DNA from: Candidatus Omnitrophota bacterium | GTDB lineage: Bacteria > Omnitrophota > Gorgyraeia > 2-01-FULL-45-10 | Assembly (NCBI GenBank): GCA_041650805.1 | Contig: JBAZKM010000006.1 | Span: 17,837 to 81,836 of the forward strand | Reading direction: 5' to 3' | Length of the DNA: 64,000 nt | Shown: one piece after another, positions 1-64,000 of the stretch | How the letters are laid out: the number at the start of each line of letters is the position of its first letter | Numbering within the stretch: position 1 is the first letter of the stretch | Program-made: the position numbers and the translations under genes | Notes under the pieces: generated by a model | What the model saw: the letters and a program-made list of their open reading frames with translations, nothing else | What the model was told of the DNA's origin: nothing | Database searches by the model: none

Positions 1-2
1 CC

Positions 3-497
3 GTCTCGGCTATGAAGCTCCCCATGGTCATACTGGCGGCGCTATGCGTCGTCTTCGGTATATTCGCGTTCAGCGTGCCGCTTTCGATCCTTATATTGCC
101 TGCCATAGGAGCCCGGGTCTCATACGAAGGGCTCTGGAGCCCCGCCATTGCGACGGCGCTTGTAGGCATAGGAGTATTCGCGGGCTTTCTCATTTACCGT
201 CTTTCCGGCAGAAAGTCGTTCCGTACGGTCTCAACGTTCGTGGGCGGGACAGACCAGGAAGATCTCGGCAGGATATCGGGTACGGAATTCTACGATACCA
301 TCAGGGACCTGAAAGGGCTCGGTGCGATATACAGGAAAGAGGAAGCGAAGACATTCGATATATACGAAATGGGCAGGAAGGCGGTGGGCATATTTACGCG
401 TATGGGGCAATATGCCCACAACGGGGTACTGCCGACATATATGGTGTGGTGCCTGCTGGGCATGGTGGGCATGTTCCTGGTACTCTTTTTAAGGTAG
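3..497 (+). CDS. 5'-partial membrane protein. Most likely the C-terminal part of an MrpA/NuoL-family antiporter subunit. The reading frame is open to the window edge.
   Basis: Frame is open upstream of the Met at 12. Hydrophobic TM segments. Sits at the head of an Mrp B-C-D-E-F-G gene series. Confidence 0.4.
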   Translation, partial: VSAMKLPMVILAALCVVFGIFAFSVPLSILILPAIGARVSYEGLWSPAIATALVGIGVFAGFLIYRLSGRKSFRTVSTFVGGTDQEDLGRISGTEFYDTIRDLKGLGAIYRKEEAKTFDIYEMGRKAVGIFTRMGQYAHNGVLPTYMVWCLLGMVGMFLVLFLR

Positions 498-504
498 GAT
501 AAAG

Positions 505-1044
505 ATGATAGAGATAAATTTTATACTCTTCTTCATGATCGTAGCCGCCATAGTAGCGGTCGAGGTGAAGGACCTGCTGTCGGGCGTCATCGCCGTAGGC
601 GCCGTAGGCATAGGGCTTTCCATGGCGTTCCTGGTCCTGAAGGCGCCGGACCTGGCCGTAATGCAGCTCGTGGTCGAGATACTCTGCCTTATCATATTGA
701 TACGGGCAACGGTGCGGAAAGACCTCCCGTTCAGCACCTCCGGAAGATGGTTCTTCAATACGCTCTCCACGCTATGCTTTCTGGCCGTATTCCTGGCGCT
801 AGCCTACCTTTCCATAAAAGAGATGCCGCCATTCGGCGAACCCGAGATGAGGGTGGGGAAGATGTATATTGCCGAGGCGCAGGCAAGGACAGGCGCGCTG
901 AACGTGGTGTCGGCCATAGCTTCCAATTTCCGGGTGTACGATACGCTCGGCGAGGTGGCGATAATATTTACGGCAGTCGTAGGAGTGCTCGCGATCGCGC
1001 GCAGCGTAGCTCACAGGAAGGAAGGGTCTCATGATGGGGCGTGA
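505..1044 (+). CDS. Mrp/Mnh antiporter membrane subunit with a DUF4040/MnhB-like domain (MbhD/MrpA-C-terminal-like)
   Basis: Polytopic membrane protein. C-terminal motif NVVSAIASNFRVYDTLGEVAIIFTA is typical of the MnhB domain. Stop overlaps the next gene. Confidence 0.55.
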   Translation: MIEINFILFFMIVAAIVAVEVKDLLSGVIAVGAVGIGLSMAFLVLKAPDLAVMQLVVEILCLIILIRATVRKDLPFSTSGRWFFNTLSTLCFLAVFLALAYLSIKEMPPFGEPEMRVGKMYIAEAQARTGALNVVSAIASNFRVYDTLGEVAIIFTAVVGVLAIARSVAHRKEGSHDGA

Positions 1045-1483
1045 CAGGGAGCCCGGGATGACGGTGATCGTCAAGACGATAACGCGCCTGACGCTGGGGT
1101 TCATCCTGCTTTACGGCATATATATATCGCTTAACGGGCATAACGCCCCGGGAGGCGGCTTCGCGGGCGGGGTCATCGTCGCGCTCTCTTTCGTCCATGT
1201 GATGCTCGCCTTCGGCAAGAAGGTCGCGCTGAAGCGCCTCCATTCATATGTGATGCGCGGGGCGATAAGCCTGGGCGCGCTCGCATTTCTCTATACGGTC
1301 ATGGTCAGCTTCGGCGGCGGATGCGTACCGCTTAACCTTTTATTCGGACAATTTAAGTCGTGCCCGGTCTTCAACAGCGAGGTGACCGTCCCGTTATGCG
1401 AAATGGTCGTTGTAGGCGCGGGGCTCTTCGCCCTGTTTACGGCGCTTGTTCTTCTGTCGAAAACCGATAAGGATTCGGAGTGA
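1031..1483 (+). CDS. mrpB: Na+/H+ antiporter subunit B (MrpB/MnhB domain protein)
   Basis: Signature GHNAPGGGFAGGVIVALSF (GxxxPGGGFxGG) of MrpB/MbhE. Four TM helices. Overlapping start and stop with neighbours. Confidence 0.7.
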   Translation: MMGRDREPGMTVIVKTITRLTLGFILLYGIYISLNGHNAPGGGFAGGVIVALSFVHVMLAFGKKVALKRLHSYVMRGAISLGALAFLYTVMVSFGGGCVPLNLLFGQFKSCPVFNSEVTVPLCEMVVVGAGLFALFTALVLLSKTDKDSE

Positions 1484-1487
1484 TCCT

Positions 1488-1826
1488 ATGACCGCGTATA
1501 TATTATGCCTCGTGCTCTTCTCGGTGGGGTTATACTGTGTCCTCAGGAAGAGGAACCTGATCAAGATAATAATCGGGATAGGTATCATGGAGTACGCGGT
1601 AAACCTCTTCCTGGTCCTGGTCGGTTATTCCTGGAGAGGGCGTTCCCCGATATTTGACCGCGCCCAGGTGATAGACAAGATGGTAGACCCGCTTCCGCAG
1701 GCCCTTGCCCTGACATCCATAGTAATAGGTCTTTCGGTAACGCTTCTCCTGGTGGCGCTCGCCATCCGGATATATGAAAAGTACGGGACATTTGATATAA
1801 CAAAGATAGACAGGCTTAAAGGATGA
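1488..1826 (+). CDS. mrpC: Na+/H+ antiporter subunit C (MrpC / NuoK-like)
   Basis: About 112 aa with three TM helices, matching the NuoK/MnhC pattern. GGAG RBS lies 8 nt upstream of ATG 1488; the ORF-track start at 1446 is probably too early. Confidence 0.65.
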   Translation: MTAYILCLVLFSVGLYCVLRKRNLIKIIIGIGIMEYAVNLFLVLVGYSWRGRSPIFDRAQVIDKMVDPLPQALALTSIVIGLSVTLLLVALAIRIYEKYGTFDITKIDRLKG

Positions 1827-3331
1827 ACTGCCCTAATACAGCATTATTGCCGTTCCTTGTCGCTATCCCGCTCGGGGCGGCGTTTATCATCACGTTCGCA
1901 GGAAAGAGGATAAAGGGAGCCGGCGAGGCAATGGCGACGGCCGCCGCATTCGCCGGACTGCTCATATCTATCAAGATGCTCTTTGCCCCAGGCGCCGGGG
2001 CATCCGCCATAGTATGTAAAGTGGGAAGCTGGGCGCAGCCGCTCGGTATATCCCTCGTAGCGGACGGCCTCTCGGTCTTCATGCTGGTCACGGTGAACCT
2101 GGTCGCCTTTATAGTATCGGTCTATTCGATAGATTACATGGGGCGGTATACGGACAGCTGGAAGTTCTTCGCGCTCTTTTCGATCATGCTCGCCGGCATA
2201 AACGGTGTCCTGGTAGCGGGCGATATATTCAACCTTTATCTATTCCTGGAGATGGCGGCCATATCCGGATATTTCCTCGTGGCTTTCGGGATAGACAGCG
2301 ACGGGCTTGAGGCATCCTTCAAGTACGCCGTCATGGGTTCCGTGGCGTCCTCATTCATACTGATGGGCATAGCTTTCCTTTATAGCTACACATCCACGCT
2401 TAATATGGCCGATATGGCCGGCGTGCTGGCGGTCAAGGGGGGAGGCAGGGTGGTGGATTTTGTGGCTGTACTCTTCCTTATGGGTTTCGGCCTGAAAGGG
2501 GCGCTCGTCCCGTTCCATTCATGGCTTCCGTATGCCCATTCGTCGGCGCCTGCGCCAGTGTCGGCGATGCTCTCGGGCGTTTCCATAAAGGTGCTCGGCA
2601 TATACGCCATCATGAGGATATTCTTCAACGTCTTCTCCATGCCGCCGGGGATATCCGCGATACTTATTACGCTTGCGGTAATGTCGATGGTCGTCGCGAG
2701 CATACTTGCCTTCGGCCAGACCGATATCAAGAGATTGTTCGCATATTCCAGCATCAGCCAGGTAGGTTATATAGCTCTCGGGCTGGGGGTGGCAACGCCG
2801 TTATCCGTCGCGGCCGCGCTGTTCCACCTCTTCAACCACAGTGTATTCAAATCGCTCCTCTTCCTGAATTCCGGTTCGGTGGAACGGGTGACCGGGACAA
2901 GGGACCTCTCAAAGATGTCCGGCATAATATCCGCTTCGCCGGTGGTCGGCTACACCAACCTGGCCGGCTCCCTGTCAATATGCGGCATGCCCCCTCTGGG
3001 AGGTTTCTGGAGCAAACTCCTTATCATACTGGCATGCATCCAGGCGCGCCACCCCATTTTAGCGCTGACAGCGGCGCTTGTGAGCATACTGACATTGGGC
3101 TACTATTTCATCGCGATGACGCCGGCGTTATTCGGCGTGGATCGCGGACCCGCCGCTAAGAAGATATCCTGGTCAACCGCCTGTGCGCTGATAGTGCTTT
3201 CTATAATAACCGTTGCAAGCGGGCTTATCCTCTTACCGGGCGCAGGCCGTTTGGTGATCACGAATACGGCCGCCGTGCTGACTTCCGGAGGGTCCGGATA
3301 CGTAAATGCCATTGCGGGGGCGCTGAAATGA
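1823..3331 (+). CDS. mrpD: Na+/H+ antiporter subunit D (MrpD / NuoN/NuoM-like proton-pumping subunit)
   Basis: 502-aa polytopic protein with NuoN/MnhD-like conserved blocks (WLPxAHSxAPxPVSA, FHLxxHxxFKSLLFL). Start overlaps the mrpC stop (ATGA). Confidence 0.8.
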   Translation: MNCPNTALLPFLVAIPLGAAFIITFAGKRIKGAGEAMATAAAFAGLLISIKMLFAPGAGASAIVCKVGSWAQPLGISLVADGLSVFMLVTVNLVAFIVSVYSIDYMGRYTDSWKFFALFSIMLAGINGVLVAGDIFNLYLFLEMAAISGYFLVAFGIDSDGLEASFKYAVMGSVASSFILMGIAFLYSYTSTLNMADMAGVLAVKGGGRVVDFVAVLFLMGFGLKGALVPFHSWLPYAHSSAPAPVSAMLSGVSIKVLGIYAIMRIFFNVFSMPPGISAILITLAVMSMVVASILAFGQTDIKRLFAYSSISQVGYIALGLGVATPLSVAAALFHLFNHSVFKSLLFLNSGSVERVTGTRDLSKMSGIISASPVVGYTNLAGSLSICGMPPLGGFWSKLLIILACIQARHPILALTAALVSILTLGYYFIAMTPALFGVDRGPAAKKISWSTACALIVLSIITVASGLILLPGAGRLVITNTAAVLTSGGSGYVNAIAGALK

Positions 3332-3825
3332 CCGCAAAGATCGTCCTTTTCATGCTCTGGCTGTTCGTATGGCTCTTCCTGTCATGGCCGCCCGACACTT
3401 CGCAGATAGTGACGGGGATACTCGTATCGCTCTTTGTGACTTTAATGACAGGGGACCTCTTTACACGGCGCGCCCGCGTATCCCGGGGCGCGGGACGGTA
3501 CCTGTGGTTTTTGTACTACGTCGCGGTATTCCTTACCGAGTGCGTCAAGGCCAATATCGATGTCGCATGGCGGGTGATACATCCCGACGTGCCGATAAGG
3601 CCGGGCACCCTGAGGGTCAAATTGGACCTGAAATCGGATACGGGCATCACATTCCTGGCCAATTCGCTTACCCTGACTCCCGGCACCACCAGCGTCGACA
3701 TAGACAGGTCCGGCGGCATTCTCTATATCCACTGTATCTCCATAAAAGAGTCGGCCGACGGTTCATATGCCAAGATGGCTGTGGTAAAGAAGTTTGAGGA
3801 TATTTTGAGGAGGATATTCGAGTGA
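3328..3825 (+). CDS. mrpE: Na+/H+ antiporter subunit E (MrpE)
   Basis: 165 aa with two N-terminal TM helices plus a soluble domain. Positioned after mrpD. Stop overlaps the next start. Confidence 0.6.
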   Translation: MTAKIVLFMLWLFVWLFLSWPPDTSQIVTGILVSLFVTLMTGDLFTRRARVSRGAGRYLWFLYYVAVFLTECVKANIDVAWRVIHPDVPIRPGTLRVKLDLKSDTGITFLANSLTLTPGTTSVDIDRSGGILYIHCISIKESADGSYAKMAVVKKFEDILRRIFE

Positions 3826-4187
3826 AGAACAGGCGCATCAGGTGGTTTGCGGGCGCGGCAGCGACGCTCATATTGCTGGGCGCGATACTCTTATCTCCTC
3901 TTCCCTCGATCCTAAAATGGCAGTCGGAGTTTTTGAGCCGCTCTCTGATGTGGCTGATCCTCTCCGCGTGCCTCTGCCTGTGGCGCATACTGCGCGGGCC
4001 GACCGCGCCTGACAGGGCGGTCGCCGTGGACATGCTCGGCATACTCATAGTCGGGTTCTGCGCCCTGCTGAGCATACCGACCGGAAGGGACTGGTATATC
4101 GATATAGGTATCGCGTGGGCGCTTCAGAGCTTTATCGGTATTATGGCGCTGGCTAAATATCTGGAAGGGAAAGATTTCGATGAATGA
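3822..4187 (+). CDS. mrpF: Na+/H+ antiporter subunit F (MrpF)
   Basis: About 120 aa with three TM helices. Position and size fit MrpF. Confidence 0.55.
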   Translation: MKNRRIRWFAGAAATLILLGAILLSPLPSILKWQSEFLSRSLMWLILSACLCLWRILRGPTAPDRAVAVDMLGILIVGFCALLSIPTGRDWYIDIGIAWALQSFIGIMALAKYLEGKDFDE

Positions 4188-4509
4188 GACGATCGGAAGC
4201 ATATTGATAGTCATAGGACTGGCATTCGATTTTCTGGGATGCCTGGGGCTGATCCGTTTCCCGGATGTCTATAACCGCCTCCAGGCGTCGGCGAAATGCG
4301 TTACGCTCGGCACGTGCGGCATACTGTTCGGGCTCTTCCTCTTTCAGGGGTTTACGGCGACGGGCATAAAGGCGCTCTTATGCCTGGCCTTCATACTGCT
4401 GACGGCGCCGGTATCCGCCCATGCGCTCGCCAGGGGCGCCTATCTCTCCGGCGTGAAGCCGTGGGAGGGGACCGTCGTAGATCAATACGGCGAAGACCTG
4501 AAAAAATAA
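4180..4509 (+). CDS. mrpG: Na+/H+ antiporter subunit G (MrpG)
   Basis: 109 aa with three TM helices. Motif LIRFPDVYNRLQASAK resembles MnhG. Last gene of the series. Confidence 0.6.
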   Translation: MNETIGSILIVIGLAFDFLGCLGLIRFPDVYNRLQASAKCVTLGTCGILFGLFLFQGFTATGIKALLCLAFILLTAPVSAHALARGAYLSGVKPWEGTVVDQYGEDLKK

Positions 4510-4518
4510 GAGGCAGAC

Positions 4519-5118
4519 ATGGATATGAACGGGATGAAAGAAGAGGTCGCAAAGATGGCCGGCACGGTATATTCGATGCTCGGTCTTATAGAGAAGGGTT
4601 TTATGGAGAATAAGCCGGAACCGCTCGCTGCCGCAATGAAGGAAGAGAAGGCGATAAATGGCATGGAGAAGGAGTTGACAGGCAATATCCTCGTCCTTTC
4701 GAAGGCATCGGGCAAATGCAGGGGGGAACTGGCGGTGCTGGCGGGCGTCATCGAGATGCTTGAGAGGATGGGGGACGAAGCGTTGAACCTGGTAGAGCGC
4801 ATAGAGATAAAGGTCGAAGAGCGGCTCCTCTTCAGCGACCTGGGCGTCGCGCAGTTCAATGAGACGTACGACGCCATGAAGCGCTCGGTAGAGATGATGG
4901 TCGAATTCCTGAAGTCGCGGAAGCCGGCGCTTAAAGAACGGGTCATCGATAACGGTTTCCATGTCAAGGACCTAGTTGAGCGTTACCGCAGGGAGCACAT
5001 GGACCGCTTCGTTAAAGGGTTGTGCACACCGATGTCGGCGAACATGTATTTCGACATGCTCGATTTCACGGGAAATCTCGCCAGGCATTCTTCGAATATA
5101 GTCAAACTTTTTGAATAA
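4519..5118 (+). CDS. PhoU/DUF47-like helical repeat protein
   Basis: Soluble, helical, charged-residue repeats reminiscent of the PhoU domain. Weak assignment. Confidence 0.35.
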   Translation: MDMNGMKEEVAKMAGTVYSMLGLIEKGFMENKPEPLAAAMKEEKAINGMEKELTGNILVLSKASGKCRGELAVLAGVIEMLERMGDEALNLVERIEIKVEERLLFSDLGVAQFNETYDAMKRSVEMMVEFLKSRKPALKERVIDNGFHVKDLVERYRREHMDRFVKGLCTPMSANMYFDMLDFTGNLARHSSNIVKLFE

Positions 5119-5740
5119 AATGCGATATCCGAAACTGAGAGAATTGAAAGAAGCGATAACGGCCCTGATATCCGGGCCTTATACTACGAAGTTCCCGCGC
5201 AAACCCCACATACCGGCGAAGAGGTTCAGGGGTAAGCCGGAATATTCGAATGACGGATGCATCGCCTGCGGCGCCTGTTCGCTGGTATGCCCGGCGAGGG
5301 CGATCGAGGCGAGGGATACCGTGACCAGGACGAAGGCCGTGCGGAAGATGATATTGCACCTGGACGAATGCCACTATTGCGGGCAATGCAGCGCCCTCTG
5401 TACCACAAAGGAAGATACCCCGCCGGGTATAAGGCATACCACGGAATTCGACCTTGCCGGTTTTGACAGGGCGACCATGGTCTCCCAGACGGACGAGAAA
5501 GAGCTTGCGCTATGCGAGGTCTGCGGCGATGCGATAACCGCGAAGGCACATCTAGAATGGCTCGCAAAGCGCCTGGGGCCGCTCGCCTTTTCCAACCCCA
5601 ACCTCTTCCTCTCGTCTATGAAGAGCATGAACTTTGCCGGAGACGTATCGAGGATCGCCAAAGAGGATCTCGTCCGGAGCGACCGGATAAAGGTGATCTG
5701 TGCGAAGTGCAGAAGAAGAGCGACGCTTGAAAAATTTTAA
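5111..5740 (+). CDS. 4Fe-4S dicluster ferredoxin-domain protein (NuoI/HycF/MbhN-like) with a C-terminal Cys-rich extension
   Basis: Two CxxCxxCxxxCP-type motifs (CIACGACSLVCP; CHYCGQCSALC). Additional CxxC...CxxC pair at the C-terminus. Confidence 0.65.
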   Translation: MNKMRYPKLRELKEAITALISGPYTTKFPRKPHIPAKRFRGKPEYSNDGCIACGACSLVCPARAIEARDTVTRTKAVRKMILHLDECHYCGQCSALCTTKEDTPPGIRHTTEFDLAGFDRATMVSQTDEKELALCEVCGDAITAKAHLEWLAKRLGPLAFSNPNLFLSSMKSMNFAGDVSRIAKEDLVRSDRIKVICAKCRRRATLEKF

Positions 5741-6224
5741 AGTCCTCTCCTCGCCCGAATTGAGATCGACCCTGAAAGACAGGATAAAAGGAAGGCCCGC
5801 CATAGTAGGGATAGGTAATATAATGCGCGGCGACGACGGCCTCGGGCCGCGCCTGGTGGAGCTCCTTAAGGCGCGGGCGGTCAATGCGCGCCTCTTCGAT
5901 TGCGGCACCGCGCCGGAAAATTATATCTTTCCTATACTATCTACGGATTGTAATACGATCATACTGGTCGACGCGGCCGATTTCAGCGAAAGGGCCGGCG
6001 ACATCAATATCTTTGACCTGGAAGAGATATCAAAAGTGAGCTTCTCGACGCATAATCCTTCTCCCCGTCTCCTGACGGATCTCCTGAGGACTGGAAGGGA
6101 CAATCTTGACATATTTGTCATCTCCGTACAGCCTAAGACGACAACTCTCGGGGAGGGTATAAGCCGGGAGGTCAATGACGGCCTGGATCTCCTGGCAGAC
6201 ATATTCCAGGAGATACTCAAATAG
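5700..6224 (+). CDS. hycI: Hydrogenase maturation protease (HycI/HyaD family)
   Basis: Motif VGIGNIMRGDDGLGPRLVELL, plus ILVDAADF (metal-binding Asp). True start may be the internal TTG near 5759, since ATG 5700 overlaps the ferredoxin by 40 nt. Confidence 0.7.
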   Translation: MRSAEEERRLKNFKVLSSPELRSTLKDRIKGRPAIVGIGNIMRGDDGLGPRLVELLKARAVNARLFDCGTAPENYIFPILSTDCNTIILVDAADFSERAGDINIFDLEEISKVSFSTHNPSPRLLTDLLRTGRDNLDIFVISVQPKTTTLGEGISREVNDGLDLLADIFQEILK

Positions 6225-6263
6225 CTGTCAGCTTTCAGCTTTTTAAATAATAAGACCATCGAA

Positions 6264-7724
6264 ATGAATAAGAGACGCTTCCAGCCGATCATAGAAGATA
6301 TAAAAGATCCTGCCCCGCCGGAAACTCTCTTTGCCGGAATAAAAAATAATCCGTACAGCTTCTTTCTCGACAGCTCATCCGACAGCGGGAAACTGGGGCG
6401 CTTCTCATTTTTCGGGTGTGACCCGTTCCTCATCTTCAGCAGTAAAGGCACTGCCATAACTTTGGAACGGACAGGGATAGGCCGGGAACATTTCAGCGCC
6501 GACCCGTTCATGGCGTTAAGAGATATCCTGAAAAGGTACGAAACGGCCGGGGCGGACGGCCTCCCGTTCACGTCCGGCGGCGTCGGATATTTTGCGTATG
6601 ATATGAAGGAATTTGTCGAGCGCTTACCGGCGAGCTCAGTCGACGACCTCGGCATACCCGACTGCATGATCGGTTTTTATGACAGGGTGGTGATATACGA
6701 TAACCTTGAGGGCAGATGCCGCATAGCGTCTTCCGGGCTGCCGGAGACGGACCAGTCCAGGCGTAACAGGCGTGCCGTAGGCCGGATAAAAGAATTTAAA
6801 GACATTATTGACACGGATGAACACGGATCAAAAACGGATATGCGCGGATCAAGTTACGGGCGCGGCCATCATTCTCCTTTACTGAAGTCGAACTTCTCTT
6901 TCGGATCTTATATCGAGGCGATAAGGAGGGCGAAGGAGTATATAAAGAAGGGCGATATCTACCAGGTGAACCTGTCGCAAAGGTTCGAGGCGGGGCTTGA
7001 TCACGATCCGTTCGAGCTTTATTCGCGGCTCAGGAGAGTAAGCCCGGCCCCCTTTTCCGCATACCTCGGCTTCGGCGGGGTCACTGTGGCGAGCTCATCG
7101 CCGGAGAGGTTCCTGATGAAACGGGGCGGCTATATAGAGACGAGGCCGATAAAGGGGACCCGCCCGCGCGGTGATGACACCGCGGAAGACGCGCGGCTGG
7201 AAGGCGAACTGCTTGCGAGCGCCAAGGACCGCGCAGAGCATGTTATGATCGTGGACCTGGAGCGGAATGACCTGGGTAGGATATGCGAATACGGCTCGAT
7301 AAGGCCGACCGAGTTCGTTATCCTGGAGAAGTACGCCACGGTATCCCATCTTGTATCGACGGTCAGCGGAAGACTGAGGGACGGTATCGACCCGATCGAT
7401 TGCCTCCTGGCAACGTTCCCCGGCGGTTCCATAACCGGCGCGCCCAAGATACGGTCCATGGAGATAATAGATGAGCTCGAACCGGTGAGGCGTTCGGTCT
7501 ATACCGGCTCGATAGGTTACATATCATTCGACGGGAATATGGATACATCGATAGCCATACGGACCTTTCTCATCAAGGGCGATAAGGCCTACTTCCAGGT
7601 AGGCGGCGGGATAGTCGCCGATTCCGACCCGGAGAGCGAATACCTCGAGACGCTCGACAAGGCGAAGGGGATGTTCCGGGCCCTCGGGGTCGCCATGCCT
7701 AAACGGGAGCATCTATGCGTATGA
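6264..7724 (+). CDS. pabB: Aminodeoxychorismate synthase component I (chorismate-binding enzyme, PabB/TrpE family)
   Basis: Chorismate-binding domain motifs (GDIYQVNLSQRF, SSSPERFL, TRPIKGT, VDLERNDL, GGGIVADSDPESEY). PabB is preferred because pabC is adjacent. Confidence 0.8.
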   Translation: MNKRRFQPIIEDIKDPAPPETLFAGIKNNPYSFFLDSSSDSGKLGRFSFFGCDPFLIFSSKGTAITLERTGIGREHFSADPFMALRDILKRYETAGADGLPFTSGGVGYFAYDMKEFVERLPASSVDDLGIPDCMIGFYDRVVIYDNLEGRCRIASSGLPETDQSRRNRRAVGRIKEFKDIIDTDEHGSKTDMRGSSYGRGHHSPLLKSNFSFGSYIEAIRRAKEYIKKGDIYQVNLSQRFEAGLDHDPFELYSRLRRVSPAPFSAYLGFGGVTVASSSPERFLMKRGGYIETRPIKGTRPRGDDTAEDARLEGELLASAKDRAEHVMIVDLERNDLGRICEYGSIRPTEFVILEKYATVSHLVSTVSGRLRDGIDPIDCLLATFPGGSITGAPKIRSMEIIDELEPVRRSVYTGSIGYISFDGNMDTSIAIRTFLIKGDKAYFQVGGGIVADSDPESEYLETLDKAKGMFRALGVAMPKREHLCV

Positions 7725-8590
7725 AGAACGGGATGGTCTGGATGAACGGCCGGTTCGTCGATATCGATAAGGCAAAGGTCCCGATATCCGACAGGGGTTT
7801 CTTATACGGCGACGGGGTCTTCGAGACGATGCGCTCATACGCGGGCGTCATATTCCGGCTCGACCGGCATCTGGACAGGTTATTCGGGGCATTCCGCGTC
7901 ATGAAGATGGACCCGCCGTACGCCAAAAAATATCTCCGCGGCATAGCTTACAGGGTGCTGAAGGCGAACAACCTGAAGAGCGCATATATACGCATGGCGG
8001 TGACCAGGGGGGAAGGCCGGTTCGGCATAGGATACAGGGACATCTTCACGCCCAACACGGTCGTCGTAGCAAAAGAGTTCGAAGAGTACCCGCGCTGGAT
8101 GCACAAAAGAGGCATAAGCGCGAAGGTGGTCGATCTCAGGCAGAACGAGCTCTCCCCGCTATCCGGCATAAAGTCGCTCAACTTCATGCCCTACATACTC
8201 GCGCGCCTACACGCAAAGGAAGAGGGTTTCGACGAAGCTATCCTGGCAAATACAAAAGGGCATATCGCCGAGGCGGCGACGAGCAATATCTTCATTGTCA
8301 GAGGATACTGCCTCATAACGCCTTCCCTCGAAAGCGGGATACTCCCGGGCATAACCCGCGGCGCAGTGATCGAGATAGCGAAACGGCTTAAGATGCGCGT
8401 CATAGAGAAGCCCGTGACGAGGGGCGAGCTCCTTGGCGCCGACGAGGTCTTTCTCACAAATTCGCTCGCCGAGGTCCTGCCCGTCCGTGCCGTCGATTCG
8501 AAGCGGATAGGGAAGGGCGCCCCCGGCGACGTCACCCGCCTCCTCCGCATCGCTTACCAGAAGCAGGTCATCGCAGAGACGGTGCTGTAG
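7715..8590 (+). CDS. pabC: Aminodeoxychorismate lyase / class IV (branched-chain/D-amino acid) aminotransferase
   Basis: Fold-type IV PLP enzyme motifs (GDGVFET, MAVTRGEG, EVFLTNS). Overlaps the pabB stop. Confidence 0.7.
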   Translation: MRMKNGMVWMNGRFVDIDKAKVPISDRGFLYGDGVFETMRSYAGVIFRLDRHLDRLFGAFRVMKMDPPYAKKYLRGIAYRVLKANNLKSAYIRMAVTRGEGRFGIGYRDIFTPNTVVVAKEFEEYPRWMHKRGISAKVVDLRQNELSPLSGIKSLNFMPYILARLHAKEEGFDEAILANTKGHIAEAATSNIFIVRGYCLITPSLESGILPGITRGAVIEIAKRLKMRVIEKPVTRGELLGADEVFLTNSLAEVLPVRAVDSKRIGKGAPGDVTRLLRIAYQKQVIAETVL

Positions 8591-8644
8591 AATTACGCCG
8601 GTCCTCCACGTCAATGTCAAATTTCCGATTCCAGATTTGATATT

Positions 8645-10465
8645 TCAAAACTCGAAACGGGCGCCGGAGCGAAACTCGCGGCCTGGCATGGGGATGTCGG
8701 ACTGCTCGGAGTAAGTGACATCGAAGAGGTTTGCTACGCTCAGGAATGCTTTCAGGGAGAGACCCTTCTTACGGAATATCTCCCTCTCGAACTTGGTATC
8801 GACGACTATATAGCCGGAATCGCCGGTACGCTTCTTGTAATTGAGCGTCCAATAGTTTTTAAAATCCAAGAGTGTATACTCAAGGCCGCAGGTGATATGC
8901 TGTTTCAGGTAATCGAGGGCATATTTTGAAAGATAGTCATGTTTCCTGCAGGAATCGACCGTTGTGTAGTCAAAGTATATCCTGTCGACCGGGATCGATC
9001 TGATGATCGCTTTGGGCATTATCTCGAGAGAGAACTCAACCCCGTTCGTTTCTATAGAACCGATATTGGAGACACGCCACGGCTCTTTCGATGAAGCGCG
9101 GGTCCAATCGATAGTATCTTGTGAGTCACGGTGGAAGAACGTGGCCGAACATTTTATTGCACCGTTTACATAGTCAGCACCGGCTTCGTATGACCATGCG
9201 TGTTCCGGGGTCAGGTCGGCACTGCCGATATTCGCCGCATCGCTGTAATAGAGGTCCGTGAATGTAGGGACCCTGTATGCCTTTCCGACGGAAGACCTCA
9301 CGCTGAGATCTTCGAAAAAACGGTAGATCACGCTCATGTACGGAGAGCACTCCCAGCCAAAATCAGAAAACCGGTCCTCCCTCATCCCTGCGATAAATGA
9401 TAGGTCGTCGGCGAGATGCGGCGAGGCCTCTATGTATATACCGTCTTTGGTCCGCCTGTGCCGCTGGATATTGGTAGAATCTATCGTGTCCCGCGAAAGC
9501 TCGAATCCGTAGGAGACGTCGCAGAAATCGTTTTCAAGGACGAACCCGAGCTCTCCGCCGTAATTATATGTGGTATGGTAATTCGTCTGCCATCCGGGCC
9601 TGTTCCTGTCGAGCGCAAATTTATCCTTGTGCCTTCTTAAGAAGAGTTTAGGCGCTATCTTTAAACTGCCGGTTTCGATAGAATAATCTGCCTTAAAGAA
9701 CCTCGTGTCGGTATCTTCCTCCTCGTTAGGATATAAGTTCGAATAGAAGCTGTCGGCGCCGAAGTCCTTTTTGGTATACCCGAAGAAGAAGCCGGCCGTC
9801 CCCTCGCCTATTTTCATGACGGCGCTGTCCGACAATGACAGTATATTATATTCTGTCTCCGGCATATACCCCGTCGAACGGCTCTCCTCGAACGAAAAAC
9901 GGTTGGCGATGGTCCCGAGATCCTGAGAGACGGAGACCACTCCGGAAAAATAGTCGAAGGACCCGCCTTGTGCCTCAGCCATGATCTTTCTTCCCCGGGG
10001 CTTTTTGGTTATTATATTTATGACGCCGCCGAAGGCGTTCGGGCCGTATAGACCCGACGCAGGGCCTTTCAGTATCTCTATCCTCTCTATATCTGCCCCG
10101 GTCACGGGGAGGTCCATATTGTAGTGGCCGGTCTGCGGGTCGTTAACCTTTATGCCGTCTATCATGACCGTATTCTGCTCAAACGTCGTGCCGCGTATAT
10201 TGACATCTGACTGGACACCGCCGACACCGCGCCTGCGCAGATCGATCCCGCCCAGGTCGCCTAACATATCCGGGATCGAGCTGTAGACGCAGCTGCCCAT
10301 AGCATCTTCATCCAGGATAGTGACGGAGCGGCCTGAACCGGTCGGCGAATATTCGAGACGGGAGGGGGTGACGACGATCTTTTCGAGAGTGCGCGCTTCT
10401 TCGGCACGCGCGGCAACTCCGGAGCATAACGAAACCAGTAATATAAGTGCGCCAATACGCCGCAT
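8645..10465 (-). CDS. TonB-dependent outer-membrane receptor
   Basis: N-terminal signal peptide. Plug domain (TPSRLEY, VDIRG, GTTFEQNTVMIDGIKVNDP). Beta-barrel with C-terminal aromatic residue (…RFEF). Confidence 0.85.
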   Translation of the reverse strand: MRRIGALILLVSLCSGVAARAEEARTLEKIVVTPSRLEYSPTGSGRSVTILDEDAMGSCVYSSIPDMLGDLGGIDLRRRGVGGVQSDVNIRGTTFEQNTVMIDGIKVNDPQTGHYNMDLPVTGADIERIEILKGPASGLYGPNAFGGVINIITKKPRGRKIMAEAQGGSFDYFSGVVSVSQDLGTIANRFSFEESRSTGYMPETEYNILSLSDSAVMKIGEGTAGFFFGYTKKDFGADSFYSNLYPNEEEDTDTRFFKADYSIETGSLKIAPKLFLRRHKDKFALDRNRPGWQTNYHTTYNYGGELGFVLENDFCDVSYGFELSRDTIDSTNIQRHRRTKDGIYIEASPHLADDLSFIAGMREDRFSDFGWECSPYMSVIYRFFEDLSVRSSVGKAYRVPTFTDLYYSDAANIGSADLTPEHAWSYEAGADYVNGAIKCSATFFHRDSQDTIDWTRASSKEPWRVSNIGSIETNGVEFSLEIMPKAIIRSIPVDRIYFDYTTVDSCRKHDYLSKYALDYLKQHITCGLEYTLLDFKNYWTLNYKKRTGDSGYIVVDTKFEREIFRKKGLSLKAFLSVANLFDVTYSEQSDIPMPGREFRSGARFEF

Positions 10466-10585
10466 CTCCGCATTTTAGCTCAAGAGCTGTCAATTGTCAA
10501 CCTATAATATACATATAAGTTTACAATGACAATAAAAGTGGTCAGGCACCTTTTTAGTTAGGGAGGAAAAAGGTAGCCGAGTTTC

Positions 10586-10636
10586 TGTTGACTTAACACC
10601 ATTATATGATATCATAATTGCTACTTTGCTAAAATT
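10586..10636 (+). promoter_or_regulatory. Candidate sigma70 promoter and RBS for the giant gene
   Basis: TTGACT, 17-nt spacer, then TATGATATCATAAT extended -10 in the AT-rich divergent intergenic region. Confidence 0.3.
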
Positions 10637-13600
10637 ATGAACTACATAATGACCAGCAGGATATATTTCCGGGCAATTGCTATCCTTATAGCATCATCGA
10701 TGCTCTTACAGGACGCTGCCTTTGCGCTCTCTCCCGCGTCCAGGTTTAAACCGATAGCGTCTGCCGGAGAAGAGGCGGCCCTTCGAGGATCATTCAGGGA
10801 AGGCGCCTCAACCGCGATAATTTTGACTACGATCGCCCACCACCTAAAACTCGGCGTATCCCAGCACACCCTTATCCCCGAACTGAAGAAGATCATATCC
10901 GCATCGGACCTTGCGGCGATAAAGGCGAAAGACCCTGTCCTTGCAGGCTGCGAGATCGATGAGCTTTCTTACGATGGCCCAAATAAGATCTACTCTCTTC
11001 CGATATACCGTGACGGAATAAAGTCCTTGCAATATAGATTCTACCTTGCCGAGAAGCCGCTGGAGAAGCGCGACAGCCGTATCCTCGCCGCGAGCGGCGA
11101 AGGGGAGCTTAGCGTTTATATGACGATCGAGCCGGCCGGAGCTGCGAGCCCCGGGCCACAAGCTGCTACGGAAGAAGACGACCTGGCAGATCTCAAAACA
11201 TGGCTTAAGGGAAGATCCGGCTTAGAGCTTGCGGTTGGATTATTGAAGATAGAGTCGGGAGGATTTACGGAAGATGAGCGCGTCCGCGCTATAGTGGACG
11301 GTATATACGAAGCCGGCGCGTGGCCGGAAGAGGCATTCCCGGGGCCCGGGAGAGAATTGACGGCGGAATATCTGCCCTTAATGGAAGAGAACGAGTCATT
11401 CGCTTCAAATATCCCGGCGATCCTGAATGGCGAAGAGAATTATTCCGTCCCCCTGCATCATTTTATCCCTGAAGGGAAATTGGGAAAGGTCCTGAAGAGG
11501 ATAACAAATGCCATGCGCATGACACCGCGCCACCTCTTCATCCCGCGCCCTATGCAGTTATTGGCTTATAAAGACAATGCGCAGCCTATAGGATATTCCC
11601 AGACGATCTCACAGCCGTCGCTTGTGGCGATGATCCTGGCGTTCCTCGATATAAAAGAAGACGAAAGGGTCCTTGAGGTAGGCGCCGGGAGCGGTTGGCT
11701 CTCTGCAGTGATGGCCCGCCTTGCCCGCGATGTGAAAGCGGTCGAGATAATACCTCAGCTTACCGCGCGCGCAAGGAGGACGATAAAAGCACTGGGCTTA
11801 AAAAATGTAGAGATCATGCAGGCCGGCGGGACGCTGGGCTATCCTCCCGGGGGCCCGTATGATGTCATAGTCGTTTCGGCCGGCGCGGGAAGCGAAGATG
11901 CGCCCGAGGTCCTGGCGGACCAGCTGGCCGTGAACGGCCGTATGATAATCCCCGTTTACAATAAGGAGATGTCGGCTGAACGCAATGAGACGATCTACGA
12001 CCTGACATTATTCACCAGGAAGAAGGCCCGGCTCTGGGGCGATCCGAGGTTGGTCAAGATCGGAGTTGTGCAGTACAGCTACTTCGTTCCGCTGATAGAG
12101 AAGACGCCCGGCGAGCCGAAGCCCCGCTCCCTCGGCGCGGCCGCGGCGGACGGGCCGGAGTTTGGGGATAAGATACCGGTCGTAGAGTCCCCGGTCGACG
12201 GTCCAAGGTCCACAAAATCGTCAGGTCCCGAGGGTGAGTTGCCCAAGCCCCCGCCCTTTATGGAAGAGACGATCTCCGCGCTGGAGAGGGCAGGCGGTAA
12301 ATGGACGAAGGCGGCCGATGATCTTGGCATAAGCAGACAGGACTTTTCTAAAAGGATAAAGGCGATAGGAAGGGCCGCTTACGAATTGGGCGACGAGGCC
12401 ACATTTGCCCGGCTCGATAGGGCGCACATATCATTGCCGTCCTTTACGGAAGAGACGATCTCCGCGCTGGAGAGGACGGGCGGTAACATGACCAGGGCCG
12501 CCGGGATCCTTAGCGTATCCGAGTCAGACGTCTCATACAGGGTAAAGACGATAAGAAATACCGCTTCCAGATCGGGCGACAAAGCCACGCTTGCCCGCCT
12601 CAATAGGGCGCTCGTATCATTACCGTCCTATACGGAAGATACGATAGCCGCACTGGATAGGGCAGACGGTAACCAGACGAAGGCGGCCGGTTACCTTGGT
12701 ATAAGAAGAGAGGCCTTTTTTAAAAGGATGGTAACGATCAGAAAGGCCGCTTCCAAATTGGGCGACGAGGCCACACTTGCCCGCCTCAATAAGGCGCGCA
12801 TATCATTACCGCCCTTTACGGAAGAGACGATCTCCGCGCTGGAGACGGCAGGCGGTAGTCAGGCAAAGGCCGTCGGCACCCTTGGCGTATCCGATTCAGA
12901 CGTATCCTACAGGACAAAGGTTATAAGAAAGGCCGCTTCCGAGAAAGGCGATGAGGCCACGCTTGCCCGCCTCAATAGGGCGCTCGTATCATTACCGTCC
13001 TATACGGAAGATACGATAGCTGCGCTGGAAAAGACAGACGGTAACATGACCAGGGCCGCCGCCGTTCTCGACATATCCAAGGTGGCCCTCACATACAGGG
13101 TCGGAAAGATAATAAAGGCCGCTTCCGGGAAAGGCGATGAGGCCACGCTTGCGCGGCTTAATGGGGTGCTCAAAAAGCGTAAAGGACCCGGGCGGCGTCC
13201 CCGCTCCCTCGGCGCGGCCGCGGCGGACGGACCGGAGTCCGGAGGCACGGCCATGGGCCGGATGCTTGCGCCGACAACATTCAGCTATCCCGGCGAGGCC
13301 GCCGGAGTTTATATTGTGGTGACAGAGGAAGCCGATAAGGCGGCCAACGAAGGGCTTCACTACATGAAAGTCGAAATTGACTATAACGATTATGCGAGGC
13401 CTGTCATTCTTAAGATGGAAGAACCGGCAGGGGTGAGCGGTAAGAATGTCCGTGATCTGATAGTTCAATTCATCGAACAAAAAGGCACCGAGTTTGAGGA
13501 TGGGCAGTTGAGCCACGATTATTTTAAGTCAGGGCTTCGGGAAGATATCGCGAATATTCTAAAGAGAAATTCCGCCGCAACAGGCATACAACGCATTATC

Positions 13601-16600
13601 GTGAGCGGCAACTACGAGGTGTATGAAGAGATCGTGCTGGAGGATGACCGGTCGAGCGAGGAAGAGAGGAAGGCCATTGCCGGGAGGATGGAGAGAGAGA
13701 TGCTTGGCACCTATTTCCTAATCTTCCACAAACACCTTAAGGATGAGGCGGGGTCGGATATCGTAAAACATGAGGTCTATGAGTTCAGGCATAGGGACCG
13801 CCAGATCGTGGAGAGGGCTATCGTATGGCGGGACAGGTCGGTTCCCGCGGAAGAAGATCTGGCCGCGATGATAAAAGATGACAGGACGAATTTCCTGGAT
13901 AATCTGGCGGCCCTTAAAAATGCTCCCATTACTACGCCGGAGAAGCTGCGCGAGAGGCCAGGCAGGATTCCGCCCGAAGCGTCCGGCCAGATAGGAATAC
14001 CGGGGCTATTGGACAGGATACGGAATTCGGTCTCTGCGGAAGATATCGAGATGCGGATACTGGAGGCAAGGTCGGAGATAGAGCTCGGGAAGATGACCGT
14101 AGAGGAATTTGCGGAAGCGCTCCTGGAGTTTGCAAATAGCGATGGCAGAGTTACGGAAAAGGCATATAGAGTTCTCGGCTCATTGCCATTACCGGATGAA
14201 ATGAAGACAAGATTTTTCTTCGTGAATTCGCTTTTGGAATGGGCGAGACAGACCGAAGAGGGCAAGGAGGCATTCCCGGTCCAACCGGTATGGAATGCGG
14301 ATGACACTATGCTCGGCAAACCCGATGAAAGAGGTGAGGTCGTTTCTCTGACCCCGGAAGTGGCGGTACTGCTTGACAGGGCGATGCATTATCCGGTCGA
14401 CATCTTTATGGAGGCGGTCCGAAGGCGTACAAATATCAGGCGGATGTCATCAGAATGGCAGTTTATCCGGAAGCTGCGGTGCGTAAGCGGATTTATCGTG
14501 TCGGAAGAGGCCGCCCAGGAATTCACTGCGCTGACAGATGACGGCAGGAGAAAGATCATGGGCGTATATGAGGAATATTCGAAAGCGGCGCTGCCGTTAC
14601 AATACGAGGCAGACCTTATCTCATATGATAACCTAACGCCGGCAGGTCATGACAGGTATGGTGATCTATTTGACCAATCTTTCTTCGGAAAGGCATCGGG
14701 TTCTCTGTTCTATTTTGCTGCCCGGGATTGTGCTGCTATGCGGGACGAGATCAAGGCGATCGATATGAGAATAGGCTATGAATCTTTCAATGCATCACGC
14801 ATGGCCGCCGCTATGGCCAATATAAAAAAGGGTCGTGCCGATATCGCGATAGGGCAATACAGGGCGGTTCTTGAGAAAGTGCCGTATTTTGCGGCAAAAG
14901 TGGCCAGGGATCTCGCGGATCTTATCATCGCGGAGGGAGAACGGCAGCTCGGGCCGGATGTGACCGTAGCCGGTGTGGTACGTCTGGTTGCGCTTGCCCT
15001 GCAGAAAGAAGGCGTCACCGATGAGTTCGACAGGTTACGGGCTCAGAGCCCTCAGGAGAAATGGCTCGCCGGCCTCGAAGACGAAGTCAGGAGGACGGGA
15101 GGACGCGTTAAGCTTACGATACCCCTGCGCACGCCAAAAGGGACGATAGATTCGCTGCTGGTGCATGACAGAGTATTCGCCCCGGACCATACGAGCGAAT
15201 ATCTGATAGCTGCTCTCGATGAGAATAACTTTATCAGAGAGGGGATGGAGGTCGGCGTGATCGGCGCCGGTTCCGGATATGATACGATCTTTGCGGCGAA
15301 CGACGTCGGTCCTAACGGGCACGTCGAGGCGACAGACAGAGGTGAGGGTTGGGCGGTCGCAAATGCCAGGGCCAATGTGAAGGATAGCGGTTTAAGTGAA
15401 CGGGCCAATATCTCCGTAAGAGACGGGTTGAATGGCCTGGGCAGATTTGACGTCATCATATCCAATTGTCCCGAAGTGTTGGAAGACGAAGTACCGATAG
15501 ATTCCATTATGAGCGCCGGTTTCATCTACCGCGCCGGTTTTGAAAGGATAATGAGATCTATGCGAGAGCACCTGAAGCCGGGCGGATTCGCCCTGGTCAG
15601 GCTCTTCAAGTCCGGTTATTATGACGAATTCTTTGATGAGGCAGGGTTTGATATAGAAGAGATAACGGTCCCGCGGCTCGATGAAAAGGCGGAAGAGGAG
15701 TATAGAGGGCAGGTCGTCTATAAACTTACGCCGAGGCCCACGGAGAGTGATGCGATAGCCGCATTCAATGCCTTCGATTCAGGCTTGGCGGCCACGGCGG
15801 ACAATTGCGAGATAGAGCGCGACTATACAGGCCATATCAATGTGACGTGGCGCCTCACGGATAAGGCGGCCGGCAGGAGATTCATCGTACAGAAACTGAA
15901 TACCATATTCGATATAGACGCCATAGGCCACAACCTGACGGTCCTGGAAGATACCCAGGCCAGGGCCGGCGAATTCCTGCCGGATCACTGGCAAAAGGTG
16001 AGTTACCTTGACAGAAAAGACGGAGGAGGCAAGATCTATTACGACGGGGCTGGCATGGCATGGCGCGTCATGGACTTCATACCGGGTGATATACTTATAT
16101 ATAGCTCATTCAGCGAGGTGCCCGAAGCAGACAGACAGTACGCAGCCCGTTCCCTGGGCGAGGCGATAGCCATATTCGGCAGGATGGTCGCGGACGTCCC
16201 GCAGGATTCGTGGCGAAACCCGCTTCCCAACTTTCACAATGCCGGATATCACCGCGGTTATCTTGACGCCATTCTGCGGGGAGAGGAGACGGTATTAAGT
16301 TTAAGCCACGATACCTCCAGAAAAGTAAGATTACAGGGCGCCTTCATGGCGAGATATAAAGACCGTGTAGACGCGCTCATGGCCAAGGTGCGGGAGAGAG
16401 ACGGACTTGCGGCATCCCTGAACGACCTCGGTAAGGCGCTGACCCATGGCGACACCAAGATAAATAATGCCGTCTTCGCCCGTGACGCGCAGGGCCGGAT
16501 ACGCTGTATATCACTGATAGACCTCGATACCATACAGGTGGGCGGCCTCCTGGACGATCTCGGTGACGCCTTACGTTCGGCCGGCAACCCGGCCGGCGAA

Positions 16601-17629
16601 GCGCCCGAGGATATAAATAGCGTGACCATAGATATGGAGGTAGTGAATGACATAATAGACGGATATCTGGATAAGACAGGAGAATTTTACGGCGCGGATA
16701 GGGCCGCAGAATTGCGGGGAGAGGCCGTAACGGCGTTCAAACAATTCCTCTATGTCCAATGTATCAGGTTCTTCGCGGATTCTCTCGTTGGTAACAGATA
16801 CTTTAAACCGGGGCCCGGCCAATCGGAAGATATTAACCTCTACAGGGCGGAGGTGCAGATGCGCGCCCTCGAGGAACTCGAGAAGATAGAGGGACGAAGG
16901 ATGAGGGATGAAAAACGACCGGAGGAAGCCCGGGAAGCGACGATGCTGACCGATAGGATACGGCTAATGGCGCATGCGGCGGAGGAGAAGAACGAGACTA
17001 TAGTGATAGGCCTTGAATCGAATGAGTGGATCCCTCCGCTCCAGCGGAAGCAAAACCTCATCCAGCCGCTCGTGAACGAGTTCACCAACCGCCTGGAGGC
17101 GGAATTGAAGAAGGCCGGTCATGATAACGTCAAGATAGTCGGCGGCGCAGGAGATGACCTGGCCCAGAACGTCCTGGCCAAGATCGCAGAATATAATGTG
17201 AAACCGCATAACGCTTTTGTAATAGCAAGCGAGGTGACCGTAAACAATAAAGATCTTGAGAAATTTAAAGAATTGATCGGCAGGGCGTTCATCGCAGGCA
17301 TGGATACTTCAAAACTGCAGGCGGAGTCGGGGGAGGAGCTTAATTACATACGGCTCTGTGAGATGGTCCGCATGGCGATGGAGCTTGCCGAATTCGTATC
17401 TAAGGCAAAAGAGAGAAGAGAGAGAGGTGAGCTGGCCCAGGAAGAGCTTGCCGGGGTAGTCAGCGAAATGCTCCGGGCGTTCAGAAAGAACCATCCCCAT
17501 ATAGGTATCGACGATAAAGAGATGCTCGAAAATGGCATGGTACTCTTCATGCCGGATATAGAGCCCAAAGATCCCGGTGAACTGAAAATTATCTACGACT
17601 CGCAGCAGACGGCGCTCATCGCCGCGTAA
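10637..17629 (+). CDS. Giant (2,330 aa) multidomain protein. Domain order: signal peptide; PCMT-like methyltransferase; 5 tandem Fis-type HTH-like repeats; class I SAM methyltransferase (HemK-like); APH/protein-kinase-like phosphotransferase domain; unassigned C-terminal region.
   Basis: Hydrophobic N-terminus. PCMT motifs (ISQPSLVA, LEVGAGSGWLSAVMA, DVIVVSAG) at about nt 11505-11960. Five 60-aa repeats (TEETISALERxGGNxTxAAxxLGxSxxDxSYRxKxIRKAAS) at about 12244-13150. MTase motif I/IV (VIGAGSGYD; ISNCP) at about 15180-15620. Kinase-like HGDTKINNAVF ... LIDLD at about 16440-16530. Confidence 0.75.
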   Translation: MNYIMTSRIYFRAIAILIASSMLLQDAAFALSPASRFKPIASAGEEAALRGSFREGASTAIILTTIAHHLKLGVSQHTLIPELKKIISASDLAAIKAKDPVLAGCEIDELSYDGPNKIYSLPIYRDGIKSLQYRFYLAEKPLEKRDSRILAASGEGELSVYMTIEPAGAASPGPQAATEEDDLADLKTWLKGRSGLELAVGLLKIESGGFTEDERVRAIVDGIYEAGAWPEEAFPGPGRELTAEYLPLMEENESFASNIPAILNGEENYSVPLHHFIPEGKLGKVLKRITNAMRMTPRHLFIPRPMQLLAYKDNAQPIGYSQTISQPSLVAMILAFLDIKEDERVLEVGAGSGWLSAVMARLARDVKAVEIIPQLTARARRTIKALGLKNVEIMQAGGTLGYPPGGPYDVIVVSAGAGSEDAPEVLADQLAVNGRMIIPVYNKEMSAERNETIYDLTLFTRKKARLWGDPRLVKIGVVQYSYFVPLIEKTPGEPKPRSLGAAAADGPEFGDKIPVVESPVDGPRSTKSSGPEGELPKPPPFMEETISALERAGGKWTKAADDLGISRQDFSKRIKAIGRAAYELGDEATFARLDRAHISLPSFTEETISALERTGGNMTRAAGILSVSESDVSYRVKTIRNTASRSGDKATLARLNRALVSLPSYTEDTIAALDRADGNQTKAAGYLGIRREAFFKRMVTIRKAASKLGDEATLARLNKARISLPPFTEETISALETAGGSQAKAVGTLGVSDSDVSYRTKVIRKAASEKGDEATLARLNRALVSLPSYTEDTIAALEKTDGNMTRAAAVLDISKVALTYRVGKIIKAASGKGDEATLARLNGVLKKRKGPGRRPRSLGAAAADGPESGGTAMGRMLAPTTFSYPGEAAGVYIVVTEEADKAANEGLHYMKVEIDYNDYARPVILKMEEPAGVSGKNVRDLIVQFIEQKGTEFEDGQLSHDYFKSGLREDIANILKRNSAATGIQRIIVSGNYEVYEEIVLEDDRSSEEERKAIAGRMEREMLGTYFLIFHKHLKDEAGSDIVKHEVYEFRHRDRQIVERAIVWRDRSVPAEEDLAAMIKDDRTNFLDNLAALKNAPITTPEKLRERPGRIPPEASGQIGIPGLLDRIRNSVSAEDIEMRILEARSEIELGKMTVEEFAEALLEFANSDGRVTEKAYRVLGSLPLPDEMKTRFFFVNSLLEWARQTEEGKEAFPVQPVWNADDTMLGKPDERGEVVSLTPEVAVLLDRAMHYPVDIFMEAVRRRTNIRRMSSEWQFIRKLRCVSGFIVSEEAAQEFTALTDDGRRKIMGVYEEYSKAALPLQYEADLISYDNLTPAGHDRYGDLFDQSFFGKASGSLFYFAARDCAAMRDEIKAIDMRIGYESFNASRMAAAMANIKKGRADIAIGQYRAVLEKVPYFAAKVARDLADLIIAEGERQLGPDVTVAGVVRLVALALQKEGVTDEFDRLRAQSPQEKWLAGLEDEVRRTGGRVKLTIPLRTPKGTIDSLLVHDRVFAPDHTSEYLIAALDENNFIREGMEVGVIGAGSGYDTIFAANDVGPNGHVEATDRGEGWAVANARANVKDSGLSERANISVRDGLNGLGRFDVIISNCPEVLEDEVPIDSIMSAGFIYRAGFERIMRSMREHLKPGGFALVRLFKSGYYDEFFDEAGFDIEEITVPRLDEKAEEEYRGQVVYKLTPRPTESDAIAAFNAFDSGLAATADNCEIERDYTGHINVTWRLTDKAAGRRFIVQKLNTIFDIDAIGHNLTVLEDTQARAGEFLPDHWQKVSYLDRKDGGGKIYYDGAGMAWRVMDFIPGDILIYSSFSEVPEADRQYAARSLGEAIAIFGRMVADVPQDSWRNPLPNFHNAGYHRGYLDAILRGEETVLSLSHDTSRKVRLQGAFMARYKDRVDALMAKVRERDGLAASLNDLGKALTHGDTKINNAVFARDAQGRIRCISLIDLDTIQVGGLLDDLGDALRSAGNPAGEAPEDINSVTIDMEVVNDIIDGYLDKTGEFYGADRAAELRGEAVTAFKQFLYVQCIRFFADSLVGNRYFKPGPGQSEDINLYRAEVQMRALEELEKIEGRRMRDEKRPEEAREATMLTDRIRLMAHAAEEKNETIVIGLESNEWIPPLQRKQNLIQPLVNEFTNRLEAELKKAGHDNVKIVGGAGDDLAQNVLAKIAEYNVKPHNAFVIASEVTVNNKDLEKFKELIGRAFIAGMDTSKLQAESGEELNYIRLCEMVRMAMELAEFVSKAKERRERGELAQEELAGVVSEMLRAFRKNHPHIGIDDKEMLENGMVLFMPDIEPKDPGELKIIYDSQQTALIAA
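12244..13150 (+). repeat. Five in-frame tandem 180-bp repeats inside the giant gene. They are bracketed by 40-nt near-identical direct repeats at 12121-12161 and 13199-13239.
   Basis: Stretches of about 65 nt are identical between repeat units (e.g. 12583-12650 vs 12958-13023). The flanking sequence ccccgctccctcggcgcggccgcggcggacgg(g/a)ccggagt occurs on both sides. Confidence 0.85.
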
Positions 17630-17648
17630 GATCTCAAACCAGAAATGG

Positions 17649-17677
17649 TTGACACTGCCCGCCATTTATAGTAATCT
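17649..17677 (+). promoter_or_regulatory. Candidate sigma70 promoter upstream of bioY
   Basis: TTGACA (17649-17654), 17-nt spacer, TAATCT (17672-17677). Confidence 0.35.
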
Positions 17678-17731
17678 TATAACAATATCAGGGTATATAA
17701 ACATATATAGTATATATAGGAGGCATTACAG

Positions 17732-18322
17732 ATGGGACATTCGCACACATTGGCTCTGGGCAGGGAAGTGATCTATAGTCGTCCAGCGAGCGCAGCGTTG
17801 GGGGTCGCATTCTTCATACTTGCCATGGTGCTTGGGGCTTATGTTCGGATACCGTTACCCGGGACGCCTGTCCCGATAACCCTGCAGACATTCTTTGTCG
17901 TCCTTTCAGGCGCCGTGCTCGGAAAGCGGCTGGGCCTCTACAGTCAGGCCGGATACCTCTTGCTCGGGGTTGTCGGCCTCCCGGTCTTCCAGGGGTACTC
18001 TTCCGGCATAAGCCATTTTATGGGTTCCACTGGCGGATATCTCATAGGGTTCGTCTTCGCGTCGTATATCGCCGGCCGTCTGACAGAGACAGCAGGACGA
18101 CCCGCGATATGGCGGATCATACTCGGATTCATTCTGGGAAATGCGGTTATCTATACATGCGGCATCGCATGGCTCATCTATCTATATCGCATACCATTAG
18201 AAAGCGCTTTCCTTATCGGTCTCCTGCCTTTCATCCCGGGCGAAGCGTTGAAGATATTGTGCGCGGCTTCCGTGTTTTCCGGGATATCATCCCGCACAAG
18301 CCGCATCTTCTCTGTAAAATAA
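17732..18322 (+). CDS. bioY: Biotin transporter BioY (ECF-type S component)
   Basis: Motif YVRIPLPGTPVPITLQTFFVVLSGAVLG, characteristic of BioY. Six TM helices. Confidence 0.8.
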   Translation: MGHSHTLALGREVIYSRPASAALGVAFFILAMVLGAYVRIPLPGTPVPITLQTFFVVLSGAVLGKRLGLYSQAGYLLLGVVGLPVFQGYSSGISHFMGSTGGYLIGFVFASYIAGRLTETAGRPAIWRIILGFILGNAVIYTCGIAWLIYLYRIPLESAFLIGLLPFIPGEALKILCAASVFSGISSRTSRIFSVK

Positions 18323-18333
18323 AAGTCACTGTT

Positions 18334-19992
18334 ATGAAACGACTATTAGAGCATCCGGCTACGTCCATATTCCTTCTTCTCATACTCTCAGGGTATCTCT
18401 TCTTCTTCCACCTGGGCGGCATGGCCCTATCCGACCCGGACGAGACGTTCTATGCACAGACCGCGAAGGAGATGCTGGAGAGGGGCGAATGGCTCACCCC
18501 GTATCTCTTCGGCAAACCGCAATTCGAAAAACCTATCCTCTTATACTGGTTCGTCGAGTCCTCTTATAAGCTATTCGGCGTGAACGAATTTGCCGCGCGC
18601 TTCCCTTCGGCCGTCTTCGGTTTTTTGGGCCTCGTTGCTGTATATCTCCTCGGCATGCTCTTATTCAATAAACGCGTCGGTATCCTCTCGGCCCTCATAC
18701 TTGCGACGAATGTCGAATATGTGATGCTCTCCCGGGCCTGTGTGACGGACATGATCCTGGCTACACTGATAGCGTACGGATTTCTCTTCTTCCTATACGG
18801 CCGCATGCGGGGGAAAGGCTATTTTTATATCTTATCGGCATCCTTCTTCGCCCTTGCAACGCTTACGAAAGGGCCTATAGGTGTCCTGTTGCCGGGCGTT
18901 GTCCTTCTGGTCTACCTGATACTCTTCAGGGACCTGAAGTCGGTCCTTAGGATACCCGTCATACCATGCCTTGCGGTATTCTTCGCGATAGCCCTCCCGT
19001 GGTATCTTGTCGAATACCGGCTCCACGGCATGAAGTTCGTAGACGCCTTCTTCGGGTTCCATAACGTGACGAGGTTCCTCGAATCCGAGCACGCGATAGG
19101 GTCCCAGTTCTACTATAACATCCCCATAATACTGGGCGGATTCTTCCCGTGGAGCGTCTTTCTGCCTTTCGGCTTCTGGTATATATTCACGAAGGCCTTT
19201 ACGAGATCCTCGGAATACAGGGGTCCCATCCTCTTCGTTCTTTCATGGTTTTTCGTGATATTCATCTTCTTCTCCATATCGAGCACTAAGCTGCCCACTT
19301 ACGTATTCCCGTTATTCCCGGCGCTTGCCCTGATAGTAGCCGTCGTCTGGGATAAATTCCTGAAGGACGGAGATCCGGGAGGTATATGGAAGGGCATGAG
19401 GATATCGTACTATATCCTCGATATCGCGGTGCTGGCGGGCGTGATAACTCTCTACATCCTCATCAAGATGAAGTTCCCCATGGTCCTGGGCGGGGCGGTC
19501 GTGTCGGCATCCTTCCTTGTCCTCGGGTTCGGCATGTCGCTCATCGCATTCAAGGCCAGGAATTTTATATTCGCTTTCTTCTTTATCGTGTTTTCGGTCG
19601 TGCTCTTCATATACCCCCTGAATAAGCTCGTTCTCGACGATATCGAGCGATATGAGACGAGCAAAGAGGTCGCGTTGAAACTCGCCTCGCTTATGAAGCC
19701 CCTGGAGAAGGTCGCCTGCGAGAGCAACTACCTTTCGGGGGTAGCCTTCTATACCGGCAAATTTCCCGACGATATAGACAAGCATGACAGGTTCGTAAAG
19801 TTCCTGGATGTCGAGGAAAGGGTATGGTGTGTGCTGAAAGAGAAGAACCATATACAGCTATATACGCTCGATACCAAGCCCTATTGCATGAGGCCTACAT
19901 ACATGGTCTACAAGATCGGCAAGCGGTGTATCATAACTAACAAGGTACCGGACGACGGCGTCTACCTGGTGAAGAGGGAGAGGAAGGAATGA
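18334..19992 (+). CDS. ArnT/PMT-like (GT39/GT83 family) membrane glycosyltransferase
   Basis: N-terminal DE motif (SDPDETFYAQTAKEM). Polytopic membrane protein. ATG 18334 has upstream context and is preferred over the long in-frame extension from 18109. Confidence 0.7.
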   Translation: MKRLLEHPATSIFLLLILSGYLFFFHLGGMALSDPDETFYAQTAKEMLERGEWLTPYLFGKPQFEKPILLYWFVESSYKLFGVNEFAARFPSAVFGFLGLVAVYLLGMLLFNKRVGILSALILATNVEYVMLSRACVTDMILATLIAYGFLFFLYGRMRGKGYFYILSASFFALATLTKGPIGVLLPGVVLLVYLILFRDLKSVLRIPVIPCLAVFFAIALPWYLVEYRLHGMKFVDAFFGFHNVTRFLESEHAIGSQFYYNIPIILGGFFPWSVFLPFGFWYIFTKAFTRSSEYRGPILFVLSWFFVIFIFFSISSTKLPTYVFPLFPALALIVAVVWDKFLKDGDPGGIWKGMRISYYILDIAVLAGVITLYILIKMKFPMVLGGAVVSASFLVLGFGMSLIAFKARNFIFAFFFIVFSVVLFIYPLNKLVLDDIERYETSKEVALKLASLMKPLEKVACESNYLSGVAFYTGKFPDDIDKHDRFVKFLDVEERVWCVLKEKNHIQLYTLDTKPYCMRPTYMVYKIGKRCIITNKVPDDGVYLVKRERKE

Positions 19993-20684
19993 GGAGCGTA
20001 TCGTTCGTCTTTCCCATGTTCAACGAGGCCGACAATATCAGGACGACGATAAAGCGGGCGTCGGACCTTGCCGGCAAGATGCGCGTCGATTACGAGATCA
20101 TAGTCGTCGATGATGCCTCCACCGATGGAAGCGCCGATATGGTGAGCGCCATTGCCGGGGCCGACCGGCACATAAGATTGATACGGCTTAAAAAGAATAC
20201 GAAGTTCGGCGGGGCTCTCAGGGAGGGGCTGAAGAACGCCTCGAAGGATGCCGTCCTGTACACGGATTCCGATCTCCCGGCGCGGGAAGAGGATATGAAG
20301 AAGGCCGTGGAGCTCCTGGATGAAGCGGATATAGTAACGGCGTATAGCCTGGTACTCAAGGACGCAAGCTTGAAACGCATCATCATGTCCAAGGTATACA
20401 ACTTCCTCGTCCGCGTTCTGTTCCATCTCGATATACGGGATATCAATTCAGGCCTCAAGGTATATAAGAGAGAGGCGATCTCGGGCCTCGACCTCAGGTC
20501 CAAGAGCCCGTTCATAGACGTTGAGATATTCGCCGAAGCGATCAAGAAAAATTACAGGATAAGGCAATTCGGCCTCATCTTCGAACTCCGTACCGGCGGC
20601 AGGTCCACCATATCGCGTCCCGCCATCGTGGCGCGCACGTTCTGGGATATGCTGGCATATAAATTCTCCTCCAAAAGGTCATGA
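19989..20684 (+). CDS. Family 2 glycosyltransferase (polyprenyl-phosphate sugar synthase, DPM1/ArnC-like)
   Basis: GT-A motifs FPMFNEADNI and IIVVDDASTDGS. Overlaps the previous stop. Confidence 0.75.
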   Translation: MRSVSFVFPMFNEADNIRTTIKRASDLAGKMRVDYEIIVVDDASTDGSADMVSAIAGADRHIRLIRLKKNTKFGGALREGLKNASKDAVLYTDSDLPAREEDMKKAVELLDEADIVTAYSLVLKDASLKRIIMSKVYNFLVRVLFHLDIRDINSGLKVYKREAISGLDLRSKSPFIDVEIFAEAIKKNYRIRQFGLIFELRTGGRSTISRPAIVARTFWDMLAYKFSSKRS

Positions 20685-21535
20685 AACGACTTATAGTCAC
20701 AGCCGACGATTTCGGGCTCACCAGGAGCATAAACGAAGGTATCGTAAAGGCCTGCCGGGAGGGCATAGTCACCAATATAAACGTCCTACCCTCGGGCGGC
20801 GCTTTCGGCGATGCCGTGCGGTTGTTGCAGGAGCTGAAGCCGAAGGATATAGGGGCCCATCTCTCTTTGACCGAGACGGATGCCGTCTCCGACCCCGGCA
20901 AGATACCCGCCCTTGTCACAAGGGGCAGCAGGTTCCATAAAGACCACAACCTATTTTTTATGAAGTTCAAGCTGGGGATGATACACCGCCACGATATATG
21001 CACCGAGCTTGAGCGGCAGCTCCGTATGGCTGAGAGCATAGGCATACCGATCTCGAACCTCAGCAGTCACGAGCATATCCACATGATGCCGAAACTTTTC
21101 GATATCTTTGTCGCCCTGGCGAAGGAGCACGGCATACCGGCGCTGAGGATGCCCGCCGACGATACATATGCGGCCGGGTTATCACCCGCGAAGATAGCCA
21201 AACGTATGATCGTCGCCTGTTTCGCCCCGGGCATGGAGAGACGGCTCAGGGCCGGAGGCATCCGTTACGCGGAGCACTTTGCAGGATTTCTCGATTCGGG
21301 CCGTCTGCGCGAAGAGGCGCTCCTCGGCATCCTGGCGTCCCTTAAAGACGGGACGACCGAGCTTGTTACGCATCCCGGTTTCATAGGCCCGGAAGTCATA
21401 TCTCGGTATAGGTTCCATCTCAACAGCGAATATGAACTTTATGCGCTCACCGGTAAACGCGCAAAGGATGCCTTAAAGACGGAAGGGATAAAGCTGAGCA
21501 CGTATGGCGAATTCGTTTCAGGGACCGGCGCCTAA
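20681..21535 (+). CDS. YdjC/ChbG-family carbohydrate deacetylase (HpnK-like)
   Basis: N-terminal ITADDFGLTRSINEGIV; His-rich motifs characteristic of the YdjC family. Confidence 0.7.
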   Translation: MKRLIVTADDFGLTRSINEGIVKACREGIVTNINVLPSGGAFGDAVRLLQELKPKDIGAHLSLTETDAVSDPGKIPALVTRGSRFHKDHNLFFMKFKLGMIHRHDICTELERQLRMAESIGIPISNLSSHEHIHMMPKLFDIFVALAKEHGIPALRMPADDTYAAGLSPAKIAKRMIVACFAPGMERRLRAGGIRYAEHFAGFLDSGRLREEALLGILASLKDGTTELVTHPGFIGPEVISRYRFHLNSEYELYALTGKRAKDALKTEGIKLSTYGEFVSGTGA

Positions 21536-23330
21536 ATTCCTGAAGGCGTTGATACTGCTTGCCTTCATATCCATCATCATCTATTCCAACTCTCTCGGCG
21601 GCGAGTTCATATGGGATGATGAGCTCTTCGTTGTGCGGAATATCTCCATAAGGAAGCTCGAAAATATCCCGTCCTTCTTCACCGACCCGTCTACCGTTGC
21701 CCTGGGCGCCCTGGCGAAAGACGTCTACAGGCCGTTCACCACCGTATCTTACTCGCTGGACTATTTCTTATGGAGGTTGAACGCGTTCGGTTATCACCTC
21801 TCCAATGTGCTCTTGCATTCGTGTAACGGCATACTCGTATGTGTCCTCCTCTGGCTCATATCCGGCAATTTTCTGGTCGCCTTCTTCAGCGCGCTCCTGT
21901 TCCTGGCGCATCCCGTTCAGACGGAGGTCGTTTCGTGGGTATCGGGCCGCTCGAGCGTCCTCTTCACCTTCTTTTATCTGGCCTCGCTCATCTCTTATGT
22001 CAGGTATTCGGCTTCTTCGAAGAAGAGGTTCCTGGCCCTGTCGATCGCATCCTGCGCAATAGCCCTCTTCTCGAAAGAGATGGCCGTTACGCTGCCCCTT
22101 GCCATCATCCTGTACGACGTCCATTTTGCCGGGAAGAAGGGATGGAAGCCGAGGGCCCTCGTATATGCGCCTTACTTTGCCCTGGCCGCTTTCTACGTCA
22201 TAACGAGGTCCGCCATGCTCGGACGGGTGAGCCAGATGGGGTGGTGGGGAGAGAGCCCGTACTACACATTCCTTACGATGCTCAAGGTCGTCGTCGATTA
22301 TGTGAGGGTGCTCTTCCTCCCGACGAAGTTGTATGCCGTATTCTACCTGATGCCGCTCTCCACATCCGTCGTGGAGAAGGACGTCCTGGTCGCCATAGCC
22401 CTCCTAGTCCTCGCCTGCGCGGCGCTCCTGGCGGCATACAGGCGCGAGCGGCTGATATCGTTTGCAATGGGATGGTTCTTCATATCGCTCCTGCCGGTGC
22501 TTAACATAGTCCCTCTCAAGGCGCTCGAGGCGGAGCGTTTCCTGTATCTGCCGTCGATAGGGTTCTGTATATTCCTTGCGGCCATGATGGAAAAGTTCAC
22601 CCGCGGCAGTGACGGCCGGGCCGGCCGGAGACGGCTTATCGCTATCGTCGCGGCAGTGCTCATAGCGTCGGCGTACTCCGTCAGGACGATGGAGAGGAAC
22701 GAGGACTGGAAGAATGCCGTTGCGATATGCGAGAAGAATATAGAGGTGACACCGCTCAACTCCTGGGTCTTCAATTCGCTGGGCACATATCTGACCGAAA
22801 AGGGCGATTACGAAAAGGCGCTCAGGTACCTGAAGAAGGCGGAGGTCATATCGGGCGGTTTCTATATAACGTACAATAACCTGGGCCACTGCTATCTGAA
22901 GATGGGAAAGGTCGACCGGGCGATAGAAGAGTTCAGGGTATCGATATCGTTAAAGCCGGATTTCGTGGAGTCGAGGAACGCCCTCGGCGTCGCCTACGCG
23001 AGCGCCGGAAGGTACGATGAGGCGGCCGCGGAATTCGAGGAAGCCCGTAAGATAAACCCGGAATTCCTGAATACCTACCTCAACATAGGGCGCATCTGGG
23101 AGAAGAGGGGCGAATACGATAAGGCGCGCGCCCAGTATTACCGGATCATAGCAAAGGCAAAGGAGAAGAGGGAGGCCGCGGTGGCGTACATGCGTATCGG
23201 CGATACCTACGCCGAGACAAAAGACGCCATAAGTGCTCTCGATCACTATAAGAGATCGCTTGCGGTATGCGACCGTTCCTCCGAAGACATACGGCAGGTG
23301 GTGGAGGGGAAGATGAGAGAACTGAAGTAG
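21504..23330 (+). CDS. Polytopic membrane protein with C-terminal TPR repeats (PMT_2/TMTC-like glycosyltransferase architecture)
   Basis: About 11 TM helices, then at least 5 TPR units (e.g. YNNLGHCYLKMGKVDRAIEEFRVSISLKPDF). Confidence 0.6.
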   Translation: MANSFQGPAPKFLKALILLAFISIIIYSNSLGGEFIWDDELFVVRNISIRKLENIPSFFTDPSTVALGALAKDVYRPFTTVSYSLDYFLWRLNAFGYHLSNVLLHSCNGILVCVLLWLISGNFLVAFFSALLFLAHPVQTEVVSWVSGRSSVLFTFFYLASLISYVRYSASSKKRFLALSIASCAIALFSKEMAVTLPLAIILYDVHFAGKKGWKPRALVYAPYFALAAFYVITRSAMLGRVSQMGWWGESPYYTFLTMLKVVVDYVRVLFLPTKLYAVFYLMPLSTSVVEKDVLVAIALLVLACAALLAAYRRERLISFAMGWFFISLLPVLNIVPLKALEAERFLYLPSIGFCIFLAAMMEKFTRGSDGRAGRRRLIAIVAAVLIASAYSVRTMERNEDWKNAVAICEKNIEVTPLNSWVFNSLGTYLTEKGDYEKALRYLKKAEVISGGFYITYNNLGHCYLKMGKVDRAIEEFRVSISLKPDFVESRNALGVAYASAGRYDEAAAEFEEARKINPEFLNTYLNIGRIWEKRGEYDKARAQYYRIIAKAKEKREAAVAYMRIGDTYAETKDAISALDHYKRSLAVCDRSSEDIRQVVEGKMRELK

Positions 23331-23365
23331 GGTATGGGGGTTAGGGTATAGGGTATAGAGATTGA

Positions 23366-23400
23366 AAAACCCGTCTCAAGAAATCGAGACGGGTTTTTTA
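23366..23400. terminator. Rho-independent terminator (bidirectional hairpin between the TPR gene and the convergent tRNA-Leu)
   Basis: aaaaacccgtctc-aagaaatc-gagacgggttttttaa: an 8-bp GC-rich stem followed by a T-run. Confidence 0.8.
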
Positions 23401-23402
23401 AT

Positions 23403-23487
23403 TGGTGCGGACGGAGAGAGTTGAACTCTCAAGGGTTGCCCCATACGGTCCTGAGCCGTACGCGTATGCCAGTTCCGCCACGTCCGC
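23403..23487 (-). tRNA. tRNA-Leu (anticodon CAG), class II with long variable arm, CCA encoded
   Basis: Reverse complement is GCGGACGTGGCGGAACTGGCATACGCG...CTCAGGA...GGTTCAACTCTCTCCGTCCGCACCA. The 7-bp acceptor stem pairs. Anticodon loop CUCAGGA. Confidence 0.85.
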
Positions 23488-23619
23488 CTGTGGAAAAGCG
23501 TATTTTTAAGAAATAAAAACGCTTATATATCCAAATAAGTTTATTTAGTATACAATAAAACGTTATAGGTGTCAATCTATGTTGATTTTATAACAAAATT
23601 ATGATATATATGACTTACA

Positions 23620-24072
23620 ATGGCGGATAAGGTCGTCGCAACAAACAGACAGGCGCGGTATAATTATACCATCCTGGAGAGCTTTGAGGCGGGGCTTGAA
23701 CTTAAGGGTACCGAGGTAAAGTCCCTAAGGTCGGGCCAGGCGGCCCTGAAGGACAGTTTCGCCAGGGTTGAAGGTAATGAACTTTTCCTGTATAATATGC
23801 ATATACCGCCTTACGAATTCGGCAACAGGGCCAACGTCGATCCGGTAAGGCCCAGGAAACTCCTTCTGCATAAAAGCCAAATAAGGCGGCTCATCGGGGA
23901 TATTGCCTCTAAACGCGTTGCATTGATACCTCTGAAATTATACTTTACGCGCGGTATCGCCAAGGTGGAGCTTGCCGTCGCAAAAGGGAAGAAAACGTAC
24001 GATAAACGCGAAACGATACGCCGCCGCGAGACAGAACGCGAGCTGCGGCGGGCTATGCACGATAAGGTCTAA
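23620..24072 (+). CDS. smpB: SsrA-binding protein SmpB
   Basis: Conserved N-terminus NRQARYNYTILESFEAGLELKGTEVKSLR; 150 aa. Confidence 0.9.
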   Translation: MADKVVATNRQARYNYTILESFEAGLELKGTEVKSLRSGQAALKDSFARVEGNELFLYNMHIPPYEFGNRANVDPVRPRKLLLHKSQIRRLIGDIASKRVALIPLKLYFTRGIAKVELAVAKGKKTYDKRETIRRRETERELRRAMHDKV

Positions 24073-24075
24073 CGT

Positions 24076-24487
24076 GGGGGTGACAGGCATCGACCTAGGT
24101 AAATACGGTAAGGGTGGCATGTAGAGGTTGCTAGGAGGCCTCTTTAAACACCTGGCAAAAATCAAATGCTGACAACGTAAAAGTGCCAGCTACGGTAAAC
24201 GAGCTTCTGGCTACCATGCAAGTGGTACCGGGGCCCGTTCTACCACAAGCGTTACCTTTATAAGGTAACCCGTTAACCGGCCTCTTCCTGCGGGGCCGGA
24301 TTAGCGTCGCTAGCAGGATGGTCTCTCCGGTTTATCCTTCGGCCGGTGAGATGAGATCGTCAAAGGATACCTTCGCGAAATTCCTCCTATTGAAGTTCGG
24401 GAAGGGAACTCAAAGATTAGGATAAACATGTAGATGCCTTTATTGTGGTATCTGGGGACGCGAGTTCGAATCTCGCCACCTCCACCA
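24076..24487 (+). ncRNA. ssrA: tmRNA (SsrA), one-piece
   Basis: Starts GGGGGUGACAGG...CGAC. Ends with a tRNA-like T-arm/acceptor: GGACGCGAGUUCGAAUCUCGCCACCUCCACCA. Lies immediately downstream of smpB. Confidence 0.85.
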
Positions 24488-24517
24488 TTATATTACGGGC
24501 TATCATAATATTATTTC

Positions 24518-25630
24518 ATGCTAAAGCATTCGAGACATAGCGCAGCGCTCATGATCTGCGGACTTATCGCCCTGGCCGGGTGCGCCGGGCCGTCATCATA
24601 TATCAGGCTCGACCCATCCCTGTCGAAAGATATACGGACATTCGACAGCATCCAGTATGTCCCGCTAACGCGGCTGTGCGATACCTACGGGCTTAGGTGC
24701 GCGTGGGACCAGTTCACCTCTACCGCCGTCATCGAGAGGAACGGCAAACGGGTCGTGGTGCGGGCAGGCAGTAAGGTCGGTCTCGTCAACGGGGAGGAGA
24801 GGTCGCTCGAAAAGCCGGTGCTGATCACCGGCGGCACGGCCTTCGTCCCGGTCTCGTTCGTGAAGAGCAGCTTCGGCGAGATAATATCGGTCCAGCCGCC
24901 ACCGCCTGTCGAGGTCCGAAGAAAATTTTCGATAAGGACTGTAGTGGTGGACGCGGGCCACGGCGGGAAGGACAGGGGGGCGACGGGCCGGAGGTTACGC
25001 CTCAAGGAGAAGGACCTTACGCTGGCCATGGCCAAAAAGCTGAGAGACAGGCTGGAGGCGAACGGCATACGGGTGATCATGACAAGGAGCGACGATACAT
25101 TTATACCGCTCCCGCGCAGGGCCGAGATAGCCAACAGGGCGGGCGCCGACCTCTTCGTCAGCGTCCATGTGAACGCATCGCGCTCGCGCTCGCTCAGGGG
25201 GTTCGAATGTTATTATCTGTCGAACGCGACCGACGATAACGCGCGGGCCGTGGCGGCGCTGGAGAACGCGCCTCTCAGCATGGAAGAGGGGACGATGCTG
25301 GCCCACTCGAAGGCCCTCGACAAGACGTTGTGGGATATGGCGCTGACCGAGAACAGGCAGGAATCGGCCGAGCTCGCCGGATACATATGCAAAGCCGTCG
25401 GTGACAGTCTGGCGATGAAGGACAGGGGGACGAGGTCGGCGAGATTTTATGTGCTGAAGGGTACGCGGATGCCGGCGGTGCTGGTAGAGATGGGATATAT
25501 CAGCAACAGGTATGAGGAGCTGAAGCTGAAGGACGGGCAGTATGTCGACAAGATGATCGACGCCGTCACGCAGGGTATATTGTCGTACAAGAGAGAGTTC
25601 GAACGGACGGAAGGATTTACGGAGATATGA
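24518..25630 (+). CDS. N-acetylmuramoyl-L-alanine amidase (Amidase_3, AmiC-like), probable lipoprotein
   Basis: Lipobox LIALAGCAG. Amidase_3 motifs VVVDAGHGGKDRGA and DLFVSVHVNAS. Confidence 0.85.
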   Translation: MLKHSRHSAALMICGLIALAGCAGPSSYIRLDPSLSKDIRTFDSIQYVPLTRLCDTYGLRCAWDQFTSTAVIERNGKRVVVRAGSKVGLVNGEERSLEKPVLITGGTAFVPVSFVKSSFGEIISVQPPPPVEVRRKFSIRTVVVDAGHGGKDRGATGRRLRLKEKDLTLAMAKKLRDRLEANGIRVIMTRSDDTFIPLPRRAEIANRAGADLFVSVHVNASRSRSLRGFECYYLSNATDDNARAVAALENAPLSMEEGTMLAHSKALDKTLWDMALTENRQESAELAGYICKAVGDSLAMKDRGTRSARFYVLKGTRMPAVLVEMGYISNRYEELKLKDGQYVDKMIDAVTQGILSYKREFERTEGFTEI

Positions 25631-26424
25631 GCGATCCCAGGCCCATAGGCGTCTTTGATTCGGGTGTAGGCGGACTTACGGTCGTGGCTGGGCTCGAGCG
25701 GATATTGCCGGGAGAGGATATCATATATTTCGGCGACACGGCACGCGTGCCGTACGGGACCAAATCGAAAGAGACGGTGACGAAGTTCTCGGTCGAGAAT
25801 GTTGAGTTCCTGATGGAGCATAACGTAAAGCTCGTCGTGGTGGCCTGCAATACGGCTTCGTCGCTCTCGCTCGATTTTCTAAAACGGTGTTTCAAGGTCC
25901 CGGTCACAGGCGTGATAGAACCCGGCGCCAGGGGCGCGGCCAGCGTTACCAGGAATAACAGGGTGGGTGTCATAGGGACTAATGCGACGGTATCGTCCGG
26001 CTCTTACGAGAAGGCGATACGGCGGATCAACCCGCGAATATCGTTCTACGGCCAGAGCTGCCCTCTCTTCGTCCCCCTGGTAGAAGAGGGATGGACGGGC
26101 AAAAAGGTGACCCGGGAGATAGCGGCATTATATCTCAGCGCATTAAGGAAGAAGGGGATAGATACTCTCATACTCGGCTGTACGCATTACCCGCTCCTCA
26201 AGGATGTGATAAAGGACGTCATGGGTAAAGGCGTCCTCCTTATCGATTCCGCGAGGGAGGTCGCCATGGAGGCGAAGGATATACTAGACGCGGGCGGGAT
26301 ACTTAACCGGTCCGGGAAGACCGGGCGGTACAAATTCTTTGTCAGCGATGAGCCGGCGCGTTTTGTGAAGATGGGCGAGAGGTTCCTGAGAAAGCGGATC
26401 GAGTGCGCGAAGAGGGCGGTTTGA
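25627..26424 (+). CDS. murI: Glutamate racemase
   Basis: IGVFDSGVGGLTV and VVACNTAS (catalytic Cys) motifs. Confidence 0.9.
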   Translation: MSDPRPIGVFDSGVGGLTVVAGLERILPGEDIIYFGDTARVPYGTKSKETVTKFSVENVEFLMEHNVKLVVVACNTASSLSLDFLKRCFKVPVTGVIEPGARGAASVTRNNRVGVIGTNATVSSGSYEKAIRRINPRISFYGQSCPLFVPLVEEGWTGKKVTREIAALYLSALRKKGIDTLILGCTHYPLLKDVIKDVMGKGVLLIDSAREVAMEAKDILDAGGILNRSGKTGRYKFFVSDEPARFVKMGERFLRKRIECAKRAV

Positions 26425-26461
26425 GCCTGGGGCCTGGAGCCGGGAGCTTGGAGGAAAAGAG

Positions 26462-26821
26462 ATGTACGAGATAAAAGTGAAGACGACGTTCAGCGCGGCG
26501 CACAACCTCAGGAATTACCGCGGCAAGTGCGAACTGCTCCACGGCCACAACTGGCAGGTGGAGGCGGTCTTCGCGTACGAGACGCTCGGCAAAGACGGAC
26601 TTGCGGTGGATTTCAGGGAAGCGAAGAAAGTCCTGCGCGGCGTAACGGAGAGACTTGACCACGGATATCTGAACAGGGCGCCGTTCTTCAAGAAGACGAA
26701 TCCCACGTCGGAAAATATAGCCCGTTTCATATACGGACGCGTGAAGGCCAAAAACGGCAATATCAGATCGGTCTCCGTATGGGAGAACGAGAACTCCTGT
26801 GCTACATACAGCGAGACATGA
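26462..26821 (+). CDS. queD: 6-carboxy-5,6,7,8-tetrahydropterin synthase QueD
   Basis: 119 aa. Motifs FSAAHNL, CELLHGHNWQVE (zinc-binding His) and the characteristic C-terminus. Confidence 0.85.
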   Translation: MYEIKVKTTFSAAHNLRNYRGKCELLHGHNWQVEAVFAYETLGKDGLAVDFREAKKVLRGVTERLDHGYLNRAPFFKKTNPTSENIARFIYGRVKAKNGNIRSVSVWENENSCATYSET

Positions 26822-26828
26822 GGGCTAT

Positions 26829-27500
26829 ATGAAGCGCAAGGCGGTAGTCCTTTTGTCGGGCGGGCTCGATTCGGCTGTGACGCTCTTTTATGCGGCGAAG
26901 AAAGGTTACGGGTGCCGTGCGCTCGCCTTCGATTACGGCCAGCGCCATAATAAGGAGCTGCTATCCGCTAAACGGCTGGCAGGGAGGGCCGGGGCGAAGC
27001 TCTTTATCGTGAAACTGGCCCTGCCGTGGAAGGGGTCGAGCCTTGTGGACAGCCGGATCCCCCTCCCGAAAGACAGGAGCTTAACGGAGATCGAAAAGGG
27101 GATACCGAGCACTTATGTCCCGGCCAGGAATACGATATTCCTGAGCATAGCCGTCTCTTATGCCGAAGCCATCGGGGCGGAGGCGATATTCATAGGCGCC
27201 CATTTTGAGGATTCGAGCGGTTATCCGGATTGCCGGCCGGAGTATCTCAAGGCGTTCGATAATGCGGCGCGGCTTGGTACGAGGGCAGGGCTCGAGGGAA
27301 GATTGCGGATAAAGTCTCCGCTTATCCGTAAGACGAAGAGAGAGATCATAAAACTCGGCGCGAGCCTGGGGGTACCGTTCCAGAGCACGTGGTCCTGTTA
27401 CAGCGGCGGACGCCTGCCGTGCATGCGGTGTGATTCCTGCCTCCTGAGGGCAAAGGGGTTCAGCGCGGCCGGGATGAAGGACCCGCTCATAAACCGGTAG
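26829..27500 (+). CDS. queC: 7-cyano-7-deazaguanine synthase QueC
   Basis: PP-loop motif VVLLSGGLDS. C-terminal Zn Cys cluster CxxC...CxxC. ATG 26829 has a GAGGG RBS and is preferred over 26799. Confidence 0.85.
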   Translation: MKRKAVVLLSGGLDSAVTLFYAAKKGYGCRALAFDYGQRHNKELLSAKRLAGRAGAKLFIVKLALPWKGSSLVDSRIPLPKDRSLTEIEKGIPSTYVPARNTIFLSIAVSYAEAIGAEAIFIGAHFEDSSGYPDCRPEYLKAFDNAARLGTRAGLEGRLRIKSPLIRKTKREIIKLGASLGVPFQSTWSCYSGGRLPCMRCDSCLLRAKGFSAAGMKDPLINR

Positions 27501-27506
27501 GTCACT

Positions 27507-28211
27507 ATGAGGATACGTACGGCGCATATCAAGGAGGTTTTTTCATCTATACAGGGCGAAGGTATATTCGTCGGCGCCAGGCAGATATTCGTCAGGTTCA
27601 GGGACTGCAATTTGCGCTGTATATTCTGCGACGAGCGCGATAATATGGATTCGCGGGACTATTCTCCGCAGGAGCTATTCGCAGAGGTGGGGCGCCTCGA
27701 GAGGATGAAGAGGCCGCACCACTCGGTATCCCTTACGGGAGGAGAGCCGCTTCTCTATACGCCGTTCCTTAAAGATTTTTTGGGGTTCCTTAAGAGGGGC
27801 GGCATCAAATCATACCTGGAGACGAACGGTACGCTGCCGGATAAGCTTGCCGATATAGTGGACCAGGTCGATATCATAGCGATGGATTTCAAATTGCCTT
27901 CGTCAACGGGTGACCGCCCTTACTGGGATGAACACAGGGAGTTCCTGAATATAGCCCTCAAGAGGAAGGTCTTCGTGAAGGCCGTCGTCACTCCCACGAC
28001 CAGGACGGAGGATATCGAAATGTCGCTCGATATAATAAAGAAGACGGGCGAAAAGATACCTTTCATAATACAGCCGGTGACGCCTCTCAGCAGTTCCGAG
28101 AAGAAGGTGGAGAAGACGGAGCTCCTCGGGTTTCTCGAATTTGCGCTGAAGAATAAATTTGAAGACGTTAGGATCGTGCCGCAGATGCATAAGACGTGGG
28201 GTATTAAATAA
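27507..28211 (+). CDS. queE: 7-carboxy-7-deazaguanine synthase QueE (radical SAM)
   Basis: FSSIQGEG ... CNLRCIFCDE radical-SAM cluster motif typical of QueE. Confidence 0.8.
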   Translation: MRIRTAHIKEVFSSIQGEGIFVGARQIFVRFRDCNLRCIFCDERDNMDSRDYSPQELFAEVGRLERMKRPHHSVSLTGGEPLLYTPFLKDFLGFLKRGGIKSYLETNGTLPDKLADIVDQVDIIAMDFKLPSSTGDRPYWDEHREFLNIALKRKVFVKAVVTPTTRTEDIEMSLDIIKKTGEKIPFIIQPVTPLSSSEKKVEKTELLGFLEFALKNKFEDVRIVPQMHKTWGIK

Positions 28212-28262
28212 GAAGGGTTTAGGTGTTAGGGTTTAGGGATTAGAAAAAAGAAAAAGAAAAAA

Positions 28263-28685
28263 ATGAAGAGATCGGAATACGAGGGATTGCAGGATAAGAT
28301 ACGGCACTTGAAGACGCCGAAGATAGAGGTCTGGAAGAACAGTTACCCCGACAGGGATTATGTCATAACGATAGACATACCCGAGTTCACATGTATATGC
28401 CCTAAGACGGGTCTTCCGGATTTTGCTACCATAGTCATACGTTATATACCGGACAGGTGGTGTCTCGAGTTGAAATCGCTGAAATATTACACCATATTCT
28501 ACAGGGATATCGGCATATTCAACGAAAATGCGGTCAATAAAATCCTCGATGATATTGTGAAGGCATCAGGACCTAGGTGGATCGAGGTGATCGGAGAATT
28601 CAATGCGCGCGGGGGGATAAAGACGACGGTGAAGGCAGAATACGGGAATCCTCCAAGCCCCAGGCCCCGAGCTCCAAGCCTATGA
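28263..28685 (+). CDS. queF: NADPH-dependent 7-cyano-7-deazaguanine reductase QueF (unimodular type)
   Basis: Motifs EFTCICPKTGLPDF (catalytic Cys) and QueF motif CLELKSLKYY. Confidence 0.85.
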   Translation: MKRSEYEGLQDKIRHLKTPKIEVWKNSYPDRDYVITIDIPEFTCICPKTGLPDFATIVIRYIPDRWCLELKSLKYYTIFYRDIGIFNENAVNKILDDIVKASGPRWIEVIGEFNARGGIKTTVKAEYGNPPSPRPRAPSL

Positions 28686-29524
28686 GAGAGATAAACGTTG
28701 CAAAAATACGCGACACGGTGCGGGACCTTTGCCTGAAGGCGAATTTCGAGCTGAGGCAGGATATCGTTCGTGCCCTTAAGGCCGCTCTCAAAAAGGAGAC
28801 GGACGGGCGCGCAAAGGGTATCCTGAAGACGATCATTGAGAACGCAAAGCTGGCCGGGAAGAGACGGATCGCAATATGCCAGGATACGGGCATGGCGGTC
28901 GTGTTCGTCGAGGTGGGGCAGGGTGCCGTCATAGCGGGCGGCGACCTTGAGAAGGCGGTCGATGAAGGCGTAGAGGAGGCTTACCGTAAAGGATATCTCA
29001 GGAAGTCGGTAGTGGACGACCCCATCCTGAGGAACAATACACGGACCAATGCCCCGGCCGTACTTATCACCGACATAGTGCGCGGAGATAATATAAGGAT
29101 AACGGTCGCGCCCAAAGGATTCGGCAGCGAGAATAAGAGCGCGATAAAGATGCTCAGGCCCATGGCGTCAACGGCCGATATAAAGGAGTTCGTTAAGGAT
29201 GTGGTGCGGCAGGCCGGTCCGGATGCGTGTCCGCCGCTCGTCCTGGGCATAGGGATCGGCGGGACGTTCGATGGGGCAGCCCATCTCGCGAAGAAGGCCC
29301 TCCTCCGCCCCATAGATGTCAGGAACGGCAAGGGTCACATAGCCAGGCTGGAGAGGGAGCTCCTGAAAGAGATAAACGGTATGGGGATAGGGCCCATGGG
29401 CTTAGGAGGCGATGCCACCGTTCTCGGTGTCAATATCATCGAGTCGCCGACCCATATCGCGGGCCTTCCGGTGGCCGTCAACGTCAGCTGTCACGCGACG
29501 AGGAGCGCGAGCGCGGTATTATGA
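28682..29524 (+). CDS. Class I (Fe-S) fumarate hydratase / tartrate dehydratase, alpha subunit
   Basis: N-terminal catalytic domain of the Fe-S hydro-lyase family (CQDTGMAVVFVEVGQ). ATG overlaps the queF stop (ATGA). Confidence 0.75.
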   Translation: MREINVAKIRDTVRDLCLKANFELRQDIVRALKAALKKETDGRAKGILKTIIENAKLAGKRRIAICQDTGMAVVFVEVGQGAVIAGGDLEKAVDEGVEEAYRKGYLRKSVVDDPILRNNTRTNAPAVLITDIVRGDNIRITVAPKGFGSENKSAIKMLRPMASTADIKEFVKDVVRQAGPDACPPLVLGIGIGGTFDGAAHLAKKALLRPIDVRNGKGHIARLERELLKEINGMGIGPMGLGGDATVLGVNIIESPTHIAGLPVAVNVSCHATRSASAVL

Positions 29525-30069
29525 AGACGATAAGACTGCAAACCCCTCTGGACGCAAAGACATTGAAAGGGCTGAAGGCCGGAGACGAAGTCCTGCTGAG
29601 CGGCACGATATTTACCGCGCGCGACGCGGCGCACAAAAGGATGGCGGATCTTGTAAAAAAAGGGAAGCGCATCCCGCTGAACCTGAAGGATGCCGTAATA
29701 TATTATGCCGGCCCGACCCCGGCCCGGCCGGGCCGCGCGATCGGCTCATGCGGCCCGACGACGAGCTCGCGGATGGACGCGTTCACGCCTTCTCTCCTTG
29801 ATCTGGGCGTGAGGGGCATGATAGGAAAGGGCGACAGGTCGGGAGAGGTGAAGAAGGCGATACGGAAGCACGGATGTGTATATTTTCTGGCGACCGGCGG
29901 CATAGGCGCGCTCCTCTCCGCGAGAGTCAAGTCCGCGAAGGTCGTATTGTACGGGGATCTCGGTCCCGAGGCTGTCCATAAGCTCGAGGTCAGCGATTTT
30001 CCTCTCATAGTGGGGATAGATACGAAAGGTAAAGATGTATATGGCGAGATCAAACGGAAGAAAAAGTAA
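29521..30069 (+). CDS. Class I (Fe-S) fumarate hydratase / tartrate dehydratase, beta subunit
   Basis: C-terminal domain of the family ([26 protein letters not shown]). ATGA overlap with the alpha subunit. Confidence 0.75.
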
Positions 30070-30769
30070 CGAGTTACGTGATGTTAAGATAACCAGGGAC
30101 TATATAGAATATGCCGAGGGCTCATGCCTCATCGAAGTGGGTTCCACCAGGGTCATATGCACGGCGTCGATCGAGAATACGGTCCCGCCGTTCCTGAAGA
30201 ATACCGGGACCGGCTGGGTCACGGCCGAATACGGCATGCTGCCGCGTTCGTGCAAGACGCGCGTCCAGAGAGAGGCCGCCAAGGGACGGCTTGGGGGCAG
30301 GACCCAGGAGATACAGCGCCTGATAGGCAGGGCCATGAGGGCAGTCGTCGACATGACCAAGCTGGGCGAAAGGACTATCATGCTCGACTGCGATGTAATG
30401 CAGGCTGACGGCGGCACGAGGTGCGCGAGCATCACGGGGAGCTTTATATCTCTCGCCCTTGCCCTGGAGAAGATGAAGAAGGACAGGATAGTCGAGAAGG
30501 TGCCGATCGCCGATTACGTGGCGGCCATAAGCGTCGGCATGATAAAGGGCGAACCGGTCCTGGACCTCGATTATTCGGAGGATTCGAGGGCGGAAGTGGA
30601 CATGAACGTAGTGATGACCGGCGCCGGGAAATTCATCGAGGTCCAGGGGACGGCAGAGAGGGAGCCGTTCAGCAAGAGTGAGATGGACCACCTCCTGGGG
30701 CTTGCCAAAAAAGGCACGGAGGAACTGATCGCTCACCAGAAGAAGGTCATTAAAGGTATAATGCGGTGA
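30035..30769 (+). CDS. rph: Ribonuclease PH
   Basis: RNase PH motifs (RxDGR-like N-terminus, [35 protein letters not shown]). Confidence 0.85.
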
Positions 30770-31362
30770 AGCGCGAACTTATCATAGCGACCAGGAATAA
30801 GAAGAAACTGGTCGAATTGAAGAAGTACCTGAAGGGTGTTAAGGCGGAGGTCCGTTCGCTCCTCGATCTGAAAGGCGCGCCGCGGATAGTGGAGAACGGC
30901 GATACGTTCAGGGAGAATGCCGTCAAGAAGGCGGCGGCCATTTCGAAATTTACAGGCGGCCTTGTCCTGGCGGACGACTCCGGCCTCTGTGTAGATATTC
31001 TCGGGGGCAGACCGGGCGTAAGGTCAGCAAGGTTCGCGGGGCCGGGCAAGCGGGACCCGGACAATAATCTTAAGCTCTTGAAACTGCTGGCTAAGACGCC
31101 CCTCCGGATGCGTAAAGCGCGTTTCATCTGCGCCATAGCCATAGCGGACAGGGGCAGGCCGGTCAGGGTCATAGAGAAGGATTGCAGGGGCCTCATCGCC
31201 TTTTCGACGCGCGGCGCTTACGGGTTCGGATACGATCCGCTCTTCCTCATACCGAAGCACGGTAAGACGTTCGGTGAGCTGGGGCCGAGGGTGAAGGACA
31301 GGATGAGCCATCGCTCGAAGGCGCTTAAGGAAGCCCGGAAGTTCCTGAGGCGATATATTTAG
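30766..31362 (+). CDS. rdgB: Non-canonical purine NTP pyrophosphatase (RdgB/HAM1 family)
   Basis: Motifs [20 protein letters not shown] near the C-terminus. Confidence 0.8.
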
Positions 31363-31376
31363 TTCTGTGATATAAT

Positions 31377-31453
31377 CGGGGCGTAGCGCAGTTGGCTAGC
31401 GCGCTTGGTTTGGGACCAAGAGGTCCTCGGTTCGAATCCGAGCGCCCCGACCA
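31377..31453 (+). tRNA. tRNA-Pro (anticodon TGG), CCA encoded
   Basis: CGGGGCG acceptor pairs with CGCCCCG. Anticodon stem-loop CUUGG-UUUGGGA-CCAAG. T-loop GGTTCGAATCC. Confidence 0.85.
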
Positions 31454-31761
31454 TAAGCCTGCCATTTGTTTACGTGTAGGCAGGCTATCCCCGCGAGTAT
31501 ATCGGAAATTTCGGAGAAATTTCCGATATGATTACGAGCGGGGATGATCTCACCGGCTGATGACGGTGATGAAAGTCACCTTCATCTTCTGGTCAGACGG
31601 ATTTCGAAGAAATCCGGCAGCCGCTTAGAAGATGGGGAAGCAGAGCCGGTAGGAAGTAGTCTTGTTCTTCCGAAAGCACTCTGCGAATTTCGTATATCGC
31701 AGGGCGATATCCGAAATTCAATGTTTCGCTTTCGGAAGGAAATTTGCAGAGCAAATTTCAC
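31454..31761 (+). other. 308-nt highly structured intergenic region between tRNA-Pro and tRNA-Arg (unassigned ncRNA or recombination/regulatory element)
   Basis: Several long hairpins. One has a perfect 13-bp palindrome (ATATCGGAAATTT-cggag-AAATTTCCGATAT) nested inside an ATCCCCGC/GCGGGGAT stem. Others include AGCCTGCC/GGCAGGCT and CGGATTTC/GAAATCCG. Confidence 0.4.
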
Positions 31762-31838
31762 GTCCCTGTAGCTCAGCTGGATAGAGCATCTGCCTTCTAA
31801 GCAGAGGGTCGCCTGTTCGAATCAGGCCAGGGACGCCA
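31762..31838 (+). tRNA. tRNA-Arg (anticodon TCT), CCA encoded
   Basis: GTCCCTG/CAGGGAC acceptor. Anticodon loop CUUCUAA. T-loop GTTCGAATC. Confidence 0.85.
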
Positions 31839-31986
31839 TCCGCCTTCGCAATCAACGCGGAAAGCGGCAAGGTGCTTCGGCGGATTTTATCCGCCATAGC
31901 CATCATGCTATAATATGCTGAAGGCGACGGCGGATGTGCCCGCCGAAGCATTCTGTTGCGCTCCGTTGAATGCGAAGGCGGGCCAC
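31839..31986 (+). repeat. Copy A of a ~148-nt MITE-like structured repeat with imperfect terminal inverted repeats, abutting the tRNA-Arg CCA end
   Basis: About 95% identical to 58920-59067. Termini TCCGCCTTCGCAATCAACG ... CGTTGAATGCGAAGGCGG are inverted. Internal long stem GCTTCGGCGG...CCGCCGAAGC. Contains TATAAT. Confidence 0.8.
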
Positions 31987-31996
31987 AAATAGGTGT

Positions 31997-32242
31997 ATGC
32001 ACTACGTTTACATCCTAAAAAGCCTTAAAGTAAGAGATAAAATATACGTTGGTATGACCAATAACCTGAACCGTCGTCTCAAAGAGCACGATGAAGCAGC
32101 AAGTGATAATTACACATATCGCCATCGTCCCTGGAAACTCGAAACATATATTTCATTTCAAAGTAATTTGGCTGCTAAGGAATTCGAAGCTTATTTAAAA
32201 ACAGGCTCAGGTAGAGCATTTATTAGACGACATCTTGTTTAA
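31997..32242 (+). CDS. Small GIY-YIG nuclease-domain protein (UPF0213/YhbQ-like)
   Basis: Motifs YVYILKS...YVGMTNNLNRRLKEH (GIY...YIG...R...H/E). Starts 10 nt after repeat copy A. Confidence 0.7.
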   Translation: MHYVYILKSLKVRDKIYVGMTNNLNRRLKEHDEAASDNYTYRHRPWKLETYISFQSNLAAKEFEAYLKTGSGRAFIRRHLV

Positions 32243-32410
32243 GTGTTTGAGGTACCTGTTAGTCTTCTGTTTTTATTCTTTCGCAAAAATCTTGCTAATA
32301 CTAGGCAATGACTATATAATAACGCTATCGAAATTGAAAAGACGACTATTAGAGAGTTTCGCTCATAATTCGAACCGATATACTTGTCTATAACAAAAAG
32401 CGAGGTGGGT

Positions 32411-33418
32411 ATGAGATTACGAAAATTGAAGTATGCTTTGGTTGCTTTAGCGGTGCTCTTCATATGCGGAGACGTCTGCGCGTTCACGTTCACGAAAGTC
32501 GACAAGGAGGAGCGCAAAAAGCAGGAGATAGACGATCTCCAGAAGAGGTTCGAATGGTGGCCGACCGACGCCCAGCCGCAACCGGTGAAGGACGAGAAGC
32601 GCGGCGGATACTGGTGGATGCCGCGCACCCCGGGCACGACGAGACCGTGGGGTAACCGCGGTTATATTTACGTATATAAGATCATATACGATTACAAAGA
32701 GGAAGAGCTACCGCCGGCTAAGGCCTCGGAGCCGCGCCCGTCGCTCCTCATCAAGAAGATCATAAAGAACGTCAAGGTCTACTTCGATTTCGATAAGGCG
32801 GAACTTCGCGACGATGCCGTATCGGTGCTGGAAGGGGCCGTCGCCTCTTTGCGCCGGAACCCGGAGACGAGCATCCTGATCACCGGTAACTGCGATATCC
32901 GCGGATCCGAACAGTATAACGAGAAACTCGGCCGGCGCCGCGGCGACAGCGTAAAGAAGTTCATGCTCGACAGCGGTGTCCCGGAGAAGAGGGTGATGAT
33001 CGTAAGCCGCGGTAAGCTCGATGCCATAGCGCCGGTGACGGACCTCGCCGGCATGGCAAAAGACAGGAATGCCCAGTTCATGATAGCAGAGGTGGAAGAG
33101 GTCATGATCCCTGCGCCGAGCACGCAGGGTGAGGCCGAAGGGGCCGTCCCGTCCCAGGAGGCGGAACAGATCCCCGAAGGTGCGACGCAGATCGAGGAAG
33201 GGAAGTATCTCATAGAAAAGGAAGAGATAGTCGAGTCGGAGGTCAAGGTCTCCACTAAGACGTACGTCACGAAGAAGGGCGATACGCTCTGGAAGATCGC
33301 AGAGAGGGAGCTCGGCGAGGGCAGAAGGTGGAATACAATATACGAGCTCAATAAGGATAAGATCAAGAACCCGAATAAGCTGAGCGCAGGGAAGAGGCTC
33401 GTTATTCCGGTCGAATAG
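32411..33418 (+). CDS. OmpA-family peptidoglycan-binding protein with C-terminal LysM domain, secreted
   Basis: Signal peptide. OmpA_C-like motif (YFDFDKAELRDDAVSVLE...NCDIRGSEQYNEKLGRRRGDSV). LysM (YVTKKGDTLWKIAE...GKRLVIP). GAGGTGGG RBS. Confidence 0.75.
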   Translation: MRLRKLKYALVALAVLFICGDVCAFTFTKVDKEERKKQEIDDLQKRFEWWPTDAQPQPVKDEKRGGYWWMPRTPGTTRPWGNRGYIYVYKIIYDYKEEELPPAKASEPRPSLLIKKIIKNVKVYFDFDKAELRDDAVSVLEGAVASLRRNPETSILITGNCDIRGSEQYNEKLGRRRGDSVKKFMLDSGVPEKRVMIVSRGKLDAIAPVTDLAGMAKDRNAQFMIAEVEEVMIPAPSTQGEAEGAVPSQEAEQIPEGATQIEEGKYLIEKEEIVESEVKVSTKTYVTKKGDTLWKIAERELGEGRRWNTIYELNKDKIKNPNKLSAGKRLVIPVE

Positions 33419-33424
33419 TTTTGC

Positions 33425-33497
33425 GGTGGGCGTAGCTCAGTCCGCCTTCGCAATCAACGCGTAATAGATTAGGTGCTTCGGCGGATTTCGCACGAAT
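33425..33497 (+). repeat. 16-nt duplicate of the tRNA-His 5' end (33425-33440) followed by a ~57-nt 5' fragment of the MITE-like repeat (partial copy B)
   Basis: ggtgggcgtagctcag is identical to tRNA-His positions 1-16. It is followed by tccgccttcgcaatcaacgcg...ggtgcttcggcggattt, matching the first part of copies A and C. Confidence 0.7.
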
Positions 33498-33505
33498 AGT
33501 TTTAT

Positions 33506-33584
33506 GGTGGGCGTAGCTCAGCTTGGATAGAGCACCTGGCTGTGGCCCAGGGTGTCGCCGGTTCAAATCCGGTCGCCTACCCCA
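33506..33584 (+). tRNA. tRNA-His (anticodon GTG) with G-1 and discriminator C, CCA encoded
   Basis: G-1 followed by GTGGGCG paired with CGCCTAC (one G-U). Anticodon loop CUGUGGC. T-loop GGTTCAAATCC. Confidence 0.8.
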
Positions 33585-33621
33585 ATCATTAACCTCTAAT
33601 AGACATAGGTTAGAGGTTCTA

Positions 33622-33657
33622 GGCTATGATCAGTAACCCTGATCATAGCCTTTTTTA
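33622..33657 (+). terminator. Rho-independent terminator after tRNA-His
   Basis: GGCTATGATCAG-taacc-CTGATCATAGCC 12-bp perfect stem, then TTTTTT. Confidence 0.8.
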
Positions 33658-33887
33658 TCTCTCGATGTCCCTAGGACTTAGGGCATTATTAAATTCCTAG
33701 GAACTTACAAATTTCGGCTTCGGTTTTGTGTGTATATAAACTCGCCTATTCCGCGCCACTATAGACCAAAATCGCCCAATTCCTATCTTATATACTGACG
33801 GCTATATAATGCGAATATCGTCGGTATTTGGAGTATTACTGCGGGGCTGAAAGGTCATTATATAGGACTAGAGACGAGAGGAGAGCT

Positions 33888-35489
33888 TTAGGCGAGCCCT
33901 GCGGTTAATGTCTGCCACATCTTTTTCTGCTTATTCCAGGATATTTCTCTGGTGATCTCATTCATTTTGTATTCGGGGATCAGTTGGATGATGTTATTAT
34001 CTGAAAAGAGAATCTCTTCCTGTATGCTAGGCGCGAGCATCAGCATATTTAGAAGAAGATACATTTTAGTGTGCGTTATATTGAGCCAATCAGCCACCTG
34101 TTTTAAATCTTTAGCCTTGCCGTCTTCAAGTAATCCTTGTATTTGATACGCTAATATTAAAAATTGGCGCAGCTTAGGCTCCTTTAGGATCGCCACAGCT
34201 TTAGGTGTCTCACGTACAAGGCTTGTTGCCAAATCTACATTGAATTCGTAAATTTTAGTAGAGCTTTGCAGTGTTATAAAGACCTTTTTACTCTCGGCTT
34301 CATAAAGTACAACTTTTACTAAGGCGAGAATCGTTTCACGTTGCCTCTCAAATGGCAGGTTCTCCCACGTTCCTGTAGCTATGTTTCTGTTGTCGGAGAT
34401 CTGGCGCAGACACAGCATGATCTGATTCTCGAATCTTAATGCGTTAACGGTCTTTGAAGGGCAATTCTCATAGCCTCGCTTTTGCGCGTTTAAACAAACG
34501 TAGTAAAAGTATTTCCATTTATGATTTTTGGTAGAGTATGCGTATATCATAGAGCTATCGCATGGCTTGCAGCGGACTATTTGGCTTAATAGGCCGATGT
34601 TTTTATGCGGTTTTACTTTTTTCTCGCGTCTATTCTCGTCCAAAATAGTTTGGACCTTATTAAAGACTTCTTCGCTGATTATCGCTTCATGCTGTCCCTG
34701 GTACACCTGCTTGCCTTTGTAGTTAATCTTGCCGATATAGAGCATATTACGCAGCATTAGCTGCATGCTCGTAGCCTTAAATGGAACACCGCCTGACATC
34801 TTACCCTTCCTTAGGTATTGTTTGGTTCGATAACCCCTTTTGTTGAGGATCATGGCTACGGAAAGGAGGGAGCGTTCCTTGGTATAAAGGTCAAACATTT
34901 CTCGGATAATTCGAGCCTCAGCCTCATTGATTACGATCTTATGATTTTCCTTATCGAGGTTATAGCCTAAGGCTGGCCTACCGCCCATCCACTGGCCTTT
35001 CTTGCGCGCAGCGCCCATTTTGTCGCGTGTGCGCTCGGATATGATCTCACGCTCGAACTGTGCGAAAGAGAGCAGAATATTGAGCGTAAGTCGTCCCATT
35101 GACGTATTTGTGTTAAAATGCTGCGTTACGGATACGAAGGCTACGTTATTTTGATCAAAAAATTCCAGCAGCTTACTAAAATCGAGCAATGAGCGCGATA
35201 GTCTGTCTACTTTGTAGACCACCACGCATCCTATTTTCCCAGACTTGATGTCTATTATCAGTTTTTGCAGCGAAGGACGTTCAGTAGTTGCGCCTGAAAA
35301 CCCTGCATCGTCATAGTGATCAGCTAACGTGATCAATCCTTCGGATTTTTGGCTTAGTATATAGCTTTCTGCTGCCTCGCGCTGCGCGTCAAGCGAGGTG
35401 AATTCCTGCTCCATGCCGTCATTCGTAGAAACACGCGTATAGATGGCGCAGGGGATAGGCTTCTTATCTTGTGTTAATTTGTCATCCAT
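33888..35489 (-). CDS. Large serine recombinase (resolvase/invertase N-terminal domain, recombinase domain, zinc-ribbon)
   Basis: Catalytic N-terminus (CAIYTRVSTNDG ... YKVDRLSRSL). 533 aa. C-terminal Cys cluster (CKPCDS...C). Confidence 0.85.
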   Translation of the reverse strand: MDDKLTQDKKPIPCAIYTRVSTNDGMEQEFTSLDAQREAAESYILSQKSEGLITLADHYDDAGFSGATTERPSLQKLIIDIKSGKIGCVVVYKVDRLSRSLLDFSKLLEFFDQNNVAFVSVTQHFNTNTSMGRLTLNILLSFAQFEREIISERTRDKMGAARKKGQWMGGRPALGYNLDKENHKIVINEAEARIIREMFDLYTKERSLLSVAMILNKRGYRTKQYLRKGKMSGGVPFKATSMQLMLRNMLYIGKINYKGKQVYQGQHEAIISEEVFNKVQTILDENRREKKVKPHKNIGLLSQIVRCKPCDSSMIYAYSTKNHKWKYFYYVCLNAQKRGYENCPSKTVNALRFENQIMLCLRQISDNRNIATGTWENLPFERQRETILALVKVVLYEAESKKVFITLQSSTKIYEFNVDLATSLVRETPKAVAILKEPKLRQFLILAYQIQGLLEDGKAKDLKQVADWLNITHTKMYLLLNMLMLAPSIQEEILFSDNNIIQLIPEYKMNEITREISWNKQKKMWQTLTAGLA

Positions 35490-35498
35490 AGTTTTCTC

Positions 35499-35969
35499 TT
35501 ATAGTTTAAAGAAATCAAACGCATTCCAATTTGTACCTGTTATAACCAAGGTAACGGCAGATATGGACTTATAAATCTTACCCTCATACTCAAAGCCTCG
35601 TTCAAGCACTTTTACCTCGAGTTTTTTGCCCTTATACATCCTTATGATTTTGCTTCCCGGGATAGGTAGCCTTTTATCTCTAAATGGCCTGTATGAATAG
35701 TTCTGATTAGCGGCTTCTGGGTCAGGCCGGAGAACCTTATTATTAATGGGATCATACTTAGCAATAAGTTCCTTAATGCGTTTTTGCGCCTTTTCTGATA
35801 TGCTGCCATATTCGAGCTCCTGAAGCCTGTAAGCTATCCGCCTGATCAGATATCTTCTGTTATGCGAGAACTCACCCGGCTCCTTAAAGAGGCCCTTATA
35901 GGCCTCTTGCAGCTCGTAGGCATTCAGCTTAGTTATGGCTGCAATTTTGGCTTCTATTGGCTTTTCCAT
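35499..35969 (-). CDS. Small recombinase-associated protein (DUF2924-like)
   Basis: 156 aa. Located immediately upstream of, and co-oriented with, the large serine recombinase, the arrangement typical for DUF2924. Confidence 0.45.
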   Translation of the reverse strand: MEKPIEAKIAAITKLNAYELQEAYKGLFKEPGEFSHNRRYLIRRIAYRLQELEYGSISEKAQKRIKELIAKYDPINNKVLRPDPEAANQNYSYRPFRDKRLPIPGSKIIRMYKGKKLEVKVLERGFEYEGKIYKSISAVTLVITGTNWNAFDFFKL

Positions 35970-36111
35970 AGGTATCTACCCTCAGTCATATATAGGCATA
36001 GGTTTCGAGGTATAGCAAGTCATATAGAGAGGTATTTTTGATTGTTAAAAGGGGTCAAAAGTAATATAATAAACTACGAGTTACTACATTTTGTTATAAG
36101 AGAGGGCGATT

Positions 36112-36288
36112 ATGGAAACTTTTACCGTAGAAGATTTAGCGAAATATCTTAAACTGCATACATTCACTGTCCGGCGCCTAGCCAGAGAAGGGAAGATACC
36201 ATCTTTCAAGGCTGGTGGGCAATGGCGGTTCCGCAAAGATGAGATAGAAAATTGGTCTCGAAATAACAGATCAGAAGGAAGTAAATGA
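36112..36288 (+). CDS. Excisionase-family helix-turn-helix DNA-binding protein (58 aa)
   Basis: METFTVEDLAKYLKLHTFTVRRLAREGKIPSFKAGGQWRFRKDEIENW matches the excisionase/MerR-like HTH pattern (…KVGGxWRFRKxDI). Stop overlaps the SNF2 start (ATGA). Not in the ORF track because it is under 60 aa. Confidence 0.7.
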   Translation: METFTVEDLAKYLKLHTFTVRRLAREGKIPSFKAGGQWRFRKDEIENWSRNNRSEGSK

Positions 36289-39227
36289 TCACCGATTATC
36301 ACGCTAAATATTTTGCATATGAATTAACAAAACGATGCGCTTCGGATAGCCTGGAAAAGCTTTCGTCCACGCTTTCTAACGCGCAAGTTGACCTTAATCC
36401 CCATCAAATCGAAGCTGCTCTTTTTGCTTTTCGCTCACCACTCTCAAAAGGCGCAATTCTGGCTGATGAGGTAGGTCTTGGTAAAACCATTGAAGCAGGA
36501 ATCGTTCTGTCTCAGAAATGGGCAGAAAGAAAACGTAAGATATTACTTATTGTTCCATCGAGTTTACGTAAACAGTGGAATGCAGAACTCCAAGAGAAGT
36601 TTTTTCTACCATCGATAATATTAGAAACGAAATCCTTTAATCGATATATTAAGGATGGTAATCTTAACCCCTTTGATCAGAAAGACGTAATAATTATTAG
36701 TTCTTATCATTTTGCACGGGCAAAGGCGTCATATTTAAAACAGACTAAATGGGATCTTGTAGTTATCGATGAAGCGCATCATTTGCGTAATGTCTATAAA
36801 AGTAGCAACAAGATTGCAAGAGAGATAAAAGATGCATTGAGTGAAATACCAAAGGTCTTATTAACAGCTACTCCTCTCCAGAATTCGTTGCTTGAATTGT
36901 ATGGTCTTACCAGCGTTCTTGATGAACATCTCTTTGGTGATTTGAAAAGTTTCAAAGCGAAATATGCTCGCGTTTCGCGTGAACAGGATATTTATGAGAG
37001 CGAATTAGGTTTAGTCGAACCCAAGCAGGAGATGTTTACAGAGCTTAGGAATCGTCTTAAACCGGTATGCACTCGTACATTACGTCGTCAGGTACTAGAG
37101 TATATAAAATATACAAAGCGTATTCCTCTGACACAGGACTATATTCCAACAGAGCAGGAAATCGAACTCTACAATGGTATGTCCGAATATCTGCAGCGCC
37201 CAAGACTCTTTGCATTACCTACAAGCCAGCGTCAATTAATTACACTTGTTTTGCGTAAACTCCTGGCCTCTTCGTCATTCGCTATTGCTAGCACTCTCGA
37301 CAGCTTAGTTTATAAGCTTAAGAGGCTTATAGAAGAAGCTGAGAAGCAGCAAGCTACACAGGAAGAAGGTATCCCTGGGCTTGAACAAAACTTTGAGGAA
37401 TATGACGAGCTATCGGATGAATGGAATGATAACGAAGAGGAGGATGAAGAGAAGGCCGATGAGAAAAAGAAATATACTAAAGAAGATATTGATTTAATGA
37501 AGCAGGAAAAGATCGATCTTGAGAAATTTCGTGAACTGGCTAAGAAGATATGGAAAAACTCAAAGGGGGAAGCCCTGCTTATTGCACTTAAAAAAGGTTT
37601 TGAGATGACGGCAGAGCTTGGGGCACAAAAGAAAGCCGTCATTTTTACAGAATCTACAGTTACCCAAAGTTATCTGTTAAAGTTGCTTTCGGAAAACGGA
37701 TATGAAGGTAAGATAGTTTTATTCAATGGCTCTAATAATGATGCTCGTTCAAAAGAAATCTATCAGGAGTGGATTAAGAAGAACAAAGATACAGATAAAA
37801 TTACGGGCTCTAAAACAGCGGATCTACGTGCGGCCCTAATAGAATACTTTAAAAATGATGCAGAAATAATGATTGCTACTGAAGCGGGTGCTGAGGGCGT
37901 TAATCTACAATTCAGCTCACTAGTTATTAATTATGATTTACCCTGGAACCCTCAAAGAATTGAGCAGCGCATTGGTCGCTGTCATCGATACGGCCAGAAG
38001 CACGATGTTGTGGTAATAAACTTTGTGAATCGAAAGAATGCAGCCGATCAACGTGTATATGAGCTATTGGATCAAAAGTTTAACTTATTCAAGGGTGTAT
38101 TCGGTGCAAGCGATGAGATCCTCGGTAGTATAGAATCTGGGGTAGACTTTGAGAAACGGATCGCAGCTATCTACCAGACTTGTCGAAGTGAAGAAGAAAT
38201 TAACTCTGCTTTTGATTCTCTTCAAGAAGAGATGGATGATAGTATAAAAAATAATCTTAGAGAAACACGCCAAAAACTTTTAGAAAACTTTGACGCAGAA
38301 GTTCATGAAAAACTCAAAGTCAATATTAGAGAAAGCCAGGCTTATCTGGACATTTACGAGCATTGGCTATGGGATACGACAAGACACTATCTTGGTGATG
38401 CTGCAGAGTTTTCAGAGCATGAATATTCTTTCTTACTTAAAAGGAACCCATTCCCTGGAGAAAGTAGCATAGATTCTGGCCCATACAAAATTGGGAAGAA
38501 CATAGAAGATGCACATATATATCGCCCAGGGCATCCTTTGGCACAAAGAATACTTGGCGAGGTCAAAAAAAAAGAATTAGAAGATGCCGAAGTAGTTTTT
38601 GATTACTCCAAGAATTCAACTATAATATCAGTTCTGAAGCCTCTTATAGGAAGATCTGGAATTTTAAAAGTGAGCAATTATACTTTAGAGGCGCTTGAAG
38701 CAGAAGATAGGGTATTGGTAATGGCTTTAGATGATAAGGATGATGTAATTCCTCAGGATGTTGCAAAGAAGCTATTCTCTCTCACTGCTGAATCTATCAT
38801 AGCTAAGAATAGCATTTCTGATGATGGAAATAAGAAATTAGATATACTTGAACAAGAATCTGTAGATCTTATCACTACGCGTTGTGCTGAGCGCAACAGT
38901 GAATTTTTTGACAGTGAAGTCGATAAGTTGGACAGGTGGGCAGATGATATGAAGACAGCCCTTGAATTGGAATTAAAAAAGTTGGATATCGATATCAAAG
39001 CTGCTAAGACATTGGCAAAGAAGAATGTGAATTTGGATGAAAAACTTAAAGCGCAACGCGCAGTCAAAGATATGGAAAAGAAGCGCAACGAGATGCGTAA
39101 AAAACTCTATGAAGCGCAAGATGAAGTCGATAATAGAAAAGAAGATTTGATTGCGCGTGTAGAGTCTCAGCTCAAACAAACAACGAGTTTAACCACGCTT
39201 TTTACAATTCGCTGGAAAGTAATATAA
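36285..39227 (+). CDS. SNF2-family helicase (DEAD/DEAH-box ATPase with helicase C domain)
   Basis: Helicase motifs I LADEVGLGKTIEAG, II DEAHHLRN, III TATPLQN, VI QRIGRCHRYGQ. 980 aa with a long coiled-coil C-terminus. Confidence 0.85.
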   Translation: MITDYHAKYFAYELTKRCASDSLEKLSSTLSNAQVDLNPHQIEAALFAFRSPLSKGAILADEVGLGKTIEAGIVLSQKWAERKRKILLIVPSSLRKQWNAELQEKFFLPSIILETKSFNRYIKDGNLNPFDQKDVIIISSYHFARAKASYLKQTKWDLVVIDEAHHLRNVYKSSNKIAREIKDALSEIPKVLLTATPLQNSLLELYGLTSVLDEHLFGDLKSFKAKYARVSREQDIYESELGLVEPKQEMFTELRNRLKPVCTRTLRRQVLEYIKYTKRIPLTQDYIPTEQEIELYNGMSEYLQRPRLFALPTSQRQLITLVLRKLLASSSFAIASTLDSLVYKLKRLIEEAEKQQATQEEGIPGLEQNFEEYDELSDEWNDNEEEDEEKADEKKKYTKEDIDLMKQEKIDLEKFRELAKKIWKNSKGEALLIALKKGFEMTAELGAQKKAVIFTESTVTQSYLLKLLSENGYEGKIVLFNGSNNDARSKEIYQEWIKKNKDTDKITGSKTADLRAALIEYFKNDAEIMIATEAGAEGVNLQFSSLVINYDLPWNPQRIEQRIGRCHRYGQKHDVVVINFVNRKNAADQRVYELLDQKFNLFKGVFGASDEILGSIESGVDFEKRIAAIYQTCRSEEEINSAFDSLQEEMDDSIKNNLRETRQKLLENFDAEVHEKLKVNIRESQAYLDIYEHWLWDTTRHYLGDAAEFSEHEYSFLLKRNPFPGESSIDSGPYKIGKNIEDAHIYRPGHPLAQRILGEVKKKELEDAEVVFDYSKNSTIISVLKPLIGRSGILKVSNYTLEALEAEDRVLVMALDDKDDVIPQDVAKKLFSLTAESIIAKNSISDDGNKKLDILEQESVDLITTRCAERNSEFFDSEVDKLDRWADDMKTALELELKKLDIDIKAAKTLAKKNVNLDEKLKAQRAVKDMEKKRNEMRKKLYEAQDEVDNRKEDLIARVESQLKQTTSLTTLFTIRWKVI

Positions 39228-39235
39228 GGAGTCCT

Positions 39236-40924
39236 ATGAACGGAAGAAAACAAAAATTAGAATTAACATGGATTGGAAAAGAAGAAGAGTTAAGGCTAGA
39301 GCCTAGAATATTAATTGAAGATCCAAAAAAATCTTATGGAGATCCGAAATCAGAAAACGTACTTATTCATGGCGATAATCTTCTAGCGCTTAAGGCACTA
39401 GAACAAGATTTTGCAGACAAAATTAAGTGTATTTATGTCGATCCACCCTTTAACACCGGAGCAGCTTTTGAGCATTATGATGATAGCATTGAACATTCAA
39501 TTTGGCTTCAGTTAATGCGACATCGCTTGGGGTTGTTACGTAATTTACTTAGAGACGATGGATGTATATTTATTCAGCTTGATGATAGCGAGGCATCTTA
39601 TTGTAAAGTCATGATGGATGAAATATTTGGAAGAAATAATTATCTCAATCAAATTTCCGTATCAACGAATAAGCCATTTGGATACAAAAGTACTGCCGCA
39701 TCATTATTTCAACAAGCGAACCAGTTACTTTTTTATGCAAAAAACAAGGATAGTTTTGTTCTAAACGAAAATAAACTATTTATTGAGCGCGAATACGATA
39801 CACAGTATAAATGGGTATTTGATAATATAACTAAACCTGAAAATCAATGGACTTGGAGAAGCATTAATGAAGTTGTTTCTGAAAAACTTGGTTTTTCTTC
39901 ATATGCAGAGGCCAAGAAAAAAATATCAAAGCAGGAAATTGAAACTGAAATTGCTATATTTGCTTTAAACAATGCTAACAAGGTGTTTAGGACTGCATCC
40001 GTAACGGGTGGGGCATTTCTAAAAAGAAAAGATACAATAAAACTATCAAAAGAAAATAAGGCAAAAATTATTAGACATCCAGGCGACGATATGAACTACA
40101 TATTTATTGGTGGAGAAAGAGTTATTTACTATTCAGAGAGATTAATTGAGATTGAAGGTAACCATGTGCCAGGAGAGCTTATTACAGATATGTGGACGGA
40201 TATATCTGTAGAAGGATTAGCAGCCGAAGGAGGGGTTGATTTTCCAAAAGGTAAAAAACCAGAAAAGTTGATTCAAAGATGTATTGAGCTAACGTCATCC
40301 ATAGGAGATTATGTGCTTGATAGTTTTTTGGGATCTGGCACAACATCTGCTGTCGCTCATAAAATAAATCGTCGTTGGATTGGCATAGAGTTAGGAAGCC
40401 AAGCCAATACTCATTGTTTGCCACGTCTGAAGTCGGTAGTTAATGGCTCGGATCAAAGCGGAATTTCAAAAGCAGTAATTTGGAAGGGCGGTGGCGGGTT
40501 TAAATTTTATGAACTTGCGCCAAGTTTACTTCGCAAAGACCAGCATGGAAACTGGGTTATCGATGAAAAATACAACGCCAATATGTTGGCTGCCGCAATG
40601 TGCAAGCATGAGGGGTTTAAATTCTTTCCCGATGAAACCGTATATTGGAAACAAGGTAAATCTACAGAGACTGATCATATTTTTGTTACAACTTCTTTCG
40701 TAACTGTTGAGCAACTGGATAAAATTCATGAAGAAATGAAACGTGGCGAAAGCCTGCTCATATGCGCAAAGTCATTTGCTCCGCCCTGTAAAGATAGACA
40801 TAATAACATTACAATCAAAAAGATTCCTCAGATGATTTTAGGAAGATGTGAATTCGGTAAAGATAACTACGATTTAAATATCATAAATATGTCTAAGGAT
40901 AGCTCTAAAGAATCCGAGGATTGA
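39236..40924 (+). CDS. mod: DNA methyltransferase (N6-adenine/N4-cytosine, beta-class), type III Mod-like
   Basis: Motif IV YVDPPFNTG precedes motif I DSFLGSGTTSAVA (circularly permuted beta order). A central variable region suggests a target-recognition domain. Confidence 0.8.
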   Translation: MNGRKQKLELTWIGKEEELRLEPRILIEDPKKSYGDPKSENVLIHGDNLLALKALEQDFADKIKCIYVDPPFNTGAAFEHYDDSIEHSIWLQLMRHRLGLLRNLLRDDGCIFIQLDDSEASYCKVMMDEIFGRNNYLNQISVSTNKPFGYKSTAASLFQQANQLLFYAKNKDSFVLNENKLFIEREYDTQYKWVFDNITKPENQWTWRSINEVVSEKLGFSSYAEAKKKISKQEIETEIAIFALNNANKVFRTASVTGGAFLKRKDTIKLSKENKAKIIRHPGDDMNYIFIGGERVIYYSERLIEIEGNHVPGELITDMWTDISVEGLAAEGGVDFPKGKKPEKLIQRCIELTSSIGDYVLDSFLGSGTTSAVAHKINRRWIGIELGSQANTHCLPRLKSVVNGSDQSGISKAVIWKGGGGFKFYELAPSLLRKDQHGNWVIDEKYNANMLAAAMCKHEGFKFFPDETVYWKQGKSTETDHIFVTTSFVTVEQLDKIHEEMKRGESLLICAKSFAPPCKDRHNNITIKKIPQMILGRCEFGKDNYDLNIINMSKDSSKESED

Positions 40925-40925
40925 T

Positions 40926-43601
40926 ATGGATCAAAAAGCACAAGCAATTAAGAATAGATTGAGTTTAAGAAAGCCACAAGCTGATAGCTTGGAGATATTG
41001 GCAAAGCTAGCGGATATGTTGGAACTCAAGAAATCTATTGATGTCAATGGTGAGCTAAGTAAAGTACGGGCGTTATACCCCACTTGTACTGATTTTGAAC
41101 GAGATTTTCCTTCCTTATGCTTCTCTTTGGCTACGGGTGTTGGTAAAACACGTCTTATGGGTGCATTTATTAGTTATTTATATGTGTCCAAGGGTATCCA
41201 GAATTTCTTTGTTTTGGCGCCCAACCTTACCATTTATAATAAACTAATTGATGATTTATCTAATCCCAGCAGTCCTAAATATGTTTTTAAGGGTATTGCT
41301 GAATTTACGGCTACGCCACCGCGCATAGTTACTGGGGATAATTACCAGGAGGTGCGTCAAGGGCAAGGGCTACTATTTAAGTCAGTAAATATTAATATAT
41401 TTAATATCTCTAAGATTAATTCTGAAGTACGCGGCGGGCGCGAGCCACGTATCAAGCGGTTATCAGAATATCTTGGGGAGTCTTATTTTAATTATCTGGC
41501 ATCTTTGCCTGATCTAGTTTTATTAATGGATGAATCTCACCACTATCGTGCCGATGCCGGATTACGTGCAATCAATGAATTGAAACCGATTATAGGTTTA
41601 GAATTAACTGCTACTCCGATTGATACGCACTCCAATAAATTCAAAAATGTTGTTTTTGACTATCCCTTAGCGTTAGCACTTCGTGATGGGTTCGTAAAAG
41701 AGCCTGCAGTAGCTACGCGTAAGAATTTTAACCCCGATCAATATCGCAGAGATCCAAAAGAGCTCGATCTAATAAAACTTGAAGATGGCGTACGTATTCA
41801 TGAAGATACAAAGGTTGCCCTTGATATTTATGCCCGCGACACGGGAAATAAGCTTGTGAGGCCTTTTGTATTAGTAGTTGCGCGAGATACGGATCATGCC
41901 AAAGAAATTAGAGCATTGATTGAATCCGATCGGTTTTTTGAAGGTCGATATCGTGGAAAGGTTATGGAGATTCACTCTAATCAACGTGGAGAAGAAAAGG
42001 AAGAAAATGTTCAGCGGCTCCTGGAGCTAGAAAAACCAGGCAATCCAATCGAGCTAGTAATTCACGTTAACATGCTTAAAGAAGGATGGGACGTTACCAA
42101 TCTGTATACTATAATTCCTTTACGTGCGGCAAATTCTCAGATTTTAACCGAACAAACAATAGGGCGTGGATTACGGCTTCCTTATGGTGCAAGAACCGGT
42201 GTTAGCAAGGTTGATAAACTCACTATTATTGCTCATGATCGTTTTCAAGCCATCGTAGATGCTGCCAATGACCCAAATTCCATCATTCGTAAGGAGAACA
42301 TCATTGAGATAGAACCAGAATCTTTACCTCCTTCCCAAGAAGTAGTTACGGCAAGTTCAACTATGGAAAGCGAACTTATTCAAAAGCGTCAAGAAATTTG
42401 CGACATAAAAAATGAAATCGAACGCCAAAAGGCGATTTTTACTCTTGACGCCCGGCAAACAATCGTGGAAACAGTAAATGCTCTTGGTGGGGAGGTTAAA
42501 AACTTAAACGATTTAAAGAGCGATGAAGGTCGTAAGATAGCTCTTGCTAGGATGGCTGAGCGTATTGAGAGTGCTCCCCAGCAAGATCTATTTAAAGGTG
42601 AAATGCTCGAAGCAATTAAAAAAGAGTATGAAGCGGTTATTGAAGAATTAATCGATAAGACTATTCCCATTCCTCGCGTTCTTATTCAGCAGAAAAATAC
42701 TGTTGAATGCGGATTCCATGATTTTGATTTGGATGTAGGTGGATTAAATTATCAACCAGTTTCAGAAGAGATAGTTAGAAGGACCTTACGTACTAATGAA
42801 AGTGAGACGTTAGCAAGTGATGGTGTTGGAGTAGTACGTGACACCGCAGAGAATATAATCGTTAACGAACTTATTAATTATTCGGATGTGGAGTATGATC
42901 GCGAAGCAGAGCTGCTCTATAAATTAACTAGGCAAGCAATCACCAGGCTCGGACAAGGGAAAAGGGAAGAGGATTTACGAAACATTGTGCTATATCATAA
43001 GCGCGAAATAGGTCAATATATCTATGTGCAGCTACAGAAAAATTTCTATCTAAAAAGCGCTGGATTTGAAGAGCCAGTCATTTATCCATTTACAAAGATT
43101 GAACCACATAACTTCTCAAAATATTCTGCAGATAGTGTGCATCATTTTACAGAGACCATTACACCAACGCATTCTATACCGACAAAGGTGTTTGGTGGCT
43201 TTAAGAAGGCTTGCCACAATTTATATAAGTTTGATTCCAAGGCAGAGAAGGACTTCTCAATGATTCTGGAGCAGGATAAAGACGTGATTAAATGGTTGCG
43301 CCCAGCTCAGGCGCAGTTTGCTATATACTGGAAACATAATTCTCATCGATATACACCAGATTTTGTGGTTGAAATGAACGAATCGATTTATCTAGTAGAG
43401 ATTAAGGCCGAGATAGACATTGATGAAGCTGATGTTAAGGAGAAAGCGCAGGCTGGCAACGAATATTGTAATATTGTCACCACATACTACAGAAGCAATA
43501 GAGGAAAGCAATGGAAGTATTCTCTAATTCCTCATACAGCAGTGACGCTTAGCATGAGCGCGCTCGGATTGCTTGAGGGAAATGTTATCAGGCTTCGATA
43601 A
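40926..43601 (+). CDS. res: Type III restriction endonuclease Res subunit (helicase plus PD-(D/E)xK nuclease)
   Basis: Walker A TGVGKTRLM, DEAH box LLMDESHHY, helicase C motifs. C-terminal PD-ExK (TPDFVV...YLVEIKAE). Separated from mod by 1 nt. Confidence 0.75.
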   Translation: MDQKAQAIKNRLSLRKPQADSLEILAKLADMLELKKSIDVNGELSKVRALYPTCTDFERDFPSLCFSLATGVGKTRLMGAFISYLYVSKGIQNFFVLAPNLTIYNKLIDDLSNPSSPKYVFKGIAEFTATPPRIVTGDNYQEVRQGQGLLFKSVNINIFNISKINSEVRGGREPRIKRLSEYLGESYFNYLASLPDLVLLMDESHHYRADAGLRAINELKPIIGLELTATPIDTHSNKFKNVVFDYPLALALRDGFVKEPAVATRKNFNPDQYRRDPKELDLIKLEDGVRIHEDTKVALDIYARDTGNKLVRPFVLVVARDTDHAKEIRALIESDRFFEGRYRGKVMEIHSNQRGEEKEENVQRLLELEKPGNPIELVIHVNMLKEGWDVTNLYTIIPLRAANSQILTEQTIGRGLRLPYGARTGVSKVDKLTIIAHDRFQAIVDAANDPNSIIRKENIIEIEPESLPPSQEVVTASSTMESELIQKRQEICDIKNEIERQKAIFTLDARQTIVETVNALGGEVKNLNDLKSDEGRKIALARMAERIESAPQQDLFKGEMLEAIKKEYEAVIEELIDKTIPIPRVLIQQKNTVECGFHDFDLDVGGLNYQPVSEEIVRRTLRTNESETLASDGVGVVRDTAENIIVNELINYSDVEYDREAELLYKLTRQAITRLGQGKREEDLRNIVLYHKREIGQYIYVQLQKNFYLKSAGFEEPVIYPFTKIEPHNFSKYSADSVHHFTETITPTHSIPTKVFGGFKKACHNLYKFDSKAEKDFSMILEQDKDVIKWLRPAQAQFAIYWKHNSHRYTPDFVVEMNESIYLVEIKAEIDIDEADVKEKAQAGNEYCNIVTTYYRSNRGKQWKYSLIPHTAVTLSMSALGLLEGNVIRLR

Positions 43602-43664
43602 TCTAATAAGTAATGAATATTTCCGAGAAATATATGAAAACAATAACTGTTAAAGAATGTTAGT

Positions 43665-44771
43665 ATGTCAAAAATTACTTCTACAATCTGGGAAATAGAG
43701 CCGCATACGGAAGCTAAGCATGCAATTTTAAGAAAATATTTAGATGCATGGTTGCCCATAATTAGCAGGTGGAATGGAAGGGTTGTTTACATTGATGGTT
43801 TCGCAGGGCCTGGCGAATATATAGGTGGTAAAGAAGGTTCCCCCATAATTGCAATTAAAGCCGTAATGGAGCATAGACTAAAGCTTCGGATGACCGCAGA
43901 ATTTATGTTTATTTTTATAGAAGCTGATACTGAAAGATGCGAGTATTTACAAACAAAACTTAGTGCGTTAAAATTGCCTTCTAATTTAAAATATGAATGT
44001 GTCTGTAAAAAATTTGAAGACGTAATAAAGAGTACGTTAAATAAGTTAGATGAGCAAAAAACGAGGCTTGCCCCCTCCTTTGTTTTTATTGATCCGTTTG
44101 GTTATTCAGGCATCCCATTTGTATTAATAAAACGTATTATGGAAAATCCTAATTGTGAAGTTTTAATTACTTTTATGTATGAAGAAATTAATAGATTTGC
44201 GCAAGATACCAGGTCTGACAATATTTTAGATGAGACTTTCGGGACTGATAAGTGGCGCGAGGTACGAAAAGAAACAGATCCGAATAAGCGCTGTTATTAT
44301 CTTCACGATCTTTACAAAGGTCAATTACAGCATGAAGCTGGAATAAAGTTTGTTCGTTCATTTAAGATGATTAATAGTATGAATAAACCAGATTACTTTC
44401 TTTTCTTTGGCACTAATGAAATTACAGGATTGAAGAAAATGAAGGAAGCAATGTGGAGAGTTGATGAAACGGGCTCATTTCAATTTTCAGATGCTACGTA
44501 TGACCCTAATCAAGCCTTTTTGTTTGAGTTAGAACCAAATTATGTTAAGCTGAAAAATATTATCGTAAAGAATTTTAAAGGTAAAACAGTTAGCGTGGAA
44601 GAGCTTGAGAATTTTATTCTCACAGAAACGCCTTTTACTCAGAATCATTATAAGCGAGCAATTTTAGCAAAAATGGAAAAAACTGATCCTCCAGAAATTA
44701 AGGTTCAAAGTAAAGGCGCTAAAAGAAAAAAGGGGACATTCCCAGGTCAAACTACTATACAGTTTATTTAG
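43665..44771 (+). CDS. TcmP-like protein (three-Cys-motif partner protein family), with SAM-MTase-like motifs
   Basis: N-terminal TIWEIEPHTEAKHAILRKYLDAWLPI...YIDGFAGPGEY and FVFIDPFGYSG resemble the TcmP family (motif I/IV-like). Assignment from memory of the family signature. Confidence 0.45.
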   Translation: MSKITSTIWEIEPHTEAKHAILRKYLDAWLPIISRWNGRVVYIDGFAGPGEYIGGKEGSPIIAIKAVMEHRLKLRMTAEFMFIFIEADTERCEYLQTKLSALKLPSNLKYECVCKKFEDVIKSTLNKLDEQKTRLAPSFVFIDPFGYSGIPFVLIKRIMENPNCEVLITFMYEEINRFAQDTRSDNILDETFGTDKWREVRKETDPNKRCYYLHDLYKGQLQHEAGIKFVRSFKMINSMNKPDYFLFFGTNEITGLKKMKEAMWRVDETGSFQFSDATYDPNQAFLFELEPNYVKLKNIIVKNFKGKTVSVEELENFILTETPFTQNHYKRAILAKMEKTDPPEIKVQSKGAKRKKGTFPGQTTIQFI

Positions 44772-44783
44772 GTGAATTAAACA

Positions 44784-45569
44784 ATGCAAACCATAGACAG
44801 AAAAACATTGCTGTACAAAAGTGGCGTAGAATATGCCGACTTTTGCTTAAACCATGTGGAAGGGTGTTCTCACGGCTGTAAATACCCCTGCTATGCGTAC
44901 ATGATGAAGAGACGCTGTGGCATTGTTAAAACATATGATGAATGGTGCAAGCCAAAACTAGTGGCTAATGCATTAGAACTCTTGGATAAAGAGATACCTA
45001 AATATAAAGATACTATAAAATATGTCCATATGTGCTTTTCTACAGACCCATTTATGTATCAACAGGAACGGGTATGTGATCTAAGTTTAAAAATAATAGA
45101 TAAGCTTAACTTAAATGAAATCAGATGCACCGTATTGACCAAAGGTATTTTCCCAAGAGAAATTGCCAAAATAAATGGTTTTAGTAGAAATAATGAGTAT
45201 GGCGTTACATTAGTTTCTTTGGATGAAAAATTCCGCCAGAGTTATGAACCGAATGCAGCTCCATTTAGGAATAGGATTCAATCGCTCAAATATCTTCATG
45301 ATAAAGGATATAAAACATGGGTAAGCATGGAGCCGTACCCAACGCCTAATTTTATTGAACAAGATTTGAGAGAGATTTTAGATGCCGTATCATTTGTCGA
45401 TAAAATTATATTCGGACGTATAAACTACAATGCCAAGGCGTCGGAGTTTAAACATACGAAGGAATTCTATAATAACCTAGCCTGTTCAGTGGTAAAATTT
45501 TGTAAGCATCATAAAATTAATTATCATATCAAGCAAGGAACTCATACTGAAAATGAGAACCCATTCTAA
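44784..45569 (+). CDS. Three-Cys-motif (CxxxCxxxC) radical-SAM/SPL-like protein, partner of the TcmP-like protein
   Basis: NHVEGCSHGCKYPCYAY gives a Cys triad with 3-residue spacing instead of the canonical CxxxCxxC. 13 nt downstream of the TcmP-like gene. Confidence 0.45.
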   Translation: MQTIDRKTLLYKSGVEYADFCLNHVEGCSHGCKYPCYAYMMKRRCGIVKTYDEWCKPKLVANALELLDKEIPKYKDTIKYVHMCFSTDPFMYQQERVCDLSLKIIDKLNLNEIRCTVLTKGIFPREIAKINGFSRNNEYGVTLVSLDEKFRQSYEPNAAPFRNRIQSLKYLHDKGYKTWVSMEPYPTPNFIEQDLREILDAVSFVDKIIFGRINYNAKASEFKHTKEFYNNLACSVVKFCKHHKINYHIKQGTHTENENPF

Positions 45570-47136
45570 TCATATAAATATCTATAGACTCAAGCATGAG
45601 ATATCTAAAATCCCAGGGATATCGCTCGCGAGTATTGAACAGTCATATGAGATAGAAAAAGAAGCAACCGTGAATGGTATAAAATATAGGTTATATATTC
45701 AGCGAAGTTTTCCGCATACACCAAAGTGGTGCAGATTTCTCGATCAATTAATTGACAAATCTAAGCCTAAAATTAGATCAAGCACTTCTAGTTTTATATT
45801 ATTCGCAGAATATAATAGCAGGGCTTACGCTCTAACGGGCGGTTTTGGCCATACAAAAATAAAAGATCTTATTGATGAAGAGTTTGGGCTACATATGGCG
45901 CTTAGGTTAATAGACCCAAAATTGATAACTGGCATTTTCCAGAAATCGATGAAAGGCGATACGCGTCAAATTTATAGAGCTGTTATAGGCTACAAGCCGG
46001 AGCTAGATCTCGAGAATTTCAATAGAATTTTGAGGGCAGTTGAAGGTAAAACATCCGATAGATTTTTTGGCATGCGAGTTTCTGGGAGGGCATCCCTCTC
46101 TTTCAATTGTATGGTACCACTTTCTGAATTAAGCGTTTTATTTGATAAGTTAGAAGAGGTGTATAAAAAAGACAGCCCAATTTATTTCCCAAAATCTTAC
46201 GAACTGATTACAGACGATAAGCTTCTAAGTAAACTGGACAATATGTTAATTAAAGAGACCAATGATTTTATGGCAGCCAGAGAAGATAGGGACAGGCTTT
46301 ATATTGAATTAAAAGATATTAATTTGCAATTTAGAAGCACAAGATTTGAGCTTAAGGTGAAAAGGACTAAAAATGAATTCAAATATTTCAGTTTAGAAGA
46401 TATTCGCGATGCCCTAGCCAAAAATCAAACGACGCATTTTAACAAATGCGATGATATGTTGCACATTAAAATTAGCGGATTTGATGAGTCAAATAATGTT
46501 GTATTTGAAGATGAGCCGTTGTTGAAAATGTTAGTGTTTGAAGTCGATCATAACAATAGATCCTACTTTTTTATTGATAAAAAATGGTATCACATTTACC
46601 CAGATTTCAAGAACCATGTAGATTCAGACATTGCTCGTATTAGTGTGGATCGTCGTCTTATGCCTGCATGGGACGACAGTAAGTTAGGCGTGGGCAAGGG
46701 GGAAAGAGAATATAACATATATACAAGCGGATTGAAGGGATGGAACAACTTAGATAGGGATTGCGTGCGAATGACGGATGAAACCCCTATAGAGGTTTGC
46801 GATTTATACAATAAGATAAATCGTCAATTAATTCATGTTAAAAAAGTATGGGGATCAAAGACAAGTTATTTATTTGCTCAAGGTGCCGTGTCAGCGGAGG
46901 TGCTCTATCAGTCGCAGGAATTCAGGGATGCGTGCATAACAAAATGGCCCTCATTATTTGATCATACGTTACCGCAAGGGCATAGAGTAGTCTATGCGAT
47001 TGCTGATAATAAAACCCAAGACGCAAGTTTTCCCAGAAATTTAACTTTTTTTTCAAAAGTTAATTTAATGCAAACAGTATCACGATTAGAGATACTAGGG
47101 TATGATGTTATTTTAGCATCGATACGGGTTGACTAA
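45553..47136 (+). CDS. Hypothetical 527-aa protein in the defence cluster
   Basis: Long ORF with AT-rich codon usage like its neighbours. No motif recognised. Overlaps the previous gene's stop. Confidence 0.5.
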   Translation: MRTHSNHINIYRLKHEISKIPGISLASIEQSYEIEKEATVNGIKYRLYIQRSFPHTPKWCRFLDQLIDKSKPKIRSSTSSFILFAEYNSRAYALTGGFGHTKIKDLIDEEFGLHMALRLIDPKLITGIFQKSMKGDTRQIYRAVIGYKPELDLENFNRILRAVEGKTSDRFFGMRVSGRASLSFNCMVPLSELSVLFDKLEEVYKKDSPIYFPKSYELITDDKLLSKLDNMLIKETNDFMAAREDRDRLYIELKDINLQFRSTRFELKVKRTKNEFKYFSLEDIRDALAKNQTTHFNKCDDMLHIKISGFDESNNVVFEDEPLLKMLVFEVDHNNRSYFFIDKKWYHIYPDFKNHVDSDIARISVDRRLMPAWDDSKLGVGKGEREYNIYTSGLKGWNNLDRDCVRMTDETPIEVCDLYNKINRQLIHVKKVWGSKTSYLFAQGAVSAEVLYQSQEFRDACITKWPSLFDHTLPQGHRVVYAIADNKTQDASFPRNLTFFSKVNLMQTVSRLEILGYDVILASIRVD

Positions 47137-47188
47137 ACGTTGTAACAGATAGATATATGTTAAAGAGTTCCGGCATAAGGAAGTAGCC

Positions 47189-47734
47189 ATGGTAAAACAT
47201 ATCGATCCTAATAAGATAAGGGTTGGGGATGTAATTCTTGTCGCGACCAAAACAAAAGTCACCATTGAAACTCAGCAAAAGCTTGGTTACGGTGAAAGTA
47301 GCAAATGGACTCACGTTGCTGGCAGTATTGGTGCTTATGATTTAGTGGAAGGGCAAATTCCAAAAGCGAGAGTTTGTGATCTGCAGAAAGACTATGTCGA
47401 AGCTGGATTTGAAATAAGAGTTATGCGTAGGAGTTATGAAAATGATGGGGACCGCATAAAAGTTGCGCTATGGTGGGCTACCATGAATAATATTCCTTAT
47501 GATTACCTTCAGTTATTATGGTTTCCAATAGCTGGGTACATCGGGAAAGCATTATTGACTATGAGGAATGTATTTAATGCAAAAAAACGACTGATCTGCT
47601 CTGAGTTAATAACCAACGGGTTTTATAAACAAGGCTATAATTTATTTAATAGACTAGCAGAAGGCGTTCTTCCAGCTGATTTCGACAATAATAAATTGTT
47701 TGATGAAATAACCGATATCTGGCTTAGCGAGTAA
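47189..47734 (+). CDS. Permuted papain-like (YiiX/DUF830-type, NlpC/P60 superfamily) putative amidase
   Basis: His (WTHVAG) precedes Cys (RLICSELI) in a small ~180-aa protein, the permuted arrangement. Confidence 0.35.
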   Translation: MVKHIDPNKIRVGDVILVATKTKVTIETQQKLGYGESSKWTHVAGSIGAYDLVEGQIPKARVCDLQKDYVEAGFEIRVMRRSYENDGDRIKVALWWATMNNIPYDYLQLLWFPIAGYIGKALLTMRNVFNAKKRLICSELITNGFYKQGYNLFNRLAEGVLPADFDNNKLFDEITDIWLSE

Positions 47735-47834
47735 GTAATCCTATACAGCCTCTAAATACGGTGCTAGCTCCCAGGAGTGAAAATTAGATTGACAAGATAT
47801 ACATGATATGTTATACAGTATACATGGTGAATGA

Positions 47835-48257
47835 ATGGCACTAATATTTGATAAGAGTGAATATACCCCTGCGCAACTTGCTAAAATCCTGAGCGAAGAA
47901 TACGGCCATAAAGTTACAGCTGCCGTAATTCGCAAATGGGATAACGAGATTTTTGATGGGATCTCAAGCAGGACAAGGGGGGAGGCTGAGGCGCGATCTT
48001 ATAGTGGCAGCGATATTCATTTCTTTAATGCAATTGCAGTATTAAGAAATTTGGGATATAGCGTCAATGACGTAAAGAATATTCTATTTCAAGTTGCTGC
48101 TTACGGAGCTAATAAAGACAGCAAAATGGCTAAACCGGACATAGTTATTGATACAGGCAAGCAAAGAATAGTTATAGAGATCAAAGGGCAGATGGAAAAG
48201 CAAAAGAAGGCTTTTAACGACCTTGAGAAGTATATTGAGATAGTAAAAAATAAATAG
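47835..48257 (+). CDS. MerR-family HTH transcriptional regulator-like protein
   Basis: N-terminal YTPAQLAKILSEEYGHKVTAAVIRKWDNE is a MerR-type HTH. Confidence 0.5.
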   Translation: MALIFDKSEYTPAQLAKILSEEYGHKVTAAVIRKWDNEIFDGISSRTRGEAEARSYSGSDIHFFNAIAVLRNLGYSVNDVKNILFQVAAYGANKDSKMAKPDIVIDTGKQRIVIEIKGQMEKQKKAFNDLEKYIEIVKNK

Positions 48258-48358
48258 GAATTTTTTTTGTCTAGTGGGTTATACGCTGTGTAACATGGTA
48301 TGTATAAGGTATACCTATCTTATACTCACCATATAACAACAAAATCTAAAAAAAGGGG

Positions 48359-48541
48359 GTGATTCGAGTGGAGCCTATGATTAAGGTCGAATGCGTTGAG
48401 TGTAATAGCAGGTACTACGTTCTCGCTGGCGATAGAAATTTACTGTTGCCAGGGGATATTAAGCAGGGCGAGGCATTTCCGAATAGATGTCCGCTATGCA
48501 AGGAAGGCGCATATGCAGTGTTAGCAGAAGAAGCGAAGTAG
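48359..48541 (+). CDS. Small zinc-ribbon protein
   Basis: CVEC...CPLC pair in 60 aa; GGGGG RBS upstream. Confidence 0.4.
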   Translation: MIRVEPMIKVECVECNSRYYVLAGDRNLLLPGDIKQGEAFPNRCPLCKEGAYAVLAEEAK

Positions 48542-48609
48542 CAGAGATTGATCGGCCCCGGGCGTCTATATTCCCGGGGCTGGTCAGCATAACATTAAAG
48601 GAGGTAGCA

Positions 48610-48939
48610 ATGTCACATTATTTCTTATGTGGATTGGAGTACAAGTGGGACTTGATTAGAGAAACATCCTCTAGCCAAAAGTTTATTGTTGATGTTGGCG
48701 ATTATTGGGGACTTAAAGCCACGTTCGATATCCATTACACAAAGCCTGAAATAGCGTATGTAACCGTATGTCTTATCGGGCCAAAGGAGTATTTTACTGA
48801 TGGGCTAAGCCATTGGTTGTTTGCTGATTTAGAAAAAATAATCGAAAAGCACGGTGACTATGGCGTCATAGATTATGCTCTCGTTTTCAGTGATCATTTG
48901 TGTAATGGAAATTACAGTATGGAGTCATTTTCAGCATAA
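48610..48939 (+). CDS. Hypothetical protein (109 aa)
   Basis: GGAGG RBS 7 nt upstream of ATG 48610. The long ORF-track start at 48487 is probably an upstream extension. Confidence 0.4.
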   Translation: MSHYFLCGLEYKWDLIRETSSSQKFIVDVGDYWGLKATFDIHYTKPEIAYVTVCLIGPKEYFTDGLSHWLFADLEKIIEKHGDYGVIDYALVFSDHLCNGNYSMESFSA

Positions 48940-48952
48940 AAAGGAGGACAAA

Positions 48953-50224
48953 ATGATAATAAGAAAAGTACCTGTGTCAGAGATCAATCCCGCTACTTAC
49001 AATCCGCGCGTGGATCTCAAGCCGAGCGATCCAGAGTACCAAAAGCTTAAAAAAAGCATAGATACTTTTGGATATATCGATCCGATTGTCTGGAATGAAA
49101 AGACAGGAAATTTGGTAGGGGGGCATCAAAGATTAAAAATTCTTATTGCATACGGCTTAAAGGAGATCGAGGCAAGCATAGTAAGCTTAGGTCTGGAGAA
49201 AGAGAAGTTGCTCAATCTCGCTTTAAACAAAGCATCCGGCCTATGGGATGAGGATAAACTTGCAGCGTTATTGGATGAGCTTATGAAGATGCCGGACTTG
49301 GATATTTCTATATCCGGTTTTGATTTGCCGGAAATCAGCCACTATATTGACCAGGCGCGTGATTTGGCAGATGACGATGACCTGGACTATCAGAAAGAGG
49401 CTGAGGCTATCATAACGCCTGAAACAAAAGAGGGGGAGCTGATTATTTTGGGTCCGCACAGGATATTATGTGGAGACTCAGCGAACCCGGAAGACCTAGC
49501 AAGGCTTATGAACGGTGAAAAGGCGGATATGGTCGATACAGACTATCCTTATAATGTGAACTATGGCGGAGGGGATAAGCCTGATCCTAATACGCGTCCC
49601 AAAGACTCGCGGAAATGGCCTCAGATCTATGCTGATAACATGCCTCAGGCAGAATATGAGATATGGATGAAGAAGGTGCTTACCAATATCAAGCACTGTG
49701 TAAGACCAGGGGCTGCGTTTTACATTTGGCAGGGATTACGCCAAATACCACCATTATGCCAAAGTCTAATTGACCTAAACTTTCACGTTTCGTGCATCAT
49801 CTGCTGGTTGAAGGAGTCGCCGGCAATCACATATGCAGATTACTGCTACAGGACGGAACAGTGTTTGTACGGATGGCTTGAGGGAGCGCCTCACTATTGG
49901 GCAGGTAAGCCTGCCGAAAGCAATGTCTGGGAGGTGCATAGAGACTCAACTAAGGCTTATAGCCATCCTACGCAAAAACCTGTGCAGTTAGGTCAGCACG
50001 CCATCAGAAATAGCTCCAAGATTAACGATATTGTCTTGGATGTATTTCTCGGAGGCGGAGGGATCCTTTTGGCAGCGGAAAGCCTTGGCAGGCGCTGTTA
50101 CGGCTGCGATAGAGATGCACGCTACATTGACGTCTGCGTAAAAAGGTATGGAAACCTAGTAAACATCGATAAGCTTTCACCTGAAATCCGTGAACGCTAC
50201 TTTTCTAAGGAGGTTACAAAATGA
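48953..50224 (+). CDS. ParB-like nuclease domain fused to a DNA (N6-adenine/N4-cytosine) methyltransferase (phage-type)
   Basis: ParB/Srx motif VGGHQRLKIL at the N-terminus. MTase motifs DTDYPYNV (DPPY-like) and SHPTQKPVQL. AAGGAGG RBS before ATG 48953. Confidence 0.75.
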   Translation: MIIRKVPVSEINPATYNPRVDLKPSDPEYQKLKKSIDTFGYIDPIVWNEKTGNLVGGHQRLKILIAYGLKEIEASIVSLGLEKEKLLNLALNKASGLWDEDKLAALLDELMKMPDLDISISGFDLPEISHYIDQARDLADDDDLDYQKEAEAIITPETKEGELIILGPHRILCGDSANPEDLARLMNGEKADMVDTDYPYNVNYGGGDKPDPNTRPKDSRKWPQIYADNMPQAEYEIWMKKVLTNIKHCVRPGAAFYIWQGLRQIPPLCQSLIDLNFHVSCIICWLKESPAITYADYCYRTEQCLYGWLEGAPHYWAGKPAESNVWEVHRDSTKAYSHPTQKPVQLGQHAIRNSSKINDIVLDVFLGGGGILLAAESLGRRCYGCDRDARYIDVCVKRYGNLVNIDKLSPEIRERYFSKEVTK

Positions 50225-50907
50225 CTTCAGAAACCGTAAATCAAAATCCTGATGAGCAGCCAATACTGGCGCTTATTCAACGCATTAAGGACGGTCTCTT
50301 TGATCCGAAGTTTCTTGCTAAGGATCAAAGAATTCAGTGTGTTGAGGTCTTGTCGGGCGAAGCAATGACAGAAGCTGTTATCGCGCAGTACCTAAAGGTC
50401 AGTATAAAAACGGTTACTCGAGATATCCAGGCTATCAGAGAACGGAACGCTCTGACACCGAATGTTAATTTTGCGAAGCAGATTATTGGTGAGCTTGTTC
50501 ACAAGGCGCGTTTACATCATGGACATCTCATGCGCCTTGCACGCAATAAAGAAACTTCAGCTGTAGCGAAGGTTCAGGCCGAGTTTTCCGCTTGGAGGGT
50601 CCTAAACGAAATGATCGAGCGACTGCAAACATTAGGTTATCTTCCGCAGCGTCCTACGGAAATCACCGGAGATCTATACCATCATCTTTCTGATGATTCT
50701 GAGAAGTCTATTGAGGAAATCAAAAAGATGATAATTGAGATTGAGGTGGTAAGTAAGGAAGCCGGTCAAGCGTCTCCAGAGGTAGAAGAGGAGCTTAAGC
50801 GCCTCAAGGATAAGATTGAGAAAGCAGAGATTATACAGCAGGTAAATAAATTATCTCAAAAGCAGCAGGAACCCAAACAAGACAAGGAGAATCAAAATGA
50901 CAAATAA
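50221..50907 (+). CDS. Putative terminase small subunit / HTH DNA-binding protein
   Basis: HTH (AQYLKVSIKTVTRDI), coiled-coil C-terminus. Immediately precedes and overlaps the large terminase. Confidence 0.45.
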   Translation: MTSETVNQNPDEQPILALIQRIKDGLFDPKFLAKDQRIQCVEVLSGEAMTEAVIAQYLKVSIKTVTRDIQAIRERNALTPNVNFAKQIIGELVHKARLHHGHLMRLARNKETSAVAKVQAEFSAWRVLNEMIERLQTLGYLPQRPTEITGDLYHHLSDDSEKSIEEIKKMIIEIEVVSKEAGQASPEVEEELKRLKDKIEKAEIIQQVNKLSQKQQEPKQDKENQNDK

Positions 50908-52522
50908 TCTATTTAATGATACATATTCTGTGATGCGTAAGGCAGGGGAGAAATCTATATATGCTTTTGCTAAGTATTTCATGCCGGAACATTTAAAGTA
51001 CCCACCTTCCCGGGCCCACCATGAGATATATGACTTGCTTCAGGAAATTACTCAGAAGCGTAACTGTAAGCTCGCCATAGCAGCGCCTAGAGATTTTGGT
51101 AAGTCGACTCTAATTACCCTCATCTATGTAATTTACACTATCTGCTATGCAAAAGAAAAGTTTATCGTGATATTAAGCAATACCTCATCGCAGGCAAAGC
51201 AGATTCTTGAGAACATCAGAAAGGAGCTAACCGAGAATGAGCGCTTGAAGGCTGCTTTTCCTAATATATTCGAGGCAGATGGCAGGCCTAAGCCACCGCG
51301 CTGGAGACAGGATGATATTATCACCAGAAATGGAGTTGAAATATTAGCTTTAGGTAGTGGCCAGCAGATCAGAGGAAGAAGATATGGCTCTGCCAGGCCT
51401 ACGCTTATTGTCGCTGATGACGTGGAAAGCCCTGAGAATACATTCTCATCTGAATCAAGAGACAAGCTAAAGGATTGGTTTAGTAAGTCGGTATTGCGAG
51501 CAGGCTCGGAATCAACCAATATCCTATATATAGGTAATTTGTACCACCCATACTGCCTTTTGAGCGAATATGTTAACCCCGAACTAAACCCGGGGTGGGT
51601 AAGTAAGGTTTATAAGGCACTTATTGCCTGGCCTACTCGCATAGATCTCTGGGAGAAGTGGCGTAATATCTATAACAACCGTGAGAAGGTCGACAATATA
51701 AGCGGTATAGAGGCAGCGCTAAAGTATTATCAGGCTAATACGCAGGCTATGGATGAAGGAGCTGTGCTTCTTTGGCCTGAGCGTCACTCGCTGCATAATC
51801 TCATGATTGCACGTGAGGAGAACGAGATTTCCTTCATGAGCGAGCTAATGAACAGCCCACTTGACTCGAAGCTATGTATCTTTAATGCCGATGATCTTCA
51901 CTATTGGGACGGCATATACCATAGCGTTGAGAATCTACTACATGCTTTGGGTGATAATGCGGAATTTTATGGAGCGTGCGATCCGTCTCTAGGGGGTCAA
52001 AACTTTAAAGGTGATTACTCGGCAATTGTTATTGTGGTTCGAGACAAACGAGATGGTATTTTGTACGTTATCGAAGCGGATATCAAGCGCCGGACTCCAA
52101 CCGAGACAATAGATGACATCCTGGCCTATTGCCAGCGTTATAAATTCGTACGTTTCGCAGTTGAAATAAATCAGTTTCAGAAGATGTTGTATGACCAGCT
52201 CGTTGAGAGCGCAAGAAAGCAGAGCAAGTATGCACCATTTGAGCAAGTGACTAACACAAGCGACAAGGTAAAGCGCATACAAGCGTTGCAGCCGTTAGTG
52301 AAGAATGGTACGATCAAATTCGCTAAGTTCTTAAGGCTTTTGCTTGAGCAGATGAGATACTTTCCAAAAGGAAAGTATGATGACGGATTAGATGCGCTTG
52401 AGATGGCCGTACAGGTAGCTGCGGAGAAACCAAGGACGATAACTATGACAATAGTTGGAGGTGACAGAGACGATTGGTATGGCGACTACCATAGAAATCT
52501 TGGGTGGCCAAAAATATTCTAA
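50897..52522 (+). CDS. Phage terminase large subunit
   Basis: Walker A AAPRDFGKST and Walker B LIVADDVE ATPase motifs. C-terminal nuclease-like region. 541 aa. Confidence 0.75.
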   Translation: MTNNLFNDTYSVMRKAGEKSIYAFAKYFMPEHLKYPPSRAHHEIYDLLQEITQKRNCKLAIAAPRDFGKSTLITLIYVIYTICYAKEKFIVILSNTSSQAKQILENIRKELTENERLKAAFPNIFEADGRPKPPRWRQDDIITRNGVEILALGSGQQIRGRRYGSARPTLIVADDVESPENTFSSESRDKLKDWFSKSVLRAGSESTNILYIGNLYHPYCLLSEYVNPELNPGWVSKVYKALIAWPTRIDLWEKWRNIYNNREKVDNISGIEAALKYYQANTQAMDEGAVLLWPERHSLHNLMIAREENEISFMSELMNSPLDSKLCIFNADDLHYWDGIYHSVENLLHALGDNAEFYGACDPSLGGQNFKGDYSAIVIVVRDKRDGILYVIEADIKRRTPTETIDDILAYCQRYKFVRFAVEINQFQKMLYDQLVESARKQSKYAPFEQVTNTSDKVKRIQALQPLVKNGTIKFAKFLRLLLEQMRYFPKGKYDDGLDALEMAVQVAAEKPRTITMTIVGGDRDDWYGDYHRNLGWPKIF

Positions 52523-52534
52523 GCCACGAAAAAT

Positions 52535-52563
52535 ATTGACAAATGATACAAGCGTGGTATACT
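52535..52563 (+). promoter_or_regulatory. Candidate sigma70 promoter
   Basis: TTGACA, 16-nt spacer, then TATACT. Confidence 0.35.
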
Positions 52564-52871
52564 TATATCCACAGATAGAAGTCGTCCCGATGTTGGAAGG
52601 GGTAAATCCCGGACGTTAAAAAAGAAAAACCTTCGAGTGGGTAAGTATGCCACCGAGGGTTTTTGTGTTTTATAAGACATATACGGCTTGTAGTTTAAGC
52701 CGATAACATAATTTCACAAGTTTTTGCACCTGGCGGATTGTTTCAATGGACAGTTTCATTTGTAGTAGCAGTCCTGTGTTTCAAGGGGGAACCTGGACTT
52801 TAAAAAAGTAAAACCTTCGCTAGCCATAATTTTGTGGCTGGCGGAGGTTTTTCTATTTTGAGGAGGGCGAT

Positions 52872-53330
52872 ATGGGAAGAATAGCAGGCATAACATTAGT
52901 TATGGTATTAGCTTGTTCATTAGCTTTTGCCGAAGAAAAGTATTTGGGAAGATTAAGTACAAACAAGATTGCCTCAGATTCTACAAGTAATCCTGTTGGT
53001 CAATACGGCAGCACTGTATCGCCAACTAGTATAAATAATCCTGTAGGCCAATTTGGAAGCTCTGTAAGCCCGAATAGCGCCCGTAATTCGCTTGCTACAG
53101 ATACACCTAAGCTATATAGTCAGGATGGGCACTATTTAGGTAAGGTGAGCAGTAATACGCTAGATCCAGACTCGATAAGTAATCCTGTGGGAAGATATGG
53201 CAGTTCCGTATCTCCCGATAGCGTACATAATCCAGTAGGTCGTTATGGAAGCAGCGTCAGTTCTGAAAGCGCTAATAACCCATTAGCTACTAACGCACCG
53301 AAGATAATCTATGGAGGAAATGATGAGTAA
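52872..53330 (+). CDS. Secreted repeat protein (4 x S-NPVGxYGSSVSP-S units)
   Basis: Signal peptide, then four ~30-aa repeats with core NPVG(Q/R)YGS(T/S)VSP. Confidence 0.55.
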   Translation: MGRIAGITLVMVLACSLAFAEEKYLGRLSTNKIASDSTSNPVGQYGSTVSPTSINNPVGQFGSSVSPNSARNSLATDTPKLYSQDGHYLGKVSSNTLDPDSISNPVGRYGSSVSPDSVHNPVGRYGSSVSSESANNPLATNAPKIIYGGNDE

Positions 53331-54300
53331 AAGTAAAGACGTGTATATGAAGATAATGGCGTTGGTTGTATTGGGGGTCATGGTTGCAGTTCCGATGTAT
53401 GCTCAAAACGCTGCAATCGATCAGGAGTTAGACGCGATTTATCAAAAAGCGTCGCATGCAATTGCCGAAAACAACATTGAGAAATCAGATTTTTATCTTG
53501 CTCGATATATGGGCCTCGCATTTACCAATGAAGATTCAAAGCATGGCTATAACGATCTAATTCCGCTATTTAAGCAGAGGAAAGATTTGGCCGGGTCAAC
53601 CGCATTCATATCAGGTCAGTATACCGATGAATTCTTAGACTTCTATTTTCGCGCGCCGGGTTTAATGTGGAGCATTCCAGATGAAGGAGTCGATGAGAAC
53701 ACTCTTGAGTTTGAGGTAAACGCTAGTTCTGATGGCAAATATTTCGCATCGCTTGTTATTTCACCACGCCTTGAGACTTGGTCGGTAATAAAAAAAGATA
53801 TCATGATTTCCGTAGTGCCTCTGGGCTCTAGTGTAAAACAGCCACGCATTGTTTCAGGCATTCTGAAGGACAATAAACCCTTAAGGCGGTTTCCGATAGT
53901 TGACCTTAATACTGATGATCACTTTTTGCATTATGTATGGCCTATTGAATTTTATGATTTGGATGGTGATGGTATCCCCGAAATATGGCTACGATATAAT
54001 CTCGCATGGGCGGATGGTTTTTCTCAGCGCCTTGATATTTATAAGATCATAAACGATAGCAAGCTAGTGTTATTGAAACGATTTGAGGGGGAAGCTGAAG
54101 GTATTGCGCGAAGACTGCCTGATAATAAAGTTGAAGTCGGATATGGGTTTTCTGATAAACCTGGCGGGCATTTGTACTTTGACCAATACCATTTTGATAT
54201 ATTTGAATATAAAAATGGAGATTTTGTGAAGGCCTCCGAAAGGAACGAGCCCCACATACTGAGAAGCGATAGCTGGCATAAATATTATGGCTTTGATTAA
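53311..54300 (+). CDS. Secreted hypothetical protein
   Basis: N-terminal signal peptide (VLGVMVAVPMYAQNA); 329 aa. Confidence 0.5.
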   Translation: MEEMMSKSKDVYMKIMALVVLGVMVAVPMYAQNAAIDQELDAIYQKASHAIAENNIEKSDFYLARYMGLAFTNEDSKHGYNDLIPLFKQRKDLAGSTAFISGQYTDEFLDFYFRAPGLMWSIPDEGVDENTLEFEVNASSDGKYFASLVISPRLETWSVIKKDIMISVVPLGSSVKQPRIVSGILKDNKPLRRFPIVDLNTDDHFLHYVWPIEFYDLDGDGIPEIWLRYNLAWADGFSQRLDIYKIINDSKLVLLKRFEGEAEGIARRLPDNKVEVGYGFSDKPGGHLYFDQYHFDIFEYKNGDFVKASERNEPHILRSDSWHKYYGFD

Positions 54301-54319
54301 ACGGAGGAAAGGAAACAAT

Positions 54320-55339
54320 ATGCGTAATGTATTATTGATTTTAATAATTGTAAGCTGTATCGCGTCAAACTCATTTGCTAGTGGCATGAGTAGTATGGAG
54401 AAAGGGATCATTAGGCTTGAATATATAGGTAGGCAAGTTCAAGCAATAGAGAATGAACTGCGCTTATACTACATGGCTAAAATTGAGGACCGCCCTGACG
54501 TTGAGCCTGTTGATGATGTTAACCAATTAATTAAATTAAAGCAGGAACTAAGTGCGCTGGATTTGCCTCAAGAAATCGCCGATTTAAAACCAGACCTATT
54601 AGGGGTTATTGATAAGTTAATAGATAATTGTAATGGCATTCTAAAGAAGGATGAGAAAGCGCGAGACAAAGAATTTGATGATTTTTGGAAGGAGGTAGGC
54701 GCTTTTAATGACAAGCTGAAGTCGAAAATTGATAAGTACCTATCTATCCCGGAGCTCGGCATAGATTTTAGTTTGGCAAATGAAGAAACGCGGCTTTTTA
54801 CTGATAGCAAAGACCAGACTGCATTTAAGCAGGCACTATCATATATTGACAAGAAAAAATATCAAGATGCTGTTAAGATCTTGGAGCCTCTTTTAAGCAA
54901 ATATAAAAACAAGCCTGCCGAAGGCAGTATCATTGTTAGAATTGCTGATTGTTATATTGTTAAGGATAGCCCTTTGAGCCAGCGTGGAGGCAATGAAGAA
55001 TATCTAATAGGCCTTCTGATCGATTTTATCAATCGAAAACAATATACTCCACAGATTCAACGCATTTATCTACAGTGGCGTACGCTAGAGCAATCTTATA
55101 ACAACGGTGCTTCGAACTGGTCGACTATGCCAAACGATCATTATAACGAAGTACTATTGGGGGTGGCTGAGGCTATCGAGAGACATATAGACCAGCACCC
55201 AGATGATTATTGGGCAAAATATCAGCTATTATTGCTTATGGATACCCCAATAATCGAAAGGTGGGGTAGGGGTTATCAATATGGTAATACAATGGCCCTA
55301 GACTATGCATTCTTAAATGGAATGCTTAACAAGGAGTGA
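54320..55339 (+). CDS. Secreted hypothetical protein
   Basis: GGAGG RBS before ATG 54320. Signal peptide LLILIIVSCIASNSFASG. Confidence 0.5.
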   Translation: MRNVLLILIIVSCIASNSFASGMSSMEKGIIRLEYIGRQVQAIENELRLYYMAKIEDRPDVEPVDDVNQLIKLKQELSALDLPQEIADLKPDLLGVIDKLIDNCNGILKKDEKARDKEFDDFWKEVGAFNDKLKSKIDKYLSIPELGIDFSLANEETRLFTDSKDQTAFKQALSYIDKKKYQDAVKILEPLLSKYKNKPAEGSIIVRIADCYIVKDSPLSQRGGNEEYLIGLLIDFINRKQYTPQIQRIYLQWRTLEQSYNNGASNWSTMPNDHYNEVLLGVAEAIERHIDQHPDDYWAKYQLLLLMDTPIIERWGRGYQYGNTMALDYAFLNGMLNKE

Positions 55340-55346
55340 GTGAACA

Positions 55347-56114
55347 ATGCCTATATTAAGAAAGATGTGCGCTGCTATGGCTTTAGCGAGTCTGTTGATT
55401 TGTGCAGAGGTTTATGCAGCGTCTGTTAGTGTTAAAGACGGCAACATTTTTTATATTAATAATGGAAAGAGCATGCAAATCACATCAAGTAATCATGATA
55501 ATAACCCTATGCTACATCCAGATGGCAGGTGGATATACTTCATTCGTGGCTCTGAAGGTAAATGGGTTGGGGAAAAGTTCTATCCACGCGAAGGGGCAGT
55601 AGTTAAAGATGGGTTACTTCATGATGAGCTCTGGCGCGTTAAAACTGATGGTACCGGCGCAATTATGTTGTTTCGCTCAGAGCACGCAGCTATTGACGGT
55701 CCGGATCCAGACTACTCTGTTGCGCATATAAATAGTATGCAGCTTTCACCAGATGGCGATAAGGTATATTTCGAAGCCTCTGAGTGGGTGACATCAGATG
55801 CTTTATATGTAATGAACGCAGACGGTTCAAATGCAAAGATGTTAGGCCCTGGTAATGATACAAAGATAATTTTATCAGCTAGAACATTCGATGATCGAGA
55901 GAGTGACTATAAGGGGTACATTATCACAAATCAACACAGATATTTCCTATACGGTGGTTCTTATGATTGGTATTATTTGTTCACGCCTGACCTAAAAAAA
56001 GAAATAGCGCCTTTGGGAGATGATTTTGATTATTTTACAGAAATGGGTGATATAATATATACAGATCATAGTGAAAAGACCATTCAAAGAAGCGAAAAGA
56101 TAAAGGGCTTATGA
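55347..56114 (+). CDS. Secreted TolB-like beta-propeller (PD40-repeat) protein
   Basis: Signal peptide. Repeated DG(R/D)xxYF / SPDGDKVYF / MNADGSNAKML motifs typical of PD40 repeats. Confidence 0.5.
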   Translation: MPILRKMCAAMALASLLICAEVYAASVSVKDGNIFYINNGKSMQITSSNHDNNPMLHPDGRWIYFIRGSEGKWVGEKFYPREGAVVKDGLLHDELWRVKTDGTGAIMLFRSEHAAIDGPDPDYSVAHINSMQLSPDGDKVYFEASEWVTSDALYVMNADGSNAKMLGPGNDTKIILSARTFDDRESDYKGYIITNQHRYFLYGGSYDWYYLFTPDLKKEIAPLGDDFDYFTEMGDIIYTDHSEKTIQRSEKIKGL

Positions 56115-56584
56115 AAGAATATTGTCACTATCGGATGATTCTTTTAAATAGAAAAATATCATTCCTAGAATACAAAACCAAGGGCGAGGCATTTGCTAAA
56201 ACCGAAACATTTCTACGGCCAGTTACATCCAAAAGCTTACCCAAGATTTATATTATAAAAAATCGCGGTGAAATCATATATATAGGGATTGCGTCACAAA
56301 GCATTGCAAACCGGCTGCGTTATGGGTTTAGTGCTAAGGGGAGAGGTGGATACCACGGATATCGATGGAGGGATTTAGTCGATAAAATTGATCTTCTGGT
56401 GTGGTGTTTTCCAGGCCAATCTATGCATTATGTAGAATCGATTGAAGCAGAAATAGTTTTTGCATTGCGTCGCGATACTGGTAAATGGCCAGCATTTCAG
56501 ACAGAGATCCATTTTCATAATGTGACAGATGAAGAAAAGAAGCTGGCTTCTTCAATTTATAGTGAAGCGTCCAAAACTGCGTAG
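56111..56584 (+). CDS. Hypothetical protein with a GIY-YIG-like motif
   Basis: KIYIIKNRGEIIYIGIASQSIANRLRYGF resembles the GIY...YIG...R core. Weak. Confidence 0.35.
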   Translation: MKEYCHYRMILLNRKISFLEYKTKGEAFAKTETFLRPVTSKSLPKIYIIKNRGEIIYIGIASQSIANRLRYGFSAKGRGGYHGYRWRDLVDKIDLLVWCFPGQSMHYVESIEAEIVFALRRDTGKWPAFQTEIHFHNVTDEEKKLASSIYSEASKTA

Positions 56585-56592
56585 AAAATCTT

Positions 56593-57609
56593 ATGCTAAC
56601 CGACAATATATTCAAGTTGCTAAAGAAAGTAAGCAAAGACGAAGATCAGCTTTCCGCGGCTTTTGGTTTTTTGCTTAAAGAGGATAGTGAGATTCTGCGT
56701 CATTTCTTAAGCAAATTAGGGATTCAGCTTAATAAACAGGAACTAAAAAGAGTTGATATCGAAACGCTAGTTCCATATGTGTTTAAATCAAAAACTAGTA
56801 TTATTGATCTCCAGTTAGAGATACCGGGCAAATATCTTATTTTTCTTGAGTCGAAAATAGTTCCAACCAAGACCGAGAGAATCATAGCTCAAATTAAGCC
56901 TTATAACGATATTCTCAGGCATAAAGAAGATGGGTACGAAGGCGGTACGCACTTAGTATATGTGGCGAAGGATTCGATAGATAAGCGGCAAATAGATAGC
57001 ATACAAAGAAGCTTGTGTAGAAGCGCTAATGAATTTGAATTCTTTTCATGGGAAAATCTGTTAGCGCTAGTGGTGAGTTGTAAAAGAAAAAATAGGCGAC
57101 TAATAGAATTATTTAGTGATTACATAGGAGACGCTATGCATAGTAAAAAAGTTATAAATGAGCAAAAAATCAAAAACATATCAGACGTTCTCGTCGTATT
57201 TACAAATCCCGCATTCTGGCAAATGACTCTCCAAAGAAATATAGTAGTGCAAAGCCGAAGTGGTCCTGATGCTCGCTACATAGCATTCCTTAGAACGCAT
57301 TTACCTCGGGAAAGAAGCGGGATTACACATATAGCCGAAGTTGATTATACAGAATTAAGGCCAAGAAATGAGATGTTTGAAAAGGTAGACAAGGAAACAA
57401 GGTGTCAACTCGAGCAGCATATGAAAGCTCGAGATATCGATCTTGAAGGCCTACACAAAGCTTATATCCTAAAGCCAGGCTCATTAAAAAAGCTGCATCA
57501 TAAAATTGATCATTACGGATCGGGGCCAATGGTTAAGTTTAGCGCAAAGATGGGTGACTTACTATGCGCGAAAACCACCAAAGATATCAAAAAAGGTAAA
57601 AAAGTATAA
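56593..57609 (+). CDS. Hypothetical protein with a PD-(D/E)xK-like nuclease motif
   Basis: SIIDLQLEIPGKYLIFLESKIV fits the D...E-x-K pattern. Confidence 0.35.
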   Translation: MLTDNIFKLLKKVSKDEDQLSAAFGFLLKEDSEILRHFLSKLGIQLNKQELKRVDIETLVPYVFKSKTSIIDLQLEIPGKYLIFLESKIVPTKTERIIAQIKPYNDILRHKEDGYEGGTHLVYVAKDSIDKRQIDSIQRSLCRSANEFEFFSWENLLALVVSCKRKNRRLIELFSDYIGDAMHSKKVINEQKIKNISDVLVVFTNPAFWQMTLQRNIVVQSRSGPDARYIAFLRTHLPRERSGITHIAEVDYTELRPRNEMFEKVDKETRCQLEQHMKARDIDLEGLHKAYILKPGSLKKLHHKIDHYGSGPMVKFSAKMGDLLCAKTTKDIKKGKKV

Positions 57610-57615
57610 ATTCCT

Positions 57616-58695
57616 ATGTCGATGAATAAAATAGCATGTTTCATAGCTATGGCTTTCGACCATCCTGATACAGACAAAATCTACGATAGTATTTTGTTAC
57701 CCATGTTAAAAAGCAAGAATATTGCTGCTCGAAGGATTGATCGCATACAGCATAATGATGATATTACTACTCGAATTATAGAAGAAATTAATTCTGCAGA
57801 CTTTTGTATTGCAGACTTAACATTCGCGCGACCAAGCGTGTATTATGAGGCTGGGTATGCAGAGAGAGGCATACCCGTTATCTATATTATGCGAAAAGAT
57901 CATTTTAAGCATAAGCCGGAGGATGAGCACGGTAATTTTAGAGCGCATTTTGACGTACAGGTAAAGAATATTATACCGTGGGTTAGTTACAATGACGCTG
58001 TCTTTAAAAAGAAGCTCAGGAAAAGAATAGAATACATAATGAGGCCCATTGAGAAGATGCGGAAAGAAATAGCAGTTCTAGATAACGAAAAACTTCATTT
58101 TGCTTCTTTATCGTTATTCGAAAAAGTTCAATATTGTAAGACAGAATTAGAAAGTTATTTTAGGAAATATAAATTTCATAAGTTTCCTAGAGAAAGGGAA
58201 GGGGATAGGCATAGTACTAGAGAAGAGAAAAGAGATGCGCAGTATTTAGTCAAAGGGCAAACTGGTTTTTATTCCGATAATCTGGTTTTTTGGAAACCAT
58301 CCAAAAGTATTCTTCGCAATATTGGGTCTCACTATACCTACTGGTTTGGTGTAGGGAGTATTTATAAAACAATCCTAGAGAAATGCAGGAAGAATATCAC
58401 TGGTCTCATATATTTTAGTGTAATAGTTTCTCCTAACAAGGTTTTAGCTAGTAGTATCGCAGAAGCCCTGAGTGGATATAGAAATGCAGCCTATAAAGAT
58501 CTAAAGTACTTTTTTGTTGATGTTCGTAAAGAGCCGATCGAAATATCGAAAAATAAGACAGTCAAACTGAAAATAACCTCTCTATTCATTGTAATAGATA
58601 ATGTTCAGTCCAAGCGAGATTTATCGCTAAAATATAACCAAATATTTGATTTTGTTGTTGATCAATCCGATAGGCTATTATCGAGAAGGTATTAG
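57616..58695 (+). CDS. Nucleoside 2-deoxyribosyltransferase-like / TIR-like (SLOG-type) domain protein with unknown C-terminal domain
   Basis: N-terminal CFIAMAFDHP...ADFCIADLTFARPSVYYEAGYAERGIPVIYI matches the PF05014-like pattern (DLS...NV.fElGyA...KPvi). Confidence 0.4.
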   Translation: MSMNKIACFIAMAFDHPDTDKIYDSILLPMLKSKNIAARRIDRIQHNDDITTRIIEEINSADFCIADLTFARPSVYYEAGYAERGIPVIYIMRKDHFKHKPEDEHGNFRAHFDVQVKNIIPWVSYNDAVFKKKLRKRIEYIMRPIEKMRKEIAVLDNEKLHFASLSLFEKVQYCKTELESYFRKYKFHKFPREREGDRHSTREEKRDAQYLVKGQTGFYSDNLVFWKPSKSILRNIGSHYTYWFGVGSIYKTILEKCRKNITGLIYFSVIVSPNKVLASSIAEALSGYRNAAYKDLKYFFVDVRKEPIEISKNKTVKLKITSLFIVIDNVQSKRDLSLKYNQIFDFVVDQSDRLLSRRY

Positions 58696-58919
58696 TATGT
58701 TGAAATGTCCACCTATTTGAAGAGGACATTAGCTATCAATTTGTATCTAAAAGAGTTGCATCATTCCTGGACAAAAAAGACAGGACAAATCGGACATTTT
58801 TCATAGGGACCATACTATGAGAATAGCGGAATTTCATTGATAACAAGGGTATTTCGGCTATAATAGATACTTGAGGATTTACATAGGTCTGTCCCCAGGT
58901 GAGAAGGGGAGCGACCCCA

Positions 58920-59067
58920 TCCGCCTTCGCATTCAAGGCGTAAAGTGACAGAATGCTTCGGCGGATTTTATCCGCCATAGCCATCATGCTATAATATGCT
59001 GAAGGCGACGGCGGATGAGCCCGCCGAAGCATTCTGTTGCGCTCCGTTGAATGCGAAGGCGGGCCAC
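58920..59067 (+). repeat. Copy C of the ~148-nt MITE-like structured repeat
   Basis: Near-identical to 31839-31986 with about 6 substitutions. Same terminal inverted repeats. Confidence 0.8.
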
Positions 59068-59070
59068 TAA

Positions 59071-59141
59071 ACTTCGTCGGATTGACTAATAATCTCGATC
59101 GACGCATCGAAGAACACGACAAAACCTCGAGCGCACATTAA
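59071..59141 (+). pseudogene. 5'-truncated remnant of a GIY-YIG gene (homologue of 31997-32242)
   Basis: Translates to FVGLTNNLDRRIEEHDKTSSAH*, matching YVGMTNNLNRRLKEHDEAAS of the intact copy. The first ~25 codons and the start codon are absent. Confidence 0.6.
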
Positions 59142-59212
59142 CTCATGCGAGTGGGACCCCAATTTTAAGAACCCGTTTAATTCAACCGGATAATTAAGAA
59201 GGGAGGGTTGTT

Positions 59213-59716
59213 ATGCAGGCAACGTTAGATAAGGTATATGGCTATATAATACAGTATGGCTTAAGCTTATTAGCGGCCATATTGATCTTTGTGATCGGTA
59301 AATGGGTCGCTAAAATTGTCGCCGGCCTTATCGAGAAAACGATGCAGAAATCAAAGGTGGAAACTACCCTCGCCTCGTTTGCAAAAAATATGATTTACTA
59401 TGCAATACTGATATTTGTGATAATTGCCGCTCTCGGCAAGCTCGGTATACAGACTAGTTCCTTTGTCGCAATTATCGGCGCGGCAGGCTTGGCTGTAGGT
59501 TTGGCGCTTCAGGGATCACTTGCGAATTTTGCGGCGGGAGTTATGATCATCATGTTTGAACCATTTAAAGCGGGCGATGCTATAGAAGCAGGAGGGGCAA
59601 GTGGTACGGTCAAGGAGATTCAGATATTCAGCACGATCCTGACAGCCGAAGATAAGAAGATCATCGTGCCGAATTCCAAAATTACCGGCGATAAGATAGT
59701 AGTACACAAAAAATAA
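59213..59716 (+). CDS. Small MscS-family mechanosensitive channel-like protein
   Basis: TM3-like GAAGLAVGLALQGSLANFAAGVMII, followed by the beginning of the beta domain. 167 aa, shorter than canonical MscS. Confidence 0.5.
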   Translation: MQATLDKVYGYIIQYGLSLLAAILIFVIGKWVAKIVAGLIEKTMQKSKVETTLASFAKNMIYYAILIFVIIAALGKLGIQTSSFVAIIGAAGLAVGLALQGSLANFAAGVMIIMFEPFKAGDAIEAGGASGTVKEIQIFSTILTAEDKKIIVPNSKITGDKIVVHKK

Positions 59717-59742
59717 AATTCGGTAACAGAAAGGAGGCAACC

Positions 59743-60066
59743 ATGATGAAAAGGATAGCCGTATGGATCATAGCAGTTATGTTTTTTGCCGGCACGACGC
59801 CGATATTTGCTGCAGATGAAAGCAAAGGCGGCCCCGATCCCAACAAAGAAGCATATGAACACGCCAGTGAAAAAGCAAGATTTAAGAGAACTGAAGATTT
59901 GAAGGATAAAGATGCTATAAAAGCCGCAAAGAAAGCAGAGAAGGAAGCGGAAAGAGCCAAGAGGGAAGCCGAGAAGGCAAAAAGAAAGGCCGAGAAAGAA
60001 GCGAAGAAAAAACAAAAAGAGATGGAAAGAAAAGCTAAGAAGACGAAGAAAGAATTTGGTAAATAA
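59743..60066 (+). CDS. Secreted Lys/Glu/Ala-rich low-complexity protein
   Basis: Signal peptide. KAEKEAERAKREAEKAKRKAEKEAKKK charged repeats. Confidence 0.4.
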   Translation: MMKRIAVWIIAVMFFAGTTPIFAADESKGGPDPNKEAYEHASEKARFKRTEDLKDKDAIKAAKKAEKEAERAKREAEKAKRKAEKEAKKKQKEMERKAKKTKKEFGK

Positions 60067-60215
60067 AATTTTCATGGAGGGCATCAGGAAGCGCGCGCAT
60101 TGCTCGAGAAGGCAAAGAACGCATTAGCTGCGCAGGCGAAAGCTAAGATGGAAGATGTGAAGAAACAGCTCGGCAGTTTTGGTAAGTAACATCCGAAATC
60201 GAAGAGGAGGTAGCT

Positions 60216-60383
60216 ATGGGGGCATTGATAGGGCTTGTTGTATTGGTATTGGATATTATTGCTATCGTTGATGTCGCGAAGAGCTCCGTAGATACAGGGA
60301 AAAAAGCGTTATGGATCATATTGGTGCTCGTATTGCCTGTTATAGGCATGGTCCTCTACTTCCTGATCGGAAAGAAGAAATAG
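60216..60383 (+). CDS. Small membrane protein with a PLD-nuclease N-terminal (PLDc_N/YxlE-like) domain, 55 aa
   Basis: GAGGAGG RBS. MGALIGLVVLVLDIIAIVDVAKSS...KKALWIILVLVLPVIGMVLYFLIGKKK matches the PLDc_N pattern. Below the ORF-track size cutoff. Confidence 0.5.
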   Translation: MGALIGLVVLVLDIIAIVDVAKSSVDTGKKALWIILVLVLPVIGMVLYFLIGKKK

Positions 60384-60485
60384 TTTAGGATCGTTTTAGT
60401 AGAATGGCAAAATGTCCGCCTATATATCCAAAATTTTTTGCTGCTTGAAATAAAAATGATTTCGTGATTTAATAGGAACGTTGTT

Positions 60486-60690
60486 ATGTGGGGAGGTCGT
60501 AAAGCGGCCTGAGAGTTCCGCACGCGCTCTTCAAGCGCAGAGCGGATTACCCGATGAACCTGATTCTGCTATGCCCGTCACCGGTTAGGCGGTGGTAGGG
60601 CTTCGCAGGAATCATTACTACGAAGCTCAAAGCCGGATGGCTTTGAGCGAAGTAGAATGATCTGGATAATACCAGCGGAGGGAGAGGGGG
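60486..60690 (+). ncRNA. TPP (THI-box) riboswitch with a ~95-nt insertion, upstream of thi4
   Basis: Contains GGGGAGG...CUGAGA (J3-2), ACCCGAUGAACCUGAU and AUCUGGAUAAUACCAGCGGAGGGA. A long internal hairpin interrupts the P4/P5 region. Confidence 0.6.
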
Positions 60691-60779
60691 CATGAGAACT
60701 GATAACCTTTATGCGATCGGCATAAGGGTTTTTTATTTTTCCGCAGCTATTCTCCGGATCTACTGAAATAGGGGGGGAT

Positions 60780-61550
60780 ATGTTTAAGAAGATAACGGAG
60801 TCTCAGGTAAGCAGGGCTATCGTAGGTGAGTTTACCAAGTGGTTTAATGAGTATATCGTTTCTGACGTTATGGTGGTAGGTGGCGGCCCCAGCGGCCTTA
60901 TCGCAGCGCGCGATTTAGCTAATGCAGGCCTCAAAACGCTTATCATAGAAAGTAACAACTATATAGGAGGCGGCTTCTGGATCGGTGGTTATTTTATGAA
61001 TACCCTGACCTTCAGGGCTCCGTCAGACACTATCCTTGATGAATTAAAGATAACTTATAAAGAGGTAGAGGACGGCTTATTCGTTGCGGATGGTCCTACC
61101 GCTTGCTCAAAGCTTATCTCCGCGACTTGCGATTCAGGCGCTAAAATACTGAACCTGACCAAGTTTGACGATGTTGTCCATCGCAATAACAGGGTTGAGG
61201 GTGCGGTCATTAACTGGTCGCCGGTCTCAGCCCTGCCAAGGCAGATCACCTGCGTAGATCCTATCGCCTTGGAGTCAAAGGTTGTGATTGATGCCACAGG
61301 CCACGATGCCTGGGTAGCCAAGAGCCTTGAGAAGAGAGGGCTCTTAAAGATCCAGACATACGGGCCTATGGATGTGTGTACATCGGAAGATCTCGTGGTC
61401 GAAAAGACAGGCGAAGTATATCCGGGCTTATATGTCATGGGTATGGCCGCGGCCACCGTTTATGGCATACCCCGCATGGGTCCCACGTTTGGAGGGATGC
61501 TCTTCTCCGGCAGGAAGGCGGCAGGAGAGATAATAAAAAGATTGACCTAA
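60780..61550 (+). CDS. thi4: Thiazole synthase, Thi4 family
   Basis: FAD-binding VVVGGGPSGL. Thi4 motifs (catalytic Cys region MDVCTSEDLVVEKTGEVYPGLYVMGMAA). Downstream of the TPP riboswitch. Confidence 0.8.
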   Translation: MFKKITESQVSRAIVGEFTKWFNEYIVSDVMVVGGGPSGLIAARDLANAGLKTLIIESNNYIGGGFWIGGYFMNTLTFRAPSDTILDELKITYKEVEDGLFVADGPTACSKLISATCDSGAKILNLTKFDDVVHRNNRVEGAVINWSPVSALPRQITCVDPIALESKVVIDATGHDAWVAKSLEKRGLLKIQTYGPMDVCTSEDLVVEKTGEVYPGLYVMGMAAATVYGIPRMGPTFGGMLFSGRKAAGEIIKRLT

Positions 61551-61578
61551 TCCCGAACAAAATATTTTAAATAAAGAG

Positions 61579-61624
61579 TTGACATATCTCAAAAATGGTG
61601 TATACTCTACTATGTTAGTAGAGA
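61579..61624 (+). promoter_or_regulatory. Candidate sigma70 promoter with an overlapping palindromic operator upstream of the Rrf2 regulator
   Basis: TTGACA (61579-84), 16-nt spacer, TATACT (61601-06). Perfect palindrome CTCTACTA-tgt-TAGTAGAG at 61605-61623, overlapping the -10 and +1. Confidence 0.5.
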
Positions 61625-61645
61625 TAGTAGATATGGGAGGTTACT

Positions 61646-62086
61646 ATGCGAGTAACATATAGAGGAGATTATGCCCTTAAGGCAGTTCTCGATTTGGCCC
61701 TGAACTATGGCAAAGATGTAGTGACGATCCATGAGTTGGCCAAACACATAGACGCGCCTATCAAGTTCCTGGAACAGGTCCTGCTGGATCTGAAGAAGGG
61801 CGGTTTTGTGGAGTCCAGGCGCGGCAGTGTAGGCGGCTATTTATTATCCAGGCCGCCCGGTAAGATAACGGTGGGAGAGGTGATAAGATTTATCGATGGT
61901 CCCATAGAGCCCGTTTCATGCGCAAGACAGGGATATTCCAACTGTGGCGATATGCATAAATGTGCGTTTAGAAAGGTGTGGCAGGATGTCACTAAGGCGA
62001 CTTCAGATATTATCGACAACGTGACTTTTGAAGCCCTGGCTTTCGAGGTCAGTATGGCCCAACAAATACCGGCTTATTCTATTTAG
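61646..62086 (+). CDS. Rrf2-family transcriptional regulator (IscR/CymR-like, with Cys ligands)
   Basis: Rrf2 HTH (MRVTYRGDYALKAVLDLA...TIHELAK). Cys residues (C92, C101, C107) suggest an Fe-S cluster. Confidence 0.8.
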   Translation: MRVTYRGDYALKAVLDLALNYGKDVVTIHELAKHIDAPIKFLEQVLLDLKKGGFVESRRGSVGGYLLSRPPGKITVGEVIRFIDGPIEPVSCARQGYSNCGDMHKCAFRKVWQDVTKATSDIIDNVTFEALAFEVSMAQQIPAYSI

Positions 62087-62207
62087 AGGAACAGCGAGAT
62101 GACAGTTTATTCTTACAGTATGATGATGTGTAGTATGGACATGCGATGCCCTCGCGGCGCGGAGGGACATTTTATGCGATAGAGTGTATTATCACATAGG
62201 AATGATC

Positions 62208-62250
62208 AACCCGCTGCTTGAGGGCAAATTGTAAAGCAGCGGGTTTTTTG
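62208..62250 (+). terminator. Rho-independent terminator
   Basis: AACCCGCTGCTT-gagggcaaattgta-AAGCAGCGGGTT 12-bp stem, then TTTTT. Confidence 0.7.
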
Positions 62251-62301
62251 TTGAAAATAAATGATATAGATTGTGAGCAGTAGAAATGAGGAGGGCTTTT
62301 C

Positions 62302-62526
62302 GTGATTTTTGATAAGCATTGGCGCAGCATAGCTAAAGCCGCATCCTGGAGGTTGACCGGTACAATCGATACAATAGTTGTATCGTGGATTATTACAGGT
62401 CATTTCAAGATGGCGCTTTCGATCGGGTTCGTCGAAGTTTTTACGAAGATAACCTTGTATTATCTCCATGAGCGGTTCTGGAACAGGGTGAAGGCTGGAC
62501 GTGTCGTTGCCGACTATCAAATATAA
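62302..62526 (+). CDS. DUF2061 small membrane protein
   Basis: SWRLTGTIDT...GFVEVFTKITLYYLHERFW matches the DUF2061 signature. This family is frequently linked to sulfate-assimilation genes. Confidence 0.55.
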   Translation: MIFDKHWRSIAKAASWRLTGTIDTIVVSWIITGHFKMALSIGFVEVFTKITLYYLHERFWNRVKAGRVVADYQI

Positions 62527-62539
62527 AAAGGAGGATAAG

Positions 62540-63250
62540 ATGAGTATTTTGGACAATAAATATGATTTGAAGCATCTGGTGGAAACATTGAACTTCAAAG
62601 AAAAGGTGGAAAGATCAAAGCAGTTGATAAAGGAAGCCTATGCGCGTTATGGCGATGGGCTCGTGGTAGCGAATTCGCTAGGAAAGGATTCCGTCGCCGT
62701 ATGGGACCTTGCAAAACGGGTGAATACAAAAATACGAGGGTTTATTGTCACAACAAGGTTTAAGCCTAAAGAAACAGTGCGGTTCATGGATGAGATCGTA
62801 AAAAAATACCCTGAGACGAAGGTGTATAAGAACGATCTTCCGATTGCGGATAAGCTCTACGAAACCGATCCGGACAGGTGTTGCGATATATTGAAAGTAG
62901 AACCGGTAAAACGCGCAATAGAGGAGATGGGTGTCAATTGTTGGGTTACGGGCCTTCGTTGCACCGAGGGAAGGACGCGCACCGATTTCCAGGAGGTAGA
63001 GGAGAGAGATAAGGGGTTGATAAAGCTCAATCCGATACTGATCTGGAAAGAACGGGAGGTCTGGCAGTATCTGGCTCTCTACAGGGTGCCCGTTAATCAG
63101 CTTTACGCGGAAGGCTACCGGTCACTCGGCTGCTCTCCGTGTACCAAGATCACGAACGACGACAACGAGCGCGCCGGCCGCTGGATAGGTACATCGAAGT
63201 GCGGTGGCGAGTGCGGTATACATACTAGACCTTTGAAATCAAGGAAATGA
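62540..63250 (+). CDS. cysH: Phosphoadenosine phosphosulfate (PAPS/APS) reductase family protein
   Basis: PP-loop-like VVANSLGKDSVAVWDL. C-terminal Cys pairs (CS..C; CGGEC). AAGGAGG RBS before ATG 62540. Confidence 0.7.
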   Translation: MSILDNKYDLKHLVETLNFKEKVERSKQLIKEAYARYGDGLVVANSLGKDSVAVWDLAKRVNTKIRGFIVTTRFKPKETVRFMDEIVKKYPETKVYKNDLPIADKLYETDPDRCCDILKVEPVKRAIEEMGVNCWVTGLRCTEGRTRTDFQEVEERDKGLIKLNPILIWKEREVWQYLALYRVPVNQLYAEGYRSLGCSPCTKITNDDNERAGRWIGTSKCGGECGIHTRPLKSRK

Positions 63251-63254
63251 TTGA

Positions 63255-63743
63255 ATGAAATGCTATCCGATAGCGGTAAAGATAAACGATAAGAAAGCTA
63301 TAGTGGCCGGAGGAGGAAAGATCGCGACACGCAAAGCCTTGTCACTGATAAGTGCCGGCGCTTGCGTTACGGTAATCGCGCCCGAAACAACGGAAAGACT
63401 GCGCGGTCTGGTAAAAATGGGCCGTATCAAATGGGTAAGACGGCTGGTCAAGAGACAGGACGTGAAAAGTGCGTATATGGTGATAGCGGCCACGTCGGAC
63501 AAACTTGTTAACAGAGAAGTGAGCGCATGGGCGCGCGAAGAAAGAATGCTGGTAAATGCAGTGGACGATCCGAAGTGGAGCAATTTCGTATCACCGGCCG
63601 TGTTAAAGAAAAAGAGAGCGATAGTAGCTGTTTATACTGATGGGAGGGATCCGGTATTGAGCCGGGATCTCAAAAATTTTCTGAAGGAGCACTGGGATGT
63701 ATTTCTATCTTATAGGAATAGACCACAAAATAGCGCCCATTGA
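63255..63743 (+). CDS. Precorrin-2 dehydrogenase / sirohydrochlorin ferrochelatase (SirC/Met8/CysG N-terminal domain-like)
   Basis: Rossmann GGGKIATRK motif. Size and context (siroheme synthesis next to sulfite-reduction genes and hemA). Confidence 0.6.
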   Translation: MKCYPIAVKINDKKAIVAGGGKIATRKALSLISAGACVTVIAPETTERLRGLVKMGRIKWVRRLVKRQDVKSAYMVIAATSDKLVNREVSAWAREERMLVNAVDDPKWSNFVSPAVLKKKRAIVAVYTDGRDPVLSRDLKNFLKEHWDVFLSYRNRPQNSAH

Positions 63744-64000
63744 TATACGGGAAGCCGTATACTGGAAACGGGCAGAGATAAACGGATTTTTGGCGGAACA
63801 TACCAAGGGCCGCGCAGAAACATTTTCTACCTGCAACCGTTTTGAGGTCTACGGCACTGCCGAGAACGCCGCTGATGTAGAAAAGACGGCCAATGCTTTA
63901 AAAAGCCGCTTCGCTCCGCTCTTTAAAAGGGCCTATGTTTCCTATGGCGAAAATAACGTTTTAAGGCATTTGGTGCGTCTTGCCGCAGGCCTTGAGTCCG
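63697..64000 (+). CDS. hemA: Glutamyl-tRNA reductase HemA (3'-partial; runs off the window)
   Basis: N-terminus MYFYLIGIDHKIAPIDIREAV...TCNRFEVY matches HemA (GxxHKxAPxxxRE; catalytic Cys in TCNR). Frame open to the window end. Confidence 0.6.
   Translation, partial: MYFYLIGIDHKIAPIDIREAVYWKRAEINGFLAEHTKGRAETFSTCNRFEVYGTAENAADVEKTANALKSRFAPLFKRAYVSYGENNVLRHLVRLAAGLES

Follow-up and report, generated by a model that had tools for sequence, protein, structure and literature searches.

A conserved two-gene TcmP/radical-SAM cassette with a CX3CX3C cluster motif, a candidate DNA base-modification module, in a defence island of a Candidatus Omnitrophota bacterium

The window analyzed here is a stretch of 64,000 nt of contig JBAZKM010000006.1 (assembly GCA_041650805.1, positions 17,837-81,836, forward strand) of Candidatus Omnitrophota bacterium. 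It contains three consecutive genes for a TcmP-like protein, a radical-SAM protein and a DUF6119 protein, whose coordinates, as given in an earlier note on this DNA, were reconfirmed. Genes for TcmP and the radical-SAM protein are separated by 12 nt, and the reported overlap of the third gene with the second, which is on the same strand, amounts to 17 nt. The features of the region are as follows:

33507-33584, plus strand: tRNA-His, island edge
33888-35489, minus strand: large serine recombinase, island edge
35499-35969, minus strand: DUF2924 gene, island edge
36285-39227, plus strand: SNF2 (DrmD-like) helicase, upstream context
39236-40924, plus strand: Type III Mod, upstream context
40926-43601, plus strand: Type III Res, upstream context
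43659-45544, plus strand: two-gene TcmP/radical-SAM cassette, limits of DNA homology
43665-44771, plus strand: TcmP, 368 aa, matching TIGR04474; predicted RlmJ-like class I methyltransferase core at ~aa 1-270
43794-43814, plus strand: TcmP motif I, D44-G-F46-A-G48-P-G50, predicted SAM-binding loop
44091-44102, plus strand: TcmP motif IV-like D143-P144-F145-G146
44496-44666, plus strand: TcmP C-terminal winged helix-turn-helix, aa 278-334 (PF22560 GMT-wHTH, E 3.7e-08)
44784-45569, plus strand: radical-SAM partner, 261 aa, matching PF04055, with no specific curated model
44865-44891, plus strand: cluster motif C28-S-H-G-C32-K-Y-P-C36 (CX3CX3C)
45553-47136, plus strand: DUF6119/TIGR04141 protein, 527 aa, independent neighbor with a predicted PD-(D/E)xK-like C-terminal core

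As had been claimed, the cassette is located directly downstream of a restriction-modification (RM) operon, comprising Type III Mod and Res with the SNF2 helicase before them. The defence-island setting was also borne out: the edge of the island carries tRNA-His, the recombinase and DUF2924, the GC content drops there from ~55% to ~37%, and the island likely lies within a prophage. At other loci the cassette is likewise usually found beside RM or other defence genes. The helicase/Mod/Res array is 84-87% identical at the nucleotide level to that of a related locus, L133, apart from a central stretch of Mod (~39647-40305). A promoter and terminator scan of positions 35400-49000 gave counts at or below the shuffle expectation and was uninformative on operon structure. 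Among the PADLOC models, PDC-M30A matched TcmP (E 2e-73), the radical-SAM partner matched PDC-M41B with E 3.6e-4 only, and PDC-M30B was not among the matches listed for eight neighboring proteins (best 25 matches for three of them). A search of PHROGs returned matches to families of unknown function only.

The assignment of the 368-aa protein to TcmP stands, with a TIGR04474 score of 226.7 bits (cutoff 53; model positions 1-262 of 263). Its predicted fold is that of SAM-dependent methyltransferases, probably of RlmJ type, and its motif I is intact. Residues D44, F46, G48 and G50 of this motif are kept in 93-96% of 59 divergent TcmPs, D143 and P144 are 100% conserved, F or Y occupies position 145 in 47 of the 59 proteins, and G occupies position 146 in 42 of them; the conservation of D44xFxGxG, G58-S-P and D143-P144 is 83-100% despite a median identity of 21%. 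Conservation between subtypes does not extend to the winged-helix region, and at other loci TcmP can be as short as ~250-300 aa. RlmJ is the 23S rRNA m6A2030 methyltransferase of E. coli. TcmP is just 12-13% identical to the RlmJ/2oo3 family and differs from RlmJ, whose motif IV we take to be DPPY, in having DP[FY]G at this position, in its additional winged helix, in its pairing with a radical-SAM protein and in its setting on mobile elements. Sequence searches against solved structures gave no meaningful match for TcmP, the radical-SAM protein or the DUF6119 protein.

The 261-aa protein, a predicted enzyme, is a compact member of the radical-SAM superfamily, matching Pfam Radical_SAM PF04055 over positions 2-165 of 166 (43.5 bits, cutoff 29.5, E 5e-11). 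The unusual cysteine triad attributed to it, GC28SHGC32KYPC36, proved to be conserved across homologues to ~40% identity: it is invariant in an 18-sequence alignment and in 50 full-length cluster representatives (~40% identity), with C28, H30, C32 and C36 all 100% conserved in the radical-SAM alignments. The aromatic Y34 is followed by an extra P35, and among 106 motif-containing representatives 84 carry C-x3-C-x-[YFW]-P-C, the other 22 showing the canonical form C-x3-C-x-[YFW]-C. By these comparisons, the CX3CX3C motif reads as the canonical CX3CX2C with one inserted proline. The sole mention of CX3CX3C found in the literature, for NifB, looks like loose notation.

The description of this partner as spore photoproduct lyase (SPL)-like stood in part. 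Sub-threshold matches to the NCBIfam models of PA0069 (50.9 bits, cutoff 360) and Rv2578c (47.6, cutoff 430), both with E ~1e-13, and to DUF5131 (18.8 bits, cutoff 28.9) place it, in our judgement, toward the SplB/COG1533/DUF5131 part of the superfamily. The part that fell is kinship to SPL itself. At E <= 0.01 the protein has no match to the SPL model PF20903; other TcmPs have SPL-family partners that match this model with E 6e-15 and carry CX3CX2C, and the CX3CX3C spacing is therefore family-specific rather than an SPL trait. Like SplB and the COG1533 family (PA0069, Rv2578c), the window protein is a small radical-SAM protein with the signature G-C-x-H-x-C-x-Y-(P)-C-Y-A, differing in the proline insert in the cluster motif and the near-constant TcmP partner. 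To our knowledge, spore photoproduct lyase has no TcmP partner. The mobile-pair-B model scored far under its cutoff, and no specific model for this radical-SAM family is present in Pfam, NCBIfam or PADLOC. JGI labels its relatives as "DNA repair photolyase," and in RadicalSAM.org SPL and DUF5131 share a megacluster (PMC9477430).

The pairing of TcmP with a three-Cys radical-SAM protein is real and strongly conserved, as the earlier note proposed: among informative loci, TcmP is located directly upstream of the radical-SAM gene on the same strand at 64 of 71 in genomes and 40 of 46 in viruses, counts that rest on the best 80 matches per scan. A search with the radical-SAM protein yielded 5372 matches at E <= 0.001, and of 185,579 species genomes at least 589, both bacterial and archaeal, carry it. 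In the reverse test, starting from TcmP, 23 loci have this radical-SAM enzyme, while neighboring ORFs at 35 other TcmP loci matched DUF5131 (22), the SPL family (7) or Radical_SAM (3). A fused TcmP-radical-SAM protein of 634 aa (P0289) occurs on four contigs, which derive from three sources, and stands alone there among transporter genes. Plasmid and isolate-phage collections contain almost no close relatives.

A close parallel in layout is the TcmP/DUF5131 pair (TIGR04474 and PF07505, formerly "phage Gp37/Gp68"; PDC-M41), in which TcmP is likewise the neighbor of a three-Cys protein of radical-SAM-like type. DUF5131 is the partner of sister TcmPs (43-52% identity). The window partner, however, falls short of the DUF5131 cutoff, has CX3CX3C instead of the CX6CX2C spacing of DUF5131 and represents a separate, very conserved family. 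The pairing is indeed poorly characterized, and literature searches on TcmP, DUF5131, DUF6119, PDC-M30/M41 and COG1533 found no functional study.

Comparison with related loci delimits the unit. Blastn alignments to L134 and L135 are confined to window positions 43659-45544 (83% nucleotide identity), the flanks being unrelated; against L133, the radical-SAM part (44787-45532) aligns at 85.5% and the TcmP part does not align. At the level of DNA homology, positions 43659-45544 thus form a self-contained two-gene cassette, and the two genes travel jointly between genomes and prophages.

The two partners diverge to very different extents, with a median identity across loci of 21.1% for TcmP and 64.5% for the radical-SAM protein. 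Both genes are under purifying selection within subtypes (dN/dS ~0.05). Relaxed or positive selection on TcmP was considered and rejected, the within-subtype dN/dS of 0.06 being like that of the neighbors; the source of TcmP diversity is subtype replacement. A tie between TcmP specificity and the adjacent Type III Mod was also rejected on the basis of L112-L120, where the normalized BLAST score of TcmP is 0.92-0.97 while that of Mod falls to 0.40-0.64. Between the window and L133, both TcmP and the middle region of Mod differ.

The proposed action of the pair in modifying or repairing DNA, or in defence or counter-defence, is plausible and agrees with the fold and with the surroundings. Our best guess, offered tentatively, is that the cassette is a two-enzyme DNA base-modification module in a defence region of a likely prophage. 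A DNA substrate is hinted at by the winged helix on TcmP, by the SPL family among the TcmP partner lineages, by a mini Pol-beta gene within sister operons and by the CcrM-like adenine methyltransferase that takes TcmP's position at locus L050. TcmP and the radical-SAM enzyme would act one after the other on one DNA nucleotide: TcmP would pick and flip the target base, most likely adenine, and methylate it with a methyl group from SAM, and the 5'-deoxyadenosyl radical of the partner would then elaborate or rearrange the methylated base. The product would be a hypermodified base, an epigenetic mark shielding the DNA of the carrier element. The variable TcmP subtypes would set the choice of target, and the near-invariant radical-SAM enzyme would handle a constant chemical substrate. 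This sequential chemistry, taken as a whole, is possible but somewhat doubtful. It is rather unlikely that the cassette makes an undescribed DNA base modification by radical chemistry on the TcmP-methylated base, with swappable TcmP subtypes setting the sequence and the near-invariant radical-SAM enzyme performing identical chemistry in bacteria and archaea as well as in their prophages.

Several observations count against DNA modification. RlmJ, the probable closest structural relative of TcmP, works on rRNA; motif IV is DP[FY]G, not the DPPY of amino-methyltransferases; and TcmP subtype does not track the neighboring Mod in its specificity domain. The loci share no conserved nuclease or reader, and the modification would therefore lack an obvious restriction arm.

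Reversal of lesions is an unlikely alternative, in which the radical-SAM enzyme would break an abnormal DNA bond or adduct like spore photoproduct lyase, TcmP would be the recognition subunit that binds SAM and flips the base, and mobile elements would carry the pair to survive UV or DNA-damaging defence and toxin systems. The SPL Pfam family and DUF5131 among the TcmP partner lineages, the JGI label of the radical-SAM relatives and the mini Pol-beta of sister operons are consistent with it, as are LexA/S24 and Y-family polymerase genes among some neighbors; a COG1533 search also gave a paper on a LexA-binding motif of Verrucomicrobia and the SOS response (PMC4951493). The LexA/UmuC-like neighbors are, however, few and represent common mobile-element cargo, and the window protein has no PF20903 match at E <= 0.01. 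A recognition-only role would not explain why the catalytic-type motifs of TcmP are fully conserved, and repair genes are not expected to swap deep subtypes or to be found mainly behind RM genes.

It is quite unlikely that the cassette is an anti-phage system in which the radical-SAM protein is an effector damaging nucleic acid or making an antiviral nucleotide and the diversified TcmP is a sensor or regulator answering to phage cues. The cassette does combine a conserved putative effector with a hypervariable partner, TcmP-like proteins supply component A in the PADLOC candidates PDC-M30 and PDC-M41, and the cassette, which is located in defence islands, is able to stand alone and exists in a fused form. 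Against this reading, TcmP retains enzyme-type motifs rather than just a binding surface, effector chemistry is not known from this branch of radical-SAM proteins, and the cassette is usually co-oriented right behind RM genes instead of standing apart under a regulator of its own.

RlmN and Cfr combine ordinary SAM methyl transfer with radical chemistry on adenine, performing both steps in one protein on an rRNA substrate. Together with RlmJ, these radical-SAM methylases could serve by analogy as precedents for modification of rRNA or tRNA by the pair, possibly protecting the translation machinery against toxins or antibiotics; the likeness of RlmN/Cfr is one of analogy only, since their lineage is unrelated and no homology to the cassette was found. 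That the radical-SAM enzyme is so highly conserved from bacteria to archaea would suit a universal RNA substrate. Such a target would, however, constrain TcmP too, which shows just 21% identity from locus to locus and whose subtypes are exchanged, and the gene context, with RM genes, prophages, Pol-beta and SPL-family partners, is centered on DNA. We consider a role in RNA modification improbable.

The 527-aa ORF, previously reported as having no recognizable motif, is in fact a full-length member of DUF6119 (310.9 bits, cutoff 27; E 2e-92) and of TIGR04141, "sporadically distributed protein" (280.5 bits, cutoff 35; E 2e-83), to which we add a predicted PD-(D/E)xK-type C-terminal core and the defence-island context. 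Co-occurrence of the three genes as a trio was not upheld. DUF6119 is absent from 207 related loci with the pair or TcmP (80 genome, 47 viral and 80 metagenome loci), where the genes downstream of the pair are highly diverse; three of its closest homologues (~44% identity) stand alone beside other defence genes without TcmP or the radical-SAM gene; and homology with related cassettes ends at 45532-45544, upstream of the DUF6119 start codon. DUF6119 is here a separate, putatively nuclease-like gene independent of the cassette, probably a stand-alone nuclease of defence islands. A pair of DUF6119 with a small protein was also rejected, because the 181-aa ORF following it is unrelated to the 176-aa gene following a homologue. 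That TcmP and the radical-SAM enzyme mark DNA while DUF6119 restricts marked or unmarked DNA in an RM-like manner is very improbable: the 17-nt same-strand overlap, the predicted nuclease-like core and another PD-(D/E)xK gene (Cas4-like) after the radical-SAM gene in L134 agree with it, and the absence of DUF6119 from all the related loci, its occurrence alone elsewhere, the end of cassette homology before its start codon and the diversity of downstream genes speak against it.

As a probable stand-alone nuclease of defence islands, DUF6119 is a separate lead. The radical-SAM family of the cassette is widespread, being present in at least 589 species genomes, yet it has neither a specific model nor literature that we could find. 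It offers a natural variant of the cluster motif, and its canonical-motif sisters permit direct comparison. With TcmP it forms a compact two-gene unit that moves with RM and defence genes and prophages. If the cassette writes or erases a DNA mark, it would represent a new layer of epigenetic discrimination between self and non-self.

The TcmP gene stands behind three tightly packed genes of the same strand and is followed by those of its radical-SAM partner and of a DUF6119 protein:

36285–39227, + strand, SNF2 helicase, DrmD-related
39236–40924, + strand, Type III Mod methyltransferase
40926–43601, + strand, Type III Res helicase-nuclease
43665–44771, + strand, TcmP, ORF of 368 aa
44784–45569, + strand, radical-SAM partner, ORF of 261 aa
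45553–47136, + strand, DUF6119 protein, ORF of 527 aa
47189–47734, 181-aa ORF with no family match except a weak PHROG hit
47835–48257, MerR-type regulator, downstream of the DUF6119 gene

The TcmP and radical-SAM ORFs are 12 nt apart, and the latter shares a 17-nt overlap with the 527-aa ORF. GC content drops from about 55% on the left to about 37% in the island. The island begins after tRNA-His (33507–33584); its first genes encode a large serine recombinase and a DUF2924 protein, and to the right it continues into a ParB-methyltransferase fusion and the terminase large subunit. The low GC content, the recombinase at the start and the terminase beyond indicate an integrated phage-like element, of which this block forms the accessory or defence region. 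The fusion protein (48875–50224) joins a ParB N-terminal domain to an N6/N4 DNA methyltransferase and its gene lies shortly before the terminase genes of what is probably a prophage. An ORF of 2330 aa (10637–17629) is found in the host part of the window, where GC is high, and a tmRNA gene is located at 24076–24487.

The assignment of the 368-aa protein to TcmP, proposed in the earlier note, was confirmed by a score of 226.7 bits on TIGR04474 (cutoff 53). The protein also hits the A components of two PADLOC candidates, PDC-M30 and PDC-M41, and carries a C-terminal winged helix (PF22560), while a sequence search against solved structures gave no match. Residues kept across TcmPs are K18, Y25, D44-x-F-x-G-x-G, G58-S-P, D143-P144-[FY]-G and R177.

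The 261-aa protein matches Pfam Radical_SAM across the full model (E 5e-11), its DUF5131 match is sub-threshold, and it falls far under the cutoffs of the PA0069, Rv2578c and "mobile pair B" models. Within the superfamily it falls on the SplB/COG1533/DUF5131 side, a single megacluster in RadicalSAM.org (PMC9477430); Pfam, NCBIfam and PADLOC contain no model specific to its family. The three cysteines of its cluster motif, G-C28-S-H-G-C32-K-Y-P-C36-Y-A, had been noticed for their unusual spacing, and their conservation holds in relatives down to about 40% identity: they are invariant among 18 close homologues, at least 98% conserved in 59 sequences from different phyla, and again invariant across 50 full-length sequences that each stand for a 50%-identity cluster and are about 40% identical to the window protein. 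A profile run against 1.8 billion representatives yielded 2347 relatives; among the best 150, the motif is present in 106, and the remaining 44 look like fragments missing the N terminus. The form C-x3-C-x-[YFW]-P-C occurs in 84 of these 106 and the canonical C-x3-C-x-[YFW]-C in 22. The coexistence of both forms within one family indicates that the window spacing is the standard motif with one proline added after the conserved aromatic residue, which argues that the triad has probably kept its [4Fe-4S] cluster. The literature searched contained no account of a motif with this proline insertion. With its proline-expanded motif, the window partner represents a distinct and very conserved family of radical-SAM enzymes.

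Close relatives of this protein were found in at least 589 species (one genome per species), with 60–80% identity in Omnitrophota, Nitrospirota, Planctomycetota, Patescibacteria, Firmicutes, Nanoarchaeota and Methanosarcinales. The family hardly occurs on plasmids of cultured organisms or in isolate phages. The pairing proposed in the earlier note is real and significant. According to the TcmP profile, 64 of the 80 genome loci fetched have TcmP as the next gene upstream, on the same strand (nine have no upstream room and seven lack TcmP), and so do 40 of 47 viral contigs (one without room, six without TcmP). No other neighbour family recurs around the radical-SAM gene in the genome loci, the next-largest cluster being present in seven. 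In a reverse scan of metagenomes from TcmP, the radical-SAM enzyme was directly downstream in 23 loci, with the proline motif in all 23, and 14 loci had no room for a downstream gene. The neighbour ORFs scanned in 35 of the 43 remaining loci gave 22 DUF5131, seven SPL-family and three Radical_SAM matches. Hence TcmP pairs with three related radical-SAM lineages: DUF5131 partners have the spacing CX6CX2C and SPL-like partners CX3CX2C, whereas the window family, the third lineage and the one without a specific curated model, has the proline motif instead. In two natural fusion proteins, P0289 (634 aa) and P0296 (592 aa), a complete TcmP is joined to the radical-SAM domain. P0289 was found on four contigs, drawn from three sources, as a solitary gene amid transporter genes, indicating that the unit can work without fixed neighbours.

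Comparison with related loci revealed a mosaic structure. L134 and L135 share the recombinase/DUF2924 head seen in the window, but their cargo consists of an MmeI-like enzyme and a PLD-SNF2 helicase; the sole part of the window that aligns with them, 43659–45544 (83% nucleotide identity), comprises exactly the TcmP and radical-SAM genes. With L133, the SNF2, Mod, Res and radical-SAM genes align at 84–87%, and two segments are replaced: the entire TcmP gene and the middle of Mod (about 39646–40306 of the window), the only non-aligning stretch of the SNF2-Mod-Res array, which looks as if the target-recognition domain had been exchanged. The L133 TcmP belongs to another subtype, 28% identical to that of the window and still recognized by TIGR04474 (E 4.5e-58). 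Compared across 58 adjacent pairs and the window, radical-SAM proteins share a median pairwise identity of 64.5% and TcmPs one of 21.1%, with weak correlation between the two (Spearman 0.25). Within subtypes, dN/dS of about 0.05 for both genes indicates strong purifying selection; TcmP diversity thus stems from the exchange of deep subtypes beside a partner that hardly changes. A tie between TcmP subtype and the specificity region of the adjacent Mod was considered and rejected, as the two do not track.

In the window (33507–35969), tRNA-His stands before the recombinase and DUF2924 genes; in L134 (365–2894) and L135, this recombinase and DUF2924, together with an HTH_17 gene, are followed by quite different defence cargo. 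In this family of elements, the stretch on the inner side of the integrase looks like a hotspot for cargo. Directly after the cassette, L134 (11421–16129) and also L135 carry a Cas4-like PD-(D/E)xK gene, a DnaG-type primase and a 1010-aa reverse transcriptase. The DrmD-like SNF2-Mod-Res array recurs in the window (36285–43601), L133 (1730–8939) and L126; its Res ends in a TnsA-like endonuclease domain. With no DrmA/DrmB-like gene (DUF1998) among the genes scanned, the array does not seem to be classic DISARM.

The gene just before TcmP frequently belongs to a restriction-modification system (Type I, IIG, III or ISP), and DISARM-like or MADS-like genes also occur there; downstream genes are diverse, with defence genes scattered among them. 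S24 (LexA/UmuD-type) peptidase domains are found in four neighbours at this upstream position, including a Type III Res-like protein with the domain at its C terminus (L001, 3126–6302). In L050 (1354–2193), a CcrM-like adenine DNA methyltransferase replaces TcmP, directly upstream of and overlapping the radical-SAM gene. In several sister operons pairing TcmP with DUF5131, a mini Pol-beta of 160–200 aa, consisting of palm and thumb only, is inserted beside TcmP, hinting that TcmP systems act on DNA:

L166, 1827–2429, mini Pol-beta
L168, 2137–2616, mini Pol-beta
L169, 7073–7552, mini Pol-beta
L170, 2226–2762, mini Pol-beta
L174, 4085–4621, mini Pol-beta
L186, 3357–3893, mini Pol-beta
L187, 5609–6190, mini Pol-beta

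Our tentative proposal is that the two enzymes act in sequence on one nucleotide, most probably in DNA: TcmP would pick and methylate the base, which the radical-SAM enzyme would then elaborate. Sequential base modification fits the variable TcmP beside its constant partner, the winged helix, the SPL-family and Pol-beta links, and the CcrM-like replacement. Reversal of lesions by the pair seems unlikely, its operation as a sensor-effector defence system rather more so, and modification of RNA improbable. No study testing any of these models was found in the literature searched.

Most improbable is the earlier grouping of the pair and the 527-aa ORF as one module, since DUF6119 was found in none of 207 related loci from the genome, viral and metagenome scans. 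The ORF, wrongly described as having no recognisable motif, encodes a full-length member of the DUF6119/TIGR04141 family (E 2e-92 and 2e-83). A protein with 100% identity to it is encoded on a 169-kb contig of a Candidatus Omnitrophota MAG, and three of its closer homologues (about 44% identity) each occur on their own next to AbiEii, Type I, McrBC, GmrSD or Type ISP genes. Cassette homology stops at 45532–45544, just short of the DUF6119 start at 45553, and the radical-SAM C terminus is a few residues longer than in most relatives; both fit a separate insertion, and 45532–45569 looks like the junction it left. In an alignment of 32 diverse members, E384, D401, E414, D417, H428, K430 and Q443 are invariant, and the predicted structure (pLDDT 87.0) places them on a helix-strand-strand-helix unit. 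Although fold scores are modest, DUF6119 is most likely a stand-alone PD-(D/E)xK-type DNA nuclease of defence islands.

Overall, a mobile cassette unites an enzyme of SAM-dependent methyltransferase fold with its obligate radical-SAM partner, and the two are sometimes fused. TcmP with a three-cysteine partner is already known as a kind, though uncharacterised; the distinct part is the radical-SAM family of the window.

Follow-up and report, generated by a model that had tools for sequence, protein, structure and literature searches.

Introduction

Fusions of a base-sensing domain of the PUA superfamily to a nuclease form a recognised group of modification-dependent restriction enzymes: for EVE-PD(D/E)XK and PUA-nuclease fusions, membership in Type IV is established or predicted (PMC6765204, PMC7641849), and Lutz et al. 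reported N-terminal sensing domains for the characterised modification-dependent enzymes. A second field of comparison is the TIR-DrHyd-SLOG clade, for which a classification is available (PMC9503650). It is in this context that Swarozyc, a single-gene abortive-infection system composed of a DUF4062 TIR-like NADase and an auxiliary domain (bioRxiv 10.64898/2026.05.01.722283), and the NDT-like effector of retron Ec86 (bioRxiv 10.1101/2023.08.16.553469) are of interest here, both being functional precedents for the third gene described below. A third is the GIY-YIG superfamily with the UvrC N-domain, T4 EndoII and UPF0213-type proteins.

Here we analyse three adjacent genes, A, B and C, each of which shows likeness to one of these groups. 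They are encoded in a window of 64,000 nucleotides from a Candidatus Omnitrophota bacterium (contig JBAZKM010000006.1, positions 17,837 to 81,836). An earlier note on this DNA had taken them as suggestive of an uncharacterised defence or toxin module, and genes packed so closely at the edge of an island do bring a three-gene system to mind. Comparative context leads us to a different reading, according to which the trio probably consists of three accessory genes, each working by itself, that have collected at the far end of an integrative island of ~25 kb and low GC content. We regard the locus as ordinary defence-island cargo with C as its most interesting candidate, and none of the readings presented here would overturn current ideas.

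Results and discussion

The three genes lie at the end of a low-GC island

All three ORFs are present on the + strand exactly where the earlier note had placed them, i.e. A at 56111-56584 (157 aa), B at 56593-57609 (338 aa) and C at 57616-58695 (359 aa), with spacers of 8 nt between A and B and 6 nt between B and C. A and the unrelated PD40 secreted-protein gene upstream of it share 4 nt, and the stretch from a hairpin at 52810-52851 up to C is free of terminator-like sites, so the close packing is a feature of the whole 7-gene stretch and does not single out the trio. Within C, a terminator-like site at 57852-57877 shows a weak T tail. The GC content drops to 35-46% from ~34 kb to 59 kb of the window, a large serine recombinase gene is located at 33888-35489, and host-type genes resume beyond C (MscS-like, 59213), supporting the placement of the trio at the right end of an island. 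Other restriction or defence cargo is already present on this island, as are two N6/N4 DNA methyltransferases, and a bona fide GIY-YIG protein separate from A is encoded elsewhere in the window. Pfam and Rfam scans of the island genes revealed no reverse transcriptase with ncRNA, no CD-NTase and no ThsA.

The motifs recognised earlier in the three proteins are not due to chance, being invariant in homologues of A (39 sequences), B (36 sequences) and C (50 sequences). NCBIfam gave no match for A, B or C, and PADLOC (2023) returned a weak TIR match for C while leaving A and B unrecognised; the weak library matches of all three proteins are backed by family profiles and predicted structures. At the superfamily level the three domain assignments stand, with two corrections: B contains a PUA-like reader in addition to its PD-(D/E)xK domain, and C belongs to the NDT/DrHyd-TIR group instead of SLOG. 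For each gene by itself, a defence or toxin role is plausible: the genes lie on an island and are patchily distributed, homologues of A and B have neighbourhoods rich in defence genes, and C combines an effector with a variable domain.

Gene C combines an NDT/TIR-like domain with a hypervariable C-terminal domain

C (57616..58695, +; WC515_05550, annotated as hypothetical protein) is composed of a putative NDT/TIR-like effector domain, a helical linker and a variable C-terminal domain, as judged from its ORF, homologues and structural model (pLDDT 82, pTM 0.76). The nucleoside-2-deoxyribosyltransferase/TIR-like (DrHyd-type) N-domain comprises residues 1-125 (57616..57990, +). Invariant residues are D67, R72, S74-V75-Y76 and E78-A79-G80. 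The peptide ADLTFARPSVYYEAGYA (residues 66-82; 57811-57861, +), quoted in the earlier note, holds the candidate catalytic Glu E78. In the model, E78 is located in the helix following strand 3, corresponding to the NDT/TIR catalytic position, and the preceding IADLT segment aligns with IADLS of T. brucei NDRT; the domain thereby displays the characteristics of the NDT fold, both in its Rossmannoid core and in the placement of this Glu. The closest structural match is MilB, a hydroxymethyl-CMP hydrolase. A single-sequence search of C against the PDB gave nothing useful, and C itself stays below the PF05014 cut-off (E=0.028, 15 bits, cut-off 28.8); PF05014 matches at E<0.01 were obtained for 31 of 50 relatives, the best at 9e-7. 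By sequence, the N-domain is not a member of the TIR Pfam families. LOG-type structural matches (TM1055/1rcu 10.0, YgdH 9.9, TT1887 9.9) rank below those to NDT and TIR proteins, and neither C nor its relatives match the SLOG Pfam families. The N-domain falls into the NDT/DrHyd-TIR part of the TIR-DrHyd-SLOG clade, outside SLOG proper.

Compared to the NDT/DrHyd superfamily (PF05014; MilB, Rcl/DNPH1, retron Ec86 effector), C has 230 extra residues. It furthermore contains a family-specific conserved insert, DHF...HFDxQxKNIIxW (57898-57981, +), whose invariant D95, H96, D103, H111 and D113 lie outside the PF05014 coverage. The N-domain is followed by two long helices (residues 128-184; 57997..58167, +; DSSP on the model: H128-164 and H167-184), predicted with a pLDDT of 91-97 and showing a mean pairwise identity of 27% in the family; this linker is likely an oligomerisation element. 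Residues 190-359 (58183..58692, +) form an alpha/beta domain that is hypervariable, with a mean pairwise identity of 15% against 61% for the N-domain, and is a putative sensor or specificity domain. A phmmer search with these residues against 1.84 billion representative proteins recovered just 2 true relatives, no Pfam or PDB match was obtained, and in a viral fold library C was matched in its N-domain alone, the C-terminal domain remaining unmatched.

The family is sizeable and phylogenetically broad, with at least 404 homologous clusters (90% identity) from many phyla; a pattern search of 185,579 species genomes gave 73 hits, distributed sparsely and patchily over many phyla. tblastn found no C in 50,697 phage genomes. 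In plasmid proteins of Bacillus and Leptospira the conserved N-domain of C is placed C-terminally, and among the plasmid relatives one lies beside a SEFIR-domain protein and an integrase occurs as neighbour as well. Most neighbours of C homologues are housekeeping genes and a minority are RM, GmrSD or resolvase genes, so that the association of C with defence islands is weak. Full-length homologues are found solitary beside a V-ATPase operon or lipid-kinase and acetyltransferase genes. An overlapping 200-aa ORF following one homologue (L001), which belongs to no Pfam family, led us to consider the gene after C as a conserved partner; this was rejected, as none of the neighbours in the 73 other C loci recurs, and of 61 same-strand genes downstream just 7 are within 50 nt.

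The pairing of a conserved NDT/TIR-like domain with an almost orphan, diverging domain is the signature of an immune effector-sensor protein. This suggests a model according to which the fast-evolving C-terminal domain would sense an infection cue, C would oligomerise via the two long helices, and E78 of the assembled N-domains would break an N-glycosidic bond in NAD+ or a (deoxy)nucleotide, the depletion of which would abort the infection. Should C prove to deplete NAD+ or nucleotides upon infection, it would add a further single-gene system to the TIR-DrHyd-SLOG immune repertoire. In a more specific form, which we put forward tentatively and consider possible at best, C would be an uncharacterised, widespread single-gene abortive-infection family in which a conserved NDT/DrHyd-like N-glycosidase with the invariant Asp/His insert (D95-H96...H111-x-D113) is switched on by the hypervariable sensor through coiled-coil assembly. 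With MilB as the closest structural match, C may act on a deoxynucleotide (phage-type, modified) in place of NAD+, and C would then complement B in an islet directed against phages with modified genomes.

Like Swarozyc, C is a single gene that combines a TIR/NDT-like Rossmannoid domain, having a conserved Glu, with an auxiliary C-terminal domain. In contrast to Swarozyc, DUF4062 is absent from C (E<=1) and from 50 relatives (E<=0.01), the N-domain is nearer to PF05014, and no relationship between the C-terminal domains is discernible; a portal trigger or NADase activity would be conjectural for C. Different from the retron Ec86 effector, C has no retron reverse transcriptase or ncRNA nearby. 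Membership of C in CBASS, Thoeris, retron (type II-A) or Swarozyc systems was rejected, the respective partner genes and DUF4062 being absent.

Sensitive searches revealed no housekeeping function for A or B, and the mostly housekeeping neighbours raise this possibility weakly for C. C might be a non-immune salvage or housekeeping nucleotide enzyme of the deoxyribosyltransferase, Rcl/DNPH1 or MilB nucleotide-hydrolase type. We consider this doubtful: the family is sparse and patchy, a hypervariable and near-orphan domain of 170 residues is unexpected in a metabolic enzyme, C is located on a mobile island, plasmid-borne relatives adjoin a SEFIR-domain protein or an integrase, and C matches PHROG families at 3e-15 and 4e-14, with RM, GmrSD and resolvase genes among the minority neighbours.

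Gene A encodes a predicted stand-alone GIY-YIG-superfamily nuclease

ORF, homologues and profiles identify A (56111..56584, +; WC515_05540, annotated as hypothetical protein) as a stand-alone member of the GIY-YIG nuclease superfamily. Its GIY...YIG motif KIYIIKNRGEIIYIG (residues 45-59; 56243..56287, +) is supported by invariant columns and by the register with UvrC, KIY47...IY57IG...R68 corresponding to UvrC Y19/Y29/R39, with ~10 residues between the two half-motifs and the Arg following. K45, Y47, Y57, the catalytic-type R68 (within 56309-56326, +), E112 and E114 of an IEAEIV motif (56441-56458, +) and the stretch Q130-F135 (QTEIHF, 56498-56515, +) are invariant in the homologue alignment. 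The invariant E112, E114, Q130, E132 and H134 are candidates for the counterparts of UvrC E76/N88. A scores just under the Pfam PF01541 cut-off (E=1.8e-4, 22.2 bits, cut-off 22.6); precomputed PF01541 matches exist for several homologues, the family profile matches the UvrC GIY-YIG domain in the PDB (E=0.0012), and hhalign aligns A to the bona fide GIY-YIG protein of the window at E=9e-5.

A has invariant Tyr, Tyr, Arg and Glu residues, is in register with Y19/Y29/R39 of UvrC, and differs from known members of the superfamily by a ~40-residue N-terminal extension, by an invariant WPxxQTEIHF C-terminal motif and by the lack of a fused DNA-binding or partner domain. It represents a separate, small, uncharacterised family of 43 clusters, with homologues at 31-87% identity, the neighbours of which include type I RM, Eco57I, DUF559, PLD nuclease, DndB-like and AbiU2 genes. 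A may act as a minimal GIY-YIG nuclease that, using Y47, Y57, R68 and E112/E114, nicks or cleaves invading DNA on its own; such an anti-phage role and substrate would fit these neighbourhoods. A NucS_C-type neighbour at L012 raised the question whether A is constantly paired with some PD-(D/E)xK nuclease, which is ruled out by L016 and L153-L157.

A and B occur together elsewhere once only, in a close relative, the metagenome contig L011. The shared 1.5-kb block (56088..57596, +; blastn, L011 128-1642) is 77% identical at the nucleotide level and has sharp boundaries, and its flanks are unrelated on both sides, with an upstream ORF without match and a Hist_deacetyl-family gene downstream in place of C. 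This indicates some persistence of the pair and, together with the 8-nt spacer, would fit a two-gene nuclease cassette, either of cooperating nucleases or with A as the homing-type mobilising component, next to which C is an unrelated neighbour. Such a cassette is nonetheless unlikely, since B homologues at 71-78% identity (L005/L019, L017, L018, L021, L022, L023) lack an upstream A and A homologues at 50-66% identity lack B. We also count against a homing function that A, with its 157 aa, has no DNA-binding domain of the type present in GIY-YIG homing endonucleases. At a hotspot downstream of pbpC, B is present in one genome and A in another.

Gene B is a predicted Type IV restriction endonuclease with reversed domain order

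The ORF and domain architecture of B (56593..57609, +) suggest a two-domain Type IV, i.e. modification-dependent, restriction endonuclease. Its predicted structure (pLDDT 88) shows an N-terminal PD-(D/E)xK nuclease domain (~residues 1-180; 56593..57132, +) with an alpha-beta-beta-beta-alpha-beta core and the D...(D/E)xK residues on consecutive strands. E17 (in 56641-56655, +), D72 (in 56800-56814, +) and E86-S87-K88 (in 56845-56859, +), all of catalytic type, are invariant among the aligned sequences, which share 38-78% identity, and B exceeds the cut-off of Pfam PF14281 (PDDEXK_4; E=7e-5, 23.3 bits, cut-off 22.3). The C-terminal domain (~residues 185-338; 57145..57606, +) is PUA-like (EVE/ASCH/YTH-type), matching modified-base readers of six PUA-like families and not sequence-specific DNA-binding folds, and is a putative modified-base reader. 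This reader domain is found in bacteria and archaea and was undetected by sequence models; against the PDB, a single-sequence search gave nothing useful and the family profile of B no match.

B resembles VcaM4I and TspA15I (EVE-HNH), YenY4I (PUA-DUF3427-PD-(D/E)XK) (PMC6765204, PMC7897488, PMC7641849) and the predicted EVE-PD(D/E)XK enzymes of Bell et al. 2020 in uniting a PUA-like reader and a nuclease with intact motif in one polypeptide. By this fusion B belongs with the Type IV PUA-nuclease enzymes, a class not strictly defined by the reader-first order of the characterised enzymes, from which B departs in having the nuclease first and the reader last. It thus adds a reversed-order architecture to the catalogue of PUA-like-nuclease Type IV enzymes and is of some interest for epigenetic-base detection tools. 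B also resembles these enzymes in having neighbourhoods rich in defence genes, its homologues being accompanied by Eco57I, a Gabija-like OLD+UvrD pair, Mrr, MTases and IetA-like genes. It may likewise be a stand-alone gene. tblastn found no B in 50,697 phage genomes or 72,556 plasmids. By prediction, the PUA-like domain binds modified bases of foreign DNA by base flipping, upon which the PD-(D/E)xK domain (E17/D72/E86/K88) would cut nearby, giving B a presumed anti-phage role. As two N6/N4 MTases are encoded on the island, the specificity of the reader would have to avoid their marks.

Alternatively, B could be a restriction or repair nuclease of the ordinary (Type II-like) kind, with a C-terminal domain that serves DNA binding only, and maybe paired with one of the island methyltransferases. 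We judge this quite improbable: no MTase adjoins B, those of the island being located 6.4 kb and 15.7 kb upstream as parts of other gene sets (SNF2-MTase-Res; ParB-MTase), an adjacent MTase is missing from most B loci, with MTases near a minority of them (3+3+1 MTase-domain matches among 96 neighbour proteins), and the likeness of the C-terminal domain is to base readers instead of sequence-specific folds.

The three genes do not travel together

Comparison of the homologous loci argues for three independent cargo genes. The other two genes were found at none of 59 other B loci and A or B at none of 73 other C loci, denominators that overstate the number of independent observations as the compared contigs are often short and some loci are duplicates (e.g. 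L005/L019/L020 and L009/L028). Restricting the B loci to those with sufficient flanking DNA gave 0/46 with A upstream and 0/30 with C downstream. Given these counts and the adjacency of A and B in one close relative only, the module reading of the earlier note is unsupported. One three-component system, with signalling or metabolite depletion by the NDT/TIR-like protein and the nucleases as effectors, would be favoured by the shared direction of the genes, their spacing of 8 nt and 6 nt, the lack of a convincing terminator between them, the island-edge position and the conflict-type catalytic domains of A, B and C, yet is very improbable in view of the B and C loci lacking the other genes, the Hist_deacetyl-family gene as third gene at L011, the full-length C homologues standing alone and the packing that continues into unrelated upstream secreted-protein genes.

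A hairpin element at the island boundary

A near-perfect hairpin element of ~150 nt is located at 58920..59070 (+), 225 nt past the stop of C, and a second copy lies at 31839-31989 directly after a tRNA-Arg, the direct copies being 92% identical. We considered the resulting 166-nt direct repeat (31824-31989 and 58905-59070) as an att duplication bounding the island. This was dropped because the repeat consists of the ~150-nt hairpin element, a third partial copy occurs at 33441, and serine recombinases are not known to make long target duplications. The 5' arm of the hairpin gave three matches, with 0 expected, and its RNA fold has a predicted energy of -98 kcal/mol (z=-12.5).

Genes A, B and C at the right-hand edge of a low-GC island

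The GIY-YIG-like gene A (56111-56584, 157 aa), the PD-(D/E)xK-like gene B (56593-57609, 338 aa) and gene C (57616-58695, 359 aa), which encodes a nucleoside deoxyribosyltransferase (NDT)/TIR-like protein, are open reading frames on the plus strand, co-directional and packed exactly as the earlier note had placed them, with spacers of 8 nt (A-B) and 6 nt (B-C). The window originates from a Candidatus Omnitrophota MAG and the three proteins are 100% identical to NCBI entries from a 169-kb contig. The trio was correctly assigned to the right end of an island, since it ends a low-GC segment at positions ~34-59 kb (35-46% GC; flanks 50-58% on the left and 44-50% on the right) and host-type genes (MscS-like and others) are back from 59213 on.

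The low-GC segment starts with a large serine recombinase and a DUF2924 protein (33888-35969, minus strand). Its cargo within 36285-47136 comprises an SNF2 helicase, an N6/N4 methyltransferase and a ResIII helicase with a TnsA-like nuclease end as well as a GMT-wHTH (TcmP-like) protein, a radical-SAM protein and DUF6119, these two sets being candidates for other defence sets in the same island. Further cargo includes a MerR regulator and, at 48875-52522, genes for a DNA methyltransferase fused to ParB-N, for a small HTH protein and for a terminase-large-subunit-like product (Terminase_6C). As the island has no other phage structural genes, this stretch points to a remnant phage or a satellite-like element. 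Four tightly packed genes for signal-peptide proteins (52872-56114, plus strand as for the trio) directly precede gene A, the first of which (52872-53330) contains repeats of an NPVGxYGSxVSPxS motif.

Independent occurrence of the three genes

HMMs built for the three genes were run against every ORF of 63 metagenome loci with B relatives and 73 species-genome loci with C relatives. Neither A nor C was detected in any of the 59 loci containing a clear B (upstream sequence of 600 nt or more in 46, downstream sequence of 1100 nt or more in 30), and neither A nor B was found in any of the 73 C loci, arguing against the earlier proposal that the trio forms one defence or toxin module. The closest full-length homologues of C adjoin a V-ATPase operon or lipid-kinase and acetyltransferase genes. 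Adjacency of A and B was observed in one place elsewhere, contig L011 (A 87%, B 75% identical), in which a 1.5-kb block shows 77% DNA identity to window positions 56088-57596; both flanks of this block differ from the window, with a histone-deacetylase-family gene downstream. Elsewhere, no A accompanies the B homologues that are comparably close (71-78%), and no B accompanies A homologues of 50-66% identity. Tight spacing is not specific to the trio, as A overlaps by 4 nt the gene upstream, which encodes the last of the four signal-peptide proteins, a secreted protein with PD40 beta-propeller repeats. From a strong hairpin at 52810-52851 up to gene C there is no terminator-like site, and the T tail of the one within C (57852-57877) is weak. 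Judged from these sequence comparisons, the three-gene "module" appears to be an accident of island accretion. The analysis shows that A, B and C are independent and establishes their motifs and folds, each gene being a new, uncharacterised representative of a known kind whose substrate, trigger and defence role we infer.

The slot downstream of a pbpC orthologue (85% identical) carries different cargo in different loci. In L005/L019 (about 4750-9340) it holds an unknown gene of 397 aa together with a homologue of B and a small RM system, a GIY-YIG protein of 87 aa, a methyltransferase and a MutH-like nuclease being encoded there, whereas in L156/L157, from related metagenomic genomes, it holds an A homologue and an unrelated protein of >327 aa with a weak DUF6361 match. 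The slot is a variable hotspot of exchangeable cargo and looks like a defence hotspot. Neighbours of A homologues include type I HsdR, Eco57I, DUF559, a PLD nuclease, DndB-like, AbiU2 and a resolvase, and those of B homologues include Eco57I-type enzymes, a Gabija-like OLD+UvrD pair, Mrr, FtsK, methyltransferases, T5orf172, PLD and IetA-like genes, among others, together with many unrelated genes. C homologues are mostly neighboured by housekeeping genes and in a minority by type I RM, GmrSD, Eco57I or a resolvase; their neighbouring genes contain no recurrent partner.

Gene A encodes a GIY-YIG protein

Gene A has 43 homologous clusters, and the GIY..YIG-like motif noted from the sequence is real; residues invariant in an alignment of 39 homologues are K45, Y47, Y57, R68, G72, G83, Y84, E112, E114, R120, W126, P127 and Q130-T-E-I-H-F135. 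The family profile matches the UvrC GIY-YIG domain in the PDB (E=0.0012), with Y47/Y57/R68 falling on UvrC Y19/Y29/R39, and by hhalign it matches the clear GIY-YIG protein of the window (31970-32242; PF01541 at 5.8e-15) with E=9e-5. Protein A itself scores 22.2 bits on PF01541, marginally below the cut-off of 22.6. We propose that A would be a minimal GIY-YIG nuclease working alone.

Gene B encodes a reversed-order fusion of nuclease and PUA-like domains

For B we obtained 69 full-length homologues from bacteria and archaea (38-78% identity, about 330-345 aa). In 36 sequences E17, D72 and E86-S87-K88 are invariant, bearing out the D..ExK motif, and the C-terminal half has invariant residues of its own (Q220, Y229, F232, I244, A248, V250, H288, K289). 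PDDEXK_4 of Pfam covers residues 4-169 with a score exceeding the cut-off. The predicted structure (pLDDT 88) has two domains, an N-domain of alpha-beta-beta-beta-alpha-beta topology placing D72 and E86/K88 on neighbouring strands and a mostly beta C-domain. B is matched by the PD-(D/E)xK nucleases AF1548 (10.1), Can2 (9.1), R.BspD6I (8.5), NucS (8.2) and FokI (8.2), additionally by MspJI, AspBHI and NgoMIV, and by the PUA-like modified-base readers PH1033 EVE (8.6), Zymomonas ASCH (8.3), the S. marinus McrB N-domain (8.2), YTHDC1 (7.6), VcaM4I (7.5), THYN1 (7.3) and several further YTH and ASCH proteins; Pfam sequence models gave no match for the PUA-like reader.

Modification-dependent (Type IV) restriction enzymes have just such an architecture, a nuclease fused with a PUA-like reader (PMC6765204, PMC7897488), and EVE-PD(D/E)XK fusions are predicted Type IV enzymes (PMC7641849). 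Characterised PUA-nuclease enzymes carry the sensing domain at the N-terminus and rarely have a PD-(D/E)XK partner (Lutz et al.), whereas in B the order is reversed, with the nuclease N-terminal and the reader C-terminal. B is an uncharacterised reversed-order PUA-nuclease fusion with a predicted restriction role, in which the PD-(D/E)xK domain would cut DNA whose modified base is bound by the reader domain, with a specificity that would have to spare the marks of the island's own N6/N4 methyltransferases.

Gene C encodes an NDT/TIR-like protein with a variable C-domain

Gene C, with 404 homologous clusters, is the most promising of the three for experimental follow-up. Its predicted structure (pLDDT 82, pTM 0.76) divides into a Rossmannoid N-domain (residues 1-125), a pair of long helices (128-184) and an alpha/beta C-domain (~200-359), for which mean pairwise identity within the family falls from 61% (N-domain) to 27% (helical linker) and 15% (C-domain). 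Many positions of the N-terminal 125 residues are invariant in 50 aligned sequences, including D67, R72, S74, V75, Y76, E78, A79 and G80, which substantiates the motif ADLTFARPSVYYEAGYA picked out by the earlier note, and further D95, H96, D103, H111, D113 and W122. At the sequence level 31/50 relatives match PF05014, two CAP12-PCTIR_TIR, one TIR_2 and none DUF4062, and in the profile alignment ..IADLT falls on ..IADLS from T. brucei NDRT. The catalytic Glu of NDT and TIR enzymes is located in the helix that follows strand 3; E78 is found in the corresponding helix of C and by analogy would occupy this catalytic position. The TIR-DrHyd-SLOG classification is that of PMC9503650.

With the C-domain (residues 190-359) as query, phmmer run over all 1.84 billion representatives returned only two true relatives. 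The catalytic domain is a mobile module joined to varied partner domains, because the same conserved domain sits C-terminally instead in more distant relatives, namely phrog_16139 and the ~320-aa proteins annotated as nucleoside 2-deoxyribosyltransferase on Bacillus mycoides and Leptospira plasmids. On Leptospira interrogans plasmid p4 (L160, 2958-5384) the relative's gene directly follows that of a SEFIR-domain protein, and on B. mycoides plasmid pl395 (L159, 4419-5372) its neighbours are a site-specific integrase and a regulator of the ArpU family. In Ca. Kaelpia (L001), which has the closest full-length homologue (38% identity), a 200-aa ORF (9047-9649) overlaps the homologue's stop by 7 nt and is followed by an rve integrase; this ORF matches no Pfam family and has no counterpart in the window.

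In the model we propose, the variable C-domain would sense an infection cue, the helices would drive assembly, and the assembled NDT/TIR-like domains would hydrolyse NAD+ or a nucleotide via E78. Precedents are Swarozyc (bioRxiv 10.64898/2026.05.01.722283) and the NDT-like effector of retron Ec86 (bioRxiv 10.1101/2023.08.16.553469).

A repeated hairpin element and the tmRNA gene

Two copies of a near-perfect hairpin element of ~150 nt, in direct orientation and 92% identical, bracket the whole 31.8-59.1 kb segment, one immediately 3' of tRNA-Arg (31839-31989) and the second 225 nt beyond gene C (58920-59070). The RNA fold reaches -98 kcal/mol (z=-12.5), no Rfam family was matched, and the element looks MITE/REP-like. 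A 45-nt fragment of its 5' part (33441-33485) is wedged between two 37-nt copies of a duplicated tRNA-His 5' region (33404-33440 and 33485-33521). The window also carries a tmRNA gene (24076-24487; Rfam 169 bits), for which ARAGORN predicts an unusually long tag peptide of 31 aa, ADNVKVPATVNELLATMQVVPGPVLPQALPL, whose end differs from the usual ..LAA.
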